The notes under the pieces are model-generated. The model was not told where the DNA came from and did no database searches. It saw nothing but the letters and a program-made list of their open reading frames with translations. The position numbers and the translations under genes are program-made. Below are positions 1 through 64,000 of a stretch of DNA of 64,000 nt, in pieces. The stretch covers positions 49,903 through 113,902 of the forward strand of contig CAYGYG010000007.1 of NCBI GenBank assembly GCA_964354155.1, read 5' to 3'. This DNA comes from an uncultured bacterium (GTDB lineage Bacteria; Hydrothermota; Tepidihabitantia; SM23-42; CAYGYG01). Numbering within the stretch: position 1 is the first letter of the stretch; every line of letters begins with the position of its first letter.

Positions 1-1900
1 GACCAATTTCCGAGGCGTGTGGAAAACGGTCAACGGCGGGGCTTCGGACTGGATTGCGTGCAACAATGGTCTGGCTACGTCAGCGCAAAGAATCGCCTAC
101 GGCAGTGTCCACCCCAATCAGCCCAACAACCTCTGCATTCTTGCTTCAGGGGTGGGTATCTTCAAGTCAACCGACGGCGGCGGCCTCTGGGTCTCAAAGA
201 ACGCCGGCAATCCGGATTCGACAAGGATCAGCTGTTTTGAAAGGCAGCCTCAAGACCCGAATGTGCTTTTTGCCGCGACCTCAAACGGATTCATATACCG
301 GAGCACTGACAACGCCGAGACCTGGACCTGCCTGAATACCGGCAACGCGCTGCCGGTCAACCTGCGCGCCATGATAATCGACCCGAGAGATGTCAACCTG
401 ATGTATGCCGGTGCCAACGGTCAGAATCAGTTCTGGAAGAGCACGAACGGCGGTGTCAACTGGGCGCTCAAGAACAACGGGATCGTCGGCTTCGGCGGAT
501 GGATTCACGGTCTGACCATTGACCCGACGAACTCGGCGGTGCTGTATCTGAACGGGTACTCAGGTGCAATAATGAAGAGCACGGACCGCGGTGAGAACTG
601 GTTCTTTGCCGGCACTGGCATAGGACAGGAGATCAATGCGATAAATATCGACTACACGAATCCCAGCACCATCTATGCGGCAGGGATAGGCTGGATCGGC
701 GGTTCCGGCGTCTGGAAGAGTACCGACAAGGGTCTGACCTGGGCCAGGCTGACCGGTGGCTTCCCAACCGACCGGCCTTATCCATCGATCCAGGCAATGG
801 CTATGGATCCCGCAGATCCTCACATCCTGTACGTCGGCGGGTGGCCGATGAGCGGATTTGCGCCCATCGGCGTATACAAGACAACGGACGGTGGTGCAAA
901 ATGGGATTCAACCAATACGGGTCTGGGCAGTAGGGAGATCAGGGCGCTGGCGATTGATCCATTGAATCCAAGTACGGTATATGCAGCCACGGCCGGTGGT
1001 TTGTTCAAGACGAAAGACGGCGGTGCAAAATGGGATTCGACCAAACTGCTTACCCCGCTGGTCAGGTCACTGGCCATTGATCCTAAGGATACCAATGTCG
1101 TGTACGCGGGATTATATGGGGTAGCCACAGTCAGCAAGAGCACGGACGGCGGCGAGACTTGGAACGGCACGCGCCTGGCCGACGGCGATAGTACGGTAGT
1201 ATGTATTGCCATCGCTAGGGCGAACTCGAATATCATATACGCTGGAACCGTAGGTGATAATGCCGGCGTCTACGTTTACAAATCAACTGACGCAGGGCAA
1301 GCATGGCAAAAGAAAAGCAGTGGTCTGCCAAAGCTGCAGGATCCTGACAGCATGCGTTGGCATAGACCCAAAGGCCTGAATACTCTGGCCATCGATCCCT
1401 TCAATCCCAATGTTGTGTATGCAGGCGTTGCGCTTGAAGGCGGTATCTACAGAACTACTGATGGCGGTGAGAACTGGAGTGCGATGAACAGCGGCTATGA
1501 CGGGTTCCCGTTTACGGACAAACTGGTTATTGATCCTGCAGATCGGAAAACCTTGTATGCCGGGTCATATGCCGGGGTTTGGTCCTACACGGCCTTGACC
1601 ACGCCCGAGCCGGCCCCGGATACGAACCAGGCCGTGGCATTTCCCAACCCGGCCCGGGGCAATCGCGTGACCTTCGCCTACCATCTTGAGTTCAATGCCG
1701 AGGTGAGACTGAAAGTCTATGGCCTGTCCAAAGAGCTTGTCGCATCAGTAATCGAGCAAAAGACGGCCGGCGATTGCAGCACGGTGCTGGATATCACCGA
1801 CATTCGACCCGGAGTGTATTTCTTCCAGATCACGACCAAAAACGAGACCACGGATGAAATCGAGCATTGGAAGCGCCAGAGACTGGCGATAATCCGCTAA
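1..1900 (+). CDS. BNR/Asp-box repeat (sialidase/sortilin-like) secreted protein with T9SS C-terminal sorting domain; 5' partial (continues upstream of window)
   Basis: The 627-aa ORF has at least 10 'S/T-x-D-x-G-x-T/N-W' Asp-box motifs (KSTDGGGLW, RSTDNAETW, KSTNGGVNW, KTTDGGAKW and others). Its C-terminal ~80 aa match the conserved T9SS sorting-domain pattern (FPNPA...YDL.G..V...G.YF....T.). The reading frame stays open up to position 1, so the start lies upstream. Confidence 0.7.
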   Translation, partial: TNFRGVWKTVNGGASDWIACNNGLATSAQRIAYGSVHPNQPNNLCILASGVGIFKSTDGGGLWVSKNAGNPDSTRISCFERQPQDPNVLFAATSNGFIYRSTDNAETWTCLNTGNALPVNLRAMIIDPRDVNLMYAGANGQNQFWKSTNGGVNWALKNNGIVGFGGWIHGLTIDPTNSAVLYLNGYSGAIMKSTDRGENWFFAGTGIGQEINAINIDYTNPSTIYAAGIGWIGGSGVWKSTDKGLTWARLTGGFPTDRPYPSIQAMAMDPADPHILYVGGWPMSGFAPIGVYKTTDGGAKWDSTNTGLGSREIRALAIDPLNPSTVYAATAGGLFKTKDGGAKWDSTKLLTPLVRSLAIDPKDTNVVYAGLYGVATVSKSTDGGETWNGTRLADGDSTVVCIAIARANSNIIYAGTVGDNAGVYVYKSTDAGQAWQKKSSGLPKLQDPDSMRWHRPKGLNTLAIDPFNPNVVYAGVALEGGIYRTTDGGENWSAMNSGYDGFPFTDKLVIDPADRKTLYAGSYAGVWSYTALTTPEPAPDTNQAVAFPNPARGNRVTFAYHLEFNAEVRLKVYGLSKELVASVIEQKTAGDCSTVLDITDIRPGVYFFQITTKNETTDEIEHWKRQRLAIIR

Positions 1901-1912
1901 GGGAGGATTGAG

Positions 1913-2797
1913 ATGAAAACGATCATTGCCTTATTCCTGCTGATACCGGCGGTGGCACTTGCTGACCAGAGCGGCATGGAGTTCCTCAAGATCGGGGTCG
2001 GGGCAAGACCGATGGCTATGGGCGGTGCCTATGTTGGGTTTGCCGAAGGTGCCGAAGCCGGTTACTGGAACCCGGCCGGCCTGACCCAGATCGAGCACAT
2101 CGAGTTGTCCGCGACGCATCTTCAGTGGTCGACCGACGTGATGTATGAATTCCTGACCTACGGGCAGAAGCTTCCTGGTATCGGTTCGGTCGGCGCCAGT
2201 CTGTTCTATCTTGACGTCGGCGAGATCGACGCCCGGGATGATTTCGGTCAGGTGCTGCCGGTGATTACCGCCTACGACGCCTGCGGTATGGTCTCCTTCG
2301 CGCGGGCGATAAACCCGATGCTGAGTGCGGGCCTGAGTGTGAAGGGATTCCAGGAGAAGATCGGCGACGATGCGACTTCGGGCTTTGCGGTCGACGTCGG
2401 CGGCCTTGTCCGCTTGGCCAAGGTCAGTGTCGGTTTCAACGTCCAGAACCTCGGTATGAAGATGAAGTTCGTGGATGAGGAATTCTCCTTGCCGATGACC
2501 GGGCGGTTGGGCGTGGCCTTTCGTCCGCTGCCAGCATTGGCCCTGGCTCTTGACGGCGACTATCAGATCGTCAACGAGCGAGGCGCGGTGCATTTTGGCG
2601 GCGAGTACTGGATCAAAGAGATGGTGGCGGTCCGGGCCGGCTATCAGTACAAGAACAAAGACGATGAACTGGGGCTTCTGAACGGCCTGGGTGCCGGCTT
2701 GGGCGTTAAGTACATGAAGTTCGGTGTCGACTACGGTTATGAGCCTTCGCCTGAGTTGGGCGATATCCATCGCATCTCTCTGAAAGTCAGTCTGTAG
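1913..2797 (+). CDS. PorV/PorQ-family-like outer-membrane beta-barrel protein (T9SS-associated), putative
   Basis: It has a signal peptide and the N-terminal motif 'FLKIGVGARPMAMGGAYVGFAEGAEAGYWNPAGL', which is typical of the PorV/PorQ family. The rest shows beta-barrel-like alternating hydrophobicity. A GGAGG ribosome-binding site lies 7 nt upstream of the ATG. Confidence 0.5.
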   Translation: MKTIIALFLLIPAVALADQSGMEFLKIGVGARPMAMGGAYVGFAEGAEAGYWNPAGLTQIEHIELSATHLQWSTDVMYEFLTYGQKLPGIGSVGASLFYLDVGEIDARDDFGQVLPVITAYDACGMVSFARAINPMLSAGLSVKGFQEKIGDDATSGFAVDVGGLVRLAKVSVGFNVQNLGMKMKFVDEEFSLPMTGRLGVAFRPLPALALALDGDYQIVNERGAVHFGGEYWIKEMVAVRAGYQYKNKDDELGLLNGLGAGLGVKYMKFGVDYGYEPSPELGDIHRISLKVSL

Positions 2798-2856
2798 AAA
2801 GAATATCGGGCCAGGGCTGTATGGCCCTGGCCCGAATGTTTAAGGAGGCACGAATC

Positions 2857-3891
2857 TTGAGAAAGACCTGGCTGGGTGTTCTGCTTCTGGCATCGGTGGT
2901 CTGGTGCGTGAACCTGGACAGCCTGTATCAATCGGCCCAGCCCGGCGAAGGCTATGATAGGCTGCTCACATTGGATTCGCTCCAGACATATGAAGGTGGA
3001 TTCACGGCTCTAGAAGGGAAGAAGTCCGGTATGAAGGGGTTTGGAGCGATCATAGACTTGAGCCGTGGTGCCGTGCATCAAATCGCTGCCAAAGGTAGTG
3101 GAACGGTTCTTGATATGGCGCGCTGCGTAATCATTAATGGCGCAGACGTTCTGGCGGCCTTGGATTACAGTGATAGCGTCTCGGGGAGGCTTGACCATTT
3201 GACACTGGTCGGGGGCTACAACGGCATACAGTTTTGGCACGGGGAAAGCCTTATTCTCAGAAACAGCATAGTTGTGAATAGTTCGAATTATGGCGTGGTG
3301 ACGCATGATAGTTGTCTCACTTGTTTCTTAATTTCTTACAACGACGTCTGGAGTAATCAAAGAGGTAACTACATGTGCTGGTTTGGCTCTTGTTGAGAGC
3401 CCTATTGGGGAGAGTTCTCCCCATCTCCAGGTACGGGCAATATTAGTACGGATCCGATATTCGTTGACGCAGCCAATGCCAACTATCGGCTTAAAGAAGG
3501 TTCTCCATGTGAAAATCGTGCCGATGACGGTTACAACATGGGGGCGTACCTTGGCGTTTGGAAAGAACCGCCTAAACCCGACACGATTGTGATGAGTCAG
3601 GTCAACCAGAATCGGCCGAATCCTTTCAATAACAACACGCTGATAACGTATCAGATTCTTTCCAGAAGAAGCTCGGCTAACGTTGCCCTCGTAGTCTACA
3701 ACAATCGCGGCCAACGGGTCCGAACTTTGGTCTCGGAAGTGAAGACCAATGGAACGTACTATACGTACTGGAATGGCAAAGACGAAAGTGGCCAACCGGT
3801 AAGCTCGGGTTTCTACTTCTGTTGCCTCCGGGTGGGAAGTGAATACGTGTCATCGATCAAAATGCTGTGGGTAGTGCCGGTAACAAGATAG
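2857..3891 (+). CDS. Right-handed beta-helix (pectate-lyase-fold) secreted protein with T9SS C-terminal domain; single in-frame TGA at 3394-3396 (candidate selenocysteine codon or nonsense mutation)
   Basis: A TTG start at 2857 lies 8 nt after an AAGGAGG ribosome-binding site and is followed by a signal peptide. ORFs 2821-3396 and 3538-3891 share frame 1. Translation across the TGA is continuous (...YMCWFGSC-U-EPYWGEFSPSPGTGNISTDPIFVDAANANYRLKEGSPCENRADDGYN...), a typical beta-helix C-terminus, and there is no start for the downstream part. The C-terminal domain matches the T9SS sorting-domain pattern. Confidence 0.5.
3407..3422 (+). promoter_or_regulatory. SECIS-like hairpin downstream of in-frame TGA (GGGGAG-AGTT-CTCCCC)
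   Basis: It has a perfect 6-bp GC-rich stem and a 4-nt G-containing loop. The loop lies 17-20 nt 3' of the TGA at 3394. Confidence 0.3.
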
Positions 3892-3900
3892 GAATGAGCG

Positions 3901-4923
3901 GTGAAGACGTATTCAATGCCTAGAATCTGGCTCATGGTTTCTGTTTCATGCTGCTTTCTCGGGGCGAGTCAGCGAGCCGGTGCGGGATTCCTCCTGATAT
4001 GGCCCGGCGCGCGATCCACGTCCATGGCCGGGGCTTTTTCAGCGATCGCTGATGATGCCACAGCTTGTTACTATAATCAGGCGGGCCTGGCTTTTATGAA
4101 CGGTATTAACGCTTCCCTGCAACACTGTAACTGGCTGCCGGGGCTGGACAAGGGAATGTATTATGAATATGCCGGCGTCACCAAGTCGTTCACTAAGGGA
4201 ACAGCGGGAATCGATATTATCTATTTAACGACTGGTGAAACCAGCGTAGTGGGCGGTGACGGCACTCCGCAGGGAACATGTAAGGCCTTTGATATGGCCG
4301 CGGGTGTAAACTACGGCTTGAAGTTGAACCCGCGTCTGGGCATCGGTGCTGGTTGGAAGTTCATTTATTCATATCTGGTTGCTCCCTGGGTCTGGACGGC
4401 CATTCCAGATCTGCAGATAAGAGGCGGGGGAGTAGGATTGTCTTTCGCTTTCGACCTGGGGATGCTTTACAAACCCTCTGATTTATTCTCGTTCTCGACG
4501 GCCTTGCAGAACATCGGACCGAATATCAAGTACTGTGAAACCTCTACGGCAGATCCTTTGCCCTATACTCTCCGATTGGGTTTCAAACTCCAGCCCATCG
4601 AAACCAAAGCGATCAAGGGCACCCTTACGGCGGATATTACTAAAGTACTGGCGGGAATGTTTGGCTACCCCGACAAGAGCTCGCGCGAGAAGCTGAACTA
4701 TGAATTCAAAGAGGCCTGGAAGAGTGTTGGCCTTGAACTCAGCTACTTCGGCTTTGCCTTCATACGAGGCGGCTATTTCTCTGACTACGAGGGGTGCAGG
4801 AACGGATTCACATACGGTGCTGGGATCAAAGTCAAGGGATTTTCCCTGGACGTTGGAATAGACCAGGACCTCTATGGATTCAGCACCACCAACCAGAAGT
4901 TTTCCCTGTCCTGCCTACTTTAG
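3901..4923 (+). CDS. PorV/PorQ-family-like outer-membrane beta-barrel protein (second paralog), putative
   Basis: It has a signal peptide and the same N-terminal motif as the 1913-2797 paralog (GARSTSMAGAFSAIADDATACYYNQAGLA). It ends in an aromatic/hydrophobic C-terminal beta-strand (FSLSCLL). Confidence 0.5.
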   Translation: MKTYSMPRIWLMVSVSCCFLGASQRAGAGFLLIWPGARSTSMAGAFSAIADDATACYYNQAGLAFMNGINASLQHCNWLPGLDKGMYYEYAGVTKSFTKGTAGIDIIYLTTGETSVVGGDGTPQGTCKAFDMAAGVNYGLKLNPRLGIGAGWKFIYSYLVAPWVWTAIPDLQIRGGGVGLSFAFDLGMLYKPSDLFSFSTALQNIGPNIKYCETSTADPLPYTLRLGFKLQPIETKAIKGTLTADITKVLAGMFGYPDKSSREKLNYEFKEAWKSVGLELSYFGFAFIRGGYFSDYEGCRNGFTYGAGIKVKGFSLDVGIDQDLYGFSTTNQKFSLSCLL

Positions 4924-5063
4924 ATAATAGGATTACCAAATAAGAAGTGATGATACGGTTTGTTTCAATCAAAAACAGGGGAAAGCTGGATAAGGCGAAG
5001 ACAGCTTGAAAAGAATGGTCAAATCTTTTCATCAAGCAATCTGTTAGGAAGGCGAGAACCGGC

Positions 5064-5528
5064 ATGAAAAAAAGCGTCAAAGCCTATTTGTTGACACGCT
5101 TCAAGAACATCAAATGGGATGAGTATGGCCCAGATGTGGAGGCCGATCCACTAACTCATTGGCCGGACATAAAGGCCTGCGTGGAATCATCCTACTATCG
5201 CCATCCGGAGATACAACAGCATTGTCATACCGGCAGGAAGCCGGCGAAATTCGAGTGCACCGAGAGGTTTCTTAAGTCCTTAGAGAGATATTGCACAACA
5301 AAGAGCCTGAGATTGAGGCTGATTGATGCCTTGACTAAAAAGATATATGGAGTAGCGTGCAGTGGTTTGCGTGATGCACCAATCAAGGAAAGAAATGATC
5401 TTTGGCATTTCTACGTGTCTGCTTCGTGGCGGGTATTCTACCGCAAGAGCAATGATGGCCTGGTCTTTGAAGAATTCTGTCCGCATAAGAAGGTGCCGTA
5501 CTACCGGCGGCCCCGAGCGAGTCATTGA
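5064..5528 (+). CDS. RelE/ParE/HigB-superfamily toxin-like protein with N-terminal extension (putative)
   Basis: The C-terminal block 'LWHFYVSASWRVFYRKSNDGLVFEEFCPHKKV' resembles the RelE/ParE core (W..R..yRVIYR...DG.v.vL.igHRKdvY). It sits in a locally AT-rich stretch (about 4930-5760). Confidence 0.3.
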   Translation: MKKSVKAYLLTRFKNIKWDEYGPDVEADPLTHWPDIKACVESSYYRHPEIQQHCHTGRKPAKFECTERFLKSLERYCTTKSLRLRLIDALTKKIYGVACSGLRDAPIKERNDLWHFYVSASWRVFYRKSNDGLVFEEFCPHKKVPYYRRPRASH

Positions 5529-5938
5529 CTTCTCGGTCCTCGAATTCTGACCAGAAAGAAAGGCTCGACTTGACCGGACCTCGTATAGATGGAACGGGGA
5601 CGGATCTTCTTCTACCCTGGGCGTCAGCGCACTTACCTTACTGTCAGAGAGAAGATCTTTGCCGAAGCAACAGGGAAATGAAGACACGTCCCTGTCTTCA
5701 AGGGTCACTTGAATCTTTACAGGGGCACGGTTATGAATATAATACTGTATGATTCTTGATCGCGCAGAGCTCGAGAAGCACGAAAACGAATGGCGCAGGA
5801 AGAGTGCTCTCGATTTCAAGCGGAACCGGGCACTGTTTGAATCTATGTATCAAGAGGCACTCGTGCTTGGTGTCTTGCCGGATGACCACCCTTTGGAAGG
5901 CATAGAAGTTGACATCAGAATCGCCAGGATCCTGAACA

Positions 5939-6493
5939 GTGTTTCAGAGCCTGCTTAAGCGCCTTGCGCGCGGCCTGAGCCGGGCTCGCATTCCCTACAT
6001 GGTGATCGGCGGGCAAGCTGTGCTTTTATATGGCGAGCCGCGGCTGACCAGGGACATCGACGTTACTCTCGGGCTGGGCGTTGGGGAAGTTGATCGTGTT
6101 GTGACCGTGACCGAGCGTCTTGGTCTCAAGACAATCATCAGGAATTACCGTGCATTCGTGAACAAGACGATGGTGTTGCCGGTAATTGAGCCCAGGACGA
6201 GCATCCGCGTTGATTTCATATTCTCATTTACCGAATACGAAAGGCAGGCGATAAGTCGTTCGCGCCGGGTAAGGCTGGGCAACACGGGCGTCAGGTTCGC
6301 CTCCCTGGAGGACCTCATAATCCACAAGGTTATGGCTGGCCGGCCCAGGGATATCGAAGATGTCCAATCGATAATACTCAGAACTCCCAAGTACGATGTA
6401 CGGTATGTCACGAAATGGTTGAAGATACTGGAGCGGAATGTGGACGAAGAGCTGGTGCGCACATTCCGTCGAGTGATCAGGCAGAAGAACTGA
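5939..6493 (+). CDS. Nucleotidyltransferase-fold protein (AbiEii/DUF1814-like minimal NTase), putative toxin/antitoxin-module component
   Basis: It carries an 'IGGQAVLLYGEPRLTRDIDVTL' NTase motif (GG.A...yG..R.T.DiDv) and a C-terminal 'LEDLIIHKVMAGRPRDIEDVQSII' block. It overlaps an upstream 69-aa ORF (5749-5958) that could be its partner. Confidence 0.4.
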   Translation: MFQSLLKRLARGLSRARIPYMVIGGQAVLLYGEPRLTRDIDVTLGLGVGEVDRVVTVTERLGLKTIIRNYRAFVNKTMVLPVIEPRTSIRVDFIFSFTEYERQAISRSRRVRLGNTGVRFASLEDLIIHKVMAGRPRDIEDVQSIILRTPKYDVRYVTKWLKILERNVDEELVRTFRRVIRQKN

Positions 6494-6521
6494 ATCTGGC
6501 AGTATTGATCGAGGAGGTCTG

Positions 6522-6848
6522 ATGTCAAAACAGAAAGCGATCATCGGGCTGGGGTTGTTGCTTGTGCTCGTTCTGGTGTCCGCAGGCTGTGCGCCGGGCA
6601 ACGAGCGGTGGAATCAGGATTTGAATCCTGGCCACCGCGCCGGGTTCTGGGCTGGACTCTGGCATGGCTTGATTATTGTCATAACCTTTGTGGTCAGTCT
6701 CTTCACCAGGGAAGTGAATATCTATGAAGTGAATAATGCCGGCTGGCCCTATAATCTCGGTTTTATTATCGGGTTGTGTTTTTCTTTCCTTGCGCCCTGG
6801 CGTCGGGGCATCTTCCGGAAGAAAAAACCGCAACCATCAGCCAGCTAA
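6522..6848 (+). CDS. Small lipoprotein/membrane protein, hypothetical
   Basis: It has a signal peptide with lipobox LVSAGC and two predicted transmembrane helices. Confidence 0.4.
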   Translation: MSKQKAIIGLGLLLVLVLVSAGCAPGNERWNQDLNPGHRAGFWAGLWHGLIIVITFVVSLFTREVNIYEVNNAGWPYNLGFIIGLCFSFLAPWRRGIFRKKKPQPSAS

Positions 6849-6882
6849 GTTGCTTCAAACGGCAATATGCGGCCAGTCCTGA

Positions 6883-8181
6883 TTACGGACCGGTGGGTTT
6901 GAACAAGCGGTAGGTGCTTCGACCGGACGCTTTGGCCCGGTACATGGCAATGTCGGCGTTCTTGACCAGCTCTTCAGTGTTCTTGCCGTCCGACGGATAG
7001 AGGCTGATGCCGATGCTGGCCGTGACCCGTAGTGTCCGGCGTTCGAATCTGAAAGGGCGGCCAAAAGCGACTAGGATCTTGCGGGCGACCTTTGTCGCAT
7101 CGGCATGACTCTGCAACTCGGGTATGACAAATGCAAATTCATCACCGCCCAGCCTGGCTACGGTGTCCATCTTTCGAACGCGTGCCCTCAGACGTTTGGC
7201 TACGGATTTGAGCAAACGGTCGCCGATGGTGTGCCCAAGCTCATCGTTGACGTTCTTGAAGTAGTCGATGTCGAGCAGCATTACGGCAACAATCTTGTGG
7301 TAGCGTTCGGCCGCCGAAATCGCGTGACCCAGTCGATCCTGGAACAGCACACGATTGAGCAATCCAGTTAGCATATCGTGATGCGCCAGGAAATTGAGGC
7401 GAGCTTCAGTCTTCTTGCGGTCGGTGATGTCCCTTTGGATTGCGAGAAACCCCACGATGGCGCCGTCGCGGTCATAGATCGGATTAGCTGAGCCGTCGAT
7501 ATTGAGGAACGCACCGGATTTTGTTTTGTTGATGAACTCGCCGCGCACGACTTGACCGCCAAGGATGTTTTTCCAGAAAGCGCGGTAGTGGTGAGGTTGC
7601 ATCTTCCCACTTTTCAGGATGCGGGGCGTCTTCTTATTCACGACTTCCCGCGCCTTGAACCCGTAGAGCTTTGTAAACGCGGGATTGATGTAAGTGACGA
7701 CGCCTTTCCGGTCGGTCATGAAGATTGCCTCGCCCGATGCCTCAACTGCCTGTTGCAGCTTGATGAGTTCTTGTTCGAGTTTCTTACGGGAGACGATGTT
7801 TCGCGCCACATGGATCACGTAGGCGACCCGGCCCTTCGCGTCTTTGATCGGCGAGGCCGAAACTTCGAAGGGAACTCGCTGACGGTTGCGCAGGATGTGC
7901 ACGTGTTCGAACAATGAAGACCGCGCCGTCTTCACGGTCTGCACCAGGGGGCAGGGGTGGCCGGGCGGCCGGCACGACGTCTTGCGGTTATGTGTAATCT
8001 CGTAGCAATGTCGACCGATGACTTGATGTCTCTTCAGGCCAACCTGCCTGAGAAACGCGCGGTTTGCGTCGACAATGCGATAGTTGCTGACATCAATAAT
8101 GCTTATTCCCTCCTGGATGCTATTAAGGATCTTTGAACAGAAGTTGGGCGGATACAGAGGTTTGTCTAGGTTTCGTGCCAT
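6883..8181 (-). CDS. PAS-PAS-GGDEF diguanylate cyclase
   Basis: It has two PAS-like segments (GISIIDVSNYRIVDANRAFL...; GEAIFMTDRKGVVTYINPAFTKLYGF...). Its GGDEF domain shows RLGGDEFAFVI, so the active site is intact. Confidence 0.85.
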   Translation of the reverse strand: MARNLDKPLYPPNFCSKILNSIQEGISIIDVSNYRIVDANRAFLRQVGLKRHQVIGRHCYEITHNRKTSCRPPGHPCPLVQTVKTARSSLFEHVHILRNRQRVPFEVSASPIKDAKGRVAYVIHVARNIVSRKKLEQELIKLQQAVEASGEAIFMTDRKGVVTYINPAFTKLYGFKAREVVNKKTPRILKSGKMQPHHYRAFWKNILGGQVVRGEFINKTKSGAFLNIDGSANPIYDRDGAIVGFLAIQRDITDRKKTEARLNFLAHHDMLTGLLNRVLFQDRLGHAISAAERYHKIVAVMLLDIDYFKNVNDELGHTIGDRLLKSVAKRLRARVRKMDTVARLGGDEFAFVIPELQSHADATKVARKILVAFGRPFRFERRTLRVTASIGISLYPSDGKNTEELVKNADIAMYRAKASGRSTYRLFKPTGP

Positions 8182-8341
8182 AGGCGAGCCGAATTATGCT
8201 CGCCAGGACATAAAAATCAAGAGAAATGAGCGCTGACCCCATTATTTCTCTTGACAATTGCCGAATTCCGAGCATCATTATTCTCAGTCTCAGATTCAGA
8301 GTAGCCGTGCGTGAACCGTAACAAACAAGTAAGGAGGTTTT

Positions 8342-9370
8342 ATGAAACGATTGAATGCTTTGGTCATATGTCTCGTGCTCGGACTGGGCCTGCTGAGTGG
8401 AGCTTTTGCTGCCCAGCGAGTGGTTTTGTGTGAAATGCTTTATGGAGAAGGTTGAGGAAGTTGCCCTGCAGCTAGTAGTCTACTAGCAACCCTGGCGATA
8501 AGATATCCGGGTCGGATTGCCCAGACTGAACTGCATTGCGCGTCCGGCTATCCACTTTACCGAGCCGAAGCCTATAATCGGGCGATGTGGTACGGTGCTC
8601 AATACTACAGCGATACCTACATGGACGGCACGTATGCCGGCCATTCGGGCAATTCCGCCAACTGGGAAAACTTGCTGGTCGCTCGTATGAATAGGCCTTC
8701 GCCGATGACGGCGACGATGTGGGGTACGTATAATCCGACCACTCGAAATGGCAGGATCTACTCCAAGTTCCGGAATGATTCGACCGGAACCATAGCGGGG
8801 AATATCTACTTCCTTATCATTCGGGACAGTGTTCGTTATTCATCCCCCAACGGTGACCTTTGGCATAACTACGTCGCGCACGACTACCTGCCAAGTGAAG
8901 TAGGTACTCCGGTAACGGTCCTTCCGGGCGATACCGTAACCCAGTACCGTGATTTTTCGATACCCGATTCATTCAATGTCAGCAAGTGCATGATCTATGC
9001 CTGGGTACAAAGAACCACGGGGACCAGGGAGACCTATCAATCTGGCATCAAGAATGTGACGAGTCTTCTTGAGGTTGCCGAGCAGTCGAGTCGGGTTCCG
9101 GATTTGGCCAAGATCGAGCTTGTCCCGAATCCCTGCAACGGAGAAACCAGCTTCCTGCTTGAGCTACCGGCGGGCGCGCCTTATGCCATTAAGCTCTTCG
9201 ATATGTCAGGAAGACAAATAAGGGTAATGGCAGGTCAAGCAAAAGGCGGCAAGGCAAGAATAACCTGGAATTGCAGAGATGACCGGGGCCGGTCGGTTAA
9301 CCCGGGAGTCTATTTCTATGCCCTGAACAGCAGTAGAATCAACGCTTCGGGTAAGATCATTGTAAGATAG
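8342..9370 (+). CDS. Secreted hypothetical protein with T9SS C-terminal domain; single in-frame TGA at 8453-8455 (candidate selenocysteine, U-G-S-C context)
   Basis: An AAGGAGG ribosome-binding site precedes an ATG at 8342, and a signal peptide (MKRLNALVICLVLGLGLLSGAFAAQ) follows. The TGA and the downstream ORF 8585-9370 are in the same frame. The read-through peptide (GEG-U-GSCPAASSLLATL...) is continuous, and the downstream part has no signal peptide or start of its own. A T9SS C-terminal domain is present (ELVPNPCNGETSFLLELP...GVYFYAL). Confidence 0.5.
8471..8487 (+). promoter_or_regulatory. SECIS-like hairpin downstream of in-frame TGA (GCTAGTA-GTC-TACTAGC)
   Basis: It has a perfect 7-bp stem and a G-containing 3-nt loop. 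The loop lies 23-25 nt 3' of the TGA at 8453. Confidence 0.3.
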
Positions 9371-9381
9371 GCTACAAAGAA

Positions 9382-9414
9382 GCCCAAGGGTTGGAGGAAT
9401 ACCAACCCTTGGGC
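9382..9414 (+). terminator. Stem-loop after T9SS cargo gene (GCCCAAGGGTTGG-loop-CCAACCCTTGGGC)
   Basis: It has a 13-bp perfect stem and a 7-nt loop. There is no strong T-run, so it may be rho-dependent or merely structural. Confidence 0.4.
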
Positions 9415-9583
9415 TGACAACACCATTGGCGTAAAAGAAACACCGGGACTGCCCAGTTCGATTGTTGACACTGCATATAATCCGTATATGCTATCACCGT
9501 GAATGATTCGACGCATTGAATGCTGTAATCCTTCAACGCGCTGTGGTCTGAATTCGCCGTAATTCGCGACATTCGAACCGGAG

Positions 9584-10237
9584 ATGTCTCTCCACGGAGG
9601 CAATTTGGGCTTCGATGATATTAAAAATGCCATTGTTGGATTCGACGATGATCGGATTAGAACCCTCGTGAATTTGGCGCTGAAAGAAGGGATTGCGCCG
9701 GCGGAGCTTTTGGAGAAGGGGTTAATCCCGGGCATGAAGGAAGTCGGAGAGCGGTTTGCTCGAAAAGAGTACTTCGTGCCGGAAGTATTGATGGCGGCTG
9801 AAGCGTTCTATGCGGGGTTCGACCTGGTGAAGCCCTTGATTAAGAGCACTGACCGGAAAGCAAGAGGCAAGATTGTGATCGGGGTTGTTGAGGGTGATAT
9901 CCACGATATCGGAAAGAATATCGTCAAGGTAATGCTAGAGGCTTCTGGGTACGAAGTGGTGGACCTGGGCAAGGACGTTCCGATCGCGAGGTTCATCGAG
10001 ACGGCCGCAAAGGAAAAACCGCAGGTTCTGGCCCTGTCCAGCCTTATGACAACGACAATGGTCAGAATGGGCGATGTGATTCAGGGGCTGCAAAAGAAGG
10101 GGTTACGTAAGGGCATCAAGATCATTGTCGGGGGCGCGCCAGTCAACCAGGATTTTGCCGACAAGATCGGGGCTGATGCTTATGGTGAGGATGCGGCCGC
10201 AGCAATGAAGGTGGTGGACAGCCTTCTGCAACCGTAG
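9584..10237 (+). CDS. Corrinoid (cobalamin-binding) protein of a methyltransferase system (MtmC/MtbC/MtaC-like)
   Basis: It has an N-terminal B12-binding cap followed by a Rossmann B12-binding domain. The DxHxxG motif is present (VEGDIHDIGKN), as is an SxL motif (ALSSLMTT). Confidence 0.8.
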   Translation: MSLHGGNLGFDDIKNAIVGFDDDRIRTLVNLALKEGIAPAELLEKGLIPGMKEVGERFARKEYFVPEVLMAAEAFYAGFDLVKPLIKSTDRKARGKIVIGVVEGDIHDIGKNIVKVMLEASGYEVVDLGKDVPIARFIETAAKEKPQVLALSSLMTTTMVRMGDVIQGLQKKGLRKGIKIIVGGAPVNQDFADKIGADAYGEDAAAAMKVVDSLLQP

Positions 10238-10302
10238 CGAGGGTTGTCGTTGGGGATAAACCCCAACGCTACAGTCTCGTAGCGCCGGGGCTCGTCCCCG
10301 GC
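10234..10302. repeat. REP-like intergenic palindromic element (GTAGCG...[GTTGGGGATAAACCCCAAC]GCTACAG...GTAGCG[CCGGGGCTCGTCCCCGG])
   Basis: Two hairpin modules are bracketed by GTAGCG/CGCTAC arms. The element overlaps the TAG stop codon of the corrinoid-protein gene. A second copy lies at 24119-24177. Confidence 0.6.
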
Positions 10303-10322
10303 AATTATGCATATGTTGATTT

Positions 10323-11246
10323 ATGAATAAAATTGAAGACGTTCTTAATAACAAAAAGGGATTCGCGGTCTTCCCGATTGTTTGTGCCGATCACTGTGCT
10401 CATTTGTCTAAAATGGATTTTGTTGAGATGGCGCACAGTGGCGAGAAGCTGGCGGAAGTCATAGAATATGGCTATCGCCTCTATCAGTACGACATGGTTT
10501 TGGTCTTTGTCGATGCCTATGTTGAGGCGCAGGCGATGGGCTGTGAGATAGAGTTTGTTCCGTATCCGAGACTTAAATCAGATACACACGGATTGAAGCG
10601 GATGCAAACGGATACGAACCGAACCGGTGAGATTATAAAGGCGGCAAAGATCCTTAAGAAGAAAGTTGATGTTCCAGTATTTGTTTCGATCAAGGGGCCC
10701 TTCACGCTTGCTGCCTTCCTAGCGGGCCTCGATGAATTTTTGAAGATGCTTATTCGAGATCCGGAGAAGGCCCAGGCGATCATCAAACAGGCGCTCGATT
10801 TCCAACTCGCGTACCTGGAGCGACTGCTTGAAGTCGATGCCGACATCTTCATCGGCGACCCGATCGCTTCGGCCAGCGTTATTTCTCCGAGGAGTTTTGA
10901 ACGGTTCGCGTTACCGGCGCTGAAAACCTTAATGGGGAAAATCAAAGACCAAGGACATGTGGGCGGCATTCACATCTGCGGCGAGACCGGACCGATCGCG
11001 ACGGCGCTTGATGAATGCCGCGTCGACATTCTCTCGATCGAAGACATAACGGTGCCGACCAAAACCTTGAAGATGGGCGGCGTGTCAACATCAACCATAC
11101 TTGGCGGCGACCGGTCGGCGATCGAGAGTGAAGTCGAGGCCGCGTTACGCGAGCCATATCTTATTGTCTCAACTTCATGCGATGTCCCGGTTGAGACGCC
11201 GGTGGAAAACATCAAGGCAATGATTGAATATGCCAGAAACTCGTAG
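10323..11246 (+). CDS. Uroporphyrinogen-decarboxylase (URO-D) family corrinoid methyltransferase (MtaA/CmuA-like)
   Basis: It has a URO-D-like TIM-barrel sequence with conserved blocks (DAYVEAQAMGCEIEF; IGDPIASASVISP; HICGETG). Confidence 0.75.
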   Translation: MNKIEDVLNNKKGFAVFPIVCADHCAHLSKMDFVEMAHSGEKLAEVIEYGYRLYQYDMVLVFVDAYVEAQAMGCEIEFVPYPRLKSDTHGLKRMQTDTNRTGEIIKAAKILKKKVDVPVFVSIKGPFTLAAFLAGLDEFLKMLIRDPEKAQAIIKQALDFQLAYLERLLEVDADIFIGDPIASASVISPRSFERFALPALKTLMGKIKDQGHVGGIHICGETGPIATALDECRVDILSIEDITVPTKTLKMGGVSTSTILGGDRSAIESEVEAALREPYLIVSTSCDVPVETPVENIKAMIEYARNS

Positions 11247-11318
11247 CCGTTCTATTCGTCGAGCCAGGTGCTGGCCTGGACATCCCGGTATTTTCATGAG
11301 TCGTAATGTGATGATTCT

Positions 11319-12686
11319 ATGATCTTGCTCGACCTGCTAATCAAGCGACGCAGCCTGATCCCGGCCGGATGCAGCGGCCGGGGTCGGTGCGGGCAGTGCC
11401 GGATAAAAATGGTTAAACCCCGGAAACCGGATGAGATTGAGCGCCAGCTCATCCCGTCCGCGGTTCTTGACCAGGGCTATCGTCTTGCCTGCAGAAGAGA
11501 AGCCCACGAGAAATTCGTGCCCCGAGTGCGGACCACGCCCCGGATCCGAACCAGCAAGAGCAAAGAAATCGGACTGGCCCTTGATCTGGGCACGACAACG
11601 ATCAAAGGGCTGGCGGTTGATCTTAGGAGCGGCCGGACCATTGGGAAGGAAGCGGTCTTCAATCCTCAGAACGTCTTGGGGGCTGATGTCATCTCCCGAA
11701 TCGGCGCCGCGCTTGAAGGGAAATACACCTATCTCAGAAAACTGCTGATGTCGGGAGTCGAGGAAGTCATCCGGCGGTTGGGGATCAAGCAGCCGGTCTT
11801 TACTGCGGTCGCGGCCAACCCGGTGATGCGGTCCTTCTATCTCAATGATGCAGTCCAGGGACTCGCCCAGTACCCCTTTGAGAGTGTCCGTCGCGAAGCC
11901 GTCTGGCTTAAGAACCCCACCCGGTACGTCTTCCCGGTTATCGGCGGATTCGTCGGCGGGGACACAATTGCGGGGTTGCTTGCCGACCGTACACTGGAGA
12001 CGCGCTGTACCGTTCTCTACGCCGATCTGGGCACGAACGGTGAAGTTGGGCTGGCCTGGGGCGGCAAGATCGTTCTGGTTTCAACCGCCGCCGGTCCGGC
12101 ATTCGAGGGGTCGGGCATCAAGGGCGGCAGTCTGGCGCTACCGGGGGCAATCGACCGCGTTGGCTATCAGGGTGGTTTCAGGATTCGGACGATCGGGAAC
12201 AGAAAACCGGTTGGCTTCTGCGCCTCGGGACTGCTTGACTTGCTGGCTGTTCTGCGGCGCCGTGGGTGGCTGACTCCGGACGGTCGGCTGATGAAGCCGG
12301 TGGAGATCGGCGGCATCGCGATTGAGCAACAAGCGATTCGGCAGCTCCAACTGGCCATCGGCGCCATCCACGTCGGCATCATGGTGCTGCTTCTCAAATA
12401 CTCGATAGCCCCGGCCGAAGTCAGCCGGGTTATCCTGACCGGTGAATTCGGCGCCCATCTCAATCCCCGATCCCTGGTCGAGGTGGGCCTGATACCAACA
12501 GGCATCAAGAAAATCTCTATGGCCAGCGACCTACCGCTGCAAGGCGCCCTGAAATTCTTGCTTGACGCCAACGGCCTGGACGCGGTGAAATTGGTTCATC
12601 GGAACGCCCATCATCTGGAACTGGCACAGGAACCGGCCTTCGAACGGCTTTTTATTAAATCGCTCAGGTTGGCGCCATGGGATTGA
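11319..12686 (+). CDS. RACo-type reductive activator of corrinoid enzymes (N-terminal [2Fe-2S] ferredoxin + ASKHA ATPase, DUF4445)
   Basis: A plant-type ferredoxin cysteine pattern (CSGRGRCGQC...AC) is followed by ASKHA phosphate-binding motifs (LALDLGTTTIKG; ADLGTNGEV). Confidence 0.75.
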   Translation: MILLDLLIKRRSLIPAGCSGRGRCGQCRIKMVKPRKPDEIERQLIPSAVLDQGYRLACRREAHEKFVPRVRTTPRIRTSKSKEIGLALDLGTTTIKGLAVDLRSGRTIGKEAVFNPQNVLGADVISRIGAALEGKYTYLRKLLMSGVEEVIRRLGIKQPVFTAVAANPVMRSFYLNDAVQGLAQYPFESVRREAVWLKNPTRYVFPVIGGFVGGDTIAGLLADRTLETRCTVLYADLGTNGEVGLAWGGKIVLVSTAAGPAFEGSGIKGGSLALPGAIDRVGYQGGFRIRTIGNRKPVGFCASGLLDLLAVLRRRGWLTPDGRLMKPVEIGGIAIEQQAIRQLQLAIGAIHVGIMVLLLKYSIAPAEVSRVILTGEFGAHLNPRSLVEVGLIPTGIKKISMASDLPLQGALKFLLDANGLDAVKLVHRNAHHLELAQEPAFERLFIKSLRLAPWD

Positions 12687-13921
12687 TCCCGTTAGAAATC
12701 GGCGACTCTATGTTGGGTCACTCATCATCTGATGCTGATGCGAGAGACCGGGGCAGATTTCTAACGGGGCTGACCCCATTAGAGACTAAGCATACAGAGC
12801 GTTGTGCGCCTGATGGTAAGGGCTGTCCTGAAAAGGGCGGCAAGTCTCTAACGAGACTGACCCCATTAGAGACTAACGAGTCGGAAGGTTGTCCCCGTGA
12901 GGCGGGTGCCTGTCCTGCTAACCCCAGCAAGTCTCTAACGGGGCTTATCGGCTACACGTGTTCGTACACGCCGGTCGAAATACTGTCGGCAACCGGCTTC
13001 AGGCCCTATCGGTTGCTGCACGGAGATAGCGGGCGGTCAAGCGCGGGCGAACTGTATGTGCGGATTGACTCCTGTCCGTTGGTTAGATCGAACATCCGGT
13101 ATCTTGTCGAAAACAAGGATGACTTTGTGGCAATTGTCGGTTCCAGCGGATGCGATATGGCGCGGCGGATGCTCGAAGTCGTCGCGTACGAGACGAAGAT
13201 GCCGACCTTTCTGTTCAATAATCCGAGGACCGATAACCGGCGGATGTTCAACGACGAGATTGACTGGCTGGTTCAGGAACTGGAACGTTTTTCAGGCCGG
13301 GACTTGTCGGACCAGGCGTTGGCGCGAGAAATCGACCGCTGGGAAAGCGCCCGCTCGGTTTTTCGAGGACTTGACGCAAAGCGCCGTAGTCGCCCTTCGA
13401 TGATTTCAACAACGCGGCTGCACCAGGCGGCGATGAGCTATCATCAGGGTGCACCGAATGCGGCGCGGGAAGTCCCGGAAGAGGCTTCGGATCGACCCAG
13501 GATCTACCTGATCGGCAGCCCGATATCCTATGAATCGACCCCGATATTGTCGCGGATCGAGGAACAACTGCGCATTGTCGGTGATTTCAACTGCGGCATC
13601 TCGCGGTTTGCGGACCTGAAGGTTGAAGAGAAGAGCCGGCGCGGTATCAAGCAGGCCTATTATGGCCAGACGGCGTGCATCGTCAAACGGCCGAACACTG
13701 CGTTCTACGACCGAATCTACCGAGAGATCAAGGATCGCGAGTGCGTCGGTGTTGTTGCCTGGACATTAGACTTCTGCGATGCGTTTGAATTCGAGCTCAA
13801 TCGAATGGAACGCAAGATCGGGTTACCGATGTTGCGACTGAAGAGCGATTTCTCGGTCCAGAACCTAGGCCAGTTGAAAACCAGGATCGGGGCCTTTACC
13901 GAGATGCTGGATCACGAATAG
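12677..13921 (+). CDS. 2-hydroxyacyl-CoA dehydratase / benzoyl-CoA reductase BcrB-like subunit (HgdB-like); start uncertain
   Basis: The conserved core starts near 12940 (LIGYTCSYTPVEILSATGF...SCPLVRS...SSGCD) with the cysteine ligands of the HGD-D family. The first ~85 codons of the ORF are a tandem hairpin repeat and may not be coding. Confidence 0.65.
   Translation: MGLIPLEIGDSMLGHSSSDADARDRGRFLTGLTPLETKHTERCAPDGKGCPEKGGKSLTRLTPLETNESEGCPREAGACPANPSKSLTGLIGYTCSYTPVEILSATGFRPYRLLHGDSGRSSAGELYVRIDSCPLVRSNIRYLVENKDDFVAIVGSSGCDMARRMLEVVAYETKMPTFLFNNPRTDNRRMFNDEIDWLVQELERFSGRDLSDQALAREIDRWESARSVFRGLDAKRRSRPSMISTTRLHQAAMSYHQGAPNAAREVPEEASDRPRIYLIGSPISYESTPILSRIEEQLRIVGDFNCGISRFADLKVEEKSRRGIKQAYYGQTACIVKRPNTAFYDRIYREIKDRECVGVVAWTLDFCDAFEFELNRMERKIGLPMLRLKSDFSVQNLGQLKTRIGAFTEMLDHE
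12688..12945. repeat. Tandem structured repeat (about 87-bp period, about 2.2 copies), each unit a nested hairpin (GTCTCTAA-CGRGRCTGACCCCA-TTAGAGAC), preceded by an inverted arm CCCGTTAGAAATC
   Basis: Direct repeat units lie at 12756-12787, 12844-12877 and 12931-12945. The arm at 12688-12700 is the reverse complement of the GATTTCTAACGGG at the start of the first unit. Confidence 0.6.
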
Positions 13922-13951
13922 CGCGAATGGCAGCGAATAGCAGGATGATCC

Positions 13952-15283
13952 ATGTTTGACGATCCCAGACCCAGAAAGATTACGCTCCATGAATGGAGCG
14001 AGCAGTTTCGGCAGCTCGACGAGAGCATCATCAGGCAATTCACCTATTACGGCAATCCGCAATGGGGCAACTACCTTTCACCGCCGGCAACATTCATGGT
14101 TTATGGGGCGAAGGAGCTGAAGCGACTGCGACTGGATAACTCGCTGGCTGCGCTTCGCCTCTGGGGCTTCGTTTTCAACGAATCCGAGAGATTGTTTCGG
14201 GCTCGCCAGGTCGGCAAGAAGGTTATCGCGACGATGGGCGATTTGGGCATCGTGCCGGCCATCGTCATGGCCTTCCCGGATTGTGTGCCTTTCTATCCGG
14301 AGTGTATCTGGTGGACGCCCTTTTTTAGGGAATCCAAAGACCTGCTCCATACCGCGACCATGCTGGGCACCCCTGAAGCCAGCTGTTTTGTCCGTGCCGC
14401 CCTTGCGGCATTCTACAAGAAGGCCTATTTCCCCAATCCGGACTTGCTGATCGGCTCAACCGGCGCTTCGTGCGATGACTATTCCGGCGTGATGCAGCTG
14501 GTCGAAGATCTGGGCCATGAGGTGCTGTGGGTCGAAATACCGATGAGGAAAGGCGCTCGAGCCGAAGAATATCTGCTAGCTGAGTACGAGCGAATCTTAG
14601 GGAGAATGAAACAGTTGACCGGGGTTGCGTCGGATCGTGGATTGATCGAGAGCATCCAGAAAGCCAACCGATTGAGAGGGACGGTCAAGAAGTTGAAACA
14701 GCTCTGCTACAACGCCCCGATTGCGCCTCTGCCTGCGCTGGAATTGATGACGATTGAGTTTGGGAATATGTACGGCTACGGCGATTTCGATGAATGGACA
14801 AGAATCGTGGAAGCGGTGTACGAGACGGTCGAACAGCGGGTCGCCCTGAAACGCGGCGTGCTTAATGCGGACGCGGTGCCGATTGCCTGGGTGAGCCCAT
14901 CGCCGGATCCGTACGTGCTCAATCTGGTTGAAGACCTCGGCGGCCGGGTTGTCGCGACCGAATACGTGATCAACCAGGCTCTCGTCGAGATCGACGAGAG
15001 TATCGAGCCGGTGCGGGCGCTGGCCCGGGCTTTTCTGCAGGCTTCGCTCATTGGCTCGACCGAGGAGAGGGTTGGCAGAATCCGAAAGCAGATTGAGGCC
15101 GGCACGGTGCGCGGGGTTCTGATCACCAACTCAATGGGTGCGTCCCACTGTGCGATGGAGACGCGGCTGATCGAGAAGATGCTGGGTAAGGTTCCGGTGC
15201 TTTCGATCGACATCCCGGAGCCGTTCGGCATCTCCGGGCAGGTTCGAACCCGGCTTGAGGCCTTTATGGAAATGATTGGATAA
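13952..15283 (+). CDS. 2-hydroxyacyl-CoA dehydratase / BcrC-like subunit (HgdA-like)
   Basis: It shows HGD-D family conservation (FPDCVPFYPECIWW; GASCDDYSG) and directly follows its partner subunit. Confidence 0.65.
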   Translation: MFDDPRPRKITLHEWSEQFRQLDESIIRQFTYYGNPQWGNYLSPPATFMVYGAKELKRLRLDNSLAALRLWGFVFNESERLFRARQVGKKVIATMGDLGIVPAIVMAFPDCVPFYPECIWWTPFFRESKDLLHTATMLGTPEASCFVRAALAAFYKKAYFPNPDLLIGSTGASCDDYSGVMQLVEDLGHEVLWVEIPMRKGARAEEYLLAEYERILGRMKQLTGVASDRGLIESIQKANRLRGTVKKLKQLCYNAPIAPLPALELMTIEFGNMYGYGDFDEWTRIVEAVYETVEQRVALKRGVLNADAVPIAWVSPSPDPYVLNLVEDLGGRVVATEYVINQALVEIDESIEPVRALARAFLQASLIGSTEERVGRIRKQIEAGTVRGVLITNSMGASHCAMETRLIEKMLGKVPVLSIDIPEPFGISGQVRTRLEAFMEMIG

Positions 15284-15474
15284 GCGAATGACTCAAATGA
15301 CAGCGAATGACTCGAACAGCGAACCTACGACACGTTTTGTCATTGCGAGTCCCTGTGGGACGTGGCAATCTCATTCTCATGCAGAATCGTGTACTGTAAC
15401 GGTTGGATTCATCCGATGTGATGCAGCATCATTCGCCAAGGTCGCTGGAATCCGTCATATTCGCGAGTGATGGC

Positions 15475-16500
15475 ATGAAGGATATTTTAACTCCCCGAGA
15501 ACGATTCGGTCTGCTCATCATTGACGAGAAGCCGGATCGATGCAATGTCATCCCGCTGATCACGTCACATGCGGCCATTGTCGCCGGAGTATCGGTTAAG
15601 AAGTACTACACGCAGGGCGAAGTAATGGCCCGGGCGCAGCTTGCGGCCATCGAAGAGTACGGCCATGATGCGATTTCGATCTTCTCGGAGGTCGGCATCC
15701 TGGCCGAGGCCATGGGCTCGAAGTTCGAATACCCGGAAGATGACCTGCCGATCTTCAGGGAGCCGGCCTTAGGCAAAGCCGGGCCTGAAACGCTGTCAAC
15801 ACCCAATCCGACCCAAACCGGGCGCTTGCCCGTCTATCTTGAAGCGATCCGCTGTGCTTACGATGCAGTCGGGGATACTATCCCGGTGCTTGCTTACGTG
15901 CCGGCGCCGTTCACGACCGGAATGATGCTCTGTCAGCCGGAGCAGTTCCTGATTGACCTGGCGCGGAATCCGGCACGGGTTGATGCCATTATGCAAAAAG
16001 CATTGGATGCTGCGATCGAGTTCTGCTACGAAATAATCAATGCTGGAGGCCTGCCGGTCCTGGTCGATCCACTGGCCTCAGGGAGTGTCATCAGCCCGGC
16101 AACCTATCGGAAATTCGCTCTGCCGTACGAAGCCGAACTGATAAAATTTCTTCACCGGTACGATCTCGACATTATTCTCCATATCTGCGGTGATACGAGG
16201 CCGATCGTTGATATATTGCCCGAGACCGGGGCCGACCTGATGAGCTTCGATCATCTGGGAATCGACGTGGCCCTGGAGCGGTTGTCAGGCCGGATGCGTT
16301 TGATAGGTAATTTCGACACGTCCCGTCTGGTCCTGTCTTCAGCTGATGTAATCGGCCGGGAAGTGGGCGCAATGGTCGCGGGCGCGAAGGAGGCTGGGAG
16401 AGGTTACGTCGCATCCACTGGCTGCGAGGTGCCTTTATGCGCGCCGCGCGACAATGTTTTGGCCTTTGTCAAAGCCGCCAAAGAAGCCGGAGCCTATTGA
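15475..16500 (+). CDS. URO-D family corrinoid methyltransferase (second MtaA/CmuA-like paralog)
   Basis: It contains URO-D-like blocks (LTPRERF; VDPLASGSVISP; HICGDT). The ATG at 15475 (MKDILTPRERF) fits the family N-terminus better than the upstream ATG at 15403. Confidence 0.7.
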   Translation: MKDILTPRERFGLLIIDEKPDRCNVIPLITSHAAIVAGVSVKKYYTQGEVMARAQLAAIEEYGHDAISIFSEVGILAEAMGSKFEYPEDDLPIFREPALGKAGPETLSTPNPTQTGRLPVYLEAIRCAYDAVGDTIPVLAYVPAPFTTGMMLCQPEQFLIDLARNPARVDAIMQKALDAAIEFCYEIINAGGLPVLVDPLASGSVISPATYRKFALPYEAELIKFLHRYDLDIILHICGDTRPIVDILPETGADLMSFDHLGIDVALERLSGRMRLIGNFDTSRLVLSSADVIGREVGAMVAGAKEAGRGYVASTGCEVPLCAPRDNVLAFVKAAKEAGAY

Positions 16501-16559
16501 CGACCCGGTGACAACGCATCGGGGCGGTCCGCAATCCGGCATTCCGACATTATCAGCGG

Positions 16560-16588
16560 TTGACTTGTCAGTCCCGATTGGTATACTT
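16560..16588 (+). promoter_or_regulatory. Sigma70-like promoter (TTGACT-17-TATACT) with extended box TTGACTTGTCA
   Basis: The -35 element is at 16560-16565 and the -10 element at 16583-16588. The ATG at 16600 is only 11 nt downstream, so the leader is very short or absent. Confidence 0.5.
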
Positions 16589-16599
16589 CCTGCCGTACT

Positions 16600-19500
16600 A
16601 TGACCAGACCCATCGAAGAGCGTCGTCTTATTACGATTCTGTTTGCCGACCTTTCCGGGTTCACCACGCTCTCAAGAGTACTTGATCCGGAGGAGGTCCG
16701 CGAGGTCGTCAATGTCTGTTTTGAGTCGCTGAACGAGGCCGTCATTCAAGAAGGGGGCGTGATCCACAAGTACGAAGGCGATCTGGTGATTGCCCTATTT
16801 GGACTCCCTGCAGTCCATGAAGATGATCCGGAACGGGCGATCCGTGCCGGGCTTCGGATGATGGGGCTTATTCCCAGCATCAACGAGACCATCGGCAAGA
16901 AGCTGAGACGCAAGACGACACTCGGACTCCATGCCGGTATCAACAGCGGCACGGTTTTTGTCGGGGAAGTCGGCTCGTTGGAAAAGAGAGAATATACGAT
17001 AATGGGCGATGCCGTTAACCTGACCTCGCGACTGAAGGACGTGGCTGGTCCGGGCGAACTGATTGTGTCCGAAACGGTGTTCCGGGCATCGCGCTACATG
17101 TTCGACTATGAGCCTCGCCCGCCCGTTACCCTGAAAGGTTTCGCCGAACCGGTGAAGGTATTCAGGCCCACGGGGGTAAAACCGCGGCCTGAGCCCAAGC
17201 GCGGCATCAAGGGACTCCAGTCGCCGTTGGTGGGACGCAAGGCGGAACTGACCGCGGTCCGCGGGGCGATCGACCGGCTCAGCACGGGTATCGGCGGCGC
17301 CGTATTCGTGCTGGGTGACGCCGGTTTGGGTAAGACTCGCCTGCTGAGTGAATTGAAACAGCAGCTTGCCCCAGGCCGAGTCGAATGCCTTGAAGGGAGG
17401 TGTCAATCGTCCAGTGAGAACGTACCCTACCTTGCCATCCTGCAGATTCTCCAGGCGGTCTTTTCGATTGGCGAACACGATTCGCGGGGAGTGGTTAAGG
17501 AGTGCCTGCTGAGCAAGACCCGCGAGTTTTTCCCGGGGGAATGGGAGACGGTCGCGCCCTATCTCGGACACCTGTTTTCTGTCCGTTTTGAGGACGGGCT
17601 GGACGAAAAGATAAGGCACTTGAGTCCCGAGAACCTCCACACTCAGGTGCGGGCCAGCGTGAGGAAGCTGCTCTTTGCTCAGGCCAAGGAACACCCGGTG
17701 ATGCTTGTAATCGAGGACTATCACTGGATCGACCGGGCCTCGCTGGAGCTTGTTGACTTTGTCTTTTCCGCCGAGGAAGGTGCTTTTATGCCGGAGCGGA
17801 CTCCGCTCTTGCTGCTTGCGCTGTCGCGCGTCGAAAAGGAGAAAGCGCCCTACGAACTGAAGGAGGAACTCAAGAAACGGTTGGGAGAACATTGCCTGGA
17901 GATCGTGCTCAAGCCACTGGCCGAGGCGGAAACAAGTGAGTTCATCAGGAATTTGTTGGACGTGTCGGGCATTCCCGAATCCTTGCGCCGCAGAATCATT
18001 GAGCGGGCCGAAGGGAACCCATTCTATATCGAAGAGATCATTCGTTCTTTGATCGATGCCGGAGTGCTTGTCCTGCAAGACGGCGTGTGGAGAGTGCGCC
18101 CAGGTGCCGCGCCCGAGAGCTTGACCGAAATACCCAGCACCGTGCAGGCGGTCATTGCGGCACGGCTCGATAAGCTGGACCCGGAGGTGCGCAGCGTCCT
18201 TCAGGCCGCCTCGGTTATTGGGCGCAGTTTTGGTGCGGCGGTCTTGGAGCGTCTCGGTGGGGAGGATAGCCTGATGCTGAGTGTTCACCTGGCGACACTC
18301 GAGGATTTTGAATACATCGCCGCGACGAGCCAGGGACGCGAGGTCGAGTACGTGTTCCGTCATCCTCTGCTCCATGAAGTTGCCTATAACGGCCTTTTGA
18401 AGCGACGGCGCCGCGAGCTGCACCTCCGGATTGGCGGAATAGTCGAAGGGCTCTATGCTGATCGCCTCGATGAATTTGCCGAGTTTTTGGCGAACCAGTA
18501 CTACCGGAGTGATAATTCGGCCAAGGCCCTGTTCTGGCTGCAGCGGGCCGGGCAGAAGGCACGCGAGCGGTATACGCTGGCCGAAGCAAGTACCTTCTAC
18601 GGCCGGATCACGGAATTGCTTGAAGACAGTGATTTTTCGACCGCGGAACACCGGATGCTGGCCCAGGAAGCCCATGAAGCTTTGGGCGATGCGTACCGAC
18701 TGCGCGGCGATTATGAGCGAGCACTGGAATCGTACCGGCGACTCGAAGCCCTGGCGGTTGACAAGAATGACCCAGTCCTTGCCCACAGCCGCCTGAAACG
18801 GGCAATGATCGACGTTCACCGCGGCAGTCTTGACCAGGCCCTGGCGAACCTGGACCAGGCCGATGCGCTCTTGAGCGGCAGCAGTGAGGAGGTCATGCTT
18901 GAACGGGCCGAAGTCGGCACCCGGCGTGGTCAGGTCATGCGACTGAAGGGGAGGACCGAGGATGCACGGCGTGCGGTGCTGCAGTCGATCGAGGCGGCGG
19001 AAACGGTCGTGGGGCGGAAACCCGGGACCGATGTTGCCCGGCGGGCGAAAAAGATTATTGCCAGCTCCCATCACGATCTCGGGCTGACCTTCGCGGTCCT
19101 GGGCCGGTACGAGGAAGCCGTTGCCCTGTATCGGCAGTGCATTACCGATTTTCAGGAATTGGGTGATAAGTTCGCCGTTGCCAGTGCCATGCACAATCTG
19201 GGCCGGATATATCAGGATCTTGGCGAGAGCCACAAGGCGCTCGACATGTTCGTCAAGAGCCTGGACACGTTTGAGCGGATCGGTTTTGGCCAGGGCGTGG
19301 CTACCGCGCACAACAGCATCGGCTATACCTACCACGAGCTGGGCGACCTCAAGAAGGCGGATGAAATGTACCGGAAGTACTGGGCGATTTCGCAGGAGAT
19401 CGGCTACAAGCGGGGCATTGGCGGTGCCCAGTGTAACCTTGGGGCAATTCACCGGGAGCGCGGCGAGTATGAGCCGGCGCTGGCATATTTCCAGAACTAT

Positions 19501-20049
19501 CTAAGAGGGGCTGAGGAAATGGACGACCGTGGCGAAATCGGTGACGCCCATGCCGCGATCGCGCTGCTCTTCCTCGACCAGGGCAAGAATGAGCAGGGTT
19601 TTGCTCACATCGAGAAGGCGGAAGTCGTCTTCCGTTCGATGAATGAAAAACGGAACCTGCTCGATGTCTTGCGCACCAAAGCCGAACTGCTCATGGGTTC
19701 AGATGCCGGCCGGTCTCTGGCTTGTGCCCATGAGGCGCTGGCGCTCTCCGGGGAGATCGGTTCTGATTTCTGCCTGGGCAATAGCCATTTGACGATGGGC
19801 CGGGTTTCTCTTGCGGTCGGCGATTTGAGCAATGCGGCGAGAAACCTCAAAGTTGCAGTCGATCTGCTGGTCAAGGTCGGACAGAAGAAACCAATGGCCG
19901 ATGCCTACCTTGAATACGCGCGATTCCTCAAGAGCCAGACGGTGCGCAACGGCTTGCCGCGCGAGGAAGCCGAGGTCTATTTCCGCAAGGCACGCCAGCT
20001 CTATGAGGAGATGGGGCTGCCCAACATAGTCGCAAAATGTGTCTGGTAG
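16600..20049 (+). CDS. Class III adenylate/guanylate cyclase fused to a STAND/AAA ATPase and C-terminal TPR repeats
   Basis: A CHD cyclase domain is N-terminal (LFADLSGFT...KYEGDLVIALFG...GINSGTVFVGEVG). A Walker A motif follows (GDAGLGKTRL), and the C-terminal ~450 aa carry multiple TPR-like repeats. Confidence 0.85.
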   Translation: MTRPIEERRLITILFADLSGFTTLSRVLDPEEVREVVNVCFESLNEAVIQEGGVIHKYEGDLVIALFGLPAVHEDDPERAIRAGLRMMGLIPSINETIGKKLRRKTTLGLHAGINSGTVFVGEVGSLEKREYTIMGDAVNLTSRLKDVAGPGELIVSETVFRASRYMFDYEPRPPVTLKGFAEPVKVFRPTGVKPRPEPKRGIKGLQSPLVGRKAELTAVRGAIDRLSTGIGGAVFVLGDAGLGKTRLLSELKQQLAPGRVECLEGRCQSSSENVPYLAILQILQAVFSIGEHDSRGVVKECLLSKTREFFPGEWETVAPYLGHLFSVRFEDGLDEKIRHLSPENLHTQVRASVRKLLFAQAKEHPVMLVIEDYHWIDRASLELVDFVFSAEEGAFMPERTPLLLLALSRVEKEKAPYELKEELKKRLGEHCLEIVLKPLAEAETSEFIRNLLDVSGIPESLRRRIIERAEGNPFYIEEIIRSLIDAGVLVLQDGVWRVRPGAAPESLTEIPSTVQAVIAARLDKLDPEVRSVLQAASVIGRSFGAAVLERLGGEDSLMLSVHLATLEDFEYIAATSQGREVEYVFRHPLLHEVAYNGLLKRRRRELHLRIGGIVEGLYADRLDEFAEFLANQYYRSDNSAKALFWLQRAGQKARERYTLAEASTFYGRITELLEDSDFSTAEHRMLAQEAHEALGDAYRLRGDYERALESYRRLEALAVDKNDPVLAHSRLKRAMIDVHRGSLDQALANLDQADALLSGSSEEVMLERAEVGTRRGQVMRLKGRTEDARRAVLQSIEAAETVVGRKPGTDVARRAKKIIASSHHDLGLTFAVLGRYEEAVALYRQCITDFQELGDKFAVASAMHNLGRIYQDLGESHKALDMFVKSLDTFERIGFGQGVATAHNSIGYTYHELGDLKKADEMYRKYWAISQEIGYKRGIGGAQCNLGAIHRERGEYEPALAYFQNYLRGAEEMDDRGEIGDAHAAIALLFLDQGKNEQGFAHIEKAEVVFRSMNEKRNLLDVLRTKAELLMGSDAGRSLACAHEALALSGEIGSDFCLGNSHLTMGRVSLAVGDLSNAARNLKVAVDLLVKVGQKKPMADAYLEYARFLKSQTVRNGLPREEAEVYFRKARQLYEEMGLPNIVAKCVW

Positions 20050-20262
20050 TGGATGGTGAAACGGTGAAGGTCGGCACGAATGTGTCTCGGAGAGAAAAGC
20101 GACTGGCCGCGGTACGGCTCAGCGCCGTCGTCCGCAGAAAATCCCCATCGCTGACGCCTTGAAAGACGTGCATCGGCTGTTGAGCCCGGCGGGAACGGTT
20201 CACGTCGGTTCCAAATAGTACCGTCCGACCCAAACGGGCGGACCACGCATAACCGGCCTTAG

Positions 20263-21372
20263 CTACTCGAAGAGCTTCAAGTATTCGGCGTAGCCTTCCT
20301 TCACCAGATCCTCCTTAGGGATGAAGCGGAGCGAGGCGGAATTGATGCAGTAGCGCAAACCGGTCGGGGCAGGCCCGTCATCAAAGACATGGCCGAGGTG
20401 GGAATCAGCGTGCTTGCTTCGTACTTCGGTCCGGACCATCCCTTGGTTCGTATCTGGCTTTTCGACGACCACCGCGGCGTCGATAGGCTTGGTGAAGCTG
20501 GGCCAGCCGCATCCGGAGTCGAACTTGTCTTTCGAGCTGAAGAGCGGTTTGCCAGAGACGATATCGACGTAGATCCCGTCGCGCTTGTTGTTCCAGTATT
20601 CGTTGCCGAAAGGTCGTTCGGTTTGGTTTTCCTGGGTTACCGTGTACTGAAGTGGGGTCAGTCGTTTCTTCAACTCCTCGGCCGAGGGTTTGATATGCGG
20701 GTTATTATTCATCGATAACTCCTTTTTTTCTTCACGGCCCCAGGTCTTCTTGATGTAGGCGTCACGGCCCGACAGGAGTCGATAGCTCTTGTAGCGCACC
20801 GGGCACTTCTTGTAGTAGTCCTGATGATATTCCTCGGCGGGGAAAAACTCGGTCAACTTGAGAATCTGGGTCGCGATCTCTTTCTTGAACCGACCGCTCT
20901 CTTCAAGGGACTTCTTCGACGCCTCGGCCAGCCTCTTCTGGTCGTCGCTCGTGTAGAAGATCGCGGTCTGATATTGGCTCCCGCGGTCCGCAAATTGGCC
21001 GCCGGCATCGGTGGGATCGATCTCGTGCCAGAACACATCGAGCAGTCTCTCATAGCTTGTTCGTTTTGGATCGTACGTGATCTGAACCGCTTCAGTGTGG
21101 CCGGTTGTCCCGGAACAGACCTCTTCGTAGGTGGGATTCCTGACCGTACCCCCGGTGTAGCCCGCGGTCACCTCAATAACCCCTTCAATCTTTTCAAAAG
21201 GCGCCTCAAGGCACCAGAAACAGCCGCCGGCAAATACGGCCTTGGCCAGCTTGGCGTCCGGGCCAGTAGCCGCCTTTGCTTTCTTGGACGACGGACTGCT
21301 TTGAGAGAAGCTCAACAGTACCGGCATGAAAACTACAAATAAAGTCAGCGTTTTCATTATTGTGTTCTCCAT
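20263..21372 (-). CDS. msrAB: Bifunctional peptide-methionine sulfoxide reductase MsrA/MsrB with signal peptide
   Basis: It has the MsrA motif GGCFWC and the MsrB motifs CGWPSF and RYCINS. A signal peptide is present at the N-terminus. Confidence 0.9.
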
Positions 21373-21549
21373 ACGGTTCAGGCTTTAGACAATCCGAGAG
21401 TCGGAACGTTTACTGGTCTTGCCGACGACGCGGCCCGTTTCAGATTCCCGACGCCCGTGAACGAAATGAAACATAACCCGCGCTGTGTCGCCCGGCGACA
21501 ATGCGATTGACTTAAAGCCGGGTCGGCATATACTTGGCCCGGGAAAGAC

Positions 21550-21933
21550 GTGAAGAAATCACGCAATTCGCTCACGCCCTGCGGCCTTGACTGCGCGGCC
21601 TGTTCGATTCATCTGCGGACCGAAGAGGAGCTGGACTACTGGGGTAAGCAGAATGTCGACCCGGATAAGATCCGCTGTGACGGTTGCCGGTCCGACCGCC
21701 GAGGGGCACACTGGTCGCCGGACTGCAAAATCCTGCAGTGCTGCGCATACGACAAGGGCTTGGAGTTCTGCGCGCAGTGCAGTGATTTTCCTTGTACCGC
21801 CTTGCAAGAGTGGGCCGGGGGATACGGCCACCATGCCATGGCGGTTGCCCGGCTCAAACAAATGAAGCAGCAAGGCATCGAGGAGTGGATCCGGTCATAC
21901 TTGGTTCTTGACCCGGGGACTCATGAGCCTTGA
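21550..21933 (+). CDS. Cys-rich DUF3795-family protein
   Basis: It shows multiple CxxC-type clusters (PCGLDCAACS; CDGCRS; CAQCSDFPC). Confidence 0.5.
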   Translation: MKKSRNSLTPCGLDCAACSIHLRTEEELDYWGKQNVDPDKIRCDGCRSDRRGAHWSPDCKILQCCAYDKGLEFCAQCSDFPCTALQEWAGGYGHHAMAVARLKQMKQQGIEEWIRSYLVLDPGTHEP

Positions 21934-22786
21934 CGCGATTGCCGTATTTCTTCTTCTTGCGCAGGGCGGGTTGATTCAGCCCTCGCCCGCCGCAAGGCAC
22001 GACAGCCTGTATGAAAAGCACGTCGCCGGGCTTAAGCAGAAATACGACCTTTCTAAATTCGCCGTTGTCATTGAGAAGCCATTTGTTGTGATCGGCGATG
22101 AGGTCCCGGGCCAGGTCAAACAGCGTGCCGAGAATACCATCCGATGGACGGTTGACCGACTGAAGCAAGATTTCTTTACCGATGACCCGAGCGAGATAAT
22201 CGATATCTGGCTTTTCCGGAATGATCTGAGCTACCAATTCCACGCCAAGAGCTTTTTTGGTGACATCCCTTCAACGCCTTTCGGATACTACTCAAGTGAA
22301 CACAAGGGCCTGATCATGAACATCGCGACCGGCGGGGGCACGCTCGTCCACGAAATCGTCCATCCCTTCATGAGGGCGAATTTCCCCTCTTGTCCCCCGT
22401 GGTTCGACGAGGGACTGGCTTCGCTCTACGAGGCTTGTCAGGAGCGGGACGGCCACATAGTGGGCCTGCCTAACTGGCGCCTGCGAATACTTAAGAAAGC
22501 AATTGGCCTGAAGGCAGTGCCGTCGTTTTACCGGCTCACCTCGCTTGATGCCGATGAGTTTTACGGGGAAAACCAGGGCGTTTACTACAGCCAGGCCCGG
22601 TACCTCTGCTACTACCTGCAGGAGAAAGGGCTCCTGGTTCGATACTATCACGAGTTTCGGGATAATCGAGAGCGCGACCCAACTGGTTACAAGACGCTGG
22701 TCCGGATTCTGGGACAGAAAGATATGAAGGTCTTCAAGAAGAAGTGGGAGAAATTCACCCTCTCGATTGACTTTCCAGAAGAGTAA
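21923..22786 (+). CDS. Secreted HExxH zinc metallopeptidase-like protein (gluzincin-like, DUF1570-like)
   Basis: It has a signal peptide. The HEIVH motif is followed 18 aa later by the glutamate-containing WFDEGLASLYE. Confidence 0.45.
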   Translation: MSLDAIAVFLLLAQGGLIQPSPAARHDSLYEKHVAGLKQKYDLSKFAVVIEKPFVVIGDEVPGQVKQRAENTIRWTVDRLKQDFFTDDPSEIIDIWLFRNDLSYQFHAKSFFGDIPSTPFGYYSSEHKGLIMNIATGGGTLVHEIVHPFMRANFPSCPPWFDEGLASLYEACQERDGHIVGLPNWRLRILKKAIGLKAVPSFYRLTSLDADEFYGENQGVYYSQARYLCYYLQEKGLLVRYYHEFRDNRERDPTGYKTLVRILGQKDMKVFKKKWEKFTLSIDFPEE

Positions 22787-22816
22787 GGAGGATTCCATCT
22801 ATCAAGGAGGTTCTTT

Positions 22817-23275
22817 ATGCTGAAAGAGTTTCGCGAGTTCGCCATGAAGGGCAACGTGGTGGACATGGCGATCGGCATCGTCGTGGGTGCGGCGTTCGGA
22901 ACGATCGTCAACTCGCTCGTCAGCGATGTGATCATGCCGCCGTTCGGTGTGCTCCTGGGGAATGTCGATTTCTCCAGCCTCTTCATTGTCCTCAAGAGCG
23001 GCAAGATCGCCGGACCCTATATCTCTCTGGCTGAGGCCAAGGCCGCCGGCGCGGTGACAATCAACTACGGCGTGCTCATCAATGCCATCATCAGTTTCCT
23101 GATCGTTGCCTTCGCGATGTTTATGGTGGTACGGAGCATGAACCGGCTGCGGAAAAAGCAAGCTCCGCCTGCCGCGGCGCCGACCACCAAGGAATGCCCG
23201 TTTTGCTATACGGCAATTCCGCTCAGGGCGTTGCGCTGTCCGAATTGCACTTCACAACTTGAGGTCGTCAAGTAG
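22817..23275 (+). CDS. mscL: Large-conductance mechanosensitive channel MscL with C-terminal 4-Cys zinc-ribbon extension
   Basis: The MscL core is present ([30 protein letters not shown]; two transmembrane helices). The usual C-terminal helix is replaced by [19 protein letters not shown]. Confidence 0.85.
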
Positions 23276-23426
23276 GGGGCCTTGTCTCGGGCCGATGGGC
23301 TTGGCCGGAGACAACTTGGCGTAATCCATTGATTCATCAGGTTGTCTAAATGGGGTATTGGGAGCGAAGAACACCGACGCTTGGGCCGGTTATCTTCGAA
23401 TGTGAAGGGTTAGGAAGGAGTTAGAG

Positions 23427-23936
23427 ATGGATATCAAGGCGATTCTGGACGGAATGAAGATTGCTCTGCAGACTGAGCTGAATGGCATTCAGTTCTACAA
23501 GACAGCGGCCGAGCATACCGAAGACAAAAAGGGTAAAGAGACTTTCCAACTGCTGGCCGGTGATGAAGCCCGCCATTTCGTAGCGTTGAAAAAGCAGTAC
23601 GATGCTTTGGCCAAGTCAGGCAAGTGGGCCGAACCAGTTGAGCTTGGTGATGCCTCAATCCTCAAAGGACCCAGTCCGATCTTCTCAGACGAATTCAAGG
23701 CGGGCATCAAGGACCGGCACTACGAGATGTCCGCACTGAGTATTGGCGCACTGCTGGAAACGAATTCGATTGATTTCTACAGGAAGATGAAGGAGCAGGT
23801 AAGCGACCCGCCGGCGCGTCGGCTTTTTGAAGAACTCCAGAAGTGGGAGGAGAATCACCTGTCGGCAATCGTTGCGCAGCTCAATCTGGTTAAAGAAGAT
23901 TACTGGGCTCAGGCTAATTTTGTACCGCTGTTCTAA
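23427..23936 (+). CDS. Ferritin-like/rubrerythrin-family diiron protein
   Basis: It has paired E...ExxH helices (ELNGIQFY...GDEARHF; LLETNSIDFY...WEENHL). Confidence 0.6.
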   Translation: MDIKAILDGMKIALQTELNGIQFYKTAAEHTEDKKGKETFQLLAGDEARHFVALKKQYDALAKSGKWAEPVELGDASILKGPSPIFSDEFKAGIKDRHYEMSALSIGALLETNSIDFYRKMKEQVSDPPARRLFEELQKWEENHLSAIVAQLNLVKEDYWAQANFVPLF

Positions 23937-23954
23937 CTAAGAAAGGAGACGCAA

Positions 23955-24122
23955 ATGACCAAGAAGAAGACGGTGAATAGGACCAAGAGCAAGAAAGGCG
24001 CCAAGTTTGTATGCACCGATTGCGGACTGGTGGTAACCGTGGACCGTGATTGTGGCTGCCTGGATATGCATGAGCTGACCTGCTGTGGCCGGCCCATGAA
24101 GCTGAAAAGGACAAGAAAGTAG
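23955..24122 (+). CDS. Small desulforedoxin/rubredoxin-like Cys-rich protein (55 aa), putative
   Basis: An AAGGAG ribosome-binding site lies 7 nt upstream. The motifs FVCTDCG and LTCCGRPMKL resemble the desulforedoxin domain of the downstream dfx gene (VYKCEICG...[10 protein letters not shown]). Confidence 0.4.
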   Translation: MTKKKTVNRTKSKKGAKFVCTDCGLVVTVDRDCGCLDMHELTCCGRPMKLKRTRK

Positions 24123-24177
24123 CGCCGGGGCTTGTCCCCGGCCAGGGTTGTGGTTGGGGATGAACCCCAACGCTACA
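24119..24177. repeat. REP-like intergenic palindromic element, copy 2 (GTAGCG[CCGGGGCTTGTCCCCGG]...[GTTGGGGATGAACCCCAAC]GCTACA)
   Basis: It has the same two hairpin modules and GTAGCG/CGCTAC arms as the element at 10234-10302. It overlaps the TAG stop codon of the small Cys-rich gene. Confidence 0.6.
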
Positions 24178-24244
24178 TTTTGTTTAAAAGGTACATTTTT
24201 CTGGATCACCTGTAAGCAGAGTAGCACAAAGTGGAAGGAGTGTT

Positions 24245-24619
24245 ATGACTAAGAAACTGCAAGTCTATAAATGTGAAATATGTGGTAACATCGTTGAGGT
24301 CCTGCATGAGGCCGACGGTGAGTTGGTGTGCTGCGGCCAGCCGATGAAGCTGATGGTTGAGAACACAGTTGATGCCTCAAGAGAGAAGCATGTACCGATG
24401 ATCGAAAAGCAGACCGGCGGCATCATGGTGAAGATCGGCAGTGTGCCCCATCCGATGGAGGACAAACACCACATCGAATGGATCGAGTTGATTGCCGACG
24501 GCCGGATCTGCCGCCATTTCCTGAAGCCCGGTGAAAAACCCGAGGCTTTCTTCAAGATCGACGGAGGAGTACTAACCGCACGGGAATACTGTAACCTGCA
24601 CGGCCTCTGGAAGAGTTAG
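24245..24619 (+). CDS. dfx: Desulfoferrodoxin (2Fe superoxide reductase)
   Basis: An N-terminal desulforedoxin domain (CxxC...CC) is followed by a C-terminal SOR domain with a conserved His/Cys pattern (HVPMI...[14 protein letters not shown]...C..H). Confidence 0.85.
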
Positions 24620-24707
24620 CGCTCGGCGGGTATCAAACGACCAGCCGGCGGTCCCTTTTTTGAAGGGACGGTCTTGAGAGATCGATCACTGAAAAAAGGA
24701 GCGATTA

Positions 24708-25649
24708 ATGATTAAACCAATAGCCATTGGCCGCCGAGTGCCGTTTTTCGTGCTTAAAGACCAGAATGGTAGCGACGTGCGGATGAGCAAGCTGGCGGGC
24801 AAGCGTGTTTTGCTGTCGTTTCACCCGCTGGCATGGACGAAAATATGCTCTCGACAAATGAAGTCGCTGGAAAAGAATCAGTCCGTATTCGACAAGCTGA
24901 GGACGCTTGCATTGGGCCTGAGTGTCGATACGATACCATCCAAATTCGCATGGGCTAGGTCGCTGTCGATCAAGAAGACGCAGTTGCTGTCGGACTTCTG
25001 GCCCCATGGGCAGGTGGCCAAGAGACTCGGCCTATTCCGCGCCAAGCAGGGATTCTCGGAGCGAGCCAACGTTGTCATCGACGAAAAGGGAAAGGTAGTA
25101 TTTGTAAAAGTCTACCCGATCAAGGAACTTCCTGATATCAAGGAGATAATCAGTTTTCTCAAGGGTGCTGGCACGGTCAAGGGTGATTTGGACAAGCTTC
25201 TGGTCGCGGCCATGGAGAGCGAGGTGATGGCTCAGAAATTTTATACGAAGGCGGCGGCCCGCGCGGCAAGCGATACCGGAAAGGAATTCTTCAACGAATT
25301 GGCTGCATTCGAACACTTCCATTATGAAAATGTGAAGAAAATAATCGAATCTCGGAACAAAAACCGGACGTTAAGGCTGACTGGTCCGAAGCCAAGATTG
25401 AGGGAGGTTACGTCGGAAGTGAAGGGCGAGTTTGAGCCTAATAAGGATGAAATCATTAATGTGTTGGGTCTGGCAATCAGAGCGGAGAAGGAAGCGCAGG
25501 AAAGGTACAAGAGAATAGCGCGGATGATGGAAGACGATGAAGGCAGGGAAATATTCAGCGGTCTGGCCCACGATGAATTCCGCCACCAGCGCTTGCTTGA
25601 AGACCAGCTCTACCAGATATCCAACCGGGGAACGATAATCTGGGAATAA
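24708..25649 (+). CDS. Peroxiredoxin (AhpC/TSA, Bcp-like) fused to a C-terminal ferritin-like/rubrerythrin diiron domain
   Basis: The N-terminal part has 'FHPLAWTKICSRQ' (peroxidatic T-x-x-C). The C-terminal part has two E...E/HxxH helices (ESEVMAQKFY...FEHFHYENV; AEKEAQERY...AHDEFRHQ). Confidence 0.7.
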   Translation: MIKPIAIGRRVPFFVLKDQNGSDVRMSKLAGKRVLLSFHPLAWTKICSRQMKSLEKNQSVFDKLRTLALGLSVDTIPSKFAWARSLSIKKTQLLSDFWPHGQVAKRLGLFRAKQGFSERANVVIDEKGKVVFVKVYPIKELPDIKEIISFLKGAGTVKGDLDKLLVAAMESEVMAQKFYTKAAARAASDTGKEFFNELAAFEHFHYENVKKIIESRNKNRTLRLTGPKPRLREVTSEVKGEFEPNKDEIINVLGLAIRAEKEAQERYKRIARMMEDDEGREIFSGLAHDEFRHQRLLEDQLYQISNRGTIIWE

Positions 25650-25719
25650 CCGCAAGGACCGTCGAGTCACCCGGTGCGGTTGATCCGGTCCTGGTTAGAC
25701 TCAAGACAAGGAGGCTTTT

Positions 25720-26067
25720 ATGTTGATGCGATTGGCGATGCTGTGCTCAGTTCTGGCAGGCGTGACCTCGGCCCACCCACCTTCCGGTATTGATCTTAAG
25801 TTCGATGTCGGGTCGAGCTTGCTCAGCGTGCGGATTGAGCATCAAGTAAAGGACATGACCACACACTTTGTTGGCAAGGCCGTGGTGATGCTGAACGGGG
25901 AGGAGATCATCACGCAGAAAATGTCCCGGCAAATGAATAATGTCGAGCAAGGCTTGATCTACAAGATCATCGACGCTAAGCCGGGTGATGAAATAGCGGT
26001 GAGCGCAACCTGCAGTATCTCGGGCAAGAAGAAGGCCTCGATCAAGGTGGCGGGGAGTAGGGAGTAA
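25720..26067 (+). CDS. Secreted hypothetical protein
   Basis: It has a signal peptide and a ribosome-binding site. No motif was recognised. Confidence 0.35.
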   Translation: MLMRLAMLCSVLAGVTSAHPPSGIDLKFDVGSSLLSVRIEHQVKDMTTHFVGKAVVMLNGEEIITQKMSRQMNNVEQGLIYKIIDAKPGDEIAVSATCSISGKKKASIKVAGSRE

Positions 26068-26139
26068 CCGGACTTCCCTACCACCCGGTACGCCAGGCGG
26101 AGAAATTCACGGTCGGCTTGAAGTAAGCGCCGGGTATCC

Positions 26140-27741
26140 CTACTTCACCAGGTAGATCTCGACGCGGCGGGAAAGATCGGCTTGTTCCTTGATTGGCTTG
26201 GTCTTGGAGAAGGCCATGACCGCAATCCTTTCTTTTTCCACGCCGTGGAGCTTCACCAGATAGTCAAGCACGCTGTTGGCCCGGGCCAGCGACAGAATCT
26301 CGTTATACTCGATGCTGCCGGAGAGGTCGGTATGGCCGCGCAGTTCAGCTTTGACCTGGGCGTGGCCTTTCAAAAACTCGGCGATACGATCGAGCTCCGG
26401 TTTCTGGTCGTCGCGGATGTTCGCGTTATCTATGTCAAAATAGACAACGGCCTCGGGCGTCTCGCCCAACAGCTCGATCGGCCGGAGCCGGAGCGTGTCA
26501 AACTGATCATCGGCAATCGCAATCTTACTCGAGAGCTGAACATAGTTGTTCTTATTGACTTTGACTTCGTAACTGCCGGGCTTGAGCGTGAGTTCGAAAT
26601 ATCCGTCGGAGTTGGCGGTCACGGCATGCCGTGTCGCACCGGTGACATCGACCCGGGCATCGGACGCCGGGATTCCGCTCTTTTGATCAAGAACGAGGCC
26701 GGCGTAGGTGACGCTCACCCGGTCGAGCAGGAAGCTACTCAAAGTCGCCTTCTGAGATTCAACCACCACGGCCCTTGATTCGGGCGCGTAGTTCTGAGCT
26801 TCCACTTTGACGGTGTAGACACCTTTGGGCAGACCGTAGAATCTGTAGACGCCGTAATCCTTTGTCGACGTTACCTTTTCATCAAGCTCGACGACGGTGG
26901 CTTGGGCTAGGACCGGGGCCTTTGTATTTCCGTCGCGAATCTCGCCGGCAACCATTCCGGTCGGCATGATTTCGCGCTCGCGGGTCAAGGACGAGTTGAA
27001 CGACAGACCGAGGTTCGCGCCGAGAAGGCGGAAGTCGCTGACCAGTCCGAGATCCGCGCCCAAAGTCAGGCTCAAGCGATGAAATGGATGGAATTTGAGT
27101 CCGGGTGTAACCCGCCAGAGCCAATCACGCTCATGATTGCGGGAGAGTTCCATGAAATAGGTGAAAAATTTCGAAGGCAGCTCAGCCGCAAACGCAAAAG
27201 TAACGGGAAACTCAGACGACAAGCCTTTACGGCCAAGCGGTACGCCTAAATTGAGGTGGCCCCGGACCGGCAGCAGACTCCAGCGCCGTCCGAAGTCGTA
27301 GGTCCCGAGTACTTTCGGGTAGGCGATGAACTGATCATTCGAGTAGGGGTCGCGGCCGATCGGCAGAGTCAGAGAAAGATCACCGGCAAGATAGAAGTCA
27401 CCTTTCGAAAGCCAGAGGTTCTTGATGCCGATGTCGGTATCGCCCATATCGTTTTCGAAATCACTTTCGTTGAGCGGATTTCGGGCGCGTCCGATGCCAT
27501 GAATGCGCCAGATTGAGTACAGTTCCACGCGCCGCCTGGGGACGTAGGCGACCCCGATGCGGCCCGACGCATAGTCAATCACGGTGTCACTATAATCGTA
27601 ACGATAGCCTTCGCCGTCGGCAGTCATTATCAACATGGCCCGTTCGTCGACGAGCCACTCAACGTCGGCGCATTTCGTACGATAGATACCCTTCCCCCCA
27701 AACGTCGACGGAAAGCTCAATAATATCAGCAAGAACACCAT
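26140..27741 (-). CDS. OmpA-family outer-membrane protein with carboxypeptidase-regulatory-like domains
   Basis: Its C-terminus has an OmpA-like domain (ELRGHTDLSGSIEYNEILSLARANSV). Internal CarboxypepD_reg-like segments are present (GVYTVKVEAQNYAPES; GSYEVKVNKNNYV). Confidence 0.75.
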   Translation of the reverse strand: MVFLLILLSFPSTFGGKGIYRTKCADVEWLVDERAMLIMTADGEGYRYDYSDTVIDYASGRIGVAYVPRRRVELYSIWRIHGIGRARNPLNESDFENDMGDTDIGIKNLWLSKGDFYLAGDLSLTLPIGRDPYSNDQFIAYPKVLGTYDFGRRWSLLPVRGHLNLGVPLGRKGLSSEFPVTFAFAAELPSKFFTYFMELSRNHERDWLWRVTPGLKFHPFHRLSLTLGADLGLVSDFRLLGANLGLSFNSSLTREREIMPTGMVAGEIRDGNTKAPVLAQATVVELDEKVTSTKDYGVYRFYGLPKGVYTVKVEAQNYAPESRAVVVESQKATLSSFLLDRVSVTYAGLVLDQKSGIPASDARVDVTGATRHAVTANSDGYFELTLKPGSYEVKVNKNNYVQLSSKIAIADDQFDTLRLRPIELLGETPEAVVYFDIDNANIRDDQKPELDRIAEFLKGHAQVKAELRGHTDLSGSIEYNEILSLARANSVLDYLVKLHGVEKERIAVMAFSKTKPIKEQADLSRRVEIYLVK

Positions 27742-27838
27742 ATGTCGTCTCCTTTTGGTTAACTTATCCCATTATAGCAATGTCTAAACATATGTCAAGC
27801 GGGACACTCGGTCGAGTAGTTCGGTGAGGGCAAAGAGC

Positions 27839-27866
27839 TTGACTTGTCATGGATATCCTCTATAAT
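27839..27866 (+). promoter_or_regulatory. Sigma70-like promoter (TTGACT-16-TATAAT) with extended box TTGACTTGTCA
   Basis: It shares the same extended -35 box as the promoter at 16560. A ribosome-binding site (AAAAGGA) and the ATG at 27886 follow. Confidence 0.5.
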
Positions 27867-27885
27867 CTATAGAAAAGGATGACTT

Positions 27886-28449
27886 ATGTCGCTAAAGGAA
27901 ATAATCGATGCGCGTCGTGCCTATCGTTCCCTGGAGCGGATTGAAATCTCCGCGGACCTGATCGCGGACTTGGGCGAACACGCAAGATTGTCGCCTTCGT
28001 GTTTTAATAACCAACCCTGGCGATATGTTTTCGTAAGAGACCGGACGATTCTCGGGAAATTCCGGGAAGCTCTGGCCAAGGGCAATGAATGGGCCAACGA
28101 TGCTTCCATGATTGTGGTCGTCTATACCCGCAAGGAACTCGACTGCGACGTAAAAGGCCGGGAGTATTTCCTTTTTGACACCGGTATGGCCACGGCCTTC
28201 ATGATCTTACGTGCCACCGAATTAGGATTGGTGGCGCATCCGATTGCCGGCTACCACGAAGACAAGGTGAAAGAAATCGTCGAACTGCCCGGTGATGTGC
28301 AAGTCATTACCCTGGTTATTGTCGGCAAACACTCAGGCGAGATAAAGCCGGTCCTGTCGGAAAGACAGGTTGAGTGGGAGAAGACCCGGCCCGACCGCCT
28401 GCCCCTGAAGAAATTCGTCTTTTTCGACCGGTACGAGGCGGACAAATGA
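27886..28449 (+). CDS. Nitroreductase-family protein
   Basis: It has the nitroreductase fold signature (RRAYRSL...SPSCFNNQPWRYVFV). Confidence 0.8.
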   Translation: MSLKEIIDARRAYRSLERIEISADLIADLGEHARLSPSCFNNQPWRYVFVRDRTILGKFREALAKGNEWANDASMIVVVYTRKELDCDVKGREYFLFDTGMATAFMILRATELGLVAHPIAGYHEDKVKEIVELPGDVQVITLVIVGKHSGEIKPVLSERQVEWEKTRPDRLPLKKFVFFDRYEADK

Positions 28450-29681
28450 TGGATGTTTATCTTGATAACCATTCGGCAACCAGGCTGGACGACCGGGTCT
28501 TGAACGACATGATGCCGTACTTGCAGGGCGAGTACGGTAACGCCCAATCGATGCATGATCCGGGCAGCCGGGCCAAAGATGCGATTGAAAAGGCCCGGGA
28601 CCAGGTTGCGCGCTTGATTCATGCGCGACCCGAAGAGTGCTACTTCACTTCATGTGGTTCGGAGGCGAACAACCTGGCGATCAAGGGCAGTGCCCAGGGA
28701 CTTGCCGAAAAGGGGAAGCACATTATTGTGTCGAGCATTGAGCACTTCTCCGTGCTCTACGCGGCACGGCGGTTGGCGCAGCAGGGATACGAGACTACCT
28801 TCCTGCCGGTTGACAAGGACGGGTTGGTCACCCCGGGTGCGGTTCGGGAGGCAATGCGGAGCGATACGGTGTTGGTTTCGGTCCATCATGCCAACTCCGA
28901 GATCGGCACGGTTGAACCGATTGAAGAAATAGGACGGATCTGTCATGAAAAAGATGTGCTCTTTCATACCGATGCCATTGCGACATGCGGAATTCTGCCG
29001 GTCGAGGTGAAGGCTCTCAATGTCGACCTGCTCAGTATCGCGGCCTCGCAATTTCATGGCCCGAAGGGAGCCGCTGCTCTGTTCGTAAGAAAGGGTCTCC
29101 GCGTCATTCCGCAGATCGACGGCGGCGTCCAGGAGAGTGGGCGCCGGGCCGGGACCGAGAATGTCGCCGCGATCGTTGGTATGGGTAAGGCCTGTGAGAT
29201 TGCCCAATCCGAGATGGCGGCGAATCGCCTCAAGATAACGGGATTGCGCGACCGGCTGGTCCGAGAACTGCCCAGGTATATCGACTACGTCTATCTCAAT
29301 GGACATCCTGAGAAGCGGCTGCCGGGGAATGTCAATTTTTCCGTAGAGTTTGTCGAAGGCGAGGGGCTGCTCCTGCTTTTAAACGAGAAGGGCATCTATG
29401 TTTCAAGCGCCTCGGCGTGCGCATCCAAGGCGCTCAAGATGTCCCATGTGCTGACGGCGACGAACATTGACGCCGCGGTCGGCCAGGGAACCATACTGAT
29501 GACGTTCTCCAAGTACAATACCGAGAGCGATGTCGATTATGTGCTCAAGGAGTTTCCGCCGGTGGTGAAGAGGCTGCGGGAGCTTTCTCCGCTCTATGCG
29601 TATTTTCTCAAAACGGGCAAACGGCAGGCCGCGGGTCCGGGCACTGACTACGAACGCAGGCACGAAGGCGAAGAAGAATAG
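28446..29681 (+). CDS. Cysteine desulfurase (NifS/IscS family)
   Basis: It has the PLP-binding motif (SASQFHGPKG with lysine) and the active-site loop SSASACAS. Its ATG overlaps the nitroreductase stop (ATGA). Confidence 0.85.
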   Translation: MMDVYLDNHSATRLDDRVLNDMMPYLQGEYGNAQSMHDPGSRAKDAIEKARDQVARLIHARPEECYFTSCGSEANNLAIKGSAQGLAEKGKHIIVSSIEHFSVLYAARRLAQQGYETTFLPVDKDGLVTPGAVREAMRSDTVLVSVHHANSEIGTVEPIEEIGRICHEKDVLFHTDAIATCGILPVEVKALNVDLLSIAASQFHGPKGAAALFVRKGLRVIPQIDGGVQESGRRAGTENVAAIVGMGKACEIAQSEMAANRLKITGLRDRLVRELPRYIDYVYLNGHPEKRLPGNVNFSVEFVEGEGLLLLLNEKGIYVSSASACASKALKMSHVLTATNIDAAVGQGTILMTFSKYNTESDVDYVLKEFPPVVKRLRELSPLYAYFLKTGKRQAAGPGTDYERRHEGEEE

Positions 29682-29721
29682 CGGGCGGTGATTATCGGAA
29701 CACTTTTGGCACAATAAGAGA

Positions 29722-29748
29722 GAAGGCCGTCTTGACAAGACGGCCTTC
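29722..29748. terminator. Bidirectional stem-loop terminator (GAAGGCCGTCTTG-A-CAAGACGGCCTTC)
   Basis: It has a 13-bp perfect stem between convergent genes. Confidence 0.5.
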
Positions 29749-29766
29749 TTCGTTGATCACCGACAA

Positions 29767-30573
29767 CTAATCTTCGTCTTGCTTTAGACCCGGGAGCGCG
29801 AGGGAGATCTTCTTGTAGTCATCCGGTATTCTAAAGAGTTGATCCGATAGCGGCTTAGTACTCAAGTCGGACATGGTTGTTGCATGGGTCCGGATGCTTT
29901 CCTTGCCTTTCTGGTCCACGGTCTTATCGGTGGTTATGGACTTAAGGAAGAGGCCGATTTCTTTATAAGGCTCCATTTGAATCTGAATCAGAGTGTCGAG
30001 ACCGGCCATCCCCGTGCGGAACGCCTTGCGGTTGAAGGCCGTCGCCATATCCTTCAACGCGATATCCTTGGTGCCCCAAATCTCGCGCGTCTGCTCAGAG
30101 TGTTGCTTCACTTTCATGATCATGACTTTCATTTCCATATCATAGGAAGTGGTGATCATGATGTGCTTGCATTGATAGCCGGCCACAGCATCATCCGGCA
30201 ATTCAGTTACCTCGACCTTGAGGTTCGTGATCTTCATCTGGATGAGCTGACTCATCGCTCCCGTGAACTGGAGCATAGAGTCAAGATTGACCGCGGTGTA
30301 GGTCTTTTCCTCAGGGTCGACGATGTAGACGAGGTTGCTGTCGCCGCGATACAGCCACCAGTTACCTTTCTCGTTGAAGCCCTTAGCGCCTTTCGCGGTC
30401 TTGACGAATTCCTCACGGACGTTACCGTCCTGAGCGTAAGCGTGGGTGACAGTTGTGTCGGTTTCGCCGCCGGTTTTAGACACGGTTGTCGCCTGCCACT
30501 CAAGTCCGGCGAACATAGGGCTTGCGGATAGGATCAACAGAGCAATACACATAACGACCAACTTCACTTTCAT
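29767..30573 (-). CDS. Secreted hypothetical protein (possible LolA-like/DUF4412-like fold)
   Basis: It has a signal peptide. No catalytic motif was recognised. Confidence 0.35.
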   Translation of the reverse strand: MKVKLVVMCIALLILSASPMFAGLEWQATTVSKTGGETDTTVTHAYAQDGNVREEFVKTAKGAKGFNEKGNWWLYRGDSNLVYIVDPEEKTYTAVNLDSMLQFTGAMSQLIQMKITNLKVEVTELPDDAVAGYQCKHIMITTSYDMEMKVMIMKVKQHSEQTREIWGTKDIALKDMATAFNRKAFRTGMAGLDTLIQIQMEPYKEIGLFLKSITTDKTVDQKGKESIRTHATTMSDLSTKPLSDQLFRIPDDYKKISLALPGLKQDED

Positions 30574-30794
30574 GAAAAACCTCCTGTTGCAGTAAGCCTA
30601 ATCAGTTTGGATTGCGACTTGAATCGATGCTGATATGATAACCAGAAAGGGGCCGGTGTCAACGCGAGATACGATTGGCCTTCTCGGTAATCGACAGAAA
30701 GGACTTGACATAGAGCACGCAGAGCATAGGATGTCCGTGCTGGGAATAGTCCTCAAGATGAGACCTTTGCTTTCTCTTGCCCGGCGAGGAATCG

Positions 30795-32183
30795 ATGATG
30801 CGTGTTGCTGTTCTGCTTGGCGCCGCGGTCTTGTTTGGTCTGGCACCGTGCGGCACCGGGTTACTATTCGGGCCGTTTGAGAGCAAGCCGTATCTCACGC
30901 CAACCGGCACGCCCTGGAGTTCGGTCAATATCGGCTGGAATACGGCGACGCTCGAGTCAACCAGGGTTGCCTATGGACTGACCTCGGCGCTGGGCGACAC
31001 GATCAGACTAGAGGGTGTGCGTAACTACCACCACGCAAGGATCACTGGATTGCTGCCTGACTGCGAATACTACTACCGCGTGCTGCCGGCCGGGAATCTG
31101 AACCGATTCAGGACTTTCCCGGCCCGATCGGACACCGGCGTATTTATCGTCGTGGGGGATACCCGTACGGATTCGGCTGCCCACCAGTCCGTGGTCAATG
31201 AAATTGCCGGGTACGACCACGATTTCATCATCAACTGCGGCGACCTGGTCGAGGACGGTAACCTTGACAGCCTCTGGCAGATGTTTTTCAGTATCGAAGA
31301 TACCTTGCTTGAGACAACGCACTTCCTGCCGGTACTAGGCAACCACGAAGCGCCCTATTGGCAATATGATACGCTCTTCAGCCTGCCGGACTCGGAAGAG
31401 TACTATTCAGTGGACTGCGGCAATATTCATGTCGTGGCGCTCAATACCGAGACCAACCTTGTCGGCCCGCAGCTGTCATGGCTGAGGCAGGATCTGGAAC
31501 GGAACCGAAATAATGACCGGACTGACTGGACGATTGTCGCCTTCCATCGTCCGCCCTACTCATCCGGCAGTCACGGCAGCCAGCTCGACGTGCGCGAGGC
31601 TTGGTGCCACCTTTTCGAGACTTACCAGGTTGACCTGGTTTTCGCCGGGCATGATCACGACTACGAGCGCACCGTACCGATCAACGGGGTCGTTTACGTT
31701 ATCTCGGGTGGGGGTGGAGCGCCGCTGCGCGGGGTCGGCACTAATCCGTGGACTGCCTATGCGGAGAGTACGTACCAGTTCTGTCAGGTCGAAATCAAGA
31801 ACCGTTATCTAAGAATGCGAGCCGTCAAACCCAACGGTACGGTGTTCGATTCATTGATCATCGACAAAGGCCGATTCGAACCCAAGGGGACGACGGGTCT
31901 GCCCAACCGCAGACTTAGCGTCATTCCCAACCCGATGCACGACCAGGTGGTGATCAGCTGTCAGCTCGACCAGCCCCGGCGACTCCGGCTCAGCATCGCC
32001 GACCACGCGGGTCGCGAAGTGACAATCCTCAAGGACACTGATGAACCGGCCGGACTCTACCTTCTGATCTGGGATGGTCGGGATCGGCGCGGAAAATCGG
32101 TCGGTGCTGGCGTCTACTTTGTGGTCGCGCAGGTGGGCGGCGAGGTATGGATGAATAAGATCACACGGGTGTCGGGCGATTGA
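30795..32183 (+). CDS. Purple-acid-phosphatase-like metallophosphoesterase with T9SS C-terminal domain
   Basis: The metallophosphoesterase motifs are present (GDTRTD; GDLVEDG; VLGNHE; AFHRPPY; GHDHDYER). The C-terminal domain matches the T9SS pattern (IPNPMHDQVVIS...GVYFVVAQ). Confidence 0.75.
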   Translation: MMRVAVLLGAAVLFGLAPCGTGLLFGPFESKPYLTPTGTPWSSVNIGWNTATLESTRVAYGLTSALGDTIRLEGVRNYHHARITGLLPDCEYYYRVLPAGNLNRFRTFPARSDTGVFIVVGDTRTDSAAHQSVVNEIAGYDHDFIINCGDLVEDGNLDSLWQMFFSIEDTLLETTHFLPVLGNHEAPYWQYDTLFSLPDSEEYYSVDCGNIHVVALNTETNLVGPQLSWLRQDLERNRNNDRTDWTIVAFHRPPYSSGSHGSQLDVREAWCHLFETYQVDLVFAGHDHDYERTVPINGVVYVISGGGGAPLRGVGTNPWTAYAESTYQFCQVEIKNRYLRMRAVKPNGTVFDSLIIDKGRFEPKGTTGLPNRRLSVIPNPMHDQVVISCQLDQPRRLRLSIADHAGREVTILKDTDEPAGLYLLIWDGRDRRGKSVGAGVYFVVAQVGGEVWMNKITRVSGD

Positions 32184-32206
32184 CAGGCTTAGTGGAACCC
32201 CAAAAA

Positions 32207-32240
32207 AAGAGGACCCTGGTTCATCAGGGTCCTCTTTCTC
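32207..32240. terminator. Bidirectional rho-independent terminator (AAAGAGGACCCTG-loop-CAGGGTCCTCTTT)
   Basis: A 13-bp stem is flanked by an A-run and a T-run between convergent genes. Confidence 0.7.
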
Positions 32241-32253
32241 TCAAGGGTTTGAA

Positions 32254-33936
32254 TCAGTGACTGACGACCATTTTTCTTGTTGCCACGCCCTGCTCAGTCT
32301 CAAGGCGGTAGAAATAGACGCCCGAAACGACCGGCTTGCCTGACGCATCTGTGCCATCCCAGTAAGCTGAGTGTCGGCCCGCCGCAAGTCTGCTCTCAAG
32401 AACCGTTGTCACCAGCTTGCCGGACAGGTCGAATACCCTGAGTGACGCGCGCGATGGCACTTCAAGCTGGAACGCAATCCTGGTTCCGGCCACAAGCGGG
32501 TTGGGCGTGTTCTGAGCCAGCACGAACCGGCTCTGCTCCCAGCGGCTGCCGCTTACCTGCTCTTCAATCCCGACGGCAGGCAGAGGCCGGCGCCCGGCCG
32601 CGATGTAGCTCCAGGTTGTCCGGCCATTGCGGTGGTCGGACCACTCGCAGTAGACATAGTTCGAGTCGGTGTCGATCTGCTGGTAATCGCCCTGCTGTGA
32701 GGAACTCGCCGCTGTATATGAAGGCGTGACATCGTTCACTCGTTCATTTGGACGCCAGGTTACGCCGCCGTCGGTCGAGTATGAATAGTAGGTGTCGCCA
32801 GAGTTGGTTGGATAGTAATTGCGGGAATCAAGCCAGAAGACGTGGGGCCGGTTGTAACGGTCAATGCTGATCCATGAGCAGTACTGGTCAGAATCAGTAT
32901 TGGTATCATCGTTAGCCCTTACCGGTGCGCCCCAGGTCGTGCCGCCATCGGTTGACGATATTACGCAGATGTCCCAGCCGGCGCCGCGCATACTGTTCTG
33001 AACCGTAACGTAGATCTTGCCGGTCGCATCGCAGGCCATGGATGGAAAACTATGATTGGCCCGCCAGCCGCTGAGATGGCTCGACGATGTCAGAGAGAGA
33101 ATCCGGGTCGCGGTACCCCAGGAAGCGCCGTTGTCCGTAGAGCGGTTGAACCAAATTTCGGTCGGGACCCACTGGCACGGCTGTCCCCAGACTGCATAGA
33201 CGTGGCCGTTGGTCGGATTGACCGCCGGGCACGAGCCTTGGCCGCCGGCGCTTGATATATTCTGGTCGCCGGTATTCCAGGTTCGACCCCAGTCCGAAGA
33301 GCGGCACATACGGATCCAGTTGGTGCCGCCCGTGAAGTCGCTGTAGGAGCAATAGAGATAGCGTCCCCAGGTCTTAAACATCGGTTTGTCCGTGAAAGTA
33401 CTGGTCCCGCGATCAACGCGAACCGTATCACTCCAGGTCAGCCCGTAATCGGACGAGAATCGGATGAAGAGATGATAACCTCCGCCCGATGGCTGGTTAA
33501 TGCCCAAATTGTAGCAGGAATCACGGCCATTGCCGTTGATGCAAACGTCGACCCAGAACCAGCCTTGATGGTCGTAGTAGGCGGTGTAGGTTTGACCAGA
33601 GTTCGTGCTGCGAGCCCAACGACATTGCCAGGCCGAGCCAGTGTTGTAGTTGTAGCCAAGAACGATGTATCCCGGTTGGGTGCCACCCTTGCGTACGACG
33701 AACAACGCTCCATCCGGAGGGTTGGAGTAATCCATGCTGTCCGCTAGTGCGTTGGCCAGCCACGGCGGGTCGGGATTGAGGAATCGCTGGGGAGGGTCGG
33801 TCGGTACCGAAACCGGGCCAGTTGGACTGTAATCGGGAATCGTCGGCATCGCTTGCTGGGCAAAAGCCCCGCCGACCCCACCGAAATAACCACCAAACAG
33901 TAGGCCTACAGAGAGCAGACACGCAAGCTTTCTCAT
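32254..33936 (-). CDS. BNR/Asp-box (sialidase-like) secreted protein with T9SS C-terminal domain
   Basis: The likely start is the internal ATG at 33936, which gives the signal peptide MRKLACLLSVGLLFGG and has an AAAAGGAG ribosome-binding site. Asp-box motifs are present (SDYGLTW, SDWGRTW, STDNGASW, STDGGTTW, STDGGVTW). The C-terminal domain matches the T9SS pattern (GVYFYRLETEQGVATRKMVVSH). Confidence 0.7.
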   Translation of the reverse strand: MRKLACLLSVGLLFGGYFGGVGGAFAQQAMPTIPDYSPTGPVSVPTDPPQRFLNPDPPWLANALADSMDYSNPPDGALFVVRKGGTQPGYIVLGYNYNTGSAWQCRWARSTNSGQTYTAYYDHQGWFWVDVCINGNGRDSCYNLGINQPSGGGYHLFIRFSSDYGLTWSDTVRVDRGTSTFTDKPMFKTWGRYLYCSYSDFTGGTNWIRMCRSSDWGRTWNTGDQNISSAGGQGSCPAVNPTNGHVYAVWGQPCQWVPTEIWFNRSTDNGASWGTATRILSLTSSSHLSGWRANHSFPSMACDATGKIYVTVQNSMRGAGWDICVISSTDGGTTWGAPVRANDDTNTDSDQYCSWISIDRYNRPHVFWLDSRNYYPTNSGDTYYSYSTDGGVTWRPNERVNDVTPSYTAASSSQQGDYQQIDTDSNYVYCEWSDHRNGRTTWSYIAAGRRPLPAVGIEEQVSGSRWEQSRFVLAQNTPNPLVAGTRIAFQLEVPSRASLRVFDLSGKLVTTVLESRLAAGRHSAYWDGTDASGKPVVSGVYFYRLETEQGVATRKMVVSH

Positions 33937-34187
33937 ATTACGCTCCTTTTGTTTGTCCTCAACTATGCAGATTCTCTCATCTTGTAAAGATGTTTGGACA
34001 AGATGCGTGACAGTTGGTTTAGTCAATAAGGGCGGTCTACGCGAGGCTTTGCTCAAGTCATCATATTCAATGAGTTTGGCCCAGGCGGAGAAATGATCGC
34101 CAATCGACAGATCGTACACCTGCTGTCTGCACCCGCACGATTTTGGCACCTTCATCGATCGTACATGGAATTCTTCTATTTGCCTAT

Positions 34188-34215
34188 TGACATGCGACGG
34201 CCGACGGTTATACTG
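34188..34215 (+). promoter_or_regulatory. Sigma70-like promoter (TTGACA-16-TATACT) followed by inverted repeat TTCGC-GAATT-GCGAA (34237-34251)
   Basis: It has consensus -35 and -10 elements. The palindrome lies about 20-35 nt downstream of the predicted transcription start, which is a candidate operator position. Confidence 0.45.
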
Positions 34216-34311
34216 GCGAGTTAACATTAGTTGGATTCGCGAATTGCGAAACAGGTGGCGGGCCCATAATGAGGCATGCGGCATCATGTGAAAACAACAA
34301 GGAGGTCTAAT

Positions 34312-36534
34312 TTGAAGACGAAGTGTCTGCTCCTTACTCTGCTTCTATTAGTGACAGCTGGGCTTGCCGACTGGGAAGCGGTCGGTCCGTACGGGGGATA
34401 CCTGCGCTCGGTCGTCGTGTCGCACACCAACGATAATATCGTCTACGCGGTATCGTACAACTACCCGGCGCAGTACGCACGATCGACCAACGGCGGAGCC
34501 ACCTGGACGACCATGGGCGGCATCCCGAGTAACGCCTACGCCACGGCGATCGACCCTACCGATCATAACAAGCTCTACACCGGCGGCGGCTCCTATTTCT
34601 ACCGTTCGACGAACGGCGGCACGACCTGGCTCAGCACCTACGCATCAAACACATATCCGTACGGGATGGTCGTGAATAGTTCGACGCCCACGACCGTGTA
34701 TGGGGCCGGCTACACCTACGACGGCACCAAGTGGCGCATGTCATTCTACAAGAGCAGCAACAGCGGCGCGAACTGGAGCACAACCTATCTGGCCGACAGT
34801 GCGAGTTACGCCTACTGCATCGGTCTTGACCGAACCAATCCCAGCAACATCTACGTCGGCGGCTACACCTACATGAACAGCACGTACTATCCCATGATCT
34901 ACAAATCAAGCAACGGCGGTACGAATTGGACCCAGCTGACCAATGGCATCCCAACGTCCGGGTACTACGTATATTCGGTGGCGGTGCATCCGACCAACTC
35001 GAACATCGTCTATCTCGGCATCTACACGGCAGGGATCTACCGGTCAACCGACGCCGGCGCCTCGTGGACCCAGGTTTCGACCCACTACTACAACTATGCC
35101 ATGGCCACGAGCATTGCCGACCCAAATGCTGCCTTGGTCACCGGCTACAATGACGCGTACAAGACGACGAACGCCGGTGCGACCTGGTTTGCCGACACGG
35201 TCGGGTTCAAGGGATTGAGTGCCTTCGGTCTGGCCATGAGCCAGACCAATGGACAGGTTGCCTATGTCGGTGACAACATGGGTGCTTTCAAGACGACCAA
35301 TGGCGGGACACGGTGGTTTTCGACCAACAACAATCTTAACCTCGGGGCGATCGCCAGTTTTGCGGTGGCACCTTCGTCACCGGCGACGATCTATACTTCG
35401 TTTGAGGAAGTTGGTGTGTTCAAAACGACCAACAGCGGCACGTCGTGGACTCAATTGCCGACCCCGGTGGCCTGTGGCAACATCTGTGAATTTGCCGTCC
35501 ACCGGACCAGCCCGCTTGTTGTCTACGGGTTGGAAGGCGCAGGCTGAGGCAACGCCGAGCTCTACAAGAGCACAGACGGCGGGGCCGTCTGGTCAAGTGC
35601 GCTAGATAGTTACTATGCCGATGGCGGTGCCTTAATAATCGATCCGAACAACAACTCGGTGTTGTACAGCGGTGGTGCGATTTACGACGGATCGACTTAT
35701 CTGATGGGCGTGTCGAAGTCGACCGATGCCGGTGTAACCTGGAGCCGCGATACGCTGACCACGGCCTACAGTGTCACCTACGCGCTGGCGGTCGATCGCA
35801 GTAATTCGAATGTCGTCTACGCCGGCGGCTATACCGGCCTGTACAAGAGTACCGACGCTGGCAATACTTGGTTTCAGTCCTCAATCGGGCTTACCGGACA
35901 GGTATACGACATTGCAGTCGCTTCAACTAAGGCCAATATCGTCTATGCCGGATCCAGTGCGGGTGTGTTCAAGTCGACCAATGCCGGTGCGTCCTGGACC
36001 AATACCGGGTGCACCGGGGTGAACGCAGTTCTCATCAATCCCAGTAACGAGAATGAGATATATGCCGCGACGTCGAGCGGTGTATTCAAGAGTACCACCG
36101 GAGGCGGCGGATGGACGGCGATGAACGCCGGCCTTCAAAGCCTGAACACGACATCGCTCGGGATCTACCCGGCGCAGTATCTTTACACGGGTACGGACGG
36201 TGCCGGCCTATATCGCTGGAGCTTCCTGCTCGGGACACAAGAACAGGAACCCAGCCAGGGCAGGACGGTCTTGGCGGCACAGCCCAATCCTTGCCGGGGC
36301 CGGACCCAGATCACGTACCAGCTGGTACGCACGGTCAAGGTCAATCTTGGGGTGTACGATGCGCAAGGCCGACTGGTTAGACAGCTGGCGTGCGGCGAGC
36401 AGCCCCAGGGCGTACATTCAGTGGCCTGGGATGGTCTTGATCGACGTGGCGACCGGGTCGCCAACGGCGTCTATTTCTGCAGACTGAAGGCGGATGGACT
36501 GAAGCAGATGCAGAAACTGGTGATCGTTGAGTAG
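34312..36534 (+). CDS. BNR/Asp-box repeat secreted protein with T9SS C-terminal domain; single in-frame TGA at 35545-35547 (candidate selenocysteine or nonsense)
   Basis: An AAGGAGG ribosome-binding site plus a TTG start at 34312 gives the signal peptide MKTKCLLLTLLLLVTAGLA. ORFs 34276-35547 and 35659-36534 are in the same frame. The repeat protein runs continuously across the TGA (...VVYGLEGAG-U-GNAELYKSTDGGAVWS...). The C-terminal domain matches the T9SS pattern (GVYFCRLKADGLKQMQKLVIVE). Confidence 0.5.
35573..35591 (+). promoter_or_regulatory. SECIS-like hairpin downstream of in-frame TGA (CAGACGGC-GGG-GCCGTCTG)
   Basis: It has a perfect 8-bp stem and a GGG loop. The loop lies 34-36 nt 3' of the TGA at 35545. 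Confidence 0.3.
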
Positions 36535-36548
36535 GATTGAATCGATCA

Positions 36549-36588
36549 AAAAGCGCCCGGCAAGTAACGCCGGGCGCTTTTCTTTTGA
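36549..36588. terminator. Bidirectional rho-independent terminator (AAAAGCGCCCGG-loop-CCGGGCGCTTTTCTTTT)
   Basis: It has a GC-rich stem flanked by A/T runs. Confidence 0.8.
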
Positions 36589-36591
36589 CTT

Positions 36592-38004
36592 CTAGCTCGC
36601 CGGGCCTTTTGGTCTCAGGCGGGGTCCGGACGGCGTATCTTCGACCACAAAGCCAAGTCCATCGATTTCGCCGCGCACGGCGTCGGCTTCGGCGTACTTT
36701 CTCTGCTTGCGGAGCTGAGTTCTTCTCTGGGCAAGCTCCTGTGCCTTGTTCTCGTTCTCTAATGATTTGACCTGGAGCTTGTGCAGTTCGTCGATCCGCC
36801 GGGCCGAGTGTTTGAGGTCCAGTCCGAGCACCTGGTCCATTGTCTCAACTTGAGCCAGGACGTTTCCCGAGCGGGAATTGAATGTCTCAAGAAGGACCGC
36901 CAGAGCCTTGGCCGTGTTAAGGTCATCGGCGATGGCCTCATCAAAACCGGGGGTCGGTTCTCGTGATGACCGGGCCGCGGTAGGCATCCCAAGGCCAGCG
37001 CATTTCTGCCAGAGTCGGACCAAGGTGGTCTGAGCCGAGCCCAAGGCCTCCCACGTGAAGTTGGATGGTTTTCGGTAGGAGCCGCCCAGAAAGAAGTAGC
37101 GGGCCGAAAGAGGATGGAATCCACGTTGTATCAAGTCGTCAACTGTGTAGAGGTTGCCGAGGGATTTGGACATCTTCTGACCGTCAACATTGAGGAATTG
37201 AGTGTGGAACCAGTATTGGACAAAACGCTTGCCGGTTGCGCCTTCGGACTGAGCGATTTCATTGGTGTGGTGAATTCTAACATGATCGATGCCGCCGGTG
37301 TGAATGTCAAACTGTTCGCCCAAGTACTTCATGCTCATGGCTGAGCATTCGATGTGCCAACCCGGGAAGCCTCGGCCCCAGGGGCTGTCCCACTGCATAA
37401 TGTGCTTGGGTTGGTTGGTCACCCAGAGCGCAAAGTCCCAGGGCTGCCGGCGCTCGGCATCGACCTCGACCCTGAGACCGGCCTGCTGTTCTTCAAGATC
37501 AAGTTGGGCAAACTTCCCGTAGTCCGGGAACTTCGATGTGTCGAAGATGACGCCGACTTTAGTTCGGTAGGTCAAACCCCGTTCTTCAAGCCTCTTTATG
37601 AGCGCAATCATGTCGGCAATGTGTTCGGTTGCACGGCATACGATGTGCGGCCTCAAGACGTTGATCAAGTCCATGCTTCGCCAGAAGTAGTCTTCGTAGA
37701 ATCGGGCAATCTCCAACGGGGGTTTGCCTTCTTTCTGAGCCCGGGCTTCGATCTTGTCGTCACCCGAGTCTTCGTCGCTGGTCATGTGGCCGACATCAGT
37801 AACGTTCATGACTTGCTTGACTCGGAATCCCGCATACTCGAGGGTGCGGCGCAGGATGTCGCTGTTCGTGTAGGCGCGCAGGTTGCCGATGTGAGTGTAA
37901 AAATAGACGGTCAAGCCGCAGCAATACATGCCGACCTGACCCGAGACAAGGGGGACAAATTCATCGACCCGGCGTGAAGATGTGTTATAGAGACGAAGAT
38001 TCAT
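36592..38004 (-). CDS. cysS: Cysteinyl-tRNA synthetase
   Basis: It has the HIGN (HIGH-class) motif and the KMSKS motif. The start is assigned to the internal ATG (MNLRLYNT...) that matches the family N-terminus. Confidence 0.9.
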   Translation of the reverse strand: MNLRLYNTSSRRVDEFVPLVSGQVGMYCCGLTVYFYTHIGNLRAYTNSDILRRTLEYAGFRVKQVMNVTDVGHMTSDEDSGDDKIEARAQKEGKPPLEIARFYEDYFWRSMDLINVLRPHIVCRATEHIADMIALIKRLEERGLTYRTKVGVIFDTSKFPDYGKFAQLDLEEQQAGLRVEVDAERRQPWDFALWVTNQPKHIMQWDSPWGRGFPGWHIECSAMSMKYLGEQFDIHTGGIDHVRIHHTNEIAQSEGATGKRFVQYWFHTQFLNVDGQKMSKSLGNLYTVDDLIQRGFHPLSARYFFLGGSYRKPSNFTWEALGSAQTTLVRLWQKCAGLGMPTAARSSREPTPGFDEAIADDLNTAKALAVLLETFNSRSGNVLAQVETMDQVLGLDLKHSARRIDELHKLQVKSLENENKAQELAQRRTQLRKQRKYAEADAVRGEIDGLGFVVEDTPSGPRLRPKGPAS

Positions 38005-38050
38005 CGGGCCCGCGTTGGCTTGCTTCTCGATACGAACAATCCGACTTGTC

Positions 38051-38998
38051 CTATTGGCCGAGATAGACGATTTTCCCGGTACGGGCGGCGGTGCCGGCTC
38101 GGGCTTGGAAAAAGTAGACGCCCGGTGTGACGCGGCGGCCGATGCTATTCGTGCCGTCCCAGTCGATGAGCGATGAGACAGCGTCAAAGGATTTGACCAG
38201 GCGGCCAGAAGCATCATGGATTTGCATTGAGAGTTTTCGGTCGGCAGCCCGGGGACCTAAGACAATGAACCTGGTTGTCTTACGGAACGGGTTAGGTGAT
38301 ACCAGAACCGACCACGAAGGGATCGGTGTTTCTTCGACCGAAGGATCCTGGACCCCAACGATACCACTGACTTTGTAGACCCAGCCGGTCCGGGAATTGG
38401 TGCTGAACCACAGAAAGCCGCCGCCGATCGCAAGGCCGGCGGAATTGGCGCGCTCGGTCGGATAGCTGTTGATGACGTTCATGTTGGCCGGATCGAGTTC
38501 ATAGATCGTCGTATTACCGCCTATCGCCCAGAGGTGGCCACCGTAGTATTCCAGGTCCTGAGGCCGCCAGCTGACATTGAACGTCGCCAGCACCTGGGTA
38601 GGGTCGTTGTAGCTCAGCCGATAGATCGCCTGTGCGTTCTGGTCTGAATGCCACAAGTCCTGACCATCATAGGCCATGCCGTAGGAATAGGATCCAGGCG
38701 ATGTCCAGGTGCCGACTGCGTTGCCGCTCGTGTCGATCTTATGGATTGCATTAGGATAGTAGCCGAGCCACAGATATGTACCATCATGGCCCAACCCATC
38801 CAGTCCGCCCGCGTACGATATCGTGGAAACAACCTGCATGTTGCTGGGGTCGATCTTGAATATTTGATCGACCGCATTCTCGCAAGCCCAAACATAACCG
38901 TTGCCAAAGGCGACTCCGTTGGCATAATCACCGACATCAACCGAGTCGACAATGGTGAAGTTAGCCGCAATCAGAACCAATGTACATAGTGCTGACAT
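38051..38998 (-). CDS. Secreted beta-propeller-like hypothetical protein with T9SS C-terminal domain
   Basis: It has repeated ~45-aa blades with conserved W/Y/G. The C-terminal domain matches the T9SS pattern (LVSPNPFRKTTRF...GVYFFQARAG...KIVYLGQ). Confidence 0.55.
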   Translation of the reverse strand: MSALCTLVLIAANFTIVDSVDVGDYANGVAFGNGYVWACENAVDQIFKIDPSNMQVVSTISYAGGLDGLGHDGTYLWLGYYPNAIHKIDTSGNAVGTWTSPGSYSYGMAYDGQDLWHSDQNAQAIYRLSYNDPTQVLATFNVSWRPQDLEYYGGHLWAIGGNTTIYELDPANMNVINSYPTERANSAGLAIGGGFLWFSTNSRTGWVYKVSGIVGVQDPSVEETPIPSWSVLVSPNPFRKTTRFIVLGPRAADRKLSMQIHDASGRLVKSFDAVSSLIDWDGTNSIGRRVTPGVYFFQARAGTAARTGKIVYLGQ

Positions 38999-39019
38999 AG
39001 AACCTCCTTGGTTGATTGA

Positions 39020-40069
39020 TTACTTCAGGGTACATACTCTTTTCAACTGCTTGATCTGCTCCGGGGTTCCGAAGGTGATCAGGGTATCGCCGGGCTGGAT
39101 TACCCGGTCTGGACTGGGATTGAACACCAGGCGCTCCTCCCCGGCCGGTTTGATCGCGGGGATGACGATGCCGATATTCCTCGATATCGCCGCATCGCGC
39201 AGGGTCGTGCCGGCCAGGTGACAGGCGTCGGCCACCTTCACTTCCTCCAGCACCACATTGACGACCTCACCGTGGAGGATCGCGTCGAGAAACGAAGTTA
39301 CGGTTGGTTTCAAGGCGGCCTCGGCCAGGCGCAGACCGCCGATCTTCTCCGGCGAAAAGACATAGTCGGCACCGGCCTTCTTCAGTTTGGCAATGGATCC
39401 GCCGTGAATGACCCGGGCGATAATCCGGAGTTTCGGATTGAGAGCCCGGGCGGTAAGACAGATATAGAGGTTGTCAGCATCGTCGCCCAGCACCGCGATG
39501 ATGCCTTGGGCCCGATCGATCTGCGCATTCTTGAGCACGTCTTCTTCAGCGGCGTTGCCGACTACGTAAACCACCCGGGGGTGATCTTCGGCCAGCTGCT
39601 TGAGGACTTCCTCATTACGGTCGACAATGACAAAAGGTTTTTTGGCCCGGATGAACTCGTGCACGACGTCTTCACCGACCGCACCCAGGCCGCAGATGAT
39701 AAAATGGTCCTTAATCCTAGCCAATCGCTGCTCCTTTCTTCGTTTCTTGACCGCTTCGCCAAAAGCGCCTTCGACGACCGAATAGAAGACAAAACTGGCG
39801 CTGGTCGAAATAGTCGCGATTCCAATCAGAATCAGGCCGATGGTGAACAGCTTGCCCGACGCGGACAGAGGTCTGACCTCGCCGAAACCAACGGTCGAGA
39901 TCGTGATGATCGTCATGTAAAGAGACTCGGTAAACGACCAGCCTTCAATGATATGATAGCCGAGCAGGCCGATTACGATCACCGTCGCAATCATTGCAAA
40001 GATGATGGCAAAACGTCGGTGGATCACCGCATGAGTATAGGGCAACCGCGGATACAAGTCAATAACCAA
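39020..40069 (-). CDS. Two-TM potassium channel with tandem RCK/TrkA domains (MthK-like)
   Basis: The selectivity filter TVGFGE is present. The RCK Rossmann motif IICGLGAVG occurs twice. Confidence 0.85.
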   Translation of the reverse strand: MVIDLYPRLPYTHAVIHRRFAIIFAMIATVIVIGLLGYHIIEGWSFTESLYMTIITISTVGFGEVRPLSASGKLFTIGLILIGIATISTSASFVFYSVVEGAFGEAVKKRRKEQRLARIKDHFIICGLGAVGEDVVHEFIRAKKPFVIVDRNEEVLKQLAEDHPRVVYVVGNAAEEDVLKNAQIDRAQGIIAVLGDDADNLYICLTARALNPKLRIIARVIHGGSIAKLKKAGADYVFSPEKIGGLRLAEAALKPTVTSFLDAILHGEVVNVVLEEVKVADACHLAGTTLRDAAISRNIGIVIPAIKPAGEERLVFNPSPDRVIQPGDTLITFGTPEQIKQLKRVCTLK

Positions 40070-40088
40070 CTGACCCCCGTAGCGGCGT

Positions 40089-40116
40089 AAAAAAAGGGCG
40101 GTCGTGAAGACCGCCC
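40089..40116 (-). terminator. Rho-independent terminator for the minus-strand PQQ-propeller gene (GGGCGGTC-loop-GACCGCCC then T-run on minus strand)
   Basis: An 8-bp GC stem is followed by a 7-nt T-run on the minus strand. Confidence 0.7.
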
Positions 40117-40147
40117 CGGAGGTTTGACTTGGCTCTGGTGGTTAGAA

Positions 40148-41608
40148 TTATTTATTGTGCTCGGAGTTGCCGCCCCACATATACCAGCCGTCGTCATTGA
40201 CATCGCCGGTATTGATGCAGTAGAGGTTTCCGTTGTCGCACGCGACAAAAACCATGCCCTTGGCAATGGCGGGTTGAAAGCTCACCGAACCTTCGACTTT
40301 TTCTTTCCACAGGAGTTTACCGCTGCGCTCTTGAATGCAGTAGACTTCACCGTTGCCGGAACCGAAGAAAAGCTTGTTGTTGGCCCAGGCCGGCGGGGCG
40401 AAGAAACGGCCGCCGATACCTTCTTCTTTTATATCGTATTTATTCGACCATATCTTGCGGCCGGTCTTGGCGTCGACACACTGAACCTCGTCGCCCATGG
40501 CGTTGTAGGCGCGGCTGTTCCTTACGACCGGTCTTGAACCCTGATACGCCCAACATCCCGCAACCGATGCCTGCCCGACATTGTCTTTTGCCTGGTTGAT
40601 TTTGGCGGTACTGGGTGCCGAACCGAAGCCGACACTGGCGTCAAGTTCGGCCTGGGCACTGGTCTTAGCTCCGCTCCGGCCGTGGACCAGGTAAGGGGCT
40701 TCGCGCCTGACCCAGAGGTCTTTCTGCTGCTGTTTGCCGGTCGCATTGTCGAGAGTGGCCAGGCCTTCATATTGCTTCACCTTGTCTTGGCCGACCTTTT
40801 CTGTCTGGCGCAGGCTGACGAAAACCTTGTCTTCGTATATCGTCGGCGCGCTGGTCGCTTGCTTACTGTCGGACCAGACCAGTTTGCCAGTTTCTCTTGC
40901 ATATCGATAGATTGTGCCGTCAAAGCAGGTGATGTAAACCGAACCCTTATCGATGATCGGCGCGGATATCAGGTCACCGGCGATCTTGACGTCCCAAACT
41001 GGCTTACCGTGCGCCAGGGTCATACAGGCAAGATGATGCGTGCCGTCGTTTCCCGGATAGGCCATGTAGACGTACTGATCATCCGCGGCCGGCTGGCTCA
41101 TCAAGGGATCGCCCAGCCATTTTTCCCAGACTTTTTCTCCAGTCTTCGATTTCAGGACGTAGATGATGCACGATTCGGTGTTGAAGACCACGTATCCTTT
41201 TCTGACGACCGCGGCGGTGGGACCATCGTCGCCCGCCTTGAACATCCAGGCGACCTTGCCGGTTGTTGCTTCAATGGCGTAGAACTCGTAACTGCCGTAG
41301 CCGCCGCCGACAAAAATCAGACCGTCTTCGTAGGCGACCGTGGCCAACGGCCGATTGCCCGGAATCGTCAGCTTCCAGCCCGAATGGCCTGAACCGAAAC
41401 GCATTCTCTCTGGTATAATCTTCTCGCCGGTGTCCGGTGAACGAGGGGATTGGACCACATTGCCCTGATTCGTCTGCTGTGGTTCGGCATTAACCTGTGC
41501 AAAGACAAGAGATGTTAATGATATTGCTAATGTGAGAATCTTAAAGAACATTGTTGTCTCCTTTTGTATGAATATACAGCACACCGGCCCGGATATTCCG
41601 TCGACCAC
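40148..41608 (-). CDS. PQQ-like beta-propeller repeat protein (BamB-like fold), secreted
   Basis: It has a signal peptide and eight or more repeats with the 'A.D..TGK..W' pattern. Confidence 0.7.
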   Translation of the reverse strand: MVDGISGPVCCIFIQKETTMFFKILTLAISLTSLVFAQVNAEPQQTNQGNVVQSPRSPDTGEKIIPERMRFGSGHSGWKLTIPGNRPLATVAYEDGLIFVGGGYGSYEFYAIEATTGKVAWMFKAGDDGPTAAVVRKGYVVFNTESCIIYVLKSKTGEKVWEKWLGDPLMSQPAADDQYVYMAYPGNDGTHHLACMTLAHGKPVWDVKIAGDLISAPIIDKGSVYITCFDGTIYRYARETGKLVWSDSKQATSAPTIYEDKVFVSLRQTEKVGQDKVKQYEGLATLDNATGKQQQKDLWVRREAPYLVHGRSGAKTSAQAELDASVGFGSAPSTAKINQAKDNVGQASVAGCWAYQGSRPVVRNSRAYNAMGDEVQCVDAKTGRKIWSNKYDIKEEGIGGRFFAPPAWANNKLFFGSGNGEVYCIQERSGKLLWKEKVEGSVSFQPAIAKGMVFVACDNGNLYCINTGDVNDDGWYMWGGNSEHNK

Positions 41609-41860
41609 CGGTCACTCAACCAGATCGTGCCCGGCTCAAAGGGCACTTTCTCAACAAGATGCACGGCGCGAACGACCCGGATGGCCAGGATCACCTGAAA
41701 GATCCAGTACAATAGACCTGTGACGGCCGCGGTTGCGACAAAGACTTTGAGAACGACCATTATTCTACGATTCTACATGATAGGGAACGAAAGTCAAGCA
41801 GCGCCGAAAATCTCCACATCACGGATTTCTGGTCTTTTTCAGAAATCGCTGCAAAACCAG

Positions 41861-41888
41861 TTGACGGCGGAGCAAAGGGCTTTATAAT
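41861..41888 (+). promoter_or_regulatory. Sigma70-like promoter (TTGACG-16-TATAAT) placed 5 nt before the ATG (leaderless transcript predicted)
   Basis: The -10 element is at 41883-41888 and the ATG is at 41894. Confidence 0.5.
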
Positions 41889-41893
41889 TAGGC

Positions 41894-43843
41894 ATGAAAA
41901 CTAAGATAATTCTGCCATTGTTTCTTGTTGCTCCGTTACTTTTTTCCGGCATTGACAATCTTCGCTTTCTTGGTCACAACGAAGTGAACCGGGCCCACCT
42001 TATGGACGCTGAGGTGGTGGGGACTCGCGCCTATCTCTGCGTCGGGATGAATCCCGGTCTTGAAGTCTACAACATTGCGAATCCGGCGAGTCCAACGCGG
42101 CTGTACCAGGCAGGACCGGCGGCCTGGCGGTGCTTTGCTGACCGTGACACGACGCTCTTTCTCTTCTGTCGGCGTGACGGTGTCATTCTCTATGATATCT
42201 CTGGCGCCGGCGCCCCGGGTCAGCTCGGGCAATACGATCCGCCCGGCAATCTCGAGGCGTTGGAGGGTGGAGATTTGATCGGCGATACCCTCTATTGTGC
42301 GGCGCACCAGAACGGCATCTATGCGATCGATATCACGAATCCCTCCAATCCGACCAAGGTCGGACAGATTTCGCTTGATACCTCTGCCGCCTGGAATGTC
42401 GAAGCCCGGGACTCGTTTCTTTTCGTCGCCAACGGCCGGTTCGGTCTCTCGGTTGTGGGCGTGCGGGGCGGCATGCACCTTATGTCGCGCCTGGCTCTGC
42501 CGGGGCTGGCCAATGACATCGTGCTCGACGGTAATGTCGCCGCTGTATCATTAGGCGGGCACGGCCTGGCTACGGTTGATATCAGCAATCCTCATGCCCC
42601 GGTTCTGCTTGACACGGCCATGACCGCGGGCGCGGTCTGGGGTTCAGGCATCACCGGCCATCAGGTTGTTACAGGTTCATGGTACGTTCTTGAGACCTTT
42701 GACGTCTCCGTCCCGGCCAACATCGTACGGACCGGCTGGGACAACACCAAGACTTTTGCCCACGGTGCCGACATCAGGAGTGACAGCTTGATCGCGATCG
42801 CCGATTGGCGCGGCATGTCTTGCTACCACATCGGTAGTGATCTGGGTGCCGATATCGATCTTGAGTTTGAGACTCTCGACTTCGGAGCGGTGCCGGTTTC
42901 GCGCGACACAACGGTTCTGGTGCGTAACACCGGTAGTGTGGCCCTTAACGTTACCTCGATTCGTGTTCCGGCCGGTATCTCGGCGACGCCCAATTCATTT
43001 ACGGTTCAGCCGGGCGACTCCGTTTCGGTACGGGTAACGGCGGCCGGTCCAGGGGCAGTCTCCGACACCATCATTTTCAACTCCAATGACCCGGATGAAG
43101 CCCGAAAACTGCAAGAAGTGTACAAGAATAACACGTCGTTTCCTCAATACGGTTCGATCGCACCCGACTTCACGCTCCAGGGGACCGACGGGCGGAGCCA
43201 CACCCTGTCCGCATATCGAGGCAAGGTTGTCTTTCTCCAGTTCGGTGGAGGGTGGTGACCGCTCTGCGGATCGCAGGCTGCGATCACCGACGGCTCGATT
43301 TTTTCACGCTATGACACTTCACGGGTCAGGATCTTTGAGATCGGTTCGAATTCCGGCGAACTCGCCGAATTCATTCAGGTCTTTGGCCAGCGCTACGTCG
43401 GCTTGACCGATAATATCGGGGTCTATTCAACCTACCGCGTGCCCCGGCCCGAGGCCCCTTACCCGCAAGACTACATCATTGATCAGCAAGGCATTGTCCG
43501 ATACTGGTCGGATGAATATGACCCGCAGAGAATAATCAAAATCGTTGACCGGTTGCTAGTAACCGGCGTAGAGGAGAATCCACGCGAAGTGGTCCAAAAA
43601 GGCCCAGAGCTCAGGATCTACCCGAATCCGACTCGTAACGCGGTCACCATTCAAGCAACAGGTTTGGCCAAAGGCGGATTTTCGGTCAGGATCTACGATT
43701 CCAGCGGACGGATGGTCCAGGACAATCACTTCGTTGATGACGGCAAGATGCCGTTGCGTCTGAAGTTGCCGGCCGGTGTCTATTTCGTCTGCATTGAATC
43801 AGCAGGAGTGTTAACCAGAACCAGCATGATTGTTGTCAAGTGA
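41894..43843 (+). CDS. Multidomain T9SS cargo: LVIVD-repeat beta-propeller + thioredoxin-fold (TlpA/redoxin-like) domain with candidate selenocysteine (TGA 43256-43258, W-U-P-L-C) + T9SS C-terminal domain
   Basis: LVIVD-like repeats are present (YAIDITNPSNPTKVGQ; ATVDISNPHAPVLL). ORFs 41894-43258 and 43403-43843 are in the same frame. Across the TGA the sequence reads ...IAPDFTLQGTDGRSHTLSAYRGKVVFLQFGGGW-U-PLCGSQ...PQDYIIDQQGIVRY. This matches the TlpA/ResA pattern APDFTL..DG....LS..RGKVV.LNFWASWCGPC...P..FLID..G.I with U in place of the first Cys. The C-terminal domain matches the T9SS pattern (IYPNPTRNAVTI...GVYFVCIESAGVLTRTSMIVVK). Confidence 0.6.
43269..43285 (+). promoter_or_regulatory. 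SECIS-like hairpin downstream of in-frame TGA (GATCGCA-GGC-TGCGATC)
   Basis: It has a perfect 7-bp stem and a GGC loop. The loop lies 18-20 nt 3' of the TGA at 43256. Confidence 0.35.
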
Positions 43844-43914
43844 TCGGCGATCGGTGAAAGCGCCGACATTCTAGCAGTTGTTGGCACATCACTGCGTTGC
43901 ACGACAGAAGAGGC

Positions 43915-43942
43915 TTGACTTCTGCTCGATTCTGGATATAAT
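43915..43942 (+). promoter_or_regulatory. Sigma70-like promoter (TTGACT-16-TATAAT) about 340 nt upstream of the 44289 ATG (long 5' leader)
   Basis: It has consensus hexamers. No ORF lies between it and the next gene. Confidence 0.45.
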
Positions 43943-44288
43943 TGATAACGTTGATGGGGGTGTGTGGTTCTGGACCAGGGAAGGTGCAGAGCCATGAGAA
44001 TGAAGACGAAGACGTTGGGAAAAGCGTAGTACCCATTCCTTTGTCCTTTTTCAAGACACCTTGTGTTTTCCCGCGGGTGAGCCGTTTTGTATTTGTTGAT
44101 GCCTGACTCTTGCAACGTGCCTGTCTTCGAATCACGCTATTTGCGGCGAATCGGAAACCTTGAATGATGAACACAGTAATACGAACAAGGGGCACCACGG
44201 ATATGGTTTGGTGTTCTAATCGAGCATTAAGGTGCCCGGTTAGGGCACGCATACGTAAACCTACGTTCAAGGATAAGGAGAAGAAAAG

Positions 44289-46049
44289 ATGAGACGATTC
44301 TTAATAGTGAGTCTTGTGTGTCTCTTTGCTGTGGCAATGGCTGAGGAATTCCCCTATGTTCCGGGAATGAAGGTGAACCTCGGTACTGGCGACGTCCGGC
44401 CCGATCAGGAGACCAAGGTGATGGATAGCTATACGGACCCAGTCTGGAAACATCTTGAGAAGATGACGCTGGTGGATCGCAAGAACTCACAGATAAATAT
44501 CGAACTCGAACCGCAGGCCAGCCAGGCGGCACTCGACTTGGCCCGTCAAATCGAGAATCTGTGGAACGGTGGGTCGTTCGAAGAAGCGCTCTCCCGTTTT
44601 CCGGAACTCGGTAATCTTACCGATGTTGGCCAAATGGCGATCGGCAATGCCTGGCGTGTACCCATCCCGACCTACACTCAGTCCAAATGGGGTCACGATG
44701 TAAGGGTCGGCAACCGTGATTCGGTTATGGGGACGCACCTTGACATTCATCGTGCCTCAGGCAACCTTCTCTCGGTGTTGCTGCTTGATGAACCGGGGAA
44801 CAACTGGCGTTGGACGATGAATCTGTCGACTAACGGCGGCGCGACCTGGATCGAGACCTACGATTGGTGGGCCAGTTTCGAGATCGACATCGGTGCAACC
44901 GTGCTGGCCAATCATATCTATGTCGGCTACGCTCATCAGACCTACGGACGGATCCGGCGTTGCCGTGCCAATAATGGCGCGAGTGAGAACTTCAACAACG
45001 GTCAGGCGTTCATTAACGTCTACACGACGACCCCCCCGGATTCGGTCAACGAAATCGCAATAACGGGCAACCAGGACTTCTTCAACAACCGCCTCTACTA
45101 TGTGTCACTGACCACACAGGGCAACCTTGCCTACTACTGGAGCGATTCAGGCGCGATCAGCTGGACCGAAGTGACGACCGGCGTCACCAACGGCCATCGC
45201 GGACTCGATGCAGCCTGCAATGAAGGATATGCGGACTATTTCCTGCTTGCTTCCTACATCAGTCAGCGGGACAGCGTCTATATCGACGGCCGTAGCAGCA
45301 CAGCCTGGACGCACTTTATCCGCTACCCGATCGGTTCACACTCGGTCTATGACTACACCGCAATCGGGGGCTGGCGCGATACGATTTTCGGTGTCTTCGG
45401 TTTTCGGGGCCCGGTTACCTATCATTGTCGATATCTGACTAACTACACGGCCGGCGGCGGCACATGGTTCTTCGGCAATATCGGCGGCGATACGACTACG
45501 ACCTCCGAATCGCCCGATGCGACCCTACGCGATGGCGGCGGCTGTGGCGTTGTTTACCGCTATTACACAGCAACGCGTCAGATGCGCTACACCTGGCGCC
45601 GCTATGCTGGTTCGTGGTCCACCCCTGTTTCGGTTGCTGATTACGAACCCTACTATACCAAGCCGGCAATTGAGTACCTGGGCAGCAGTGTCTTTGGCAC
45701 GGTCTATCATACCTGGAACACTCCATACCGATGGGCCTACTTTGATCGTAGCGATTGGATCGGTATCGACGAAGAGAATACCGCCCGATTGACTCAGCTG
45801 GGACATCTAGCGCCCAATCCGGCACGCCTGCTGACCAACCTGACTTACGCGTTGAAGAACGCCGGCAATGTGAAGATCGCGCTCTATGATGCGACCGGTC
45901 GGGTGGTGAAGACGCTGGTTAATGAGCAGATGAACGCTGGTGAGCACAATGTGCGTATCAGCGCGCAGGATCTGACGGCTGGTGTCTACTTCGTACGGAT
46001 GGATACACCAGATGGCATTTCGAGCACACCGATGACGATAGTGAAATAG
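44289..46049 (+). CDS. Secreted hypothetical protein with T9SS C-terminal domain
   Basis: An AAGGAG ribosome-binding site and a signal peptide (MRRFLIVSLVCLFAVAMA) are present. The C-terminal domain matches the T9SS pattern (LAPNPARLLTNLTYAL...GVYFVRMDTPDGISSTPMTIVK). Confidence 0.55.
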   Translation: MRRFLIVSLVCLFAVAMAEEFPYVPGMKVNLGTGDVRPDQETKVMDSYTDPVWKHLEKMTLVDRKNSQINIELEPQASQAALDLARQIENLWNGGSFEEALSRFPELGNLTDVGQMAIGNAWRVPIPTYTQSKWGHDVRVGNRDSVMGTHLDIHRASGNLLSVLLLDEPGNNWRWTMNLSTNGGATWIETYDWWASFEIDIGATVLANHIYVGYAHQTYGRIRRCRANNGASENFNNGQAFINVYTTTPPDSVNEIAITGNQDFFNNRLYYVSLTTQGNLAYYWSDSGAISWTEVTTGVTNGHRGLDAACNEGYADYFLLASYISQRDSVYIDGRSSTAWTHFIRYPIGSHSVYDYTAIGGWRDTIFGVFGFRGPVTYHCRYLTNYTAGGGTWFFGNIGGDTTTTSESPDATLRDGGGCGVVYRYYTATRQMRYTWRRYAGSWSTPVSVADYEPYYTKPAIEYLGSSVFGTVYHTWNTPYRWAYFDRSDWIGIDEENTARLTQLGHLAPNPARLLTNLTYALKNAGNVKIALYDATGRVVKTLVNEQMNAGEHNVRISAQDLTAGVYFVRMDTPDGISSTPMTIVK

Positions 46050-46065
46050 CGAACTCAAGCAGAAG

Positions 46066-46096
46066 AAAAGGGGCTGGCTCTGCCAGCCCCTTTTTC
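46066..46096. terminator. Bidirectional rho-independent terminator (AAAAGGGGCTGGC-TCT-GCCAGCCCCTTTTT)
   Basis: A 9-bp GC stem is flanked by A4 and T5 runs between convergent genes. Confidence 0.85.
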
Positions 46097-46111
46097 ATTT
46101 CTGTTCCGGTG

Positions 46112-47407
46112 TCAGCGCAGCAGCAAGACTTTCTTCGTGTAGTTGTCAGTCGGCGTTTCGAGCCGGACAAAGTAAACACCGGCGGGCAGTGGCCGACCCG
46201 CATCATCAGTACCGTCCCACGTGACGTAGTGCGAAGGATGTGGGACGTGGGACGATATGTCAAATCTCTTTACCGCCTGCCCGGATACATCATAAATCAG
46301 TAATCTGGTTTCTTGCTTCTGACTTCCTTCACTTTCTGACCGCCGGCCTCTATCGTCTCCATTCTCGTATCGTGTATCCTGGATCATGTATCGGATAACG
46401 GTGTGTCTCCGGAACGGGCTACCTTGAACCTCCAGCAAGTCGGACTTGCCCAGACGACCGACGTTTTCTTCCGCGATGCCAGGGCGCCAATGTCGACTCC
46501 ACCAGGCCTGGGCTGAATCCGCGTGTACTTTCAGACTGAACGTGTCAAGAGCACCAATGATTGCAAACCCCAACCCCCAGACTTCCTGCCCCGCGGCGAG
46601 CGAAAAGGGCCCATAAGCCGTGCAGATCGAATAGTCGTATGGTCGGGTGGCCTCAGACAAGTGGATGGTTCCGCTGAGGAAATCAAATTTGGTCGTTTCG
46701 CTCATCTGGGTTGGTGGATAGACGTAGTACGCAGCATCAATCAGCGACAGATTGGACACTCGCCATGGTTGCAGCAGTTTGACCCCCACGGCAACATTTG
46801 GCGGAGCGGATGGCCACATGTAGACTAAGCGTCTTGCCGAGTCGGTTCTACCCCAATCGTCAGTCGCGTTTCCGTTTAGATCGAAGTCACACATGACGCC
46901 GACGTAGACGCCGCTCATCGTATTGTTGCTTCTATTCTGCACGTCGTAGCGAACTATTACGAAGTCATCATAGCCCGTCAAAGGCGCACCACGCCCTCCC
47001 CAGTAGCTGCGGACCTGGATTCCCTGGGCCTGAGTGGGACGGCTCGTATCGACGAGAGCACAGCGGAAAAGTTCGTGGGCGCCAAACCAAAGCGGAAAGA
47101 CATCGACAAGAGTGTCTCTGATCACCCAGTCATTGTGCAGGGCCGAGAATGGACGACTGTAGAAGTGGTCATGGACAGAATTGGGTGAATTCGCCACCAA
47201 CAACGATCCGAAGTAAAGGTGATTGAGTCCGCCTCTCTCATAGCGGAATCCGATGCCCGCCCCAGTATCCGGGGCGGTAAACCCAATGCCACCATTATAG
47301 GCACCGCTGAGTTGGGCATTACCTGTGTCGATCTCAACGGTTGTCCGCCCCTGAGGCCAGGCGAGAGCCGTCAATAGCAGTGACGTAACAAAAACGCCAA
47401 CCTTCAT
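46112..47407 (-). CDS. Secreted hypothetical protein with T9SS C-terminal domain
   Basis: It has a signal peptide. The C-terminal domain matches the T9SS pattern (LLIYDVSGQAVKRF...GVYFVRLETPTDNYTKKVLLLR). Confidence 0.55.
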   Translation of the reverse strand: MKVGVFVTSLLLTALAWPQGRTTVEIDTGNAQLSGAYNGGIGFTAPDTGAGIGFRYERGGLNHLYFGSLLVANSPNSVHDHFYSRPFSALHNDWVIRDTLVDVFPLWFGAHELFRCALVDTSRPTQAQGIQVRSYWGGRGAPLTGYDDFVIVRYDVQNRSNNTMSGVYVGVMCDFDLNGNATDDWGRTDSARRLVYMWPSAPPNVAVGVKLLQPWRVSNLSLIDAAYYVYPPTQMSETTKFDFLSGTIHLSEATRPYDYSICTAYGPFSLAAGQEVWGLGFAIIGALDTFSLKVHADSAQAWWSRHWRPGIAEENVGRLGKSDLLEVQGSPFRRHTVIRYMIQDTRYENGDDRGRRSESEGSQKQETRLLIYDVSGQAVKRFDISSHVPHPSHYVTWDGTDDAGRPLPAGVYFVRLETPTDNYTKKVLLLR

Positions 47408-47502
47408 TTTCCCTCCGCTGAAATAAGTATACTCTCCCCCTGTCGTGTGTCAAGTGTTTTTAGGAAACTTCTGAAAGAACGTAGAAATCTTCGATTATTC
47501 AC

Positions 47503-47566
47503 CCCGTTAGATATGTATTCTATGATTGCTATCAGTACTCTGCTGCATCAATAGTATCTAACGGGG
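47503..47566. repeat. 12-bp perfect inverted repeat CCCCGTTAGATA...TATCTAACGGGG (40-nt spacer), related to the CCGTTAGA/TCTAACGG arms of the 12688-12945 repeat
   Basis: The arms lie at 47503-47514 and 47555-47566. It sits in the intergenic region between the OPT gene stop and the start of the 46112-47407 gene. Confidence 0.55.
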
Positions 47567-47659
47567 CAAGGCAATCGAACCATGACCCAGCGATGACGTC
47601 TGGCGGAACGTCGCCGGCACCGTTCTCCAAACAGACTATGTGACTATAAGACCATCAGA

Positions 47660-49591
47660 CTATTCGACCTTCTTCTCTCTTCGCACCGTCACGAACCAGA
47701 GGCTGAGCGCGACCACCAAAAACAGCATCAGCGAACCGATATCGGCAAACTTACCGAGCCAGGCACTAATGGGTAGCTTGTCGTGCAGTTTTCCGATTAC
47801 GGGGATGCTGACAACAAAAGCGATCAAGACGCTGACCAAGGCATCGCCGGCGACCAGGCCGGAAGAGAAAATGATGCCTCGCTCTCCACGCTCCTTCACG
47901 ACTGTGTCTCGGAGAGAGAGGATGTCGGATTTGACATTCCTCGAAACGATCATGTTGATCAGGGCTCCAATCATGATCGGTGCCGAGAGCGAAAAGGGCA
48001 GATACAGTCCGATCGCAAACGGCAGGGCGGAAATGCCCAGCAGCTCAACGGCCAACCCGATCACACCGCCCAGAACAACAAGGGTCCAGGGCAGGGTGCC
48101 GGTCAGAACCCCCTTGACGACAAAAGACATCAACGTGGCTTGGGGCGCGGGCAGTTTAGCCGAACCGATGACCATAGTCTTGTGAAGCAGCATTAATACT
48201 GCGCCCATGAAGAAGCAGGGAATCAGGACGCCGATGAATTCAGCCAGCTGCTGGTAGTATGGCGTCGCACCGCAGAGATAGCCGGTCTTAAGATCCTGGG
48301 ATGCGTCGCCGGCCATGCAGATGGCAATACAGACGACACTGCCGACTGACATGGCGCCGATCATGCCCGGCAATCCTTTCCAGCCGAAGAGCACGTAGAC
48401 CAGACAGGTAACCAGCAGTGTGGCAATGGTCATGCCCGACACCGGGCTTGAGGAACTGCCGACAATGCCGACGATGCGGGATGCAACCGTGACGAAGAAG
48501 AAACTGAAGACGACCACGAGCAGCGCACCGATGAAGTTGATCTTGGCCTGAGGCACAAGAAAGAGAGTCACGGCAATGAGGACGGAGCCGATGATGACGA
48601 CCGGCATGGGAATGTCTTTGTCGGTCCGGACAAGGTTCTTGTCCGGGAAGAGTCTGAACCCCTTGGTCAACTGTTCAAAACCCAGCCTGAAGCACCGGTA
48701 TATCACGGGACAGGCGCGGATCAGGCTGATGAGTCCGCCGACCGCAACACCGCCGGCGCCGATGTATCTGATGTAGTAGTTCCTTATGTCGCCCGGGGTC
48801 ATGGTTGAGATCAGGTCGGTTGCCGGCGGAATCGCTACGCTGAGGTGGCTGCCAAGGAAAGCGATCAACGGGCTGATTACCAGATAGCCCAGGCAGGCGC
48901 CGGCCAGCATGAATGACGCGATGCGAGGTCCGATGATGAAGCCGACGCCCAACAGGGCTGGGGCAACGTCGACCCCGACTTCAGCACCTTTCAGCGGTTT
49001 GACAAGCCAGCTGGCGGTTTCTTTCCAGAGCTTGAATCCGCTCATCAAGATCTTATAGAGAGCGGCCAGCCCCACGCCCAGGAAAACGAGCTGCGCCTTG
49101 GAACCGCCGGTATCGCCCGCTTGCAGAATCTCGGCACAGGCCGTGCCCTCTGGATACGGGAGATTCTTGTGCTCCTGGACGATTAGATAACGTCGTAATG
49201 GGATCATGAAGAGGATTCCGAGAAAGCCGCCGAGGATGGAAATAATGATGATCGTCCACGAGGATGGGAAGAAGCCCCACATGAAGAAAGCCGGAATGGT
49301 GAAGGCGATGCCGGCGGCGAGCGATTCACCCGATGAACCAATCGTCTGGACGATGTTGTTTTCCAGCACCGTCCCGGTGCGGAAGATCCCCCGCAGAATG
49401 GCCATCGAGATGACCGCGGCCGGTATCGAAGCCGACACGGTCATGCCGACCTTGAGCCCGAGATAGGCATTGGCTAGGCCGAAGACGATCGCCAGCACAC
49501 TGCCCAGAATAATCGCTCGTACGGTGAATTCCCGGACGTTTTCATCGGCGCAAACATAGGGCTTGAATTCTTGCTTGTCATCGCGATTCAT
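47660..49591 (-). CDS. OPT-family oligopeptide transporter
   Basis: It has about 16 predicted transmembrane helices and conserved OPT N-terminal blocks ([41 protein letters not shown]). Confidence 0.85.
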
Positions 49592-49743
49592 TTCACCTCC
49601 TATCGCCCGACGGTGGTCGACTTCGCCATACCCCCGAGGGCCTCGCGCGAGCCGGCGACTGAGTAGTGGACTCTACCCGCCTGCAACACAAGTTTTCATA
49701 TTTAAGCAATTGGTTAAGCTTGAAAATAGCCATGTCTGGCGCG

Positions 49744-50052
49744 TCAGTAGTCTTTGATTCTGATGTGTTTGATCATCTCTTCCATGGTGGCCAGCAGGGT
49801 CAGCACGGCCTCTTCTTTTATCCAGTAGCGGCGTTCGTGGCTTCTCACATCGTACCGGACCAGGTCGAGCCGACGCAAAGCGCGCTAGACCTGCGAGACG
49901 GCCGGGATACTGATACCGAGACGCCGCGCAAGCTCAGTCGGGGTCATGCGGGCACCGCGCAAGAGACAGACCGTCTCGTACGCCGTCGGATTGCCCAGAA
50001 CCCGGCAGACCCTTGAGGCCCGGTAGTGATTCTCAGGGATTTTCGCCTTGGC
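49744..50052 (-). pseudogene. ArsR/SmtB-family HTH regulator interrupted by an in-frame TAG in the recognition helix (GTG start)
   Basis: Translation gives VAKAKIPENHYRASRVCRVLGNPTAYETVCLLRGARMTPTELARRLGISIPAVSQV-*-RALRRLDLVRYD... The TAG at 49885-49887 sits where the conserved Q/H of 'AVSQHL' is expected. Confidence 0.45.
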
Positions 50053-50144
50053 CACATGCGAGTATAGTCAATTCCGGCATTTTGGCAATTACGTAAATGG
50101 CAAAACTGGCCGCGAAGGATGACCGCCGGGACGGCACGAGGATA

Positions 50145-50172
50145 TTGACTTTGGTTCATATGTGACTATAAT
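50145..50172 (+). promoter_or_regulatory. Sigma70-like promoter (TTGACT-16-TATAAT) 6 nt before the ATG (leaderless)
   Basis: The -10 element is at 50167-50172 and the ATG is at 50179. Confidence 0.5.
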
Positions 50173-50178
50173 CGCCTG

Positions 50179-51246
50179 ATGAAAGGCCTTGTCCTCGCCG
50201 GTGGGTTCGGTACCCGACTGAGACCTCTCACCTATACCGGCGCCAAACAGCTTATCCCCGTCGCAAATAAGCCGATTCTTTTCTACGTCATCGAGAATCT
50301 CAAGACGGCGGGGATTGATGAGATCGGCATCGTCGTCGGCGAGACGAAAAAGGACATCATCGAAAAGGTTGGTGATGGTTCGAAATTCGGTGCGAAGATA
50401 ACCTACATTGAGCAGGCGGAGCCATTGGGTTTGGCTCACGCGATCAAAATTTCCAGCAGTTTTCTGAAGAACGATTCCTTCATTATGTATCTGGGCGACA
50501 ACCTGCTCAAAGAGGAAATCAAGCCGCTGATCGATAATTTCGAACGCAACAAACCGAATGCGTTGATTCTGCTGACCAAGGTGAAAAACCCCCAGGATTT
50601 CGGCGTGGCGGTGGTTGATGGCCAGGGGGTGGTACAGAAACTTATCGAGAAGCCCAAGGAGCCGCCGTCAGATTTGGCCCTGGTCGGTGTCTATATGTTC
50701 GATAAGAGCATATATGCCGCGATCGAAAAGATCAAACCTTCGTGGCGCAATGAACTGGAGATCACCGACGCCATTCAATGGCTGCTTGACAATAAGTACC
50801 GGGTTGAGTCCCATCTCGTGACTGGTTGGTGGAAGGACACGGGCAAGCCGGAGGATCTGATCGAGGCCAATCTTCTCGTGCTCAATGATCTTGCACCGAT
50901 GAGCCAGGGGACCGTGCAGGATTGTGAGATCTCGGGCAGAGTACGGATCGAGGCGGGCGCGGTGGTCGAGAAGTCAACGGTCCGAGGGCCGACCATCATT
51001 GGTAAGGATGCAAGGATCAGCCGTTCCTACATCGGTCCGTTCACCGCGATCGGCGACAGCGTGGTGATCGAGAATTCGGAAATCGAGTGCAGCATCATCA
51101 TGGAAGGTTCCCGGATCGTCAATGTGCGGACCCGCATTGACCGCAGTGTCATCGGGCGGGGCGTGACCGTAACCGAGTGCGACCATTCGCCGAGAACCTA
51201 CCGTTTCACGGTGGGCGACCAGAGCTACATTGAACTGGTCAAATGA
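50179..51246 (+). CDS. Glucose-1-phosphate thymidylyl/nucleotidyltransferase, long form with C-terminal left-handed beta-helix
   Basis: It has the 'LAGGFGTRLRPLT' sugar-NTase motif. The C-terminal region shows hexapeptide repeats. Confidence 0.8.
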   Translation: MKGLVLAGGFGTRLRPLTYTGAKQLIPVANKPILFYVIENLKTAGIDEIGIVVGETKKDIIEKVGDGSKFGAKITYIEQAEPLGLAHAIKISSSFLKNDSFIMYLGDNLLKEEIKPLIDNFERNKPNALILLTKVKNPQDFGVAVVDGQGVVQKLIEKPKEPPSDLALVGVYMFDKSIYAAIEKIKPSWRNELEITDAIQWLLDNKYRVESHLVTGWWKDTGKPEDLIEANLLVLNDLAPMSQGTVQDCEISGRVRIEAGAVVEKSTVRGPTIIGKDARISRSYIGPFTAIGDSVVIENSEIECSIIMEGSRIVNVRTRIDRSVIGRGVTVTECDHSPRTYRFTVGDQSYIELVK

Positions 51247-51267
51247 CCGCGGGGCTCGTCATATTTA

Positions 51268-51295
51268 TTGAAAAAGGGATGGAAATCAGTATAAT
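51268..51295 (+). promoter_or_regulatory. Sigma70-like promoter (TTGAAA-16-TATAAT) 6 nt before the ATG (leaderless)
   Basis: The -10 element is at 51290-51295 and the ATG is at 51302. Confidence 0.45.
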
Positions 51296-51301
51296 TGTGC
51301 C

Positions 51302-51790
51302 ATGAGCGAGATTATCGGATTCAAAGGAAAGGCGTTGATCGGCGGTGTTAAGGTCAAGAAACTACGGCTGGTGCCGGATGAACGGGGCCGGCTGATGGAG
51401 ATTCTGCGCCGCGACGATGACTTCTTCGAACAGTTCGGTCAGGTCTACATGACGACGACCTTTCCGGGCGTCGTCAAGGGCTGGCACTACCACAAGATCC
51501 AGAATGACAACATGACGGTCATCGGCGGCATGGCCAAGATTGTTCTTTTCGATGACCGTGAGGGCAGTCCGACCAAGGGAATGATCAATGAGTTCTTCGT
51601 CGGTGAACACAACCCGCTTATCATTCACATCCCCAGGTTGGTCTGGCATGGCTTCAAGTGCATCAGCGAGACCGAGGCCATCATGGTCAACGTTCCGACC
51701 GAACTCTATGATTACAAGAACCCCGATGAATACCGCAAGCCCGCGCACGACAGCGGAATTCCCTACGACTGGGCACGCAAGGACGGATAG
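51302..51790 (+). CDS. dTDP-4-dehydrorhamnose 3,5-epimerase-family cupin (RmlC-like)
   Basis: It has a cupin fold with 'GWHYHK' and sits between rmlA-like and rmlB genes. Confidence 0.6.
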   Translation: MSEIIGFKGKALIGGVKVKKLRLVPDERGRLMEILRRDDDFFEQFGQVYMTTTFPGVVKGWHYHKIQNDNMTVIGGMAKIVLFDDREGSPTKGMINEFFVGEHNPLIIHIPRLVWHGFKCISETEAIMVNVPTELYDYKNPDEYRKPAHDSGIPYDWARKDG

Positions 51791-51795
51791 CTAGC

Positions 51796-52818
51796 TTGAA
51801 GATCCTTGTCACCGGCGGGGCCGGTTTTATCGGCTCGAACTTCATCTACTTCATGCTCAAGAAACACCCCGAATACCGGCTTGTCAACCTGGACCTATTG
51901 ACCTATGCCGGCAACCTCGAGAACTTGAAGGCGGTCATTAAGAACAAGGGCCACCGGTTTATCAAGGGCGATATCGGTGATGGAAGGATGCTCAAGAGAG
52001 TATTCAGGAAAGAAAAATTCGATGCCGTCATCAACTTCGCCGCCGAGTCGCACGTCGATCGCTCAATCGTGGATGCCGCACCGTTCCTGCATACCAATTT
52101 CGCGGGGGTCGGGGTTTTGCTTGACCTGGCGCTCGAATACGGCGTCAAACGTTTTCTGCAAATCTCAACCGATGAAGTATACGGGTCGATTTCTCACGGC
52201 ACGTTCAAGGAAGACGACCGGCTGCATCCGTCAAGCGCGTATGCGGCGAGCAAGGCGGGCGCCGAGCTTCTGGTAATGTCCTATTACCGGACGCACCAAC
52301 TGCCGGTCGTGATAACGCGCTCTTCGAACAACTACGGGCCCTACCAATTTCCTGAGAAGCTGATCCCCCTGGTCGTGACCAACGCGTTAGAGAACAGGAA
52401 AATCCCGGTTTACGGCGACGGGCTGAACGTCCGCGACTGGCTCTACGTCGTCGACAACTGCCGCGCGATCGATCTTGTGCTCCACCAGGGCGGGATCGGC
52501 CAGACGTACAACATCGGCGGCAACAACGAACGGCACAATATCGACGTCGTGAAAGCGGTTCTCCAGAAGCTCAACAAATCAATGAAACTGATTCACTTTG
52601 TCCAGGACCGGCCCGGCCACGACCGACGCTATGCACTGGACACGACCAAGATCAAACATAACCTGGGCTTTGAGCCGGAAGTTGATTTCGAGCAGGGCAT
52701 TGCCATGACCATTGATTGGTACGTCAAGAACCGAGAATGGCTCCGCCACGCCCGATCCGGCGAATACAAGAAGTTTTACAAGAAGCACTACTCCAAGCTG
52801 CGCCTCAAAACGAAATAG
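51796..52818 (+). CDS. rfbB: dTDP-glucose 4,6-dehydratase
   Basis: It has the 'VTGGAGFIGSNF' Rossmann motif and the YxxxK motif (YAASK). The TTG start overlaps the upstream stop. Confidence 0.9.
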   Translation: MKILVTGGAGFIGSNFIYFMLKKHPEYRLVNLDLLTYAGNLENLKAVIKNKGHRFIKGDIGDGRMLKRVFRKEKFDAVINFAAESHVDRSIVDAAPFLHTNFAGVGVLLDLALEYGVKRFLQISTDEVYGSISHGTFKEDDRLHPSSAYAASKAGAELLVMSYYRTHQLPVVITRSSNNYGPYQFPEKLIPLVVTNALENRKIPVYGDGLNVRDWLYVVDNCRAIDLVLHQGGIGQTYNIGGNNERHNIDVVKAVLQKLNKSMKLIHFVQDRPGHDRRYALDTTKIKHNLGFEPEVDFEQGIAMTIDWYVKNREWLRHARSGEYKKFYKKHYSKLRLKTK

Positions 52819-52888
52819 CACTGATGCTCGGCGACGCCGAGGCACTCTTTGCCGTTGACGGTTCCCCCTTTCTGACTATCATTCAGCC

Positions 52889-53668
52889 ATGACCCCCAAG
52901 GTACTGGTTTTGCGAACCGCCGGCACCAACTGTGATCTGGAAACCCAATTCGCTTTTGAGAAGGCCGGTGCCGAGACAACCCGGCTCCACATAAACCAAG
53001 CCCGGAGTACAACCTTCCGGCAGTACCATGTGCTGGTCTTCCCGGGGGGGTTCACTTACGGTGATGATATCTCGGCCGGCAAGATAATGGCCAATGAGGT
53101 TGTGCACCGATTCAAAGAATCGCTGCTGAGGTTCATCGAAGACGGCAAGCTGATGCTGGGCATCTGTAATGGGTTTCAGATTCTGGCCAAGGCCGGTCTC
53201 CTGCCTGCGCTCGGCGGTTACTTCAGACGCCAGGAAGTCACCCTGGCCTTCAACGATTCAAACCGGTTTGAAGACCGCTGGATATACCTCAAGCCGGCCT
53301 CCAAGACCTGTATCTTCACCAAGGGGATGGAGCGAGTCATCACCCTGCCCATTGCGCACGCCGAAGGTAAGTTCGTAGCCGCCAACCGGGTTGTGCTCAC
53401 CCGGCTTAAGAAGAATGACGGTATCGTCTTTCGCTATGTTGACGAAAGAGGGAGATCCGGGGACTACCCGGTCAATCCGAATGGTTCGACCGACCACATC
53501 GCCGGGATATGCGACAAGACCGGCCGGATCATGGGTCTAATGCCGCATCCGGAACGGCATGTCTCCTACCTCCAGAACCCTCACCATACCCGCAAGAACC
53601 TGCCGGAAGAAGGGGATGGCATGATGATCTTCCGGAACGCGGCGCAGTACGTCAGAGAAAACCTGTAG
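52889..53668 (+). CDS. purQ: Phosphoribosylformylglycinamidine synthase subunit PurQ (class I glutamine amidotransferase)
   Basis: It has the catalytic triad context of GICNGFQ (Cys) and the terminal HPE. Confidence 0.8.
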   Translation: MTPKVLVLRTAGTNCDLETQFAFEKAGAETTRLHINQARSTTFRQYHVLVFPGGFTYGDDISAGKIMANEVVHRFKESLLRFIEDGKLMLGICNGFQILAKAGLLPALGGYFRRQEVTLAFNDSNRFEDRWIYLKPASKTCIFTKGMERVITLPIAHAEGKFVAANRVVLTRLKKNDGIVFRYVDERGRSGDYPVNPNGSTDHIAGICDKTGRIMGLMPHPERHVSYLQNPHHTRKNLPEEGDGMMIFRNAAQYVRENL

Positions 53669-53959
53669 TCGGGCTTGATGAACCCTTCGCTGGTCCGGGG
53701 GCTTGTGCTCTTTTTCCTTTTGATAACGGCTGGCGTCATCGCAAGCGTAATTTTGATCCGGCATGCCCGGAGTTGGGAATCAAGGATGATTGTCTTCCGG
53801 GTGCTGGCGTTGGTGTGGATTGCGATAAACCTCGTCATGCTTCTGCTCGTCATCTTGCTCAAGTGAGATTTCTGGGAAGATCCAGAAATCTTTGATTACA
53901 GTGATGTGCTGAAGATTACAGTGATGACAAGCCCGGCAAGATCACAATTGCGGTTTTCT

Positions 53960-55210
53960 TCAACCGGTCTCGACCGGACCGGGTTTCATGAGGTGGCGAC
54001 GCGGGATGAGGAGGACGGCAAAAACCGCGACGAGAAGCAGAAACCCGCCGATGACATAAAGCAGGGTCACGTAGTTGGTCGGACGCGAGACCAGACCGAT
54101 GAACAGAGCGCTCGACAAGAATGACCCGCTGGCAACGAACTCCTTGGTTGAGAAGATGCGTCCCCGGATATGCGCGGCGACCTCTTCCTGGAGGATCGTA
54201 TCCTGGCAGATGCCGATGAATGAGAAAGTTATGCCCGAGACAAAACCCACGATGAGAAGGATGGCCTTCCTTATATAAGAAGGGCCGATGACAAAGAGCA
54301 GCCCTAGCACGGCAATACTTAAGATGATGACCGTAAAGCGATTCCAGTTCTTGCCCATCGAGCCAAGCAGGGCCGCCCCCGCGAGCATCCCGATGCCGAT
54401 GATCGCGCCGAGGAGACCAACACCGCTCGTACCCATACCCAGCACCTGTTGGACGATGTAGATGAGAATTGTGTACGAGACCGCCGCGACGAACGGGAGC
54501 ACCCAGACCGAGATCATTACAAAAATCACGACGCGGTCGTGGAACAGCAGCTTGATCAATTCCCAGAGGTCGAGATAGAAATGCCGGAATGAATTGGCAA
54601 TGTCCCGGTAGAAAAGCGGGGCCAGCGTCTCACGGATGCCTGCCGCCGTGATACCGAGGATGAGAAGTCCGGCCGCAAGATGCGTCGAGGCATCGATGTA
54701 GAATCCAAGGTGCCAACCGACGGCGTCGATCAATACCCCGCCTAAAAGCATGCCAGTAAAAGTCGACAGGCGAAGGACGGTGATCATGATCGAGTTGGCT
54801 TGAAGCAGTTGGTCCCGGTTCACCACGAGGGGCAGCGTCGAGTTGCGCGCCGCATTGTTAAAAAGGTCAAGTCCGAAGAAAAGGAAGACGGTGAACCATA
54901 TCGGAATCATGGATCCAGTGAGCTTTACGAACAACGGCGTGGCGGCAACGATGGCCGCCTGGATTACGTGGGCCGTGAACATAATCCGGCGTTTGGATAG
55001 ATGGTCGACAACCACGCCGGCAACCGGGGCCAGAATCATCACCGGGAGCGTGAAATACACCGCAAAATCGGAGAACGCATTGATGCGGCCCGGGGCGTAG
55101 ACACTGATCAAGGTGATTATCACCATGTGAGTCAGCCGGTCGCCGAGCTGGGAAACGCTTGAGGAGAGGGTCAGGAAGAGAAGATTGTGGGTCTTGAGGA
55201 TTCTGAACAT
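53960..55210 (-). CDS. MFS transporter
   Basis: It has 12 predicted transmembrane helices with MFS-like loop motifs. Confidence 0.7.
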   Translation of the reverse strand: MFRILKTHNLLFLTLSSSVSQLGDRLTHMVIITLISVYAPGRINAFSDFAVYFTLPVMILAPVAGVVVDHLSKRRIMFTAHVIQAAIVAATPLFVKLTGSMIPIWFTVFLFFGLDLFNNAARNSTLPLVVNRDQLLQANSIMITVLRLSTFTGMLLGGVLIDAVGWHLGFYIDASTHLAAGLLILGITAAGIRETLAPLFYRDIANSFRHFYLDLWELIKLLFHDRVVIFVMISVWVLPFVAAVSYTILIYIVQQVLGMGTSGVGLLGAIIGIGMLAGAALLGSMGKNWNRFTVIILSIAVLGLLFVIGPSYIRKAILLIVGFVSGITFSFIGICQDTILQEEVAAHIRGRIFSTKEFVASGSFLSSALFIGLVSRPTNYVTLLYVIGGFLLLVAVFAVLLIPRRHLMKPGPVETG

Positions 55211-55235
55211 GGTCGGATAGCGATGCGGCTCGGTG

Positions 55236-55709
55236 TTATCGGCCGAGGAGGAACTTCAACCGGATCCGGGCCTCCTTAAGCATCAATTGAGCGAGACGAT
55301 CCGGGTACGGTTTCTTGGTTACGATCTCTCTGATCTTGGCGTTAATGATCATCTTGGTACAGATGAAGCAGGGCTGGTGCGTGGTGTAGATAGTCGCACC
55401 GGCAACATTGAGTCCGAAATTGGAGGCCTGGATGATTGCGTTCTGCTCGGCGTGAATGCCGCGACATAGCTCGTGCCGCTGTCCGGGCGCGACCTTGAGC
55501 TTCTTCCGCAGACAGCCGACCTCAGCACAATGCTTGAGTCCAGCCGGTGCCCCGTTGTAACCGGTGGTGATGATTCTCTTATCTTTGACAATGACGGCGC
55601 CGACGCTTCTTCGGAGGCAGGTGGAGCGCTGGGCCACGAGCTCGGCGATTGAGATGAAGTAATCATGCCAGGGAATCCGCCCCTCTTTCTGTTTGGTGCG
55701 ACGGGTCAG
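55236..55709 (-). CDS. dCMP deaminase (ComEB/cytidine-deaminase fold); start codon unclear
   Basis: The zinc-binding motifs HAEQNAI and PCFICTKMI are present. The conserved N-terminus (IPWHDYFISIAELVAQRSTC) extends in frame upstream of the GTG at 55637, right to the gyrA stop codon, with no ATG/GTG/TTG available. Confidence 0.65.
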   Translation of the reverse strand: MTRRTKQKEGRIPWHDYFISIAELVAQRSTCLRRSVGAVIVKDKRIITTGYNGAPAGLKHCAEVGCLRKKLKVAPGQRHELCRGIHAEQNAIIQASNFGLNVAGATIYTTHQPCFICTKMIINAKIREIVTKKPYPDRLAQLMLKEARIRLKFLLGR

Positions 55710-58130
55710 CTAACTCTCCTCTCGAACCCGGGCGATGTCAACGACCTGGTCGCTTTCCTTCATGGTCATGACCCGGACTCCCTTGGCCGGTCGGCTCAAG
55801 ATCCGAATTTGGGCAACCGGCGTGCGAATCGCGTTGCCTTCTTTGGTCATGAGAATGATCTCGTCGGTTTCGGCGACGCCCATAGCGCCGGCAATCTCGC
55901 CGGTCTTTTTGTCGAGTTTGATGGCGATGACGCCTTTGGCGCCGCGGCGGGTGAAGCGAAAATCCTCAAACGCGGTGCGTTTGCCGTAGCCATTGCGGGT
56001 AACGATCAACAGGTGTTCATTGGGCCGGACCAGGCAGCTGCCGCAGACGGCGCCGTCTTTCTGGAGCCGGATGCCGATGACGCCGGCGGCGTTACGGCCC
56101 ATGGGCCGGACGTCCTTTTCCGAGAACTTGACCGACAGGCCATGCTTGGTGATGATGATGATGTCGTTTTTACCGTCGGTCAGTTTGGCCCCGATCAGGC
56201 TATCGCCCTTATCGAGCTTGATGGCGATGATTCCCTTGCGACGGGTATTGGCAAAATCCTCGAGCGGCACTTTCTTGACCGTGCCCTGACGGGTGGCCAT
56301 AAAAATGAAGTTTTTGTTTTCGAAGTCCTTCACCGGCAGAACCGCGGTGATCCCTTCATCTTTCGCAAGCTCAATCAGGTTGGCAATGAAGCGTCCTTTG
56401 GCCACCGGACTTGCCTCGGGTATCTCGTAGACTTTGATACAGCAGGCTTTGCCCTGGTTGGTGAAGAACAGGAGATGGTCGTGGGTCTGAGCAATCAGTA
56501 GCTCCTCGGCGAAATCCTCTTCGCCGATGTCAGTGATGGTTCGTCCCACGCCGCCCCGGATTTGCTTGCGGTAGATGGACACGGCCTGACGCTTGATGTA
56601 ACCGCGATGCGAACGCGTGATGACCATGTCTTCCAGGGCGATCAAGTCTTCGATCTTCAGCTCCTCGACTTTGCCTTCGATGATCTGCGTCCGCCGGTTG
56701 TCACCGTAGCGCTTCTTGACCTCGGCCAGCTCGCCCTTGATCACCCTCATGATACTTGCCTTGGAAGCCAGAATCGACTTCAAGCGGGCGATATCCTTGA
56801 TGAGCGCCAGATACTCCTCTTCGAGCTTGTCTTTTTCGAGACCGGTAAGCCGGGCCAATTTCATATCGAGAATAGCCTGGGCCTGAAGCTCGGTGAGCTT
56901 GAACTTCTTAATCAGGCGGGCCCGGGCTTCGTCGACGTCGCGGGAGGTCTTGATCAGTTCAACGACCGCGTCGATGTGGCTGACGGCGATCTTCAAGCCT
57001 TCCAGGATGTGAGCCTTGCGCTCAGCTTCGGCCAGTTCGAATTTCGTACGCCGGGTGACGACTTGAACCCGGAAGTCGATGAAGTGCTGAAGCGCGGTCT
57101 TGATGGGGAGCGTCTTGGGGATGTTGTCGACCAGCGCCAGGAGTGTAATGCCGAAAGTCGTCTGCAGGAGAGTGTAGCGATATAGCTGATTGAGAACCAC
57201 CTCGCGGTTGGCGTCACGCTTGAGCTCAATGACAATCCTCATGCCCTCTTTGTCCGACTCATCGCGCAAATCAGAAATGTCTTCGATCTTCTTTTCTTTC
57301 ACGAGCGCCGCAATGCGCTCAATCAGCGCGGCTTTATTGACCTGGTAGGGGATTTCGGAGATGATGATCTGATCCTTGCCGCCCTTCTTCTCTTCAAAGC
57401 CGACTTTGCCGCGAACCACGACTTTGCCTTTGCCGGTCTCGAAACTCTCTTTGATCCCTTCTTTGCCGATGATGATCCCGCCGGTGGGAAAGTCCGGGCC
57501 CTGGATATGTTTCATCAATGCCTTGGCCGTGATATCCGGGTCGTCGATGACGGCAAGCAGTCCGTCGATCAGTTCGGCGAGATTATGCGGTGGAATGTTG
57601 GTGGCCATGCCGACCGCAATGCCGGAGGAACCATTGGCCAGCAAGTGTGGGATCGCGGCGGGCATGACCGTCGGCTCCTTGAGCCGGCCGTCGTAGTTGG
57701 CAACGAAATCGACGGTCTCCTTTTCCAGGTCGTTAAGCAGTTCTCCGGCGATGGGGTTGAGTCGTGCCTCCGTATACCGGTAGGCCGCCGGTGCGTCGCC
57801 GTCGATCGAGCCGAAGTTACCCTGGCCGTCAATCAGGGGATAACGCAGTGAGAAATCTTGGGCCATCCGGGCCAGGGCGTCATAGATCGCCATGTCACCG
57901 TGCGGGTGATACTTGCCCAGGACGTCACCGATGACGGTTGCGCTTTTCTTATAAGGCCGGTTGGACAACAGACCGAGCTCTTTCATCCCAAACAGGATGC
58001 GCCGCTGCACCGGTTTGAGGCCGTCACGGACATCGGGCAAGGCCCGTCCCACGATGACGCTCATCGCATAGTTAAGATAGGAGGTTTTTATTTCATCTTC
58101 AATGTAGACGGGGGTCAGGCGCTCGGCCAT
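55710..58130 (-). CDS. gyrA: DNA gyrase subunit A
   Basis: The QRDR/active-site region is present ([34 protein letters not shown] with the catalytic Tyr context). The C-terminal beta-pinwheel repeats are present. Confidence 0.95.
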
Positions 58131-58150
58131 GGCCCTATTATACCCGGGAA

Positions 58151-59257
58151 TCAGTCAGTGTCAATGGGTACAAATCGGTACGCGACCCAACCCAGAACCG
58201 ACATCACCGCGGCTGAAACCATCAGCACTTCGAAGCCAAAAGAGCTCAAGAACCCGCCCAGCAGTGGTCCGACGATGCCGCAGAGACCGGCGACCGAATT
58301 GAAGATGCCGATCGATGTGGCCCGTTCGACATTACGTTCCAGGAGGAACTTGAGCGAGCCCAGATAGAGACCGGACCAGGACAGGGCCAGAACGATTTGA
58401 ATCAACGCGAACAGCTTGTAGTCTTTGACCACGCCGAAGAGCACGAAGGTGAGGGCCGAAAAGATCAAGCCCAGCGGTACGAGCTTGGTCGATTTATGGC
58501 GGTCAAGAAAGAGCATGAAGAAGAATTGGGCGACGGGATTGATCGTGTAGACGACACCGATCCAGAATTTGTCCGCGCCCATGGCGGACAAGAACAGCGG
58601 GTAGACGGCCCAGACGCCCATGGCCCCGGTATGACGGAGGAAAAACGCCAGGTAGACTCTGAGATTCTTCCGGATAATTGACAAAGGCAGGAGCGGGGGC
58701 GGGCTGATCTTCTTGTTAACACGGTCGGTCATGGCCCGCGAGAAGAGGAAGGCGATGAGAAAGAGGACTGCGGACATGATGAAAAGGATTTGATAGTTGC
58801 CGACAAGGCCGGAGACGAACGAACCGACACCCCAGCCGAGCGAGCCGGCGGCGGTGAAGATCCCGAAGACGAAATTGGACTCGAAGACAAGGGACGCCAG
58901 TGCCGCCGGGTACATACCAGCAGTAAAGCCGGTAAGGATTCGAATGATGAAGAGCGACTTCAAGTCATGGACCAGGAGGTGGAGCAGAAAGCTGGCGCCG
59001 CAAAGGGCAAGGCCGAGGTTGACGAAATGCTTCTTACCTTGAGCGTCGGCCATCCGGCCGAAAAGAACCGACGCGAGAAGAATGGCACCGTTGTAGCTGG
59101 CGACGACGAGACCGATCAGAAACCGATTGCGGGTAAAGCTATCCGCCATCAGCGGGACAAAGATCGAGGTCGTAACCATGGCCGCATTGGTGAGGAATTG
59201 AACCACGTAGACGCTGGAATTCCTCGGATGATAAAACGAACCGGAATTACTCATCAA
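58151..59257 (-). CDS. MFS transporter
   Basis: It has 12 predicted transmembrane helices. Confidence 0.7.
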
Positions 59258-59388
59258 TTCAGGCTTGAATCAGGAGTGGGGCGTACGGTGCCATGGCCGA
59301 TTATAGCCGGATTCAGGCCGGTTTCAACCGAAAACCCGGGATAAGGAAGCAAGGGTGAGACCTCCGGGAGGAACCGGCGCGGGAGGGA

Positions 59389-60648
59389 TCAGATCTTGGA
59401 ACCGAGCGGGAGTCTGATTCGGACCGTTGTGCCGAACTTGACCTGGCTTTCGATCTCCACGGTCCCGTCGTGGAGTTCAACCACCTTTCGTACAAAGGGT
59501 AGTCCCAGGCCCACACCGCCTTCCTTCGAGCTGAAAAAGGGATAGAAGACCCGGTCCAGATCTTGAGGCGCAATGCCGACCCCGTCATCGCTGATTTCAA
59601 TCACGATACCCCCGTCATCGCAACGGGTCGTGACCGTCAGCTGTCCCTTAGGTTTTGCTTCAAGCGCATTCTTGATGACGTTGGTGAAGGCGCGGGTCAG
59701 CAATTCCCAATCGCCGGTAGTCTCAGGCAAATCCGGCTGCAGGTTGCGGCGGAACTTGACGCCCCGGGGCGGCCGCAAATCGGAGAGGATGTCTTCAAGA
59801 AGGCTATTGATAATGAGACTTGACGAGTCGAGTTTCATGGGCCGGGTGAAGTCAATAATGTGCTTGATCAGGCCTTCCATAAGGCGCAGTTCCTTGTCGA
59901 TGAGGGCGATGGTGTTCTTACGGCGCGGCTTGCCTCTCACCAATCCGGCGATGGCCGCCAGCGAGTTGCGAAACTCGTGGGCGACGAGCGAAGCCAAGCG
60001 TTGGATTTCTTCTTCCTTCTTGCGCAGCCGGGACAGCATTTCGTCGAAAGACTGGCGTAAGAAGTCTTCTTGGCGCGTTGAGATGCCGAGGTCGGTTATC
60101 CGGTCCAGGACCGTGTCGATGGGACGCAGCGCGCGCCAGACCAGGAAAACGCCGAGACCGCCGACAAAAACCAAAGATACGACGAGGTAGATGAACTGCC
60201 AGCGGGCGAGAAGGTTTATATGTTCATGGGCGGTCAGGTCGAGATAGAGAAACGCATAACGGTACTGGCCGTTAACGTCGGTCGTGATGCTGACAAAACC
60301 GTCCTCGACCGCGACTAACCTGCCTTCATTAAGCATGCGTCGGTCGACATTACGGATTGCCTCGAAGGTTCCTTGTTGAAGGAAGGTGTCGTAGATAAAC
60401 CGGCCGGTCGTGTCGGTAATCACGAACCGCGCCAGGTTGAAGCCGCGGCTTATTATGCGGTAGCTGTTTTCGTTGGGTGGCAGCGAATTGATGACGCTGA
60501 CGATGACCGAGACCTGATTGAGCAGCGCATCGTGCTGGGTGCGGCGAAATTGAAGCAGAAGGTATATGTTGACGAGGCCGGCGAAGATGACGGCGAGGAG
60601 GAAGACAAGGCTTGCCCCTCGGATTTCACGCAGACGGTCTGGTTTCAT
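59389..60648 (-). CDS. Sensor histidine kinase (two TM helices, HisKA + HATPase_c)
   Basis: The H-box is VAHEFRNSLAAI. The N-box (NVIKNALEA) and G-boxes (DDGVGI; GGVGLGLPFV) are present. It overlaps the upstream protease gene by 1 nt (TAATG). Confidence 0.8.
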   Translation of the reverse strand: MKPDRLREIRGASLVFLLAVIFAGLVNIYLLLQFRRTQHDALLNQVSVIVSVINSLPPNENSYRIISRGFNLARFVITDTTGRFIYDTFLQQGTFEAIRNVDRRMLNEGRLVAVEDGFVSITTDVNGQYRYAFLYLDLTAHEHINLLARWQFIYLVVSLVFVGGLGVFLVWRALRPIDTVLDRITDLGISTRQEDFLRQSFDEMLSRLRKKEEEIQRLASLVAHEFRNSLAAIAGLVRGKPRRKNTIALIDKELRLMEGLIKHIIDFTRPMKLDSSSLIINSLLEDILSDLRPPRGVKFRRNLQPDLPETTGDWELLTRAFTNVIKNALEAKPKGQLTVTTRCDDGGIVIEISDDGVGIAPQDLDRVFYPFFSSKEGGVGLGLPFVRKVVELHDGTVEIESQVKFGTTVRIRLPLGSKI

Positions 60649-62315
60649 TACCTGATGATCGTCAGCCGGCCTTTGTTGCGTTCAGCTTTTTCGCCCAGGC
60701 TCTCAAACAGGTAGAAATACATGCCGCTGGTGACTTCCTGGTTTTTGTCGTTTTTCAAATCCCAGAACGCGCGACGGGTGTAGCGGTCGACCTCGCTGCC
60801 CGGCACATCCAGGGTACGGATTTTCTCGGCCGCGATGTTGAAGATCGTCACTTTGAACTCAGGATACGTGTTGATAAATTCGGTGGAATCAGACGGTACG
60901 TAGGTGATGATGAGCTTATTGACGGTCTGGGATTTTACGTAGGGATTGGGGAAGGAATAGACCCGTCCGAGCAGAACCGGGGTCACCCACAAATCAGCAT
61001 GCATGAGCGACTCGGCCGCCGAAATATTGTAAACCCAGACACCGGTCGGGTTGCCGATGTAGTCGTAGCTTGCCGGCCGGGACGTATCGCCGAACCCGTA
61101 CGAAGAGCTCTTCCACAGATCGGCTTCTGAACCGCGGTCCGAACCGGACAGGGTTGGGCTGGTGTGACCGTCGGCCTGCATTATTCCAACGATGGGGTGA
61201 TCATCGTCACGGTTATCGCTCTTGCGGTCGTCGATGTGAAGAATCAACAGCCCGTTGCCGGGCAGCCCCCGGTCAAAACCGGCACGATATCGGTTTTCAA
61301 CGAGGAAGTACTCGCCTGAACCTTGACCGCTTTCTTTCCAGTCCGGGCCTTTCGGATCCTCAAGCATTCGGTACGATGTGGAATCGGTTGCGGCGGCGGG
61401 CAGGGGAGCATTCTTGATTTCCTTCAGTCCGCGACGTTCTATTGCTACCGGGGTCGACCACCCGAGCTGGTACTTGGCCCAGGCGCAGGGATGGACCGGC
61501 GACGAGCCCGGCGGGTCGCTGGGCGCAGCCCGTGCCCAGGAGCCGGCGGCCATCAGGCAGAAAACCCCCATACCGTTCGAGGAGTAGTCGATGTCGTAAA
61601 GGTCGGGCAGGCCGATCTGATGCCCGAATTCATGGACAAAGACGCCGACGGTAATGAGTGAGGCCGGGCTGTTGAATTTCTCCGGCTCGGTCGAATAGTG
61701 ATCAACGCGCACACCTTCCTGCGTCTGGTAAGGTCCGGGGCAGCCCATCGAATTGTCCGAAAGCTGCCATTTGTGGGACCAGATGTGGCGTGGATCACCG
61801 GTTTCTTCAGCCCCGGGTCCGGCGTGGACGATGAAGACATTATCGACAACGCCGTCGCCGTTCTCGTCAAACTGGGCGAAGTTGACGAAGGGATCGATCA
61901 GCCGGCAGGCTTCGTAGACTAAGCCTTGAGAATTCCTCGGGTAATTACTGTAAATGCCGAAGGAATCTCCGACATAGTAGCTGTAGGTACTGGCGGCTCT
62001 CTGCCAATCGGTCACCAGACTGGTCTGGTCGATCAGTAGTTTGCCATAGGAAGCTTCTTGGTAGTAGTTGCGCATCGACTTGGCGCTGGTGCCGTAGATG
62101 AGGGAATCGAAATTGTACTTGGCGTACGAGTAGGCGTTATCCGGGAAATCGACGAGAATGACCAGGGCTTTCTTTGTGCCGAAGATCCGCTCGATCCGGA
62201 CCGGCTTGTCAACCATGCCCGGCATCCTGGGAATATGGAAGCCGATCTTAGCGTCAGCATAGGGATTGGGCGGCATGAGAAACAGGAAGGAAGTCAGAAG
62301 GAACGTCAACATCAT
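60648..62315 (-). CDS. M6-family (immune-inhibitor-A-like) metalloprotease domain protein with T9SS C-terminal domain
   Basis: It has the zinc motif 'HEFGHQIGLPDLYD' characteristic of M6/InhA. The C-terminal domain matches the T9SS pattern (YSFPNPYVKSQTVNKLII...GMYFYLFESLG...RLTIIR). Confidence 0.7.
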   Translation of the reverse strand: MMLTFLLTSFLFLMPPNPYADAKIGFHIPRMPGMVDKPVRIERIFGTKKALVILVDFPDNAYSYAKYNFDSLIYGTSAKSMRNYYQEASYGKLLIDQTSLVTDWQRAASTYSYYVGDSFGIYSNYPRNSQGLVYEACRLIDPFVNFAQFDENGDGVVDNVFIVHAGPGAEETGDPRHIWSHKWQLSDNSMGCPGPYQTQEGVRVDHYSTEPEKFNSPASLITVGVFVHEFGHQIGLPDLYDIDYSSNGMGVFCLMAAGSWARAAPSDPPGSSPVHPCAWAKYQLGWSTPVAIERRGLKEIKNAPLPAAATDSTSYRMLEDPKGPDWKESGQGSGEYFLVENRYRAGFDRGLPGNGLLILHIDDRKSDNRDDDHPIVGIMQADGHTSPTLSGSDRGSEADLWKSSSYGFGDTSRPASYDYIGNPTGVWVYNISAAESLMHADLWVTPVLLGRVYSFPNPYVKSQTVNKLIITYVPSDSTEFINTYPEFKVTIFNIAAEKIRTLDVPGSEVDRYTRRAFWDLKNDKNQEVTSGMYFYLFESLGEKAERNKGRLTIIR

Positions 62316-62410
62316 ATTAGAGGGATTATAGTCAAGCGCCCAAGATTGTCAACGGTGGGGTGTGGTCGGTGTAGCGGTGGCATCGCCATTTCATGTCTTA
62401 ATAAAAATTC

Positions 62411-62486
62411 GCGTGATAAATCTTTTTTGTAGGAAGTTTGATAAATCAAACCGCTACAGGTATGTGCGATAAATCGCACCGCTACG
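62411..62486. repeat. Array of three palindromic GATAAATC boxes (GTGATAAATC; TTGATAAATCAA-ACCGCTACAGG; GCGATAAATCGC-ACCGCTACGG) in the promoter region of the M6-protease/kinase operon
   Basis: The boxes are spaced 26-28 bp apart. Two are perfect 12-bp palindromes, each followed by an ACCGCTAC tail. The inverted copy GTAGCGGT lies at 62363. Confidence 0.5.
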
Positions 62487-62505
62487 GTTAAATTGTGCTT
62501 TGTGC

Positions 62506-63000
62506 CTATTCGGTTCTCGTTATTTTCTGTTTTGCCGCGCGCAGCAAATAGGTCTTGCCGTCTTTGACCGAAACCAACCGGACGACGGCCTCGACCTCAA
62601 TGCCCGACTCCCATTTGGGACCATCACCGGCTGACTTCTCGAGCTGGTTCGGTTCGGTACCCCGGTTCTCGCCGGTAAAGTCGGTCTCCCACAGCTCCTT
62701 CCGGTCCTTGATGACCCAGAGACGGTCGGCGTTGAGGCCGGGCGGGAACTCGAGTCCATCATGGGCCGTGATCTTGATCACCGCCATCAGGGGCGAACCT
62801 GCGGGCGGGGTCATCGGCATGAAATCGCGCCAGAGGTGCGCGGCAATCGTATAGGTTCGGCCTTCGACCTGGAGTTTCTCGGGTGTCGCCAGGAGGGCTT
62901 CAATCGTAATCACCGGCGGCGCGGTCTTGGTGAATCGGCATCCGATCGCCGATAGGGCCATAACGGCCACGATGGCAACAAAAGTCGTTAGTCTCAACAT
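62506..63000 (-). CDS. Hypothetical lipoprotein
   Basis: The internal ATG gives the signal peptide MLRLTTFVAIVAVMALSAIGC with a lipobox. Confidence 0.4.
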   Translation of the reverse strand: MLRLTTFVAIVAVMALSAIGCRFTKTAPPVITIEALLATPEKLQVEGRTYTIAAHLWRDFMPMTPPAGSPLMAVIKITAHDGLEFPPGLNADRLWVIKDRKELWETDFTGENRGTEPNQLEKSAGDGPKWESGIEVEAVVRLVSVKDGKTYLLRAAKQKITRTE

Positions 63001-63013
63001 GATTCCTCCTTTT

Positions 63014-64000
63014 CTACTTTCCAACACAGAACTCAGCGAAGATCCTATTCAGGATATCCTCGGGCGCGACCGTGCCGACGAGTTCCCCGAGCGCATCGAG
63101 CGCAATGCGCAGTTCCACGGCAACGGTCTCGTAGTATTCCTGGTCTACGGCACGGGTCAAAGCGGCCCGGGCTTTTTCGAGAGCGTCGATGTGCCGGCGC
63201 CGCGTGATGAAAAGCCCTTCGACCGGCGGCAGTCCGGTGAACTGGTTGACGATTTCCTGTTTCAGGCTTTCGATTCCGTCACCGGTCTGGGCCGAGACTT
63301 CGATATGCTTGCAGGCCGGACTGCGGCGGATCACCGCGGCCTTGTCCAGAACTCGGTTCAGGTCGCTCTTGTTGAAGACCAAAATCGTTTTCTTGCCGCC
63401 GGCCTGGTCTACGAATTCATCGTCGGCGGTCGAGGCCGGCGCCGAAAGATCGAAGACAACGAGCAACAGCTGAGCCTGCGCCACGAGCGCCTCAGTTTTC
63501 TGGCGCGCCGCGGCTTCGATTTCATTGACCGGTCCGGCGAGCCCGGCAGTATCAACCATGCGAAAATGATGATCACCGATCGTAGTGTCTTCTTCAACGT
63601 AGTCCCGGGTCGTGCCCGGCATCCCGGTGACGATGACCCGGTCTTGACCAATGATTTGATTAAAGAGACTCGATTTGCCGACGTTGGCCCGGCCCACGAT
63701 TACGATCCGGGGTCCTTCCCGCAGCACAACACCGGCGTCGGCACCGGCCACCAGCCGGGTCAGGGGTCCGGTTTCCTCCCGGATGCGGGTCTTGAGTTCG
63801 GGCAGTTCTTGCCATTTTTCGTCTTCGGGGAAGTCAAGATTGGCCTCAACTTGCACGAGGAGCGTGGTCAGACGACCGGCAGTTTCCCGGACGCGGCGCG
63901 AAAGCGCTCCGGTGAGCTGCTGTAACGCGTTCTTTCTCGTCCATTCGCCCCGGGCGGTTGCCAGGTCAAGAACGGCCTCGGCCTGGACCAAATCGAGCTT
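63014..64000 (-). CDS. mnmE: tRNA modification GTPase MnmE (TrmE), 3' portion; gene continues beyond window end
   Basis: The G-domain motifs are present (GRANVGKSSL; DTAG; NKSD). The C-terminus ends in the FCVGK (CxGK) motif. Confidence 0.8.
   Translation of the reverse strand, partial: KLDLVQAEAVLDLATARGEWTRKNALQQLTGALSRRVRETAGRLTTLLVQVEANLDFPEDEKWQELPELKTRIREETGPLTRLVAGADAGVVLREGPRIVIVGRANVGKSSLFNQIIGQDRVIVTGMPGTTRDYVEEDTTIGDHHFRMVDTAGLAGPVNEIEAAARQKTEALVAQAQLLLVVFDLSAPASTADDEFVDQAGGKKTILVFNKSDLNRVLDKAAVIRRSPACKHIEVSAQTGDGIESLKQEIVNQFTGLPPVEGLFITRRRHIDALEKARAALTRAVDQEYYETVAVELRIALDALGELVGTVAPEDILNRIFAEFCVGK

What the first reader, a model, noticed from the sequence alone, without database searches (positions are those of the whole stretch)
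1..4923. Two PorV/PorQ-like beta-barrel paralogs interleaved with T9SS cargo genes; 11 C-terminal-domain cargo genes in 64 kb but no core T9SS machinery
Both 1913-2797 and 3901-4923 carry the PorV/PorQ-family N-terminal motif (GAR..aMgGAf.a.adda.a.yyNpAGL) and flank a cargo gene. PorV is the outer-membrane shuttle that binds C-terminal-domain cargo. Cargo-adjacent, apparently dedicated PorV-like paralogs would parallel the SprF/PorP-with-SprB arrangement in Bacteroidetes, but here with type-A sorting domains in a non-Bacteroidetes-like genome. The window has 11 genes with the T9SS domain (1-1900, 2857-3891, 8342-9370, 30795-32183, 32254-33936, 34312-36534, 38051-38998, 41894-43843, 44289-46049, 46112-47407, 60648-62315). 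No PorK/L/M/N, SprA or PorU homologues are present.
Basis: partly seen in the sequence, partly recalled or inferred. Interest (0 to 1): 0.5.

Follow-up and report, generated by a model that had tools for sequence, protein, structure and literature searches.

The report
PorV-like barrels in a selenium gene island
Two PorV-type outer-membrane barrels are really there: one is the lineage's ordinary PorV, while the other is always sandwiched between two secreted selenocysteine proteins in a selenium-uptake gene island, which suggests a dedicated surface anchor.

Summary
Both ORFs (1913-2797, 3901-4923) are PorV/PorQ-family proteins: NCBIfam NF033709 at 192-193 bits against a cutoff of 90. Their AlphaFold models are read as 14-stranded barrels and match PorV best. 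The window has 11 ORFs with T9SS type-A tails and no T9SS core gene.

- **Barrel 2** is the conserved PorV orthologue of candidate division WOR-3, with more than 100 homologues at 55-62% identity. In other WOR-3 genomes it sits in a PorV-epimerase-NusG locus, so it is not cargo-dedicated.
- **Barrel 1** is cargo-linked. In seven distinct orthologous arrangements (54-89% identity) it lies between the same two tail-bearing genes.

One is a BNR propeller (G-U-QG) and the other a beta-helix (C-U). The block sits beside a CU-motif TonB receptor selenoprotein and YedE. SelB, SelD and DUF3343 also lie nearby in most loci. Five of the 11 cargo genes encode selenocysteine.

Best reading: barrel 1 is a PorQ-like cognate anchor or shuttle for surface selenoproteins, in a module that may capture selenium. 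That function is inferred. Whether the genome has T9SS core genes is untested.

The parts
1..1900 (+). C-terminal 633 codons of a roughly 780-aa BNR/sortilin-type beta-propeller protein with a T9SS type-A tail. The full gene is a selenoprotein. Its TGA (motif HSNG-U-QGYSFRTTDGG) lies about 140 nt upstream of window position 1.
   Evidence: Pfam Sortilin-Vps10 98.7 bits and TIGR04183 31.8 bits. The same contig with 10 kb upstream is L001. The 99-aa ORF and the 652-aa ORF are in frame across one TGA in all 7 orthologous loci. A hairpin after the TGA is conserved with compensatory changes.
1913..2797 (+). Barrel 1: a 294-aa PorV/PorQ-family outer-membrane beta-barrel. It is restricted to this lineage and always lies between the two tail-bearing selenoprotein genes.
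   Evidence: NF033709 192.9 bits (cutoff 90). PorQ 95.9, PorV 80.9 and PorV2 75.9 are all below their cutoffs. AF2 pLDDT 88.8, read as 14 strands. Best PDB matches are PorV chains 8gl6_F and 6h3i_F at TMq 0.80 and 0.78, against at most 0.70 for FadL/TodX-family channels. A profile of its alignment hits PorV at E=3.7e-35. Synteny.
2806..2835 (+). GC-rich hairpin with a 12-bp stem, between barrel 1 and the beta-helix gene. An equivalent strong hairpin with a different sequence occupies this spacer in all 7 orthologous loci.
2857..3891 (+). Beta-helix (NosD-like) protein with a T9SS type-A / FlgD-Ig-like tail. It is a selenoprotein with motif CWFGSC-U-EPYWGEFSP. TGA at 3394-3396; SECIS-like hairpin at 3406-3423.
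   Evidence: The TGA and its flanking residues are conserved in all 7 orthologues. The hairpin GGGGAGA-GUUC-UCUCCCC is conserved even at third codon positions. FlgD_ig 35.7 bits and TIGR04183 23.1 bits. The family is tiny, and every N-terminal fragment in the database ends at the TGA.
3901..4923 (+). Barrel 2: a 340-aa PorV-like barrel, the orthologue of the PorV-like protein conserved across candidate division WOR-3. Here it has moved, or been copied, to a position behind the cassette.
   Evidence: NF033709 192.0 bits; PorV 112.7, PorQ 61.8. More than 100 homologues at 55-62% identity, all about 335 aa, many named WOR-3. Housekeeping context elsewhere. AF2 pLDDT 85.1, read as 14 strands, best matches PorV at TMq 0.76 and 0.73.
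8342..9370 (+). Omp28-related selenoprotein (U-G-S-C redox motif, TGA at 8453-8455) with a type-A tail.
   Evidence: NF045500 Omp28_seleno 24.4 bits (partial) and TIGR04183 31.9 bits. Hairpin after the TGA.
34276..36534 (+). Second BNR-propeller selenoprotein (EGAG-U-GNAELYKSTDGG, TGA at 35545-35547) with a type-A tail.
   Evidence: The 65 nt after the TGA fold with z=-2.8.
41894..43843 (+). Thioredoxin-fold selenoprotein (GGGW-U-PLC, TGA at 43256-43258) with choice-of-anchor-D-like N-terminal domains and a type-A tail.
   Evidence: ResA-like hit ending at the TGA; TIGR04183 40.7 bits. Hairpin.
30777..32183 (+). Tail-bearing cargo gene without Sec. The tail is weak by TIGR04183 (16 bits).
   Evidence: custom tail HMM 56.5 bits.
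32254..34287 (-). Type-A tail cargo gene.
   Evidence: TIGR04183 37.5 bits.
38051..38998 (-). Type-A tail cargo gene.
   Evidence: TIGR04183 25.6 bits.
44289..46049 (+). Type-A tail cargo gene.
   Evidence: TIGR04183 38.8 bits.
46112..47407 (-). Type-A tail cargo gene.
   Evidence: TIGR04183 25.8 bits.
60648..62315 (-). M6-family metalloprotease with a degenerate tail.
   Evidence: TIGR03296 194 bits and no TIGR04183 hit. Custom tail HMM 23 bits, E=3.5e-5.

Best explanation
The window opens inside a conserved outer-membrane and surface gene cassette of a WOR-3-type bacterium, and that cassette belongs to a selenium-utilisation island.

**Gene order on the source contig:** cysteine-desulfurase-like gene, DUF3343 Se/S carrier, BNR selenoprotein paralogue, YedE putative selenium transporter, TonB-dependent receptor with a Cys-Sec (CU) motif, BNR-propeller selenoprotein with a T9SS-type tail, barrel 1, beta-helix CU selenoprotein with a T9SS-type tail, barrel 2.

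**Barrel 2** is the lineage's general PorV. It would be the outer-membrane partner that takes tail-bearing cargo from a T9SS-type translocon. It has merely moved, or been copied, next to the cassette in this sub-lineage.

**Barrel 1** is a short-looped, PorQ-leaning member of the same family and is dedicated to the cassette. It most likely binds the uncleaved C-terminal domain of one or both flanking selenoproteins and holds them on the cell surface. This is how PorQ holds PorZ and PorV holds PorU.

**The surface Sec/Cys proteins** would then capture or reduce a selenium species and pass it to the CU-type TonB receptor. Transport would continue through YedE to SelD.

**Shown:** family membership and fold of both barrels; strict synteny of barrel 1 with the two cargo genes; Sec recoding of three cassette genes; the selenium-gene neighbourhood; the housekeeping context of barrel 2 elsewhere.

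**Inferred:** physical binding between barrel and tail, surface localisation, and the selenium-uptake role.
For: **Family and fold.** NF033709 scores 192-193 bits for both barrels. The AF2 models are confident, are read as 14 strands, and have PorV as best PDB match. Profiles of both alignments hit PorV in the PDB.

**Barrel 1 is cassette-specific.**
- There are 18 orthologue clusters at 54% identity or more, then a drop to 41% or below in other phyla.
- Seven distinct arrangements keep the order BNR-tail gene, barrel 1, beta-helix-tail gene.
- Beta-helix fragments occur on the same contigs as barrel 1 orthologues.

**Selenoproteins.**
- The TGA is conserved with conserved flanks in the TonB receptor, the BNR protein and the beta-helix protein.
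- SECIS-like hairpins start 11-20 nt after each TGA, most with G-initial apical loops. Third-position conservation and some compensatory pairs support them.

**Selenium context.**
- YedE matches TIGR04112 at 388 bits against a cutoff of 200. The receptor's best hit is NF049946 'TonB-dependent receptor, CU motif-type' at 501 bits.
- SelB, SelD (AIRS), PF11823, Aminotran_5 and TusA lie in the flanks of the orthologous loci.

**Barrel 2 is housekeeping.**

**Precedents.**
- A review proposes that cognate PorV-like barrels protect specific C-terminal domains, citing PorQ-PorZ (PMC10202324).
- Among distant relatives of barrel 1, tail-bearing ORFs are 6-fold denser within 3 kb of the barrel than in the far flanks. 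They usually lie directly upstream.
- Nine of 10 such tails pass TIGR04183, and five of them score highest against the PorZ model's C-terminal region.
Against: - No T9SS core gene was seen in the window or in any fetched WOR-3 locus, so secretion by a T9SS is assumed, not shown.
- Neither barrel reaches the PorV, PorQ or PorV2 equivalog cutoffs.
- Selenoprotein genes often cluster with sel genes for co-regulation alone. The selenium-uptake role therefore does not follow from position.
- Using selenoproteins to acquire selenium is circular, although feasible.
- The one distant non-Sec homologue of the beta-helix protein has Cys-Val, not Cys-Cys, at the CU site.
- Barrel 1 keeps the FadL-type NPA motif, so a channel role is not excluded.
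- The orthologue set is small (18 clusters) and comes from one narrow lineage. Conserved synteny could partly reflect shared ancestry.
Confidence: 0.5

Rival explanations
1. The cassette is a TonB-dependent uptake or surface redox system for something other than selenium, such as a metal, a metalloid, or a polysulfide or sulfur compound. Sec and Cys would act as ligands or redox centres. It sits near sel genes only because selenoprotein genes tend to cluster with the Sec machinery. Barrel 1 would still be the anchor for the two surface proteins.
For: [quoted passage not shown] CU motifs occur in metal-handling selenoproteins such as HgcA and MbdU (same table). The window also carries unrelated tail-bearing selenoproteins of thioredoxin and Omp28 type.
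Against: A YedE of the selenium-linked equivalog type (TIGR04112, 388 bits) is adjacent to, or a few genes from, the cassette in every locus recovered. SelD, SelB, DUF3343 and TusA lie within a few kb in most loci.
Confidence: 0.25
2. Barrel 1 is a FadL-like substrate channel, not a tail-binding partner. It would let a hydrophobic or volatile selenium compound cross the outer membrane. Candidates are elemental Se, dimethyl selenide or diselenide, or methylselenol. The conserved corrinoid methyltransferase genes next to the island would then process that compound.
For: - The fold is FadL-like, and N-P-A-G is invariant in the barrel 1 alignment.
- Weak Pfam Toluene_X hit, 22.3 bits.
- FadL/TodX-family channels match at TMq up to 0.70.
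- B12-binding, URO-D (MtaA-like) or other methyltransferase genes, RACo and HGD-D genes flank the island in the window, L005 and L009.
Against: - PorV is the better match by sequence: the profile gives E=3.7e-35 against 1e-3 for TodX.
- PorV is also the better match by structure: TMq 0.80 against at most 0.70.
- The Toluene_X score is below its cutoff of 29.7.
- Its invariant position between two tail-bearing proteins, and the same pairing in distant relatives, fit a tail partner better.
- Small methylated selenides cross membranes unaided (general knowledge).
Confidence: 0.12
3. Barrel 1 and the upstream propeller protein are simply this lineage's housekeeping PorQ and PorZ, and barrel 2 is PorV. 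That would make this an ordinary T9SS attachment-complex operon that happens to lie in the selenium island.
For: - PorZ is a double-propeller protein with a retained C-terminal domain that binds PorQ (PMC10202324).
- Barrel 1 scores higher on PorQ than on PorV.
- The BNR protein gives a weak PorZ hit of 36 bits.
Against: - Barrel 1 orthologues are confined to about 18 clusters, whereas barrel 2 has more than 100 across WOR-3. A housekeeping PorQ should be as widespread as PorV.
- PorQ scores 96 against a cutoff of 220, and PorZ 36 against 260.
- The BNR protein is a selenoprotein with at least two paralogues nearby.
- The PorZ hit lies mainly in a short propeller stretch.
Confidence: 0.08
4. 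The in-frame TGAs are pseudogene lesions or sequencing errors, and the cassette is decaying.
For: Gene callers split all these genes at the TGA.
Against: - The same TGA sits at the same codon in 7 independent assemblies at 54-89% identity, with strong amino-acid conservation on both sides.
- Conserved hairpins follow the TGA.
- The motifs are Cys-adjacent or redox-type: CU, UxxC, WUPLC.
- SelB and SelD are encoded next door.
Confidence: 0.02

Closest known systems
PorV (LptO) of the Bacteroidota type IX secretion system (structures 6H3I, 8GL6)
   Same: - Both barrels belong to the same HMM family, NF033709.
- Both share the FadL-like fold read as 14 strands and the N-terminal motif.
- PorV is the best PDB match by sequence and by structure.
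- Barrel 2 is, like PorV, a single conserved gene across its phylum.
   Different: - Neither barrel reaches the PorV equivalog score (81 and 113 against 250).
- Both are shorter than PorV: 294 and 340 aa against a 402-residue PDB chain.
- The host is WOR-3, where no T9SS core has been documented in the literature I could search.
- Association with SprA or PorU is untested.
PorQ-PorZ pair (cognate barrel holding an uncleaved C-terminal domain) and PorV-PorU
   Same: Barrel 1 scores highest on the PorQ model. It sits directly after a propeller protein with a C-terminal domain. Distant relatives of barrel 1 follow tail-bearing genes, and five of the ten tails tested score highest against the PorZ model's C-terminal region.
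   Different: Barrel 1 fails the PorQ cutoff (96 against 220). The partner is a BNR selenoprotein, not PorZ. A second tail-bearing selenoprotein follows the barrel. Distribution is lineage-restricted rather than housekeeping.
SprF/PorP with SprB (type-B C-terminal domain cargo and an adjacent dedicated barrel)
   Same: The genetic logic matches: a cargo gene with a dedicated outer-membrane barrel gene next to it.
   Different: The barrel family differs (PF11751 scores 13 bits against a cutoff of 22.3). The C-terminal domain type also differs: type A (TIGR04183) here rather than type B.
Selenoprotein TonB-dependent receptors (NCBIfam NF049944-NF049947; the FCYXU type was reported in PMC12013277)
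   Same: The receptor upstream of the window has a conserved Cys-Sec dipeptide. Its best hit is the CU-motif model (501 bits).
   Different: It scores below that model's cutoff of 700, although it was scored with Sec replaced by Cys. It carries an extra N-terminal CarboxypepD_reg domain. Here it is embedded with T9SS-tail selenoproteins and a PorV-family barrel, an association I found described nowhere.
Selenium-utilisation gene neighbourhoods (YedE, YedF/TusA, DUF3343, SelD) and multi-selenoprotein operons (SAO, Tso)
   Same: YedE (TIGR04112), DUF3343/PF11823, TusA, SelD and SelB cluster together. Several selenoprotein genes share one operon.
   Different: The known neighbourhoods are cytoplasmic or inner-membrane. 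This one adds an outer-membrane and surface tier: a TonB receptor, two secreted selenoproteins and a PorV-family barrel.
FadL/TodX/OmpP1 hydrophobic-compound channels
   Same: Same barrel superfamily, and the NPA-type motif is retained in barrel 1.
   Different: They are weaker matches than PorV on every measure. Pfam Toluene_X is below its cutoff.

Membership tests
PorV/PorQ family (NCBIfam NF033709) | HMM score at or above the curated cutoff of 90 bits | tested here: met
   192.9 bits (barrel 1) and 192.0 bits (barrel 2), near full-length.
PorV/PorQ family (NCBIfam NF033709) | 14-stranded FadL-like outer-membrane barrel with an N-terminal plug segment | tested here: met
   AF2 pLDDT 88.8 and 85.1. 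I counted 14 long strands from the DSSP listing, setting aside short strand elements, plus N-terminal helical segments. Top PDB matches are PorV chains.
PorV equivalog (NF033710) | Score at or above 250 bits | tested here: not met
   80.9 bits (barrel 1) and 112.7 bits (barrel 2).
PorV equivalog (NF033710) | Works with a SprA translocon and a PorU sortase encoded in the same genome | not testable with these tools
   No whole-genome access. No core gene appears in the window or in the fetched WOR-3 loci.
PorQ equivalog (NF033711) | Score at or above 220 bits | tested here: not met
   95.9 bits (barrel 1) and 61.8 bits (barrel 2).
PorQ equivalog (NF033711) | Partner protein PorZ with a retained C-terminal domain | tested here: inconclusive
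   The upstream BNR propeller has a type-A tail but scores only 36 bits on PorZ against a cutoff of 260.
PorP/SprF (PF11751) | Pfam score at or above 22.3 bits | tested here: not met
   13.1 bits for barrel 1 and no hit for barrel 2.
FadL/OmpP1/TodX (PF03349) | Pfam score at or above 29.7 bits | tested here: not met
   22.3 bits on 55 residues for barrel 1 and none for barrel 2. Structural TMq is at most 0.70 against 0.80 for PorV.
T9SS type-A sorting domain (TIGR04183) | Score at or above 23 bits at the C-terminus | tested here: met
   Nine of the 11 listed genes pass. Gene 30777-32183 scores 16, and 60648-62315 has no hit. Both are recovered by a lineage-specific tail HMM.
Bacterial selenoprotein (Sec decoding) | In-frame TGA conserved across orthologues with conserved flanking residues | tested here: met
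   TonB receptor in 3 loci; BNR and beta-helix proteins in 7 loci each.
Bacterial selenoprotein (Sec decoding) | SECIS hairpin shortly downstream of the UGA | tested here: met
   Hairpins start 11-20 nt after each of 6 TGAs, and most have G-initial apical loops. They are conserved and partly compensated. No Rfam family matched.
Bacterial selenoprotein (Sec decoding) | SelA, SelB, SelD and tRNA-Sec present in the genome | tested here: inconclusive
   SelB and SelD-like genes lie in the flanks of orthologous loci. The window has no tRNA gene. SelA and tRNA-Sec were not located.
TonB-dependent receptor, CU motif-type (NF049946) | Score at or above 700 bits, and a CU motif | tested here: inconclusive
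   It is the best hit but at 501.5 bits, scored with U replaced by C. The CU motif is present and conserved. The gene lies upstream of the window.
YedE putative selenium transporter (TIGR04112) | Score at or above 200 bits | tested here: met
   387.9 bits for L001:3919-4980.

The most novel reading that the evidence does not exclude
A dedicated PorQ-like barrel anchors two secreted selenocysteine proteins (a G-U-QG beta-propeller and a C-U beta-helix) on the cell surface. Together with a Cys-Sec TonB-dependent receptor and YedE, they would form the outer-membrane arm of a high-affinity selenium acquisition pathway. More broadly, 'type-A tail protein plus cognate PorV/PorQ-family barrel' may be an ancient, widespread surface-anchoring pair. 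It is present in WOR-3, Elusimicrobiota and Poribacteria, and may not require the Bacteroidota T9SS core.
Probability: 0.25. Interest if true: 0.8.

Novelty: new variant of a known kind. Interest (0 to 1): 0.6.

Why it matters
**Selenium uptake.** A 2022 review states that no high-affinity selenium transport system has been identified (PMC9312934). This cassette is a concrete candidate that spans the outer membrane: a receptor, two surface proteins, an anchor and YedE. It can be tested by selenium-dependent expression, 75Se uptake and binding assays.

**New selenoproteins.** The BNR-propeller G-U-QG protein and the beta-helix C-U protein hit no selenoprotein-specific NCBIfam model, so they look like undescribed selenoprotein families. 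Five of the window's 11 T9SS-tail proteins contain Sec. I found no paper linking selenoproteins with type IX secretion.

**T9SS biology.** The locus gives a clean natural example of a cognate PorV-family barrel for type-A C-terminal domains outside Bacteroidota. The same gene pairing turns up in phyla not known for T9SS. This bears on how C-terminal domains are retained rather than cleaved, and on how old the barrel-tail partnership is.

Tried and rejected
- **Metagenome-contig scan.** Only two short loci.
- **Cluster look-up of window proteins.** No organism names. The WOR-3 assignment rests on the named homologues of barrel 2.
- **Context of P0026, a 39% relative of barrel 1.** Uninformative.
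- **Rfam scans.** No SECIS or other family matched.
- **Literature searches for WOR-3 plus T9SS.** Nothing found. Haft & Tolstoy 2025 (PMC12013261) is not held, so I could not check whether the CU receptor neighbourhood is described there.
- **Possible fifth in-window selenoprotein at 21389-22786.** Rejected because the upstream in-frame stretch is Arg/Ser-rich and does not look coding.
- **FadL/OmpP1 and PorP/SprF assignments for the barrels.** Rejected on HMM cutoffs and structure ranking.
- **Recent tandem duplication of the two barrels.** Rejected at 25% identity.
- **Pseudogene reading of the TGAs.** Rejected on conservation.

Full report
**1. The observation**

- NCBIfam NF033709 'PorV/PorQ family protein' scores 192.9 and 192.0 bits against a cutoff of 90. 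Pfam PorV is just above its cutoff for both.
- Neither barrel reaches the narrower equivalog models. PorV scores 81 and 113 against 250. PorQ scores 96 and 62 against 220. PorV2 scores 76 and 37 against 325.
- The unrelated families named as refuters fail. Toluene_X/FadL scores 22.3 against 29.7 for barrel 1 only. PorP/SprF scores 13 against 22.3.
- AlphaFold2 models built on 63- and 55-sequence alignments are confident (pLDDT 88.8 and 85.1). From the DSSP listing I read each as 14 long strands after an N-terminal helical segment, setting aside short strand elements.
- In the PDB the two best matches for both models are PorV chains from the F. johnsoniae SprA-PorV complexes, 8gl6_F and 6h3i_F. 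TMq is 0.80 and 0.78 for barrel 1, and 0.76 and 0.73 for barrel 2. FadL/TodX-family channels follow at up to 0.70.
- Alignment profiles hit PorV at E=3.7e-35 and 3.8e-17.
- The barrels are only 25% identical to each other.

**2. The cargo count and the missing core**

- Nine of the eleven listed genes pass TIGR04183. Gene 30777-32183 scores 16, and the M6 protease at 60648-62315 has no NCBIfam tail hit.
- No T9SS core component appears among the roughly 50 window proteins scanned.
- The nearest thing to one is the OmpA-type protein at 26140-27741(-). Its best NCBIfam hit is PorE, at 72 bits against a cutoff of 600, through shared CarboxypepD_reg and OmpA domains.

**3.

Four of the eleven cargo genes are interrupted by a single in-frame TGA:
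- 2857-3891, motif CWFGSC-U-EPYW
- 8342-9370, motif EG-U-GSC, the known Omp28-related/GOS_C selenoprotein family
- 34276-36534, motif EGAG-U-GNAELYKSTDGG
- 41894-43843, motif GGGW-U-PLC, thioredoxin-like

The same contig with 10 kb of upstream sequence (L001) adds three more cases:
- The first gene of the window continues upstream through a TGA, with motif HSNG-U-QGYSFRTTDGG.
- A paralogous BNR gene also has a TGA, with motif AHG-U-NGFAFKTTDGG.
- A TonB-dependent receptor has one too, with motif VPNC-U-DRPIWASGGG.

Each TGA is followed within 11-20 nt by a 5-7 bp hairpin, and most of the apical loops begin with G. For the beta-helix and BNR genes the hairpins are conserved in seven orthologues, including at third codon positions. 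A few pairs change on both sides and stay paired. The pseudogene reading is therefore untenable.

**4. Barrel 1 belongs to a conserved cassette in a selenium island**

- Barrel 1 has 18 orthologue clusters at 54-89% identity. Identity then drops to 41% or less, in other phyla.
- Every context I could fetch shows the same order: BNR-Sec-tail gene, barrel 1, beta-helix-Sec-tail gene. The contexts are L001/window, L005/L006, L007/L008, L009, L095, L096 and L097.
- A YedE gene lies adjacent or a few genes away in every one.
- The CU-motif TonB receptor lies nearby in five of these arrangements. The other two contigs may not extend far enough to show it.
- Around the cassette lie SelB, SelD-like AIRS genes, the DUF3343/PF11823 Se/S carrier, a class-V aminotransferase and TusA.
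- YedE matches the selenium-linked equivalog TIGR04112 at 388 bits against a cutoff of 200.
- The receptor's best hit is NCBIfam 'TonB-dependent receptor, CU motif-type' at 501 bits. That is below the cutoff of 700, but it was scored with Sec replaced by Cys.
- The beta-helix family is tiny. It has 13 N-terminal fragments, all truncated at the TGA and on the same contigs as barrel 1 orthologues. One distant full-length homologue has Cys-Val at the CU site.
- A strong GC-rich hairpin occupies the spacer between barrel 1 and the beta-helix gene in all seven loci, with a different sequence each time (window 2806-2835).

**5. Barrel 2 is the lineage's ordinary PorV**

- Barrel 2 has more than 100 homologue clusters at 55-62% identity. 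All are about 335 aa, and many are named 'candidate division WOR-3'. NCBI now calls this phylum Caldifarciminota.
- In two complete WOR-3 genomes, a 94-kb contig and three shorter contigs, the orthologue is followed directly by an NAD-dependent epimerase. A NusG-like gene follows downstream wherever the contig reaches that far. There is no selenium cassette nearby.
- One of those contigs (L012) comes from the same metagenome as a cassette that lacks barrel 2 (L005).
- Only the window and its 83% relative L009 have barrel 2 behind the beta-helix gene.
- Barrel 2 was therefore relocated or copied into the cassette recently. I could not tell whether a second copy exists elsewhere in this genome.

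**6. A wider pattern**

- Eighty distant relatives of barrel 1 (33-40% identity) come from Poribacteria, Elusimicrobiota, Gemmatimonadota, Eisenbacteria and others.
- Among them, ORFs matching my tail HMM are six times denser within 3 kb of the barrel than in the outer flanks: 0.47 against 0.078 per 10 kb.
- Such ORFs occur in 17 loci and usually lie directly upstream on the same strand.
- My HMM was trained on WOR-3 tails, so 17 of 80 is probably an undercount.
- Nine of ten such tails pass TIGR04183. Five of them score highest against the C-terminal region of the PorZ model, at 56-65 bits.
- This fits the published suggestion that cognate PorV-like barrels, as with PorQ-PorZ, hold specific C-terminal domains and protect them from cleavage (PMC10202324).

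**7. Mechanism**

Shown: family and fold, synteny, Sec recoding and the selenium neighbourhood.

Inferred:
- Barrel 1 binds the C-terminal domain of one or both flanking selenoproteins and keeps them at the surface.
- Those proteins, with their Sec/Cys sites, work with the CU receptor and YedE, most simply in capturing a selenium species for SelD.
- In the BNR proteins the Sec sits about ten residues before an Asp-box.

Rivals:
- The cassette handles another substrate and merely clusters with sel genes (0.25).
- Barrel 1 is a FadL-like channel (0.12).
- It is an ordinary PorQ/PorZ operon (0.08).
- The TGAs mark pseudogenes (0.02).

**8. Comparison with what is known**

- TonB-receptor selenoproteins were first reported in 2025 (PMC12013277). 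NCBIfam holds four motif types, including CU.
- Multi-selenoprotein operons (SAO, Tso) and the YedE/YedF/DUF3343 neighbourhood are known (PMC13188914, PMC9312934).
- I found no paper connecting selenoproteins with type IX secretion, or WOR-3 with T9SS.
- The finding is therefore a new variant of known kinds: a PorV/PorQ-family barrel tied to surface selenoproteins in a selenium island.
- The T9SS core question stays open because I could not scan whole genomes.

Noticed in passing
window 3394-3396, 8453-8455, 35545-35547, 43256-43258; L001 6757-6759, 7949-7951: In-frame TGA codons occur in four window cargo genes and in two upstream genes. Each is followed by a short hairpin. Five of the 11 T9SS-tail genes of the window encode selenocysteine. 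The BNR G-U-QG/G-U-G proteins and the beta-helix C-U protein hit no selenoprotein-specific NCBIfam model.
   Followed up: yes
window 2806-2835 (and the equivalent spacer in L005, L007, L009, L095, L096, L097): A strong GC-rich stem-loop of 11-20 bp lies between barrel 1 and the beta-helix gene in every orthologous locus, with a different sequence each time. In L009 a U-run follows it. It could be an attenuator, a partial terminator or an mRNA-stabilising hairpin that sets the expression ratio within the operon.
   Followed up: partly
window 9584-16500; also L005 1-1200 and 16600-19450; L009 13269-17439: Corrinoid-dependent methyltransferase genes sit next to the selenium island in several orthologous loci. 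They include a B12-binding protein, two URO-D/MtaA-like genes, the RACo reductive activator and HGD-D/BcrAD-type genes. They may methylate or demethylate a selenium or sulfur compound.
   Followed up: no
window 26140-27741 (-): A 533-aa protein carries two CarboxypepD_reg domains and a C-terminal OmpA domain. Its best NCBIfam hit is the T9SS component PorE, at 72 bits against a cutoff of 600. It is the only T9SS-accessory-like gene in the window.
   Followed up: partly
L013, L035, L038, L039, L065, L082, L086 (Elusimicrobiota and unclassified), L020 (Poribacteria), L090, L014: Large proteins of 370-1870 aa with bona fide type-A tails lie immediately upstream of PorV/PorQ-family barrels, in phyla not known for T9SS. 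Five of the ten tails tested score highest against the PorZ model's C-terminal region.
   Followed up: partly
L011 5778-6623 (-) (complete WOR-3 genome CP070686.1): A second PorV/PorQ-family barrel of 282 aa, which carried no Pfam annotation, lies 3.4 kb upstream of the PorV orthologue. It scores 142 bits on the barrel 1 profile and may be the phylum's PorQ.
   Followed up: no
window 5064-9370 compared with L009 13008-13269: In the 83% relative, barrel 2 is followed directly by the corrinoid genes. The window has a 4.3-kb insertion there. It holds a DUF6036/AbiEii-type nucleotidyltransferase (5939-6493) with small upstream ORFs, a PAS-GGDEF cyclase (6883-8181, -) and the Omp28-type selenoprotein.
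   Followed up: no
window 20263-25649: A cluster of oxidative-stress genes: an MsrA-MsrB fusion (-), MscL, a rubrerythrin-like protein and an AhpC/TSA-rubrerythrin fusion.
   Followed up: no
L005 3455-4644 (-); L007 3900-4871 and 16208-17182: Two SelD-like (AIRS/AIRS_C) genes occur per island in some loci. In L005 a 44-aa ORF lies just upstream of one of them, as expected if that SelD is itself a selenoprotein split at its N-terminal Sec. The reading frame was not checked.
   Followed up: no

What the first reader, a model, noticed from the sequence alone, without database searches (positions are those of the whole stretch)
2857..3891. Beta-helix T9SS cargo with a single in-frame TGA (C-U dyad) followed by a hairpin
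Frame-1 translation is continuous across the TGA at 3394-3396 (...NQRGNYMCWFGSC-U-EPYWGEFSPSPGTGNISTDPIFVDAANANYRLKEGSPC...). The downstream part is the canonical end of a right-handed beta-helix plus the T9SS domain and has no independent start. A 6-bp GGGGAG/CTCCCC hairpin lies 17-20 nt downstream. A Cys immediately precedes the TGA (a CU dyad, as in thioredoxin reductase). This is the same architecture as three other genes in the window, which argues against four independent pseudogenes.
Basis: partly seen in the sequence, partly recalled or inferred. Interest (0 to 1): 0.7.

Follow-up and report, generated by a model that had tools for sequence, protein, structure and literature searches.

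The report
Selenocysteine codon in secreted beta-helix protein
The in-frame TGA in this gene is very probably a real selenocysteine codon, which makes the gene one member of a large, uncatalogued family of secreted beta-helix selenoproteins; in related bacteria the gene sits beside selenium-handling genes.

Summary
One reading frame runs from TTG 2857 to TAG 3891 and is interrupted only by TGA 3394-3396. A Cys codon precedes the TGA, and a 7-bp hairpin with an AGUU loop (3406-3423) follows it.

The selenocysteine reading is well supported:
- Six orthologous genes were checked at DNA level and 11 orthologue protein clusters (58-100% identity) were examined. All stop at this codon.
- Fourteen distinct family genes read at DNA level all carry TGA, never TAA or TAG.
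- Downstream of the TGA, dN/dS is 0.18, so that part is translated in frame.
- A 62-nt stretch spanning the TGA and hairpin is identical between two orthologues whose synonymous sites are otherwise saturated (P about 5e-5).
- The hairpin meets the published bacterial SECIS criteria and shows one compensatory A-U/G-C change.
- More distant full-length homologues carry Cys (C-G-C, C-S-C) where about 35 truncated clusters stop.
- Orthologous loci place the gene next to a CU-type TonB-dependent selenoprotein receptor, YedE, selB and a Sec-form selD.

The organism belongs to candidate division WOR-3. No catalogue consulted lists a beta-helix selenoprotein.

Main weaknesses: the window holds no Sec machinery, the hairpin's energy is not exceptional, and the protein's function is inferred only.

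The parts
2842..2848 (+). Shine-Dalgarno-like AAGGAGG, 8 nt before the TTG start
   Evidence: Read directly from the sequence. Orthologue L001 has AAGGAG before its TTG start.
2857..3891 (+). Complete coding sequence of the beta-helix selenoprotein precursor. It has 344 codons, with Sec at codon 180. It starts at TTG 2857 and ends at TAG 3889-3891.
   Evidence: dN/dS is 0.11 upstream and 0.18-0.19 downstream of the TGA.
2857..2925 (+). N-terminal signal-peptide-like segment (MRKTWLGVLLLASVVWCVN). The mature part starts at the conserved LDSLYQ motif. The end coordinate is approximate.
   Evidence: Read from the sequence. Invariant L20 D21 S22 Y24 Q25 in alignment A3. No signal-peptide predictor was run.
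3376..3393 (+). Conserved Cys-x4-Cys (C174 W175 F176 G S C179) immediately before the Sec codon
   Evidence: Invariant C174, W175, F176 and C179 in 11 orthologues.
3394..3396 (+). In-frame TGA, read as selenocysteine (residue 180)
   Evidence: TGA is conserved in L001, L002, L015, L016 and L017. It is also TGA in 8 more distant family genes.
3406..3423 (+). SECIS-like hairpin. The stem pairs 3406-3412 with 3417-3423, and the loop AGUU is at 3413-3416.
   Evidence: 7 bp, -11.9 kcal/mol, 16 nt from UGA to loop. The loop is invariant. Pairing is 95% across six orthologues, with one A-U/G-C compensatory pair.
3367..3428 (+). 62-nt stretch identical to orthologue L001, although synonymous sites elsewhere are saturated
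   Evidence: In a codon-column shuffle, a run this long arises with P about 5e-5.
3397..3570 (+). C-terminal cap of the beta-helix (PSPGTGNISTDPIFVD...YRL..GSPC...MGAY)
   Evidence: Aligns with full-length homologues.
3616..3888 (+). FlgD-Ig-like / T9SS type A C-terminal sorting domain
   Evidence: Pfam FlgD_ig scores 33.9 bits (cut-off 27). Por_Secre_tail, CHU_C and TIGR04183 score below their cut-offs. The same domain in the model of homologue P0138 matches the C-terminal domains of PorU and PorZ.
1913..2797 (+). PorV-like outer-membrane beta-barrel gene, conserved directly upstream
   Evidence: Pfam PorV 28.5 bits. The same gene is found upstream in L001, L002, L015, L016 and L017.
3901..4923 (+). 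Second PorV-like gene, directly downstream. In L016 and L017 this position holds YedE instead.
   Evidence: Pfam PorV 30.2 bits. It is 59% identical to the L015 neighbour. YedE in L016.
2..1900 (+). BNR/sortilin-like T9SS cargo gene, first member of the conserved cluster. It is cut by the window start.
   Evidence: It is 44% identical to its L015 counterpart.

Best explanation
TGA 3394-3396 is a selenocysteine codon.

Translation (inferred from the anatomy and from the known bacterial mechanism):
- SelB carrying Sec-tRNA(Sec) binds the hairpin at 3406-3423, whose loop is AGUU.
- Sec is inserted as residue 180, and translation continues to TAG 3889.

The product (domains shown by sequence; the export route is inferred):
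- The 344-aa precursor has a signal peptide, a small right-handed beta-helix and a T9SS-type C-terminal domain.
- It should therefore cross the inner membrane by the Sec translocon and reach the cell surface or the medium by type IX secretion. The two flanking PorV-like barrels are the likely shuttles.
- The Sec lies in a Cys174-x4-Cys179-Sec180 loop, between the last helix coil and the C-terminal cap.

The family (shown):
- The gene belongs to a large family in which Sec forms outnumber Cys forms. The motif is C-x(0-2)-U/C.

Function (inferred, low confidence):
- The Cys-Sec site is a surface-exposed centre for redox chemistry or for binding a chalcogen or a metal.
- In related WOR-3-like genomes the gene forms a conserved cluster with a CU-type TonB-dependent selenoprotein receptor. 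That cluster lies beside YedE, selB and selD. The protein may therefore act in capturing or trafficking selenium, or a related chalcogen or metalloid, at the outer membrane.
- The sorting domain is encoded after the UGA. Only ribosomes that insert Sec make an exportable protein.
For: Continuous frame:
- The frame is continuous across the TGA, and full-length homologues span the site.

Conservation of the TGA:
- The TGA is conserved in orthologues L001 (75% aa identity), L002, L015, L016 and L017, with flanks C-W-F-x-x-C-U-x-P-Y-W-G-E-F.
- Eleven orthologue clusters of 177-181 aa all end in ...CWFxxC. The downstream halves were called as separate ORFs.
- Fourteen distinct family genes read at DNA level all have TGA. 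In the window's own large ORFs TGA makes up only 13 of 44 stops.

Selection:
- Downstream of the TGA dN/dS is 0.18-0.19, compared with 0.11 upstream, while dS is about 1.1.
- A 62-nt identical run spans the TGA and hairpin (P about 5e-5).

Hairpin:
- It meets the bSECIS criteria quoted from PMC13188914: 7 bp, loop AGUU, 16 nt spacing, -11.9 kcal/mol.
- The loop is invariant, 95% of cells are paired, and one pair is A-U in three sequences and G-C in three.

Sec/Cys pairing in the family:
- About 35 clusters at 50% identity stop at this site. Six full-length relatives have Cys there and one has Trp.

Sec use in this lineage:
- In L016, selB scores 337 bits against TIGR00475.
- L016 selD has an in-frame TGA giving the U-x-x-K motif.
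- L016 has two YedE genes and an SclA-like gene. The neighbouring receptor matches TonB_dep_CU.
- L015 has selB at the edge of the locus.
- The window itself holds an AhpC/TSA gene with W-U-P-L-C and an Omp28-related selenoprotein-like gene.
Against: - The window contains no selA, selB, selD or tRNA-Sec. selA and tRNA-Sec were not seen in any locus either.
- The hairpin is not more stable than dinucleotide shuffles (z = -1.09) or synonymous recodings (fraction 0.096). The peptide W-G-E-F-S-P largely dictates it.
- Covariation rests on a single pair among six related sequences.
- The UGA-to-loop spacing of 16 nt is at the lower limit of the model.
- In an ungapped register this subfamily's Sec is one residue after the family's Sec/Cys column. 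No orthologue with Cys exactly at the Sec position was found.
- No Rfam SECIS match was found.
- Nothing here is experimental. The functional part rests on gene neighbourhood in four loci.
Confidence: 0.88

Rival explanations
1. The UGA mainly terminates translation. The real product would be the 179-residue beta-helix fragment without a sorting domain. Any full-length protein would come from low-level read-through by a near-cognate tRNA (Trp, Cys or Arg), without selenocysteine.
For: - UGA is the leakiest stop codon (established knowledge).
- Gene callers split every family member at this site.
- One homologue has Trp at the family column (P0168).
- The hairpin energy is unremarkable.
Against: - The downstream 164 codons are under purifying selection in frame. 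They encode the helix cap and the only export signal.
- TGA, rather than any stop codon, is kept in 14 of 14 genes.
- Homologues carry Cys at the site.
- The hairpin loop and pairing are conserved.
- selB and selD lie next to the orthologous gene.
Confidence: 0.07
2. The gene is a pseudogene disabled by a nonsense mutation, or the TGA is an assembly or sequencing error.
For: A single in-frame stop in an otherwise intact gene is what a recent nonsense mutation looks like.
Against: - The same TGA is present in independent assemblies and in orthologues down to 58% identity.
- dN/dS downstream is 0.18 at dS of about 0.6-1.1.
- Other genes in the window are intact.
Confidence: 0.02
3. The organism reads TGA as a standard amino acid (Trp or Gly) through a reassigned genetic code.
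For: There are four in-frame TGAs in one 64-kb window.
Against: - TGA ends 13 of 44 large ORFs, including genes whose Pfam domain coverage stops right at the TGA. For example, URO-D covers residues 31-361 of 365, and the RACo gene is covered in the same way.
- G+C content is 55%.
- The orthologue in L015 itself ends with TGA after the sorting domain.
- selB and selD are present in relatives.
Confidence: 0.01
4. These are two separate genes. The second would be made by re-initiation just after the TGA.
For: In L016 the codon after the TGA is GTG, and a gene caller started an ORF there.
Against: - In the window and in other orthologues that codon is GAG, ACA or ACG, which are not start codons.
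- There is no ribosome-binding site and no signal peptide for the second half.
- Cys-form relatives are single ORFs.
- The split falls inside one domain.
Confidence: 0.02

Closest known systems
TonB-dependent receptor, CU motif-type selenoprotein (NCBIfam NF049946)
   Same: - It is a predicted outer-membrane selenoprotein with an adjacent Cys-Sec dyad (..PNC-U-DRPIW).
- A strong hairpin follows its UGA.
- It is encoded in the same conserved cluster as the orthologues of this gene in L002, L015, L016 and L017.
   Different: - It has an unrelated fold: a 22-strand barrel with a plug, rather than a beta-helix with a T9SS domain.
- The window starts downstream of where this receptor would lie, so its presence in this genome has not been seen.
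Catalogued bacterial selenoproteins with CU, CxU or CxxU motifs (Table 1 of PMC13188914: HgcA, SaoL, SaoC, MbdU, KCU-star and others)
   Same: - They share the recoding mechanism: a Sec-UGA with a hairpin directly downstream.
- They have Sec next to or near a Cys.
[quoted passage not shown]
   Different: - None of the 119 listed families has a right-handed beta-helix or a T9SS sorting domain.
- No NCBIfam selenoprotein model matches this protein.
Omp28-related selenoprotein (NF045500) and Prx-like thiol:disulfide oxidoreductase selenoproteins
   Same: They are exported selenoproteins. Relatives of both are encoded in this same window with T9SS-type C-terminal domains.
   Different: They carry U-x-x-C redox motifs, and the Prx-like one has a thioredoxin-like fold. 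This protein has C-x4-C-U in a beta-helix loop.
Mammalian thioredoxin reductase, Gly-Cys-Sec-Gly C-terminus
   Same: An adjacent Cys-Sec pair that can form a selenenylsulfide (established knowledge).
   Different: - In TrxR the dyad is at the C-terminal end of an FAD/NADPH flavoenzyme.
- TrxR uses a eukaryotic 3'-UTR SECIS.
- Here the dyad is internal, in a secreted beta-helix, with a coding-region hairpin.
NosD and other right-handed parallel beta-helix proteins (PF13229, PF05048)
   Different: - The sequence hits of the window protein are below the Pfam cut-offs (NosD 14.9 bits).
- No catalytic residues of lyases or epimerases were identified.
- None of these families is known to contain Sec.

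Membership tests
Bacterial selenoprotein gene (Sec-UGA plus bSECIS) | In-frame UGA with coding continuity and homology on both sides | tested here: met
   dN/dS downstream is 0.18.
Bacterial selenoprotein gene (Sec-UGA plus bSECIS) | UGA conserved at the same codon in orthologues | tested here: met
   Five orthologues besides the window were read at DNA level. Eleven protein clusters end at the site. Eight distant family genes also carry TGA.
Bacterial selenoprotein gene (Sec-UGA plus bSECIS) | Homologues with Cys aligned to the Sec | tested here: inconclusive
   This holds at family level: C-G-C or C-S-C in P0138, P0142, P0144, P0149 and P0179 aligns with C-G-U. In this subfamily the Sec is one residue after that column in an ungapped register. 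No exact-column Cys orthologue was found.
Bacterial selenoprotein gene (Sec-UGA plus bSECIS) | [quoted passage not shown] | tested here: met
   Loop AGUU, 7 bp, 16 nt, -11.9 kcal/mol. Criteria are quoted. Conservation and one compensatory pair. The energy is not exceptional against the null models.
Bacterial selenoprotein gene (Sec-UGA plus bSECIS) | Genome encodes selA, selB, selD and tRNA-Sec | tested here: inconclusive
   None of these is in the window. selB and a Sec-form selD lie next to the orthologue in L016, and selB in L015. selA and tRNA-Sec were not seen.
Bacterial selenoprotein gene (Sec-UGA plus bSECIS) | Selenium demonstrated in the protein | not testable with these tools
   Needs 75Se labelling or mass spectrometry.
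T9SS type A cargo protein | N-terminal signal peptide and a C-terminal sorting domain (TIGR04183 / PF18962) | tested here: inconclusive
   - FlgD_ig scores 33.9 bits, above its cut-off.
- TIGR04183 scores 20.8 (cut-off 23) and PF18962 scores 14.7 (cut-off 27).
- The signal peptide was judged by eye only.
- The C-terminal domain of the homologue model resembles those of PorU and PorZ.
T9SS type A cargo protein | T9SS components in the genome | tested here: inconclusive
   Two flanking PorV-like genes score just above the Pfam cut-off (28.5 and 30.2 against 27). The core genes porK, porL, porM, porN and sprA were not looked for, and they are not evident in the window.
Right-handed parallel beta-helix (PF13229 / NosD-like) | Beta-helix fold | tested here: met
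Thioredoxin-reductase-type GCUG redox centre | Cys-Sec dyad in a C-terminal GCUG tail of a pyridine-nucleotide disulfide oxidoreductase | tested here: not met
   The dyad is internal (residues 179-180 of 344), and there is no FAD or NAD domain.

The most novel reading that the evidence does not exclude
The beta-helix Cys-Sec protein, the CU-type TonB-dependent receptor, the PorV-like barrels and YedE together form a dedicated outer-membrane system for capturing and importing selenium (or a related chalcogen or metalloid). Surface-displayed Cys-Sec dyads would bind the element and hand it to the receptor, and from there to YedE and SelD. This would be the first specific selenium acquisition pathway across a Gram-negative envelope. 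Its own export would depend on selenium supply, because the sorting domain is encoded after the UGA.
Probability: 0.15. Interest if true: 0.85.

Novelty: new member of a known kind. Interest (0 to 1): 0.62.

Why it matters
- It adds a large, widespread selenoprotein family on a fold not previously linked to selenium. Sec forms outnumber Cys forms in the family, which is the reverse of the usual pattern.
- Gene callers split every member, so public databases hold hundreds of false 175-residue 'proteins' and orphan sorting domains.
- The window shows four T9SS-type cargo genes with a candidate Sec codon. Selenoproteins may therefore be a regular part of the cell surface in WOR-3 and neighbouring candidate phyla.
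- The linkage to a CU-type TonB-dependent selenoprotein receptor, YedE, selB and selD gives a concrete candidate for selenium-specific uptake. A 2026 review states that no specific high-affinity selenium transport system has been identified in prokaryotes.

Tried and rejected
- Two scans of genome contigs (single protein, then orthologue alignment A3) found no relative. The taxonomic spread across named genomes could therefore not be mapped.
- The one metagenome scan gave a single locus.
- Rfam gave nothing, at gathering thresholds or at E up to 10, around the TGA.
- ARAGORN found no tRNA-Sec in the window or in five loci.
- The first synonymous-recoding script timed out. The faster version showed no significant excess stability for this hairpin.
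- A control counting single internal stops of each type was uninformative. Non-coding frames and adjacent same-frame genes dominate it.
- Two translations of L016 selD were in the wrong frame and were redone.
- Single-sequence AlphaFold of P0138 failed (pLDDT 33).
- Foldseek against the PDB matched only the C-terminal domain.
- A single column-wise structure for the hairpins of the whole family was abandoned. The stem register differs between subgroups, so pair counts were made on the six orthologues only.
- Literature searches returned nothing relevant for selenoprotein with type IX secretion, NosD, parallel beta-helix or WOR-3.

Full report
**1. The observation**

The frame starting at TTG 2857 runs to TAG 3889-3891. 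Its only interruption is TGA 3394-3396, in the context ...NQRGNYMCWFGSC*EPYWGEFSPSPGTGNISTDP.... The codon before the TGA is Cys.

The hairpin is present. The arms are U-GGGGAG (3406-3412) and CUCCCC-A (3417-3423), and the loop AGUU (3413-3416) lies 17-20 nt after the TGA.

The TTG start is preceded by AAGGAGG (2842-2848), and the closest orthologue uses the same arrangement. The C-terminal part hits FlgD_ig above the Pfam cut-off, and hits the T9SS sorting-domain models just below theirs.

The window has 55% G+C and no N. TGA ends 13 of its 44 large ORFs. Some of those genes have Pfam domain coverage that stops right at the TGA. This is not a recoded genome.

- TGA 8453, ...GEG-U-GSCP.
- TGA 35545, a BNR/sortilin-like gene.
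- TGA 43256, where an AhpC/TSA domain spans W-U-P-L-C.

All three have T9SS-type C-terminal domains and downstream hairpins.

**2. Orthologues keep the TGA**

A metagenome scan returned L001. It is 75% identical in protein and 77% in DNA, it has the same PorV-like gene upstream, and it carries TGA at the same codon.

A word-indexed protein search returned 11 clusters at 58-100% identity. All are 177-181 residues long and end in ...GNY[MIV]CWF[GSAL][SGT]C. It also returned four 'proteins' that are the orphaned downstream halves. One cluster, P0201, is the window's own fragment from an independent assembly.

DNA for four more orthologues (L002, L015, L016, L017) shows TGA every time, followed in frame by xPYWGEF...CTD.

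**3. The downstream part is translated**

Between the window and L001, dN/dS is 0.11 upstream of the TGA and 0.18-0.19 downstream. dS is about 1.1 upstream and 0.6-0.8 downstream. A pseudogene of that age would not keep the frame or the amino acids.

The codon after the TGA is GAG, ACA, ACG or GTG, so re-initiation is not general.

**4. RNA-level constraint**

The window and L001 are identical over 62 nt (3367-3428), spanning the TGA and the hairpin. Shuffling codon columns gives a run this long with P about 5e-5.

Across six orthologues:
- The AGUU loop is invariant.
- 95% of stem cells pair.
- One pair is A-U in three sequences and G-C in three. It links a Gly third position with the first position of a Ser/Pro codon.
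- Three other pairs vary only within standard pairs (G-C to G-U; the outermost pair also fails to pair in two sequences).
- Slid-register controls pair only 64-86%.

[quoted passage not shown] Here the values are AGUU, 7 bp, 16 nt and -11.9 kcal/mol.

Two caveats apply. The folding energy is not unusual against dinucleotide shuffles (z = -1.09) or synonymous recodings (fraction 0.096), because the peptide W-G-E-F-S-P almost forces the pairing. The covariation rests on one pair.

**5. A large Sec/Cys family**

An exhaustive HMMER search with the N-terminal 191 residues found 74 cluster representatives at 50% identity. About 35 of them are proteins of roughly 170-250 residues that end where the query ends, typically in ...NYM.FCPG..WCSG..NCG or ..ECG.

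DNA for eight of these genes (L004, L005, two copies in L006, L007, L009, L010, L012) shows TGA in every case. The frame continues into GGG.W.SF.PSPGTGEI..DP.F...SPC, and a hairpin lies at the equivalent place. Examples are GGACAG-GGUC-CUGUCC and GGACAU-GGUC-AUGUCC.

Together with the six orthologues, that makes 14 of 14 TGA.

Full-length relatives carry Cys at the stop column:
- DCGCG in P0138 (a cluster member is annotated candidate division TA06).
- DCGC in P0142.
- ECSC in P0144.
- WCGC in P0149.
- YCGC in P0179.
- WGC in P0151.

One relative, P0168, has Trp there.

The family motif is therefore C-x(1,2)-[U/C]. The window's subfamily has C-x4-C-U. In an ungapped register its Cys179 occupies the family's Sec/Cys column, and Sec180 is one residue later.

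**6. Sec use in the lineage, and the neighbourhood**

The window has no tRNA, no Rfam hit and no selA, selB or selD. GyrA places the organism in candidate division WOR-3, at 86% identity to a WOR-3 MAG.

The orthologous loci share a conserved gene order:
- a split TonB-dependent receptor,
- a 100-aa ORF,
- a BNR/sortilin T9SS cargo gene,
- a PorV-like gene,
- this gene,
- then either a PorV-like gene or YedE.

The window's flanking genes are orthologous to those of L015. The window begins inside the BNR gene, so the receptor would lie just upstream of it.

The receptor matches NCBIfam TonB_dep_CU. It has its own in-frame TGA (..PNC-U-DRPIW), followed by a strong GGCCUCC-GGN-GGAGGCC hairpin.

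Within 10 kb of the gene, L016 holds:
- selB (TIGR00475, 337 bits),
- selD with an in-frame TGA giving ..TAG-U-ASK (the U-x-x-K motif),
- two YedE selenium-transporter genes,
- an SclA-like cysteine desulfurase/selenocysteine lyase,
- a Se_S_carrier protein.

L015 has selB at the edge of the locus.

**7. Fold**

An AlphaFold model of the Cys-form homologue P0138, built with a 60-sequence alignment, reaches pLDDT 81. The value is above 90 through most of the helix and 65-79 in the Sec/Cys loop.

**8. Comparison with what is known**

The 2026 catalogue of 119 prokaryotic selenoprotein families and subfamilies lists no beta-helix, NosD-like or T9SS-cargo family. NCBIfam release 20 has no selenoprotein model that hits this protein. 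Full-text searches found nothing relevant.

Two of the other in-window candidates resemble catalogued families: the Omp28-related selenoprotein, and the Prx-like thiol:disulfide oxidoreductase.

Cys-Sec dyads are known in several bacterial families. [quoted passage not shown] The resemblance to thioredoxin reductase is limited to the dyad.

**9. Verdict**

The TGA is a selenocysteine codon with high probability (about 0.88). The gene is a member of a new selenoprotein family.

The mechanism of recoding is the ordinary bacterial one. It is inferred here from the anatomy and from conservation; it has not been demonstrated.

The function is inferred with low confidence. The best guess is a surface-exposed Cys/Sec site, possibly working with the CU-type receptor and YedE in handling selenium or a metalloid.

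Because the sorting domain follows the UGA, export of the protein depends on Sec insertion. This is an inference.

Noticed in passing
window 8342-9370 (TGA 8453-8455): A T9SS-type cargo gene with an in-frame TGA in ..LYGEG-U-GSCP (a U-x-x-C motif). It has a weak hit to NCBIfam NF045500, Omp28-related selenoprotein (34 bits, cut-off 200). A 7-bp hairpin with loop GUC lies 22 nt downstream.
   Followed up: partly
window 34276-36534 (TGA 35545-35547): A BNR/sortilin-like T9SS cargo gene with an in-frame TGA in ..GLEGAG-U-GNAELYKSTDGG and no nearby Cys partner. Its 8-bp hairpin (loop GGG, 33 nt downstream) is more stable than 99.8% of synonymous recodings. It may be another uncatalogued selenoprotein.
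   Followed up: partly
window 41894-43843 (TGA 43256-43258): An LVIVD-repeat, Ig-like, AhpC/TSA and T9SS-domain protein. The AhpC/TSA domain spans the TGA at ..FGGGW-U-PLC, the position of the first Cys of the CxxC motif.
   Followed up: partly
L015 4120-6462; L016 4024-6330; L017 16-2325; L002 3-452: A TonB-dependent receptor split by an in-frame TGA (..PNC-U-DRPIW). It matches NCBIfam TonB_dep_CU and has a strong GGCCUCC-GGN-GGAGGCC hairpin 21 nt downstream. It is conserved in the same cluster as the beta-helix gene.
   Followed up: partly
L016 1110-3700 and 11095-19830: A selenium gene neighbourhood around the orthologue: two YedE genes, TusA, a Sec-form selD (..TAG-U-ASK), selB, a Se_S_carrier protein, an SclA-like desulfurase, and a second AIRS-domain (SelD-like) gene.
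   Followed up: partly
L004 15-761; L006 51-836; L010 336-1133; proteins P0149, P0151: Family members without a T9SS domain end in a conserved W-G-x-I-K-x-x-[FY]-R motif close to the C-terminus. This may be a different sorting or anchoring signal.
   Followed up: no
L006 51-836 and 871-1650: Two tandem paralogues of the family, each with its own in-frame TGA. Their hairpins differ by a compensatory closing pair (GGACAG/CUGUCC against GGACAU/AUGUCC).
   Followed up: partly
protein P0168: A full-length homologue has Trp (C-P-G-W-G) where relatives have Sec. TGG is one base away from TGA.
   Followed up: no
window 2806-2835: A 12-bp G+C-rich palindrome lies in the 59-nt gap between the PorV-like gene and the beta-helix gene. 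It looks like a terminator mainly on the minus strand. Its role is unknown.
   Followed up: no
window 20263-25649: A cluster of oxidative-stress genes typical of an anaerobe: an MsrA-MsrB fusion, a rubrerythrin-like gene, a desulfoferrodoxin-like gene, and a peroxiredoxin-rubrerythrin fusion.
   Followed up: no
window 9584-16500: A corrinoid-dependent methyltransferase set: a B12-binding protein, two URO-D/MtaA-like genes and a RACo activator. It is followed by two HGD-D genes. HGD-D genes also lie near selB in L015 and L016.
   Followed up: no

What the first reader, a model, noticed from the sequence alone, without database searches (positions are those of the whole stretch)
8342..9370. Secreted T9SS cargo whose signal peptide and mature part are separated by an in-frame TGA in a U-G-S-C context
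The AAGGAGG ribosome-binding site, ATG and signal peptide (8342-8452) are followed by a TGA (8453-8455). The frame then continues as GSCPAASSLLATLAIRYPGR... into the 8585-9370 ORF, which has the T9SS domain but no signal peptide. A T9SS substrate must first cross the inner membrane via Sec, so the downstream ORF alone would be non-functional. U-x-x-C is a classic selenoprotein redox motif. A perfect 7-bp hairpin (GCTAGTA-GTC-TACTAGC) lies 23-25 nt downstream.
Basis: partly seen in the sequence, partly recalled or inferred. Interest (0 to 1): 0.7.

Follow-up and report, generated by a model that had tools for sequence, protein, structure and literature searches.

The report
Secreted thioredoxin-fold selenoprotein, mis-annotated as truncated
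The in-frame TGA is almost certainly a selenocysteine codon in one 342-residue exported protein with a thioredoxin-like U-G-S-C active site; this kind of selenoprotein is already known, but public annotation cuts this group of relatives in two.

Summary
Window 8342-9370 is one gene: ribosome-binding site, signal peptide, TGA at 8453-8455, then a thioredoxin-like domain, a beta-sandwich domain and a type IX secretion (T9SS) tail.

- **TGA conservation:** all 54 distinct relatives aligned across the junction, mostly WOR-3/Stahlbacteria genomes, keep TGA at this codon. The same frame reads as coding on both sides.
- **Active-site match:** more distant full-length homologues have C-x-x-C here, and their first Cys aligns with the TGA.
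- **SECIS-like hairpin:** a 6-8 bp hairpin follows with its loop 22 nt after the UGA. It shows compensatory changes at synonymous sites and an invariant loop G.
- **Decoding machinery:** three relatives have a tRNA-Sec gene beside the gene, and one of them also has selB there.
- **Genetic code:** TGA is an ordinary stop elsewhere in the window, so the code is not reassigned.

The closest curated family is the Omp28-related selenoprotein (NCBIfam NF045500, "GOS_C" of 2008), which this protein matches only weakly. The closest structure is P. gingivalis HBP35. Verdict: a real selenoprotein, a new member of a known kind, of moderate interest. A second conserved in-frame TGA gene, encoding a BNR/sortilin-repeat T9SS protein, lies at 34276-36534.

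The parts
8251..8278 (+). Promoter-like site, TTGACA-16 nt-CATCAT (weak evidence)
   Evidence: A consensus scan matched 10 of 12 positions. This is a pattern match only and was not tested further.
8331..8337 (+). Shine-Dalgarno sequence AAGGAGG, 4 nt before the ATG
   Evidence: Read directly from the sequence. A strong Shine-Dalgarno sequence (AAGGAGG, or AAGGGGG in L005) precedes the signal-peptide ATG in all six genes checked.
8342..9370 (+). Complete selenoprotein coding sequence: 342 residues, Sec at codon 38, stop TAG 9368-9370
   Evidence: Established by the read-through translation, the conserved arrangement in relatives and the coding pattern on both sides of the TGA.
8342..8410 (+). 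Sec-type signal peptide MKRLNALVICLVLGLGLLSGAFA, with likely cleavage at AFA|AQ
   Evidence: Judged by inspecting the sequence. Equivalent N-termini are present in the relatives examined. No predictor was run.
8411..8701 (+). Thioredoxin-like domain (about residues 24-120) carrying the U-G-S-C centre; the boundary is approximate
8453..8455 (+). UGA read as selenocysteine (residue 38)
   Evidence: TGA is present in all 54 distinct relatives aligned, with no Cys codon at this position. It aligns with the first Cys of C-x-x-C in distant homologues.
8453..8464 (+). Redox motif U-G-S-C
   Evidence: Across 54 sequences the consensus is U-[GSPA]-[STG]-C, with the Cys invariant.
8471..8487 (+). SECIS-like hairpin: stem 8471-8477 with 8481-8487, loop GUC at 8478-8480, 22 nt after the UGA
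   Evidence: RNAalifold predicts this hairpin independently on 54 sequences. Pair 24-30, in alignment columns counted from the T of TGA, is UA in 25 sequences and CG in 24; pair 25-29 is GC in 29 and AU in 12. None of 500 shuffles reached the covariation score and slid controls are much lower. The first loop base G (column 26) is invariant although its codon encodes Gly, Ser, Cys or Trp.
8702..9067 (+). Beta-sandwich domain of Omp28 type (about residues 121-242)
9125..9367 (+). T9SS type A C-terminal sorting domain (residues 262-342)
9381..9415 (.). 14-bp G+C-rich hairpin just after the stop codon; probable terminator
   Evidence: Found by the terminator scan. The T-run is on the minus strand only, so function on the plus strand is inferred.

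Best explanation
Window 8342-9370 encodes one 342-residue selenoprotein.

**How the UGA is decoded.** Translation starts at ATG 8342. At codon 38 the UGA is read as selenocysteine by SelB carrying Sec-tRNA(Sec), recruited by the hairpin at 8471-8487. That hairpin lies inside the coding sequence, with its G-containing loop 22 nt after the UGA.

**How the protein is exported.** The signal peptide sends the chain through SecYEG to the periplasm. The C-terminal sorting domain then hands it to the type IX secretion system for delivery to the cell surface.

**What the mature protein is.** It has a thioredoxin-like domain whose active site is U-G-S-C, with Sec in the place of the nucleophilic first Cys of C-x-x-C, followed by an Omp28-type beta-sandwich. 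It most likely works as a surface or periplasmic thiol/selenol-disulfide oxidoreductase that cycles through a selenenylsulfide, by analogy with the Cys-type thioredoxin-motif T9SS cargo HBP35.

**Shown here:** single conserved reading frame, invariant TGA, Sec/Cys correspondence, conserved covarying hairpin, Sec machinery in related genomes, fold and T9SS tail.

**Inferred:** actual Sec insertion, cleavage site, surface location, substrate and reductant.
For: 1. **Conserved TGA.** All 54 distinct relatives aligned across the junction carry TGA at the homologous codon and none carries a Cys codon, at about 35-72% protein identity. One of the two search patterns contained Cys at that position, so the search itself was not biased towards TGA.
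2. **Coding on both sides.** Both flanks show the coding pattern of variation in one frame, with no indels. A strong Shine-Dalgarno sequence precedes the signal-peptide ATG in all six genes checked.
3. **Sec/Cys pair.** An exhaustive phmmer search found 262 homologues. In the 17 full-length ones aligned, 15 have C-x-x-C with the first Cys aligned to U.
5. **Hairpin.** It is predicted independently by RNAalifold, shows compensatory changes between third-codon positions and has an invariant loop G. None of 500 shuffles reached the observed score.
6. **Sec machinery nearby in relatives.** tRNA-Sec scores 70-77 bits against Rfam RF01852 and lies within about 60-160 nt of the gene in L004, L040 and L050. 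In L050 a selB fragment (TIGR00475, 189 bits versus 115 for EF-Tu) precedes the tRNA.
7. **Standard code.** 15 of 47 large ORFs in the window end in TGA.
8. **Curated family.** The best NCBIfam match is NF045500, Omp28-related selenoprotein, at E = 1.5e-8. This is the UxxC thioredoxin-fold family GOS_C of Zhang & Gladyshev 2008 (PMC2398784; PMC13188914).
9. **T9SS context.** Two PorV-like genes and several other proteins with a T9SS tail lie in the same window.
Against: - No selA, selB, selD or tRNA-Sec is visible in this 64-kb window. Sec use by this particular organism is therefore inferred from relatives and from a second conserved TGA gene in the window.
- The hairpin is short, with a 3-nt loop, and its folding energy is not exceptional (z = 0.17).
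- A lower stem is not supported by covariation.
- Rfam gave no match in the window, so no curated RNA family supports the hairpin.
- The NF045500 score of 34 bits is far below its 200-bit cut-off.
- The structure model lacks the first 38 residues because the tool refuses sequences containing a stop. Its thioredoxin part has pLDDT of only about 70.
- There is no biochemical evidence for Sec insertion, secretion or redox activity, and no reductant for a surface-exposed redox centre was identified.
Confidence: 0.88

Rival explanations
1. There are two separate genes, as in the public annotation: a 37-residue ORF that ends at TGA, and an independent 261-residue protein that starts at ATG 8585.
For: Gene callers made this split in every record. 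P0001 is the 261-residue product, and separate 35-37-residue ORFs were called upstream in L001, L004 and L007.
Against: - No start codon is conserved after the TGA. Relatives are called from different Met, Val or Leu codons, and the common 'MH' start is CTG in the window.
- ATG 8585 has no Shine-Dalgarno sequence.
- The 43 codons between the TGA and 8585 are in frame. The 27 immediately after the TGA, measured across 54 relatives, show the coding pattern of variation.
- A start at 8585 would remove the active site, helix 1 and strand 2 of the thioredoxin fold.
- The downstream product would have a T9SS tail but no signal peptide.
Confidence: 0.03
2. The gene is a pseudogene, or the TGA is an assembly or sequencing error (a nonsense mutation in an Omp28-like gene).
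For: On its face a single in-frame stop in a single sequence looks like this.
Against: TGA is present at the identical codon in 54 distinct sequences from dozens of independent metagenome-assembled genomes and in tandem paralogues. Purifying selection acts on both sides.
Confidence: 0.01
3. The UGA is read through or reassigned to a standard amino acid (Trp, Gly or Cys) rather than to selenocysteine.
For: - UGA is reassigned in some uncultured lineages.
- The flanking residues are Gly-rich (G-U-G).
- Sec machinery was not seen in the window itself.
Against: - TGA ends 15 of 47 large ORFs in the window, and only two genes carry a conserved internal TGA.
- The position corresponds to the catalytic Cys in homologues.
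- A conserved hairpin with an invariant loop G lies at the canonical SECIS distance.
- tRNA-Sec and selB lie beside the gene in relatives.
Confidence: 0.06
4. The protein is a selenoprotein, but the U-x-x-C site binds a metal, haem or a chalcogen (for example Hg, As or polysulfide scavenging, or hemin capture as in HBP35) rather than acting as an oxidoreductase.
For: - A surface location has no obvious reductant.
- The two nearest relatives without Sec keep only the second Cys (P0094, P0073).
Against: Sec at the N-terminal position of a thioredoxin-fold C-x-x-C is the classical oxidoreductase arrangement, and HBP35 itself shows thioredoxin activity (PMC2907840). No metal- or haem-binding motif was identified here.
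Confidence: 0.2

Closest known systems
Omp28-related selenoprotein: NCBIfam NF045500, equal to 'Hypothetical protein GOS_C' of Zhang & Gladyshev 2008 (PMC2398784; listed with NF045500 in PMC13188914)
   Same: It has a thioredoxin-like fold with a UxxC motif, is related to Omp28, has many Cys homologues and has a SECIS-like hairpin after the UGA. It is the best NCBIfam match of the window protein (E = 1.5e-8, residues 22-242).
   Different: The score is 34 bits against a cut-off of 200, so the window protein is not a member of that equivalog. Its close relatives form a separate group in WOR-3/Stahlbacteria rather than in marine GOS reads. Whether GOS_C proteins carry a T9SS tail was not checked.
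HBP35 of Porphyromonas gingivalis (PDB 5y1a; PMC2907840, PMC3120885)
   Different: HBP35 has Cys, not Sec, and only 12% identity in the structural alignment. It was not detected by the profile sequence search (E <= 1). Its hemin-binding role was not tested for the window protein.
Cys-type Omp28 family (Pfam PF11551; NCBIfam NF033782; PDB 2r2c) and DUF1223 (PF06764; PDB 2axo)
   Different: They have Cys instead of Sec. Omp28 proper is a lipoprotein, whereas the window protein has a type I signal peptide and a T9SS tail. PF11551 itself did not match the window protein at E <= 1.
UGSC-containing selenoprotein family (NF041046; Zhang & Gladyshev 2008)
   Same: It has the identical four-residue motif U-G-S-C and a presumed thioredoxin-like fold.
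   Different: NF041046 gave no match at E <= 1. Only the motif is shared, and in relatives of the window protein the middle residues vary (U-[GSPA]-[STG]-C).
Bacterial SECIS elements (E. coli fdhF type; bSECISearch model of Zhang & Gladyshev 2005, cited from my own knowledge)
   Same: It is a hairpin inside the coding region immediately after the UGA. The apical loop lies within the 16-37 nt range, and a G in the first loop positions is conserved.
   Different: The conserved part is only a 6-8 bp stem with a 3-5 nt loop. No conserved lower stem or bulged U was found. SelB binding is untested.

Membership tests
Bacterial selenoprotein (UGA decoded as Sec) | An in-frame UGA conserved among orthologues, with coding sequence on both sides | tested here: met
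   TGA is present in 54 of 54 distinct sequences, and the coding pattern of variation holds before and after it.
Bacterial selenoprotein (UGA decoded as Sec) | Homologues with Cys at the position of the UGA | tested here: met
   15 full-length homologues have C-x-x-C with the first Cys aligned to U.
Bacterial selenoprotein (UGA decoded as Sec) | A SECIS hairpin just downstream of the UGA with a conserved loop G | tested here: met
   The loop lies 22 nt after the UGA, the structure covaries (0 of 500 shuffles reach the score) and loop G26 is invariant. SelB binding itself cannot be tested with these tools.
Bacterial selenoprotein (UGA decoded as Sec) | selA, selB, selD and tRNA-Sec present in the same genome | tested here: inconclusive
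   None of these is in the 64-kb window. tRNA-Sec lies beside the gene in L004, L040 and L050, and selB in L050, so the trait is present among the relatives. The rest of this organism's genome could not be read.
Bacterial selenoprotein (UGA decoded as Sec) | Selenium actually incorporated into the protein | not testable with these tools
   This needs 75Se labelling or mass spectrometry.
NCBIfam NF045500 Omp28-related selenoprotein (GOS_C) | Whole-protein score at or above the curated cut-off of 200 bits | tested here: not met
   The score is 34.4 bits (E = 1.5e-8), matching residues 22-242 to profile positions 35-271 of 377. The window protein is related to this family but is not a member of the equivalog.
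Thioredoxin-fold C/UxxC oxidoreductases | Thioredoxin-like fold with the motif at the start of helix 1 after strand 1 | tested here: inconclusive
T9SS type A cargo | C-terminal sorting domain above the curated threshold, together with an N-terminal signal peptide | tested here: met
UGSC-containing selenoprotein (NF041046) | A match to the family model | tested here: not met
   NF041046 is not among the NCBIfam matches at E <= 1.
Omp28 lipoprotein (NF033782) | Score at or above 150 bits and a lipoprotein signal peptide | tested here: not met
   The score is 28.4 bits. The signal peptide ends AFA|AQ and has no lipobox Cys.

The most novel reading that the evidence does not exclude
WOR-3-type bacteria may export a dedicated set of selenoproteins to the cell surface through the T9SS. 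The set would be this thioredoxin-fold U-x-x-C protein together with the BNR/sortilin-repeat protein that also carries a conserved in-frame UGA. The two genes are often adjacent, and in some genomes they sit beside tRNA-Sec and selB. On this reading they form an extracellular selenium-dependent redox system with no described counterpart. The BNR-type member would be a new selenoprotein family.
Probability: 0.25. Interest if true: 0.65.

Novelty: new member of a known kind. Interest (0 to 1): 0.42.

Why it matters
- **Annotation.** Every close relative found in the public protein collections is stored as an N-terminally truncated protein lacking both its signal peptide and its active site. The few that carry a name are called 'Omp28-related outer membrane protein'. 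Automated selenoprotein calling therefore misses this group, and WOR-3/Stahlbacteria selenoproteomes are under-counted.
- **Biology.** This would be a selenoprotein routed through Sec and then the T9SS to the cell surface. A full-text search of about 8 million papers found no paper discussing selenoproteins as T9SS cargo. It also raises the question of what re-reduces a selenenylsulfide outside the cytoplasm.
- **Use as a marker.** Every close relative examined has TGA and none has a Cys codon, and the gene lies next to tRNA-Sec and selB in some genomes. This makes it a convenient marker gene for the Sec trait in these uncultured lineages.

Tried and rejected
- **Genetic-code reassignment.** Rejected, because 15 of 47 large ORFs in the window end in TGA.
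- **Longer SECIS with a lower stem.** RNAfold of the window alone suggested a lower stem of columns 8-13 with 42-47; its core, columns 10-15 with 40-45, was tested. Only 56% of cells are paired, no better than shuffles. An earlier attempt used the wrong register.
- **Folding energy of the single sequence.** Not informative (z = 0.17).
- **Rfam.** No match in the window at gathering thresholds.
- **UGSC-containing family NF041046.** No match.
- **Sequence search of the PDB.** Only weak thioredoxin matches, and HBP35 was not detected by sequence.
The part after the TGA was used instead.
- **Hairpin control in relatives without TGA.** The Cys homologue L059 and the Val variant L057 do not form the hairpin in register. 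The Gln variant L058 keeps a shifted CCAGC-CAAAC-GCUGG hairpin with no G in the loop, possibly a relic. With only three sequences this is suggestive, not conclusive.
- **Literature.** No paper pairs Omp28 with selenoprotein. The single paper containing both 'type IX secretion' and 'selenoprotein' is an unrelated study of rabbit nutrition.
- **Other TGA-joined ORF pairs in the window.** Apart from the BNR/sortilin gene, they read as non-coding frames.

Full report
**1. What is in the sequence.**
- AAGGAGG lies at 8331-8337, then four bases, then ATG at 8342.
- The first 23 residues, MKRLNALVICLVLGLGLLSGAFA followed by AQR, look like a type I signal peptide. This was judged by inspection only.
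- Codon 38 is TGA (8453-8455).
- The same frame runs on without another stop through GSCPAASSLLATLAIRYPGR into the annotated ORF 8585-9370 and ends at TAG 9368-9370. The read-through product has 342 residues.
- The hairpin GCTAGTA-GTC-TACTAGC lies at 8471-8487, with its loop 22 nt after the UGA.
- The folding energy of this stretch alone is unremarkable (z = 0.17). The single sequence therefore cannot decide the question.

**2. Relatives all show the same split.**
- Word-indexed searches found about 35 protein clusters at 30-72% identity. Every one is annotated as starting just after the position of the TGA.
- On their contigs, each gene is preceded in frame by a Shine-Dalgarno sequence, a signal peptide and the motif RVV(L/V)(C/A)EE.YQE.-TGA-x-x-C.
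- A scan of one genome per species returned 49 loci, nearly all WOR-3 or Stahlbacteria metagenome-assembled genomes.
- Across all loci, every intact copy has TGA at that codon and none has TGC or TGT. 54 of them are distinct sequences. L049 is truncated.
- One of the two search patterns actually contained Cys at that position, so the result is not an artefact of the search.
- Across the 54 distinct sequences there are no indels from 12 codons before the TGA to 27 codons after it.
- Both sides vary mostly at third codon positions: 0.26/0.16/0.59 before and 0.33/0.24/0.56 after.
- The Met codon from which most relatives are called is CTG in the window, so there is no conserved internal start.

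**3. TGA is not reassigned.** 15 of 47 large ORFs in the window end in TGA.

**4. The UGA sits where a catalytic Cys sits.**
- An exhaustive phmmer search with residues 39-242 found 262 homologues.
- 17 of the full-length ones were aligned with the window protein. 15 have C-x-x-C (CPSC, CGYC, CTYC, CPPC and others) with the first Cys aligned to the UGA.
- The two nearest relatives without Sec have Val or Gln there and keep only the second Cys.
- A profile of the N-terminal domains hits only thioredoxins in the PDB. The hits are weak (E = 0.14) but aligned at the active site, with U opposite Cys32 of WCGPC.
- An AlphaFold2 model of residues 39-342 has mean pLDDT 80, with about 70 in the thioredoxin part.
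- HBP35 is a T9SS cargo with a thioredoxin motif and measured thioredoxin activity (PMC2907840, PMC3120885).

**5. The hairpin is a conserved RNA element.** Columns below are numbered from the T of TGA in the alignment of the 60 nt that start at the TGA.
- The 54 sequences align without gaps, and RNAalifold predicts a stem of columns 20-25 with 29-34 and a loop at 26-28.
- Pair 24-30 joins two third-codon positions. It is U-A in 25 sequences, C-G in 24, U-G in 2 and unpaired in 3.
- Pair 25-29 is G-C in 29 sequences and A-U in 12.
- Overall, 84% of cells are paired, against 18-38% when the partner is slid. None of 500 shuffles reaches the observed covariation score.
- Loop base G26 is invariant although its codon encodes Gly, Ser, Cys or Trp.
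- This fits the bacterial SECIS pattern as I know it: the loop lies 16-37 nt after the UGA with a G early in the loop.
- A lower stem suggested by RNAfold for the window alone is not supported.

**6. Selenocysteine machinery.**
- The window has no tRNA gene and no Rfam match.
- Among the fetched loci, a tRNA-Sec gene lies within roughly 60-160 nt of the gene in L004, L040 and L050. ARAGORN finds it, and Rfam RF01852 scores 70-77 bits.
- In L050 the upstream ORF is a selB fragment (TIGR00475 189 bits versus 115 for EF-Tu).
- With flanks of only 2-3 kb, chance would give about 0.1 such adjacencies. That figure is my own estimate.
- The relatives therefore decode Sec. For the window's own organism this is inferred.

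**7. Comparison with what is known.**
- The best curated match is NCBIfam NF045500, 'Omp28-related selenoprotein', at E = 1.5e-8. The score is only 34 bits against a cut-off of 200.
- A 2026 review equates NF045500 with 'Hypothetical protein GOS_C'. That is a thioredoxin-fold UxxC family found in ocean metagenomes in 2008, with 74 Sec forms and 312 Cys homologues (PMC13188914, PMC2398784).
- The 'UGSC-containing' family (NF041046) does not match.
- The window protein therefore belongs to a divergent Sec-containing branch of the Omp28/HBP35-like superfamily. This kind is already described, but this branch is not captured by the curated model and is mis-annotated throughout.
- No paper pairs Omp28 with selenoproteins, and none discusses T9SS cargo selenoproteins.

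**8. Mechanism.**
- Shown: one reading frame, conserved UGA, Sec/Cys pair, covarying hairpin, fold, T9SS tail (TIGR04183 31.5 bits against a cut-off of 23) and PorV-like genes nearby.
- Inferred: SelB-dependent Sec insertion at codon 38, SecYEG export, cleavage after AFA, T9SS transport, and a selenenylsulfide redox cycle at U38/C41.
- The substrate and the reductant are unknown. A binding role for hemin, a metal or a chalcogen remains possible.

**9. Verdict.** This is a genuine selenoprotein gene, ordinary in kind. It is notable for being secreted and for having TGA, never Cys, in every close relative examined. It also has a neighbour: a second, apparently undescribed, gene with a conserved in-frame TGA, encoding a BNR/sortilin-repeat T9SS protein.

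Noticed in passing
window 34276-36534 (+), TGA at 35545-35547; also L001 5244, L005 1730, L016 1320, L018 1305, L024 1317: There is a second conserved in-frame TGA, in a BNR/sortilin-repeat protein with a T9SS tail. The context is CGNICEF...LEG(A/S/T)G-TGA-GNAELY(K/R)STDGG. The 45 nt after the TGA are almost identical across six loci and contain two hairpins, GCUCU-ACA-AGAGC and GACGG-CGGGN-CCGUC. The gene is often directly adjacent to the Omp28-like selenoprotein gene. NCBIfam gives no selenoprotein family for it; the best match is NF045728 at 175 bits. It is a candidate new selenoprotein family.
   Followed up: partly
L050 8-1762 (selB fragment), 1770-1859 (tRNA-Sec, minus strand), about 1977-3026 (selenoprotein gene); L004 3446-3535; L040 3201-3290: tRNA-Sec lies immediately beside the Omp28-like selenoprotein gene in three WOR-3 loci, and in one of them selB lies next to it. 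The arrangements differ in orientation.
   Followed up: yes
L004 1159-2211 and 2329-3381; L020 758 and 2112; L047 2052 and 3133: Some genomes carry tandem paralogues of the selenoprotein gene, each with its own TGA and hairpin.
   Followed up: partly
L058 1501-2529 (P0073) and L057 386-1147 (P0094): The nearest full-length relatives have Gln or Val instead of Sec or Cys and keep only the second Cys. L058 still has a CCAGC-CAAAC-GCUGG hairpin at the corresponding place but with no G in the loop, possibly a relic of a Sec ancestor.
   Followed up: partly
window 1913-2797 and 3901-4923 (+); 17-1900, 32254-34287 (-), 44289-46049: The window holds two PorV-like outer-membrane proteins (PF19572, 28-30 bits) and several further proteins with a T9SS tail, so it is rich in T9SS-related genes.
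   Followed up: partly
window 9584-16500 (+): Downstream lies a cluster encoding a corrinoid-binding protein, URO-D-like methyltransferases, a RACo-type activase and two HGD-D family proteins (Pfam marks on the identical contig L007). This looks like a corrinoid-dependent methyltransferase system and appears unrelated to the selenoprotein gene.
   Followed up: no
window 20263-21372 (-): This gene encodes an MsrA-MsrB fusion (PF01625 plus PF01641) with no internal TGA, so it is a Cys-type methionine sulfoxide reductase.
   Followed up: no
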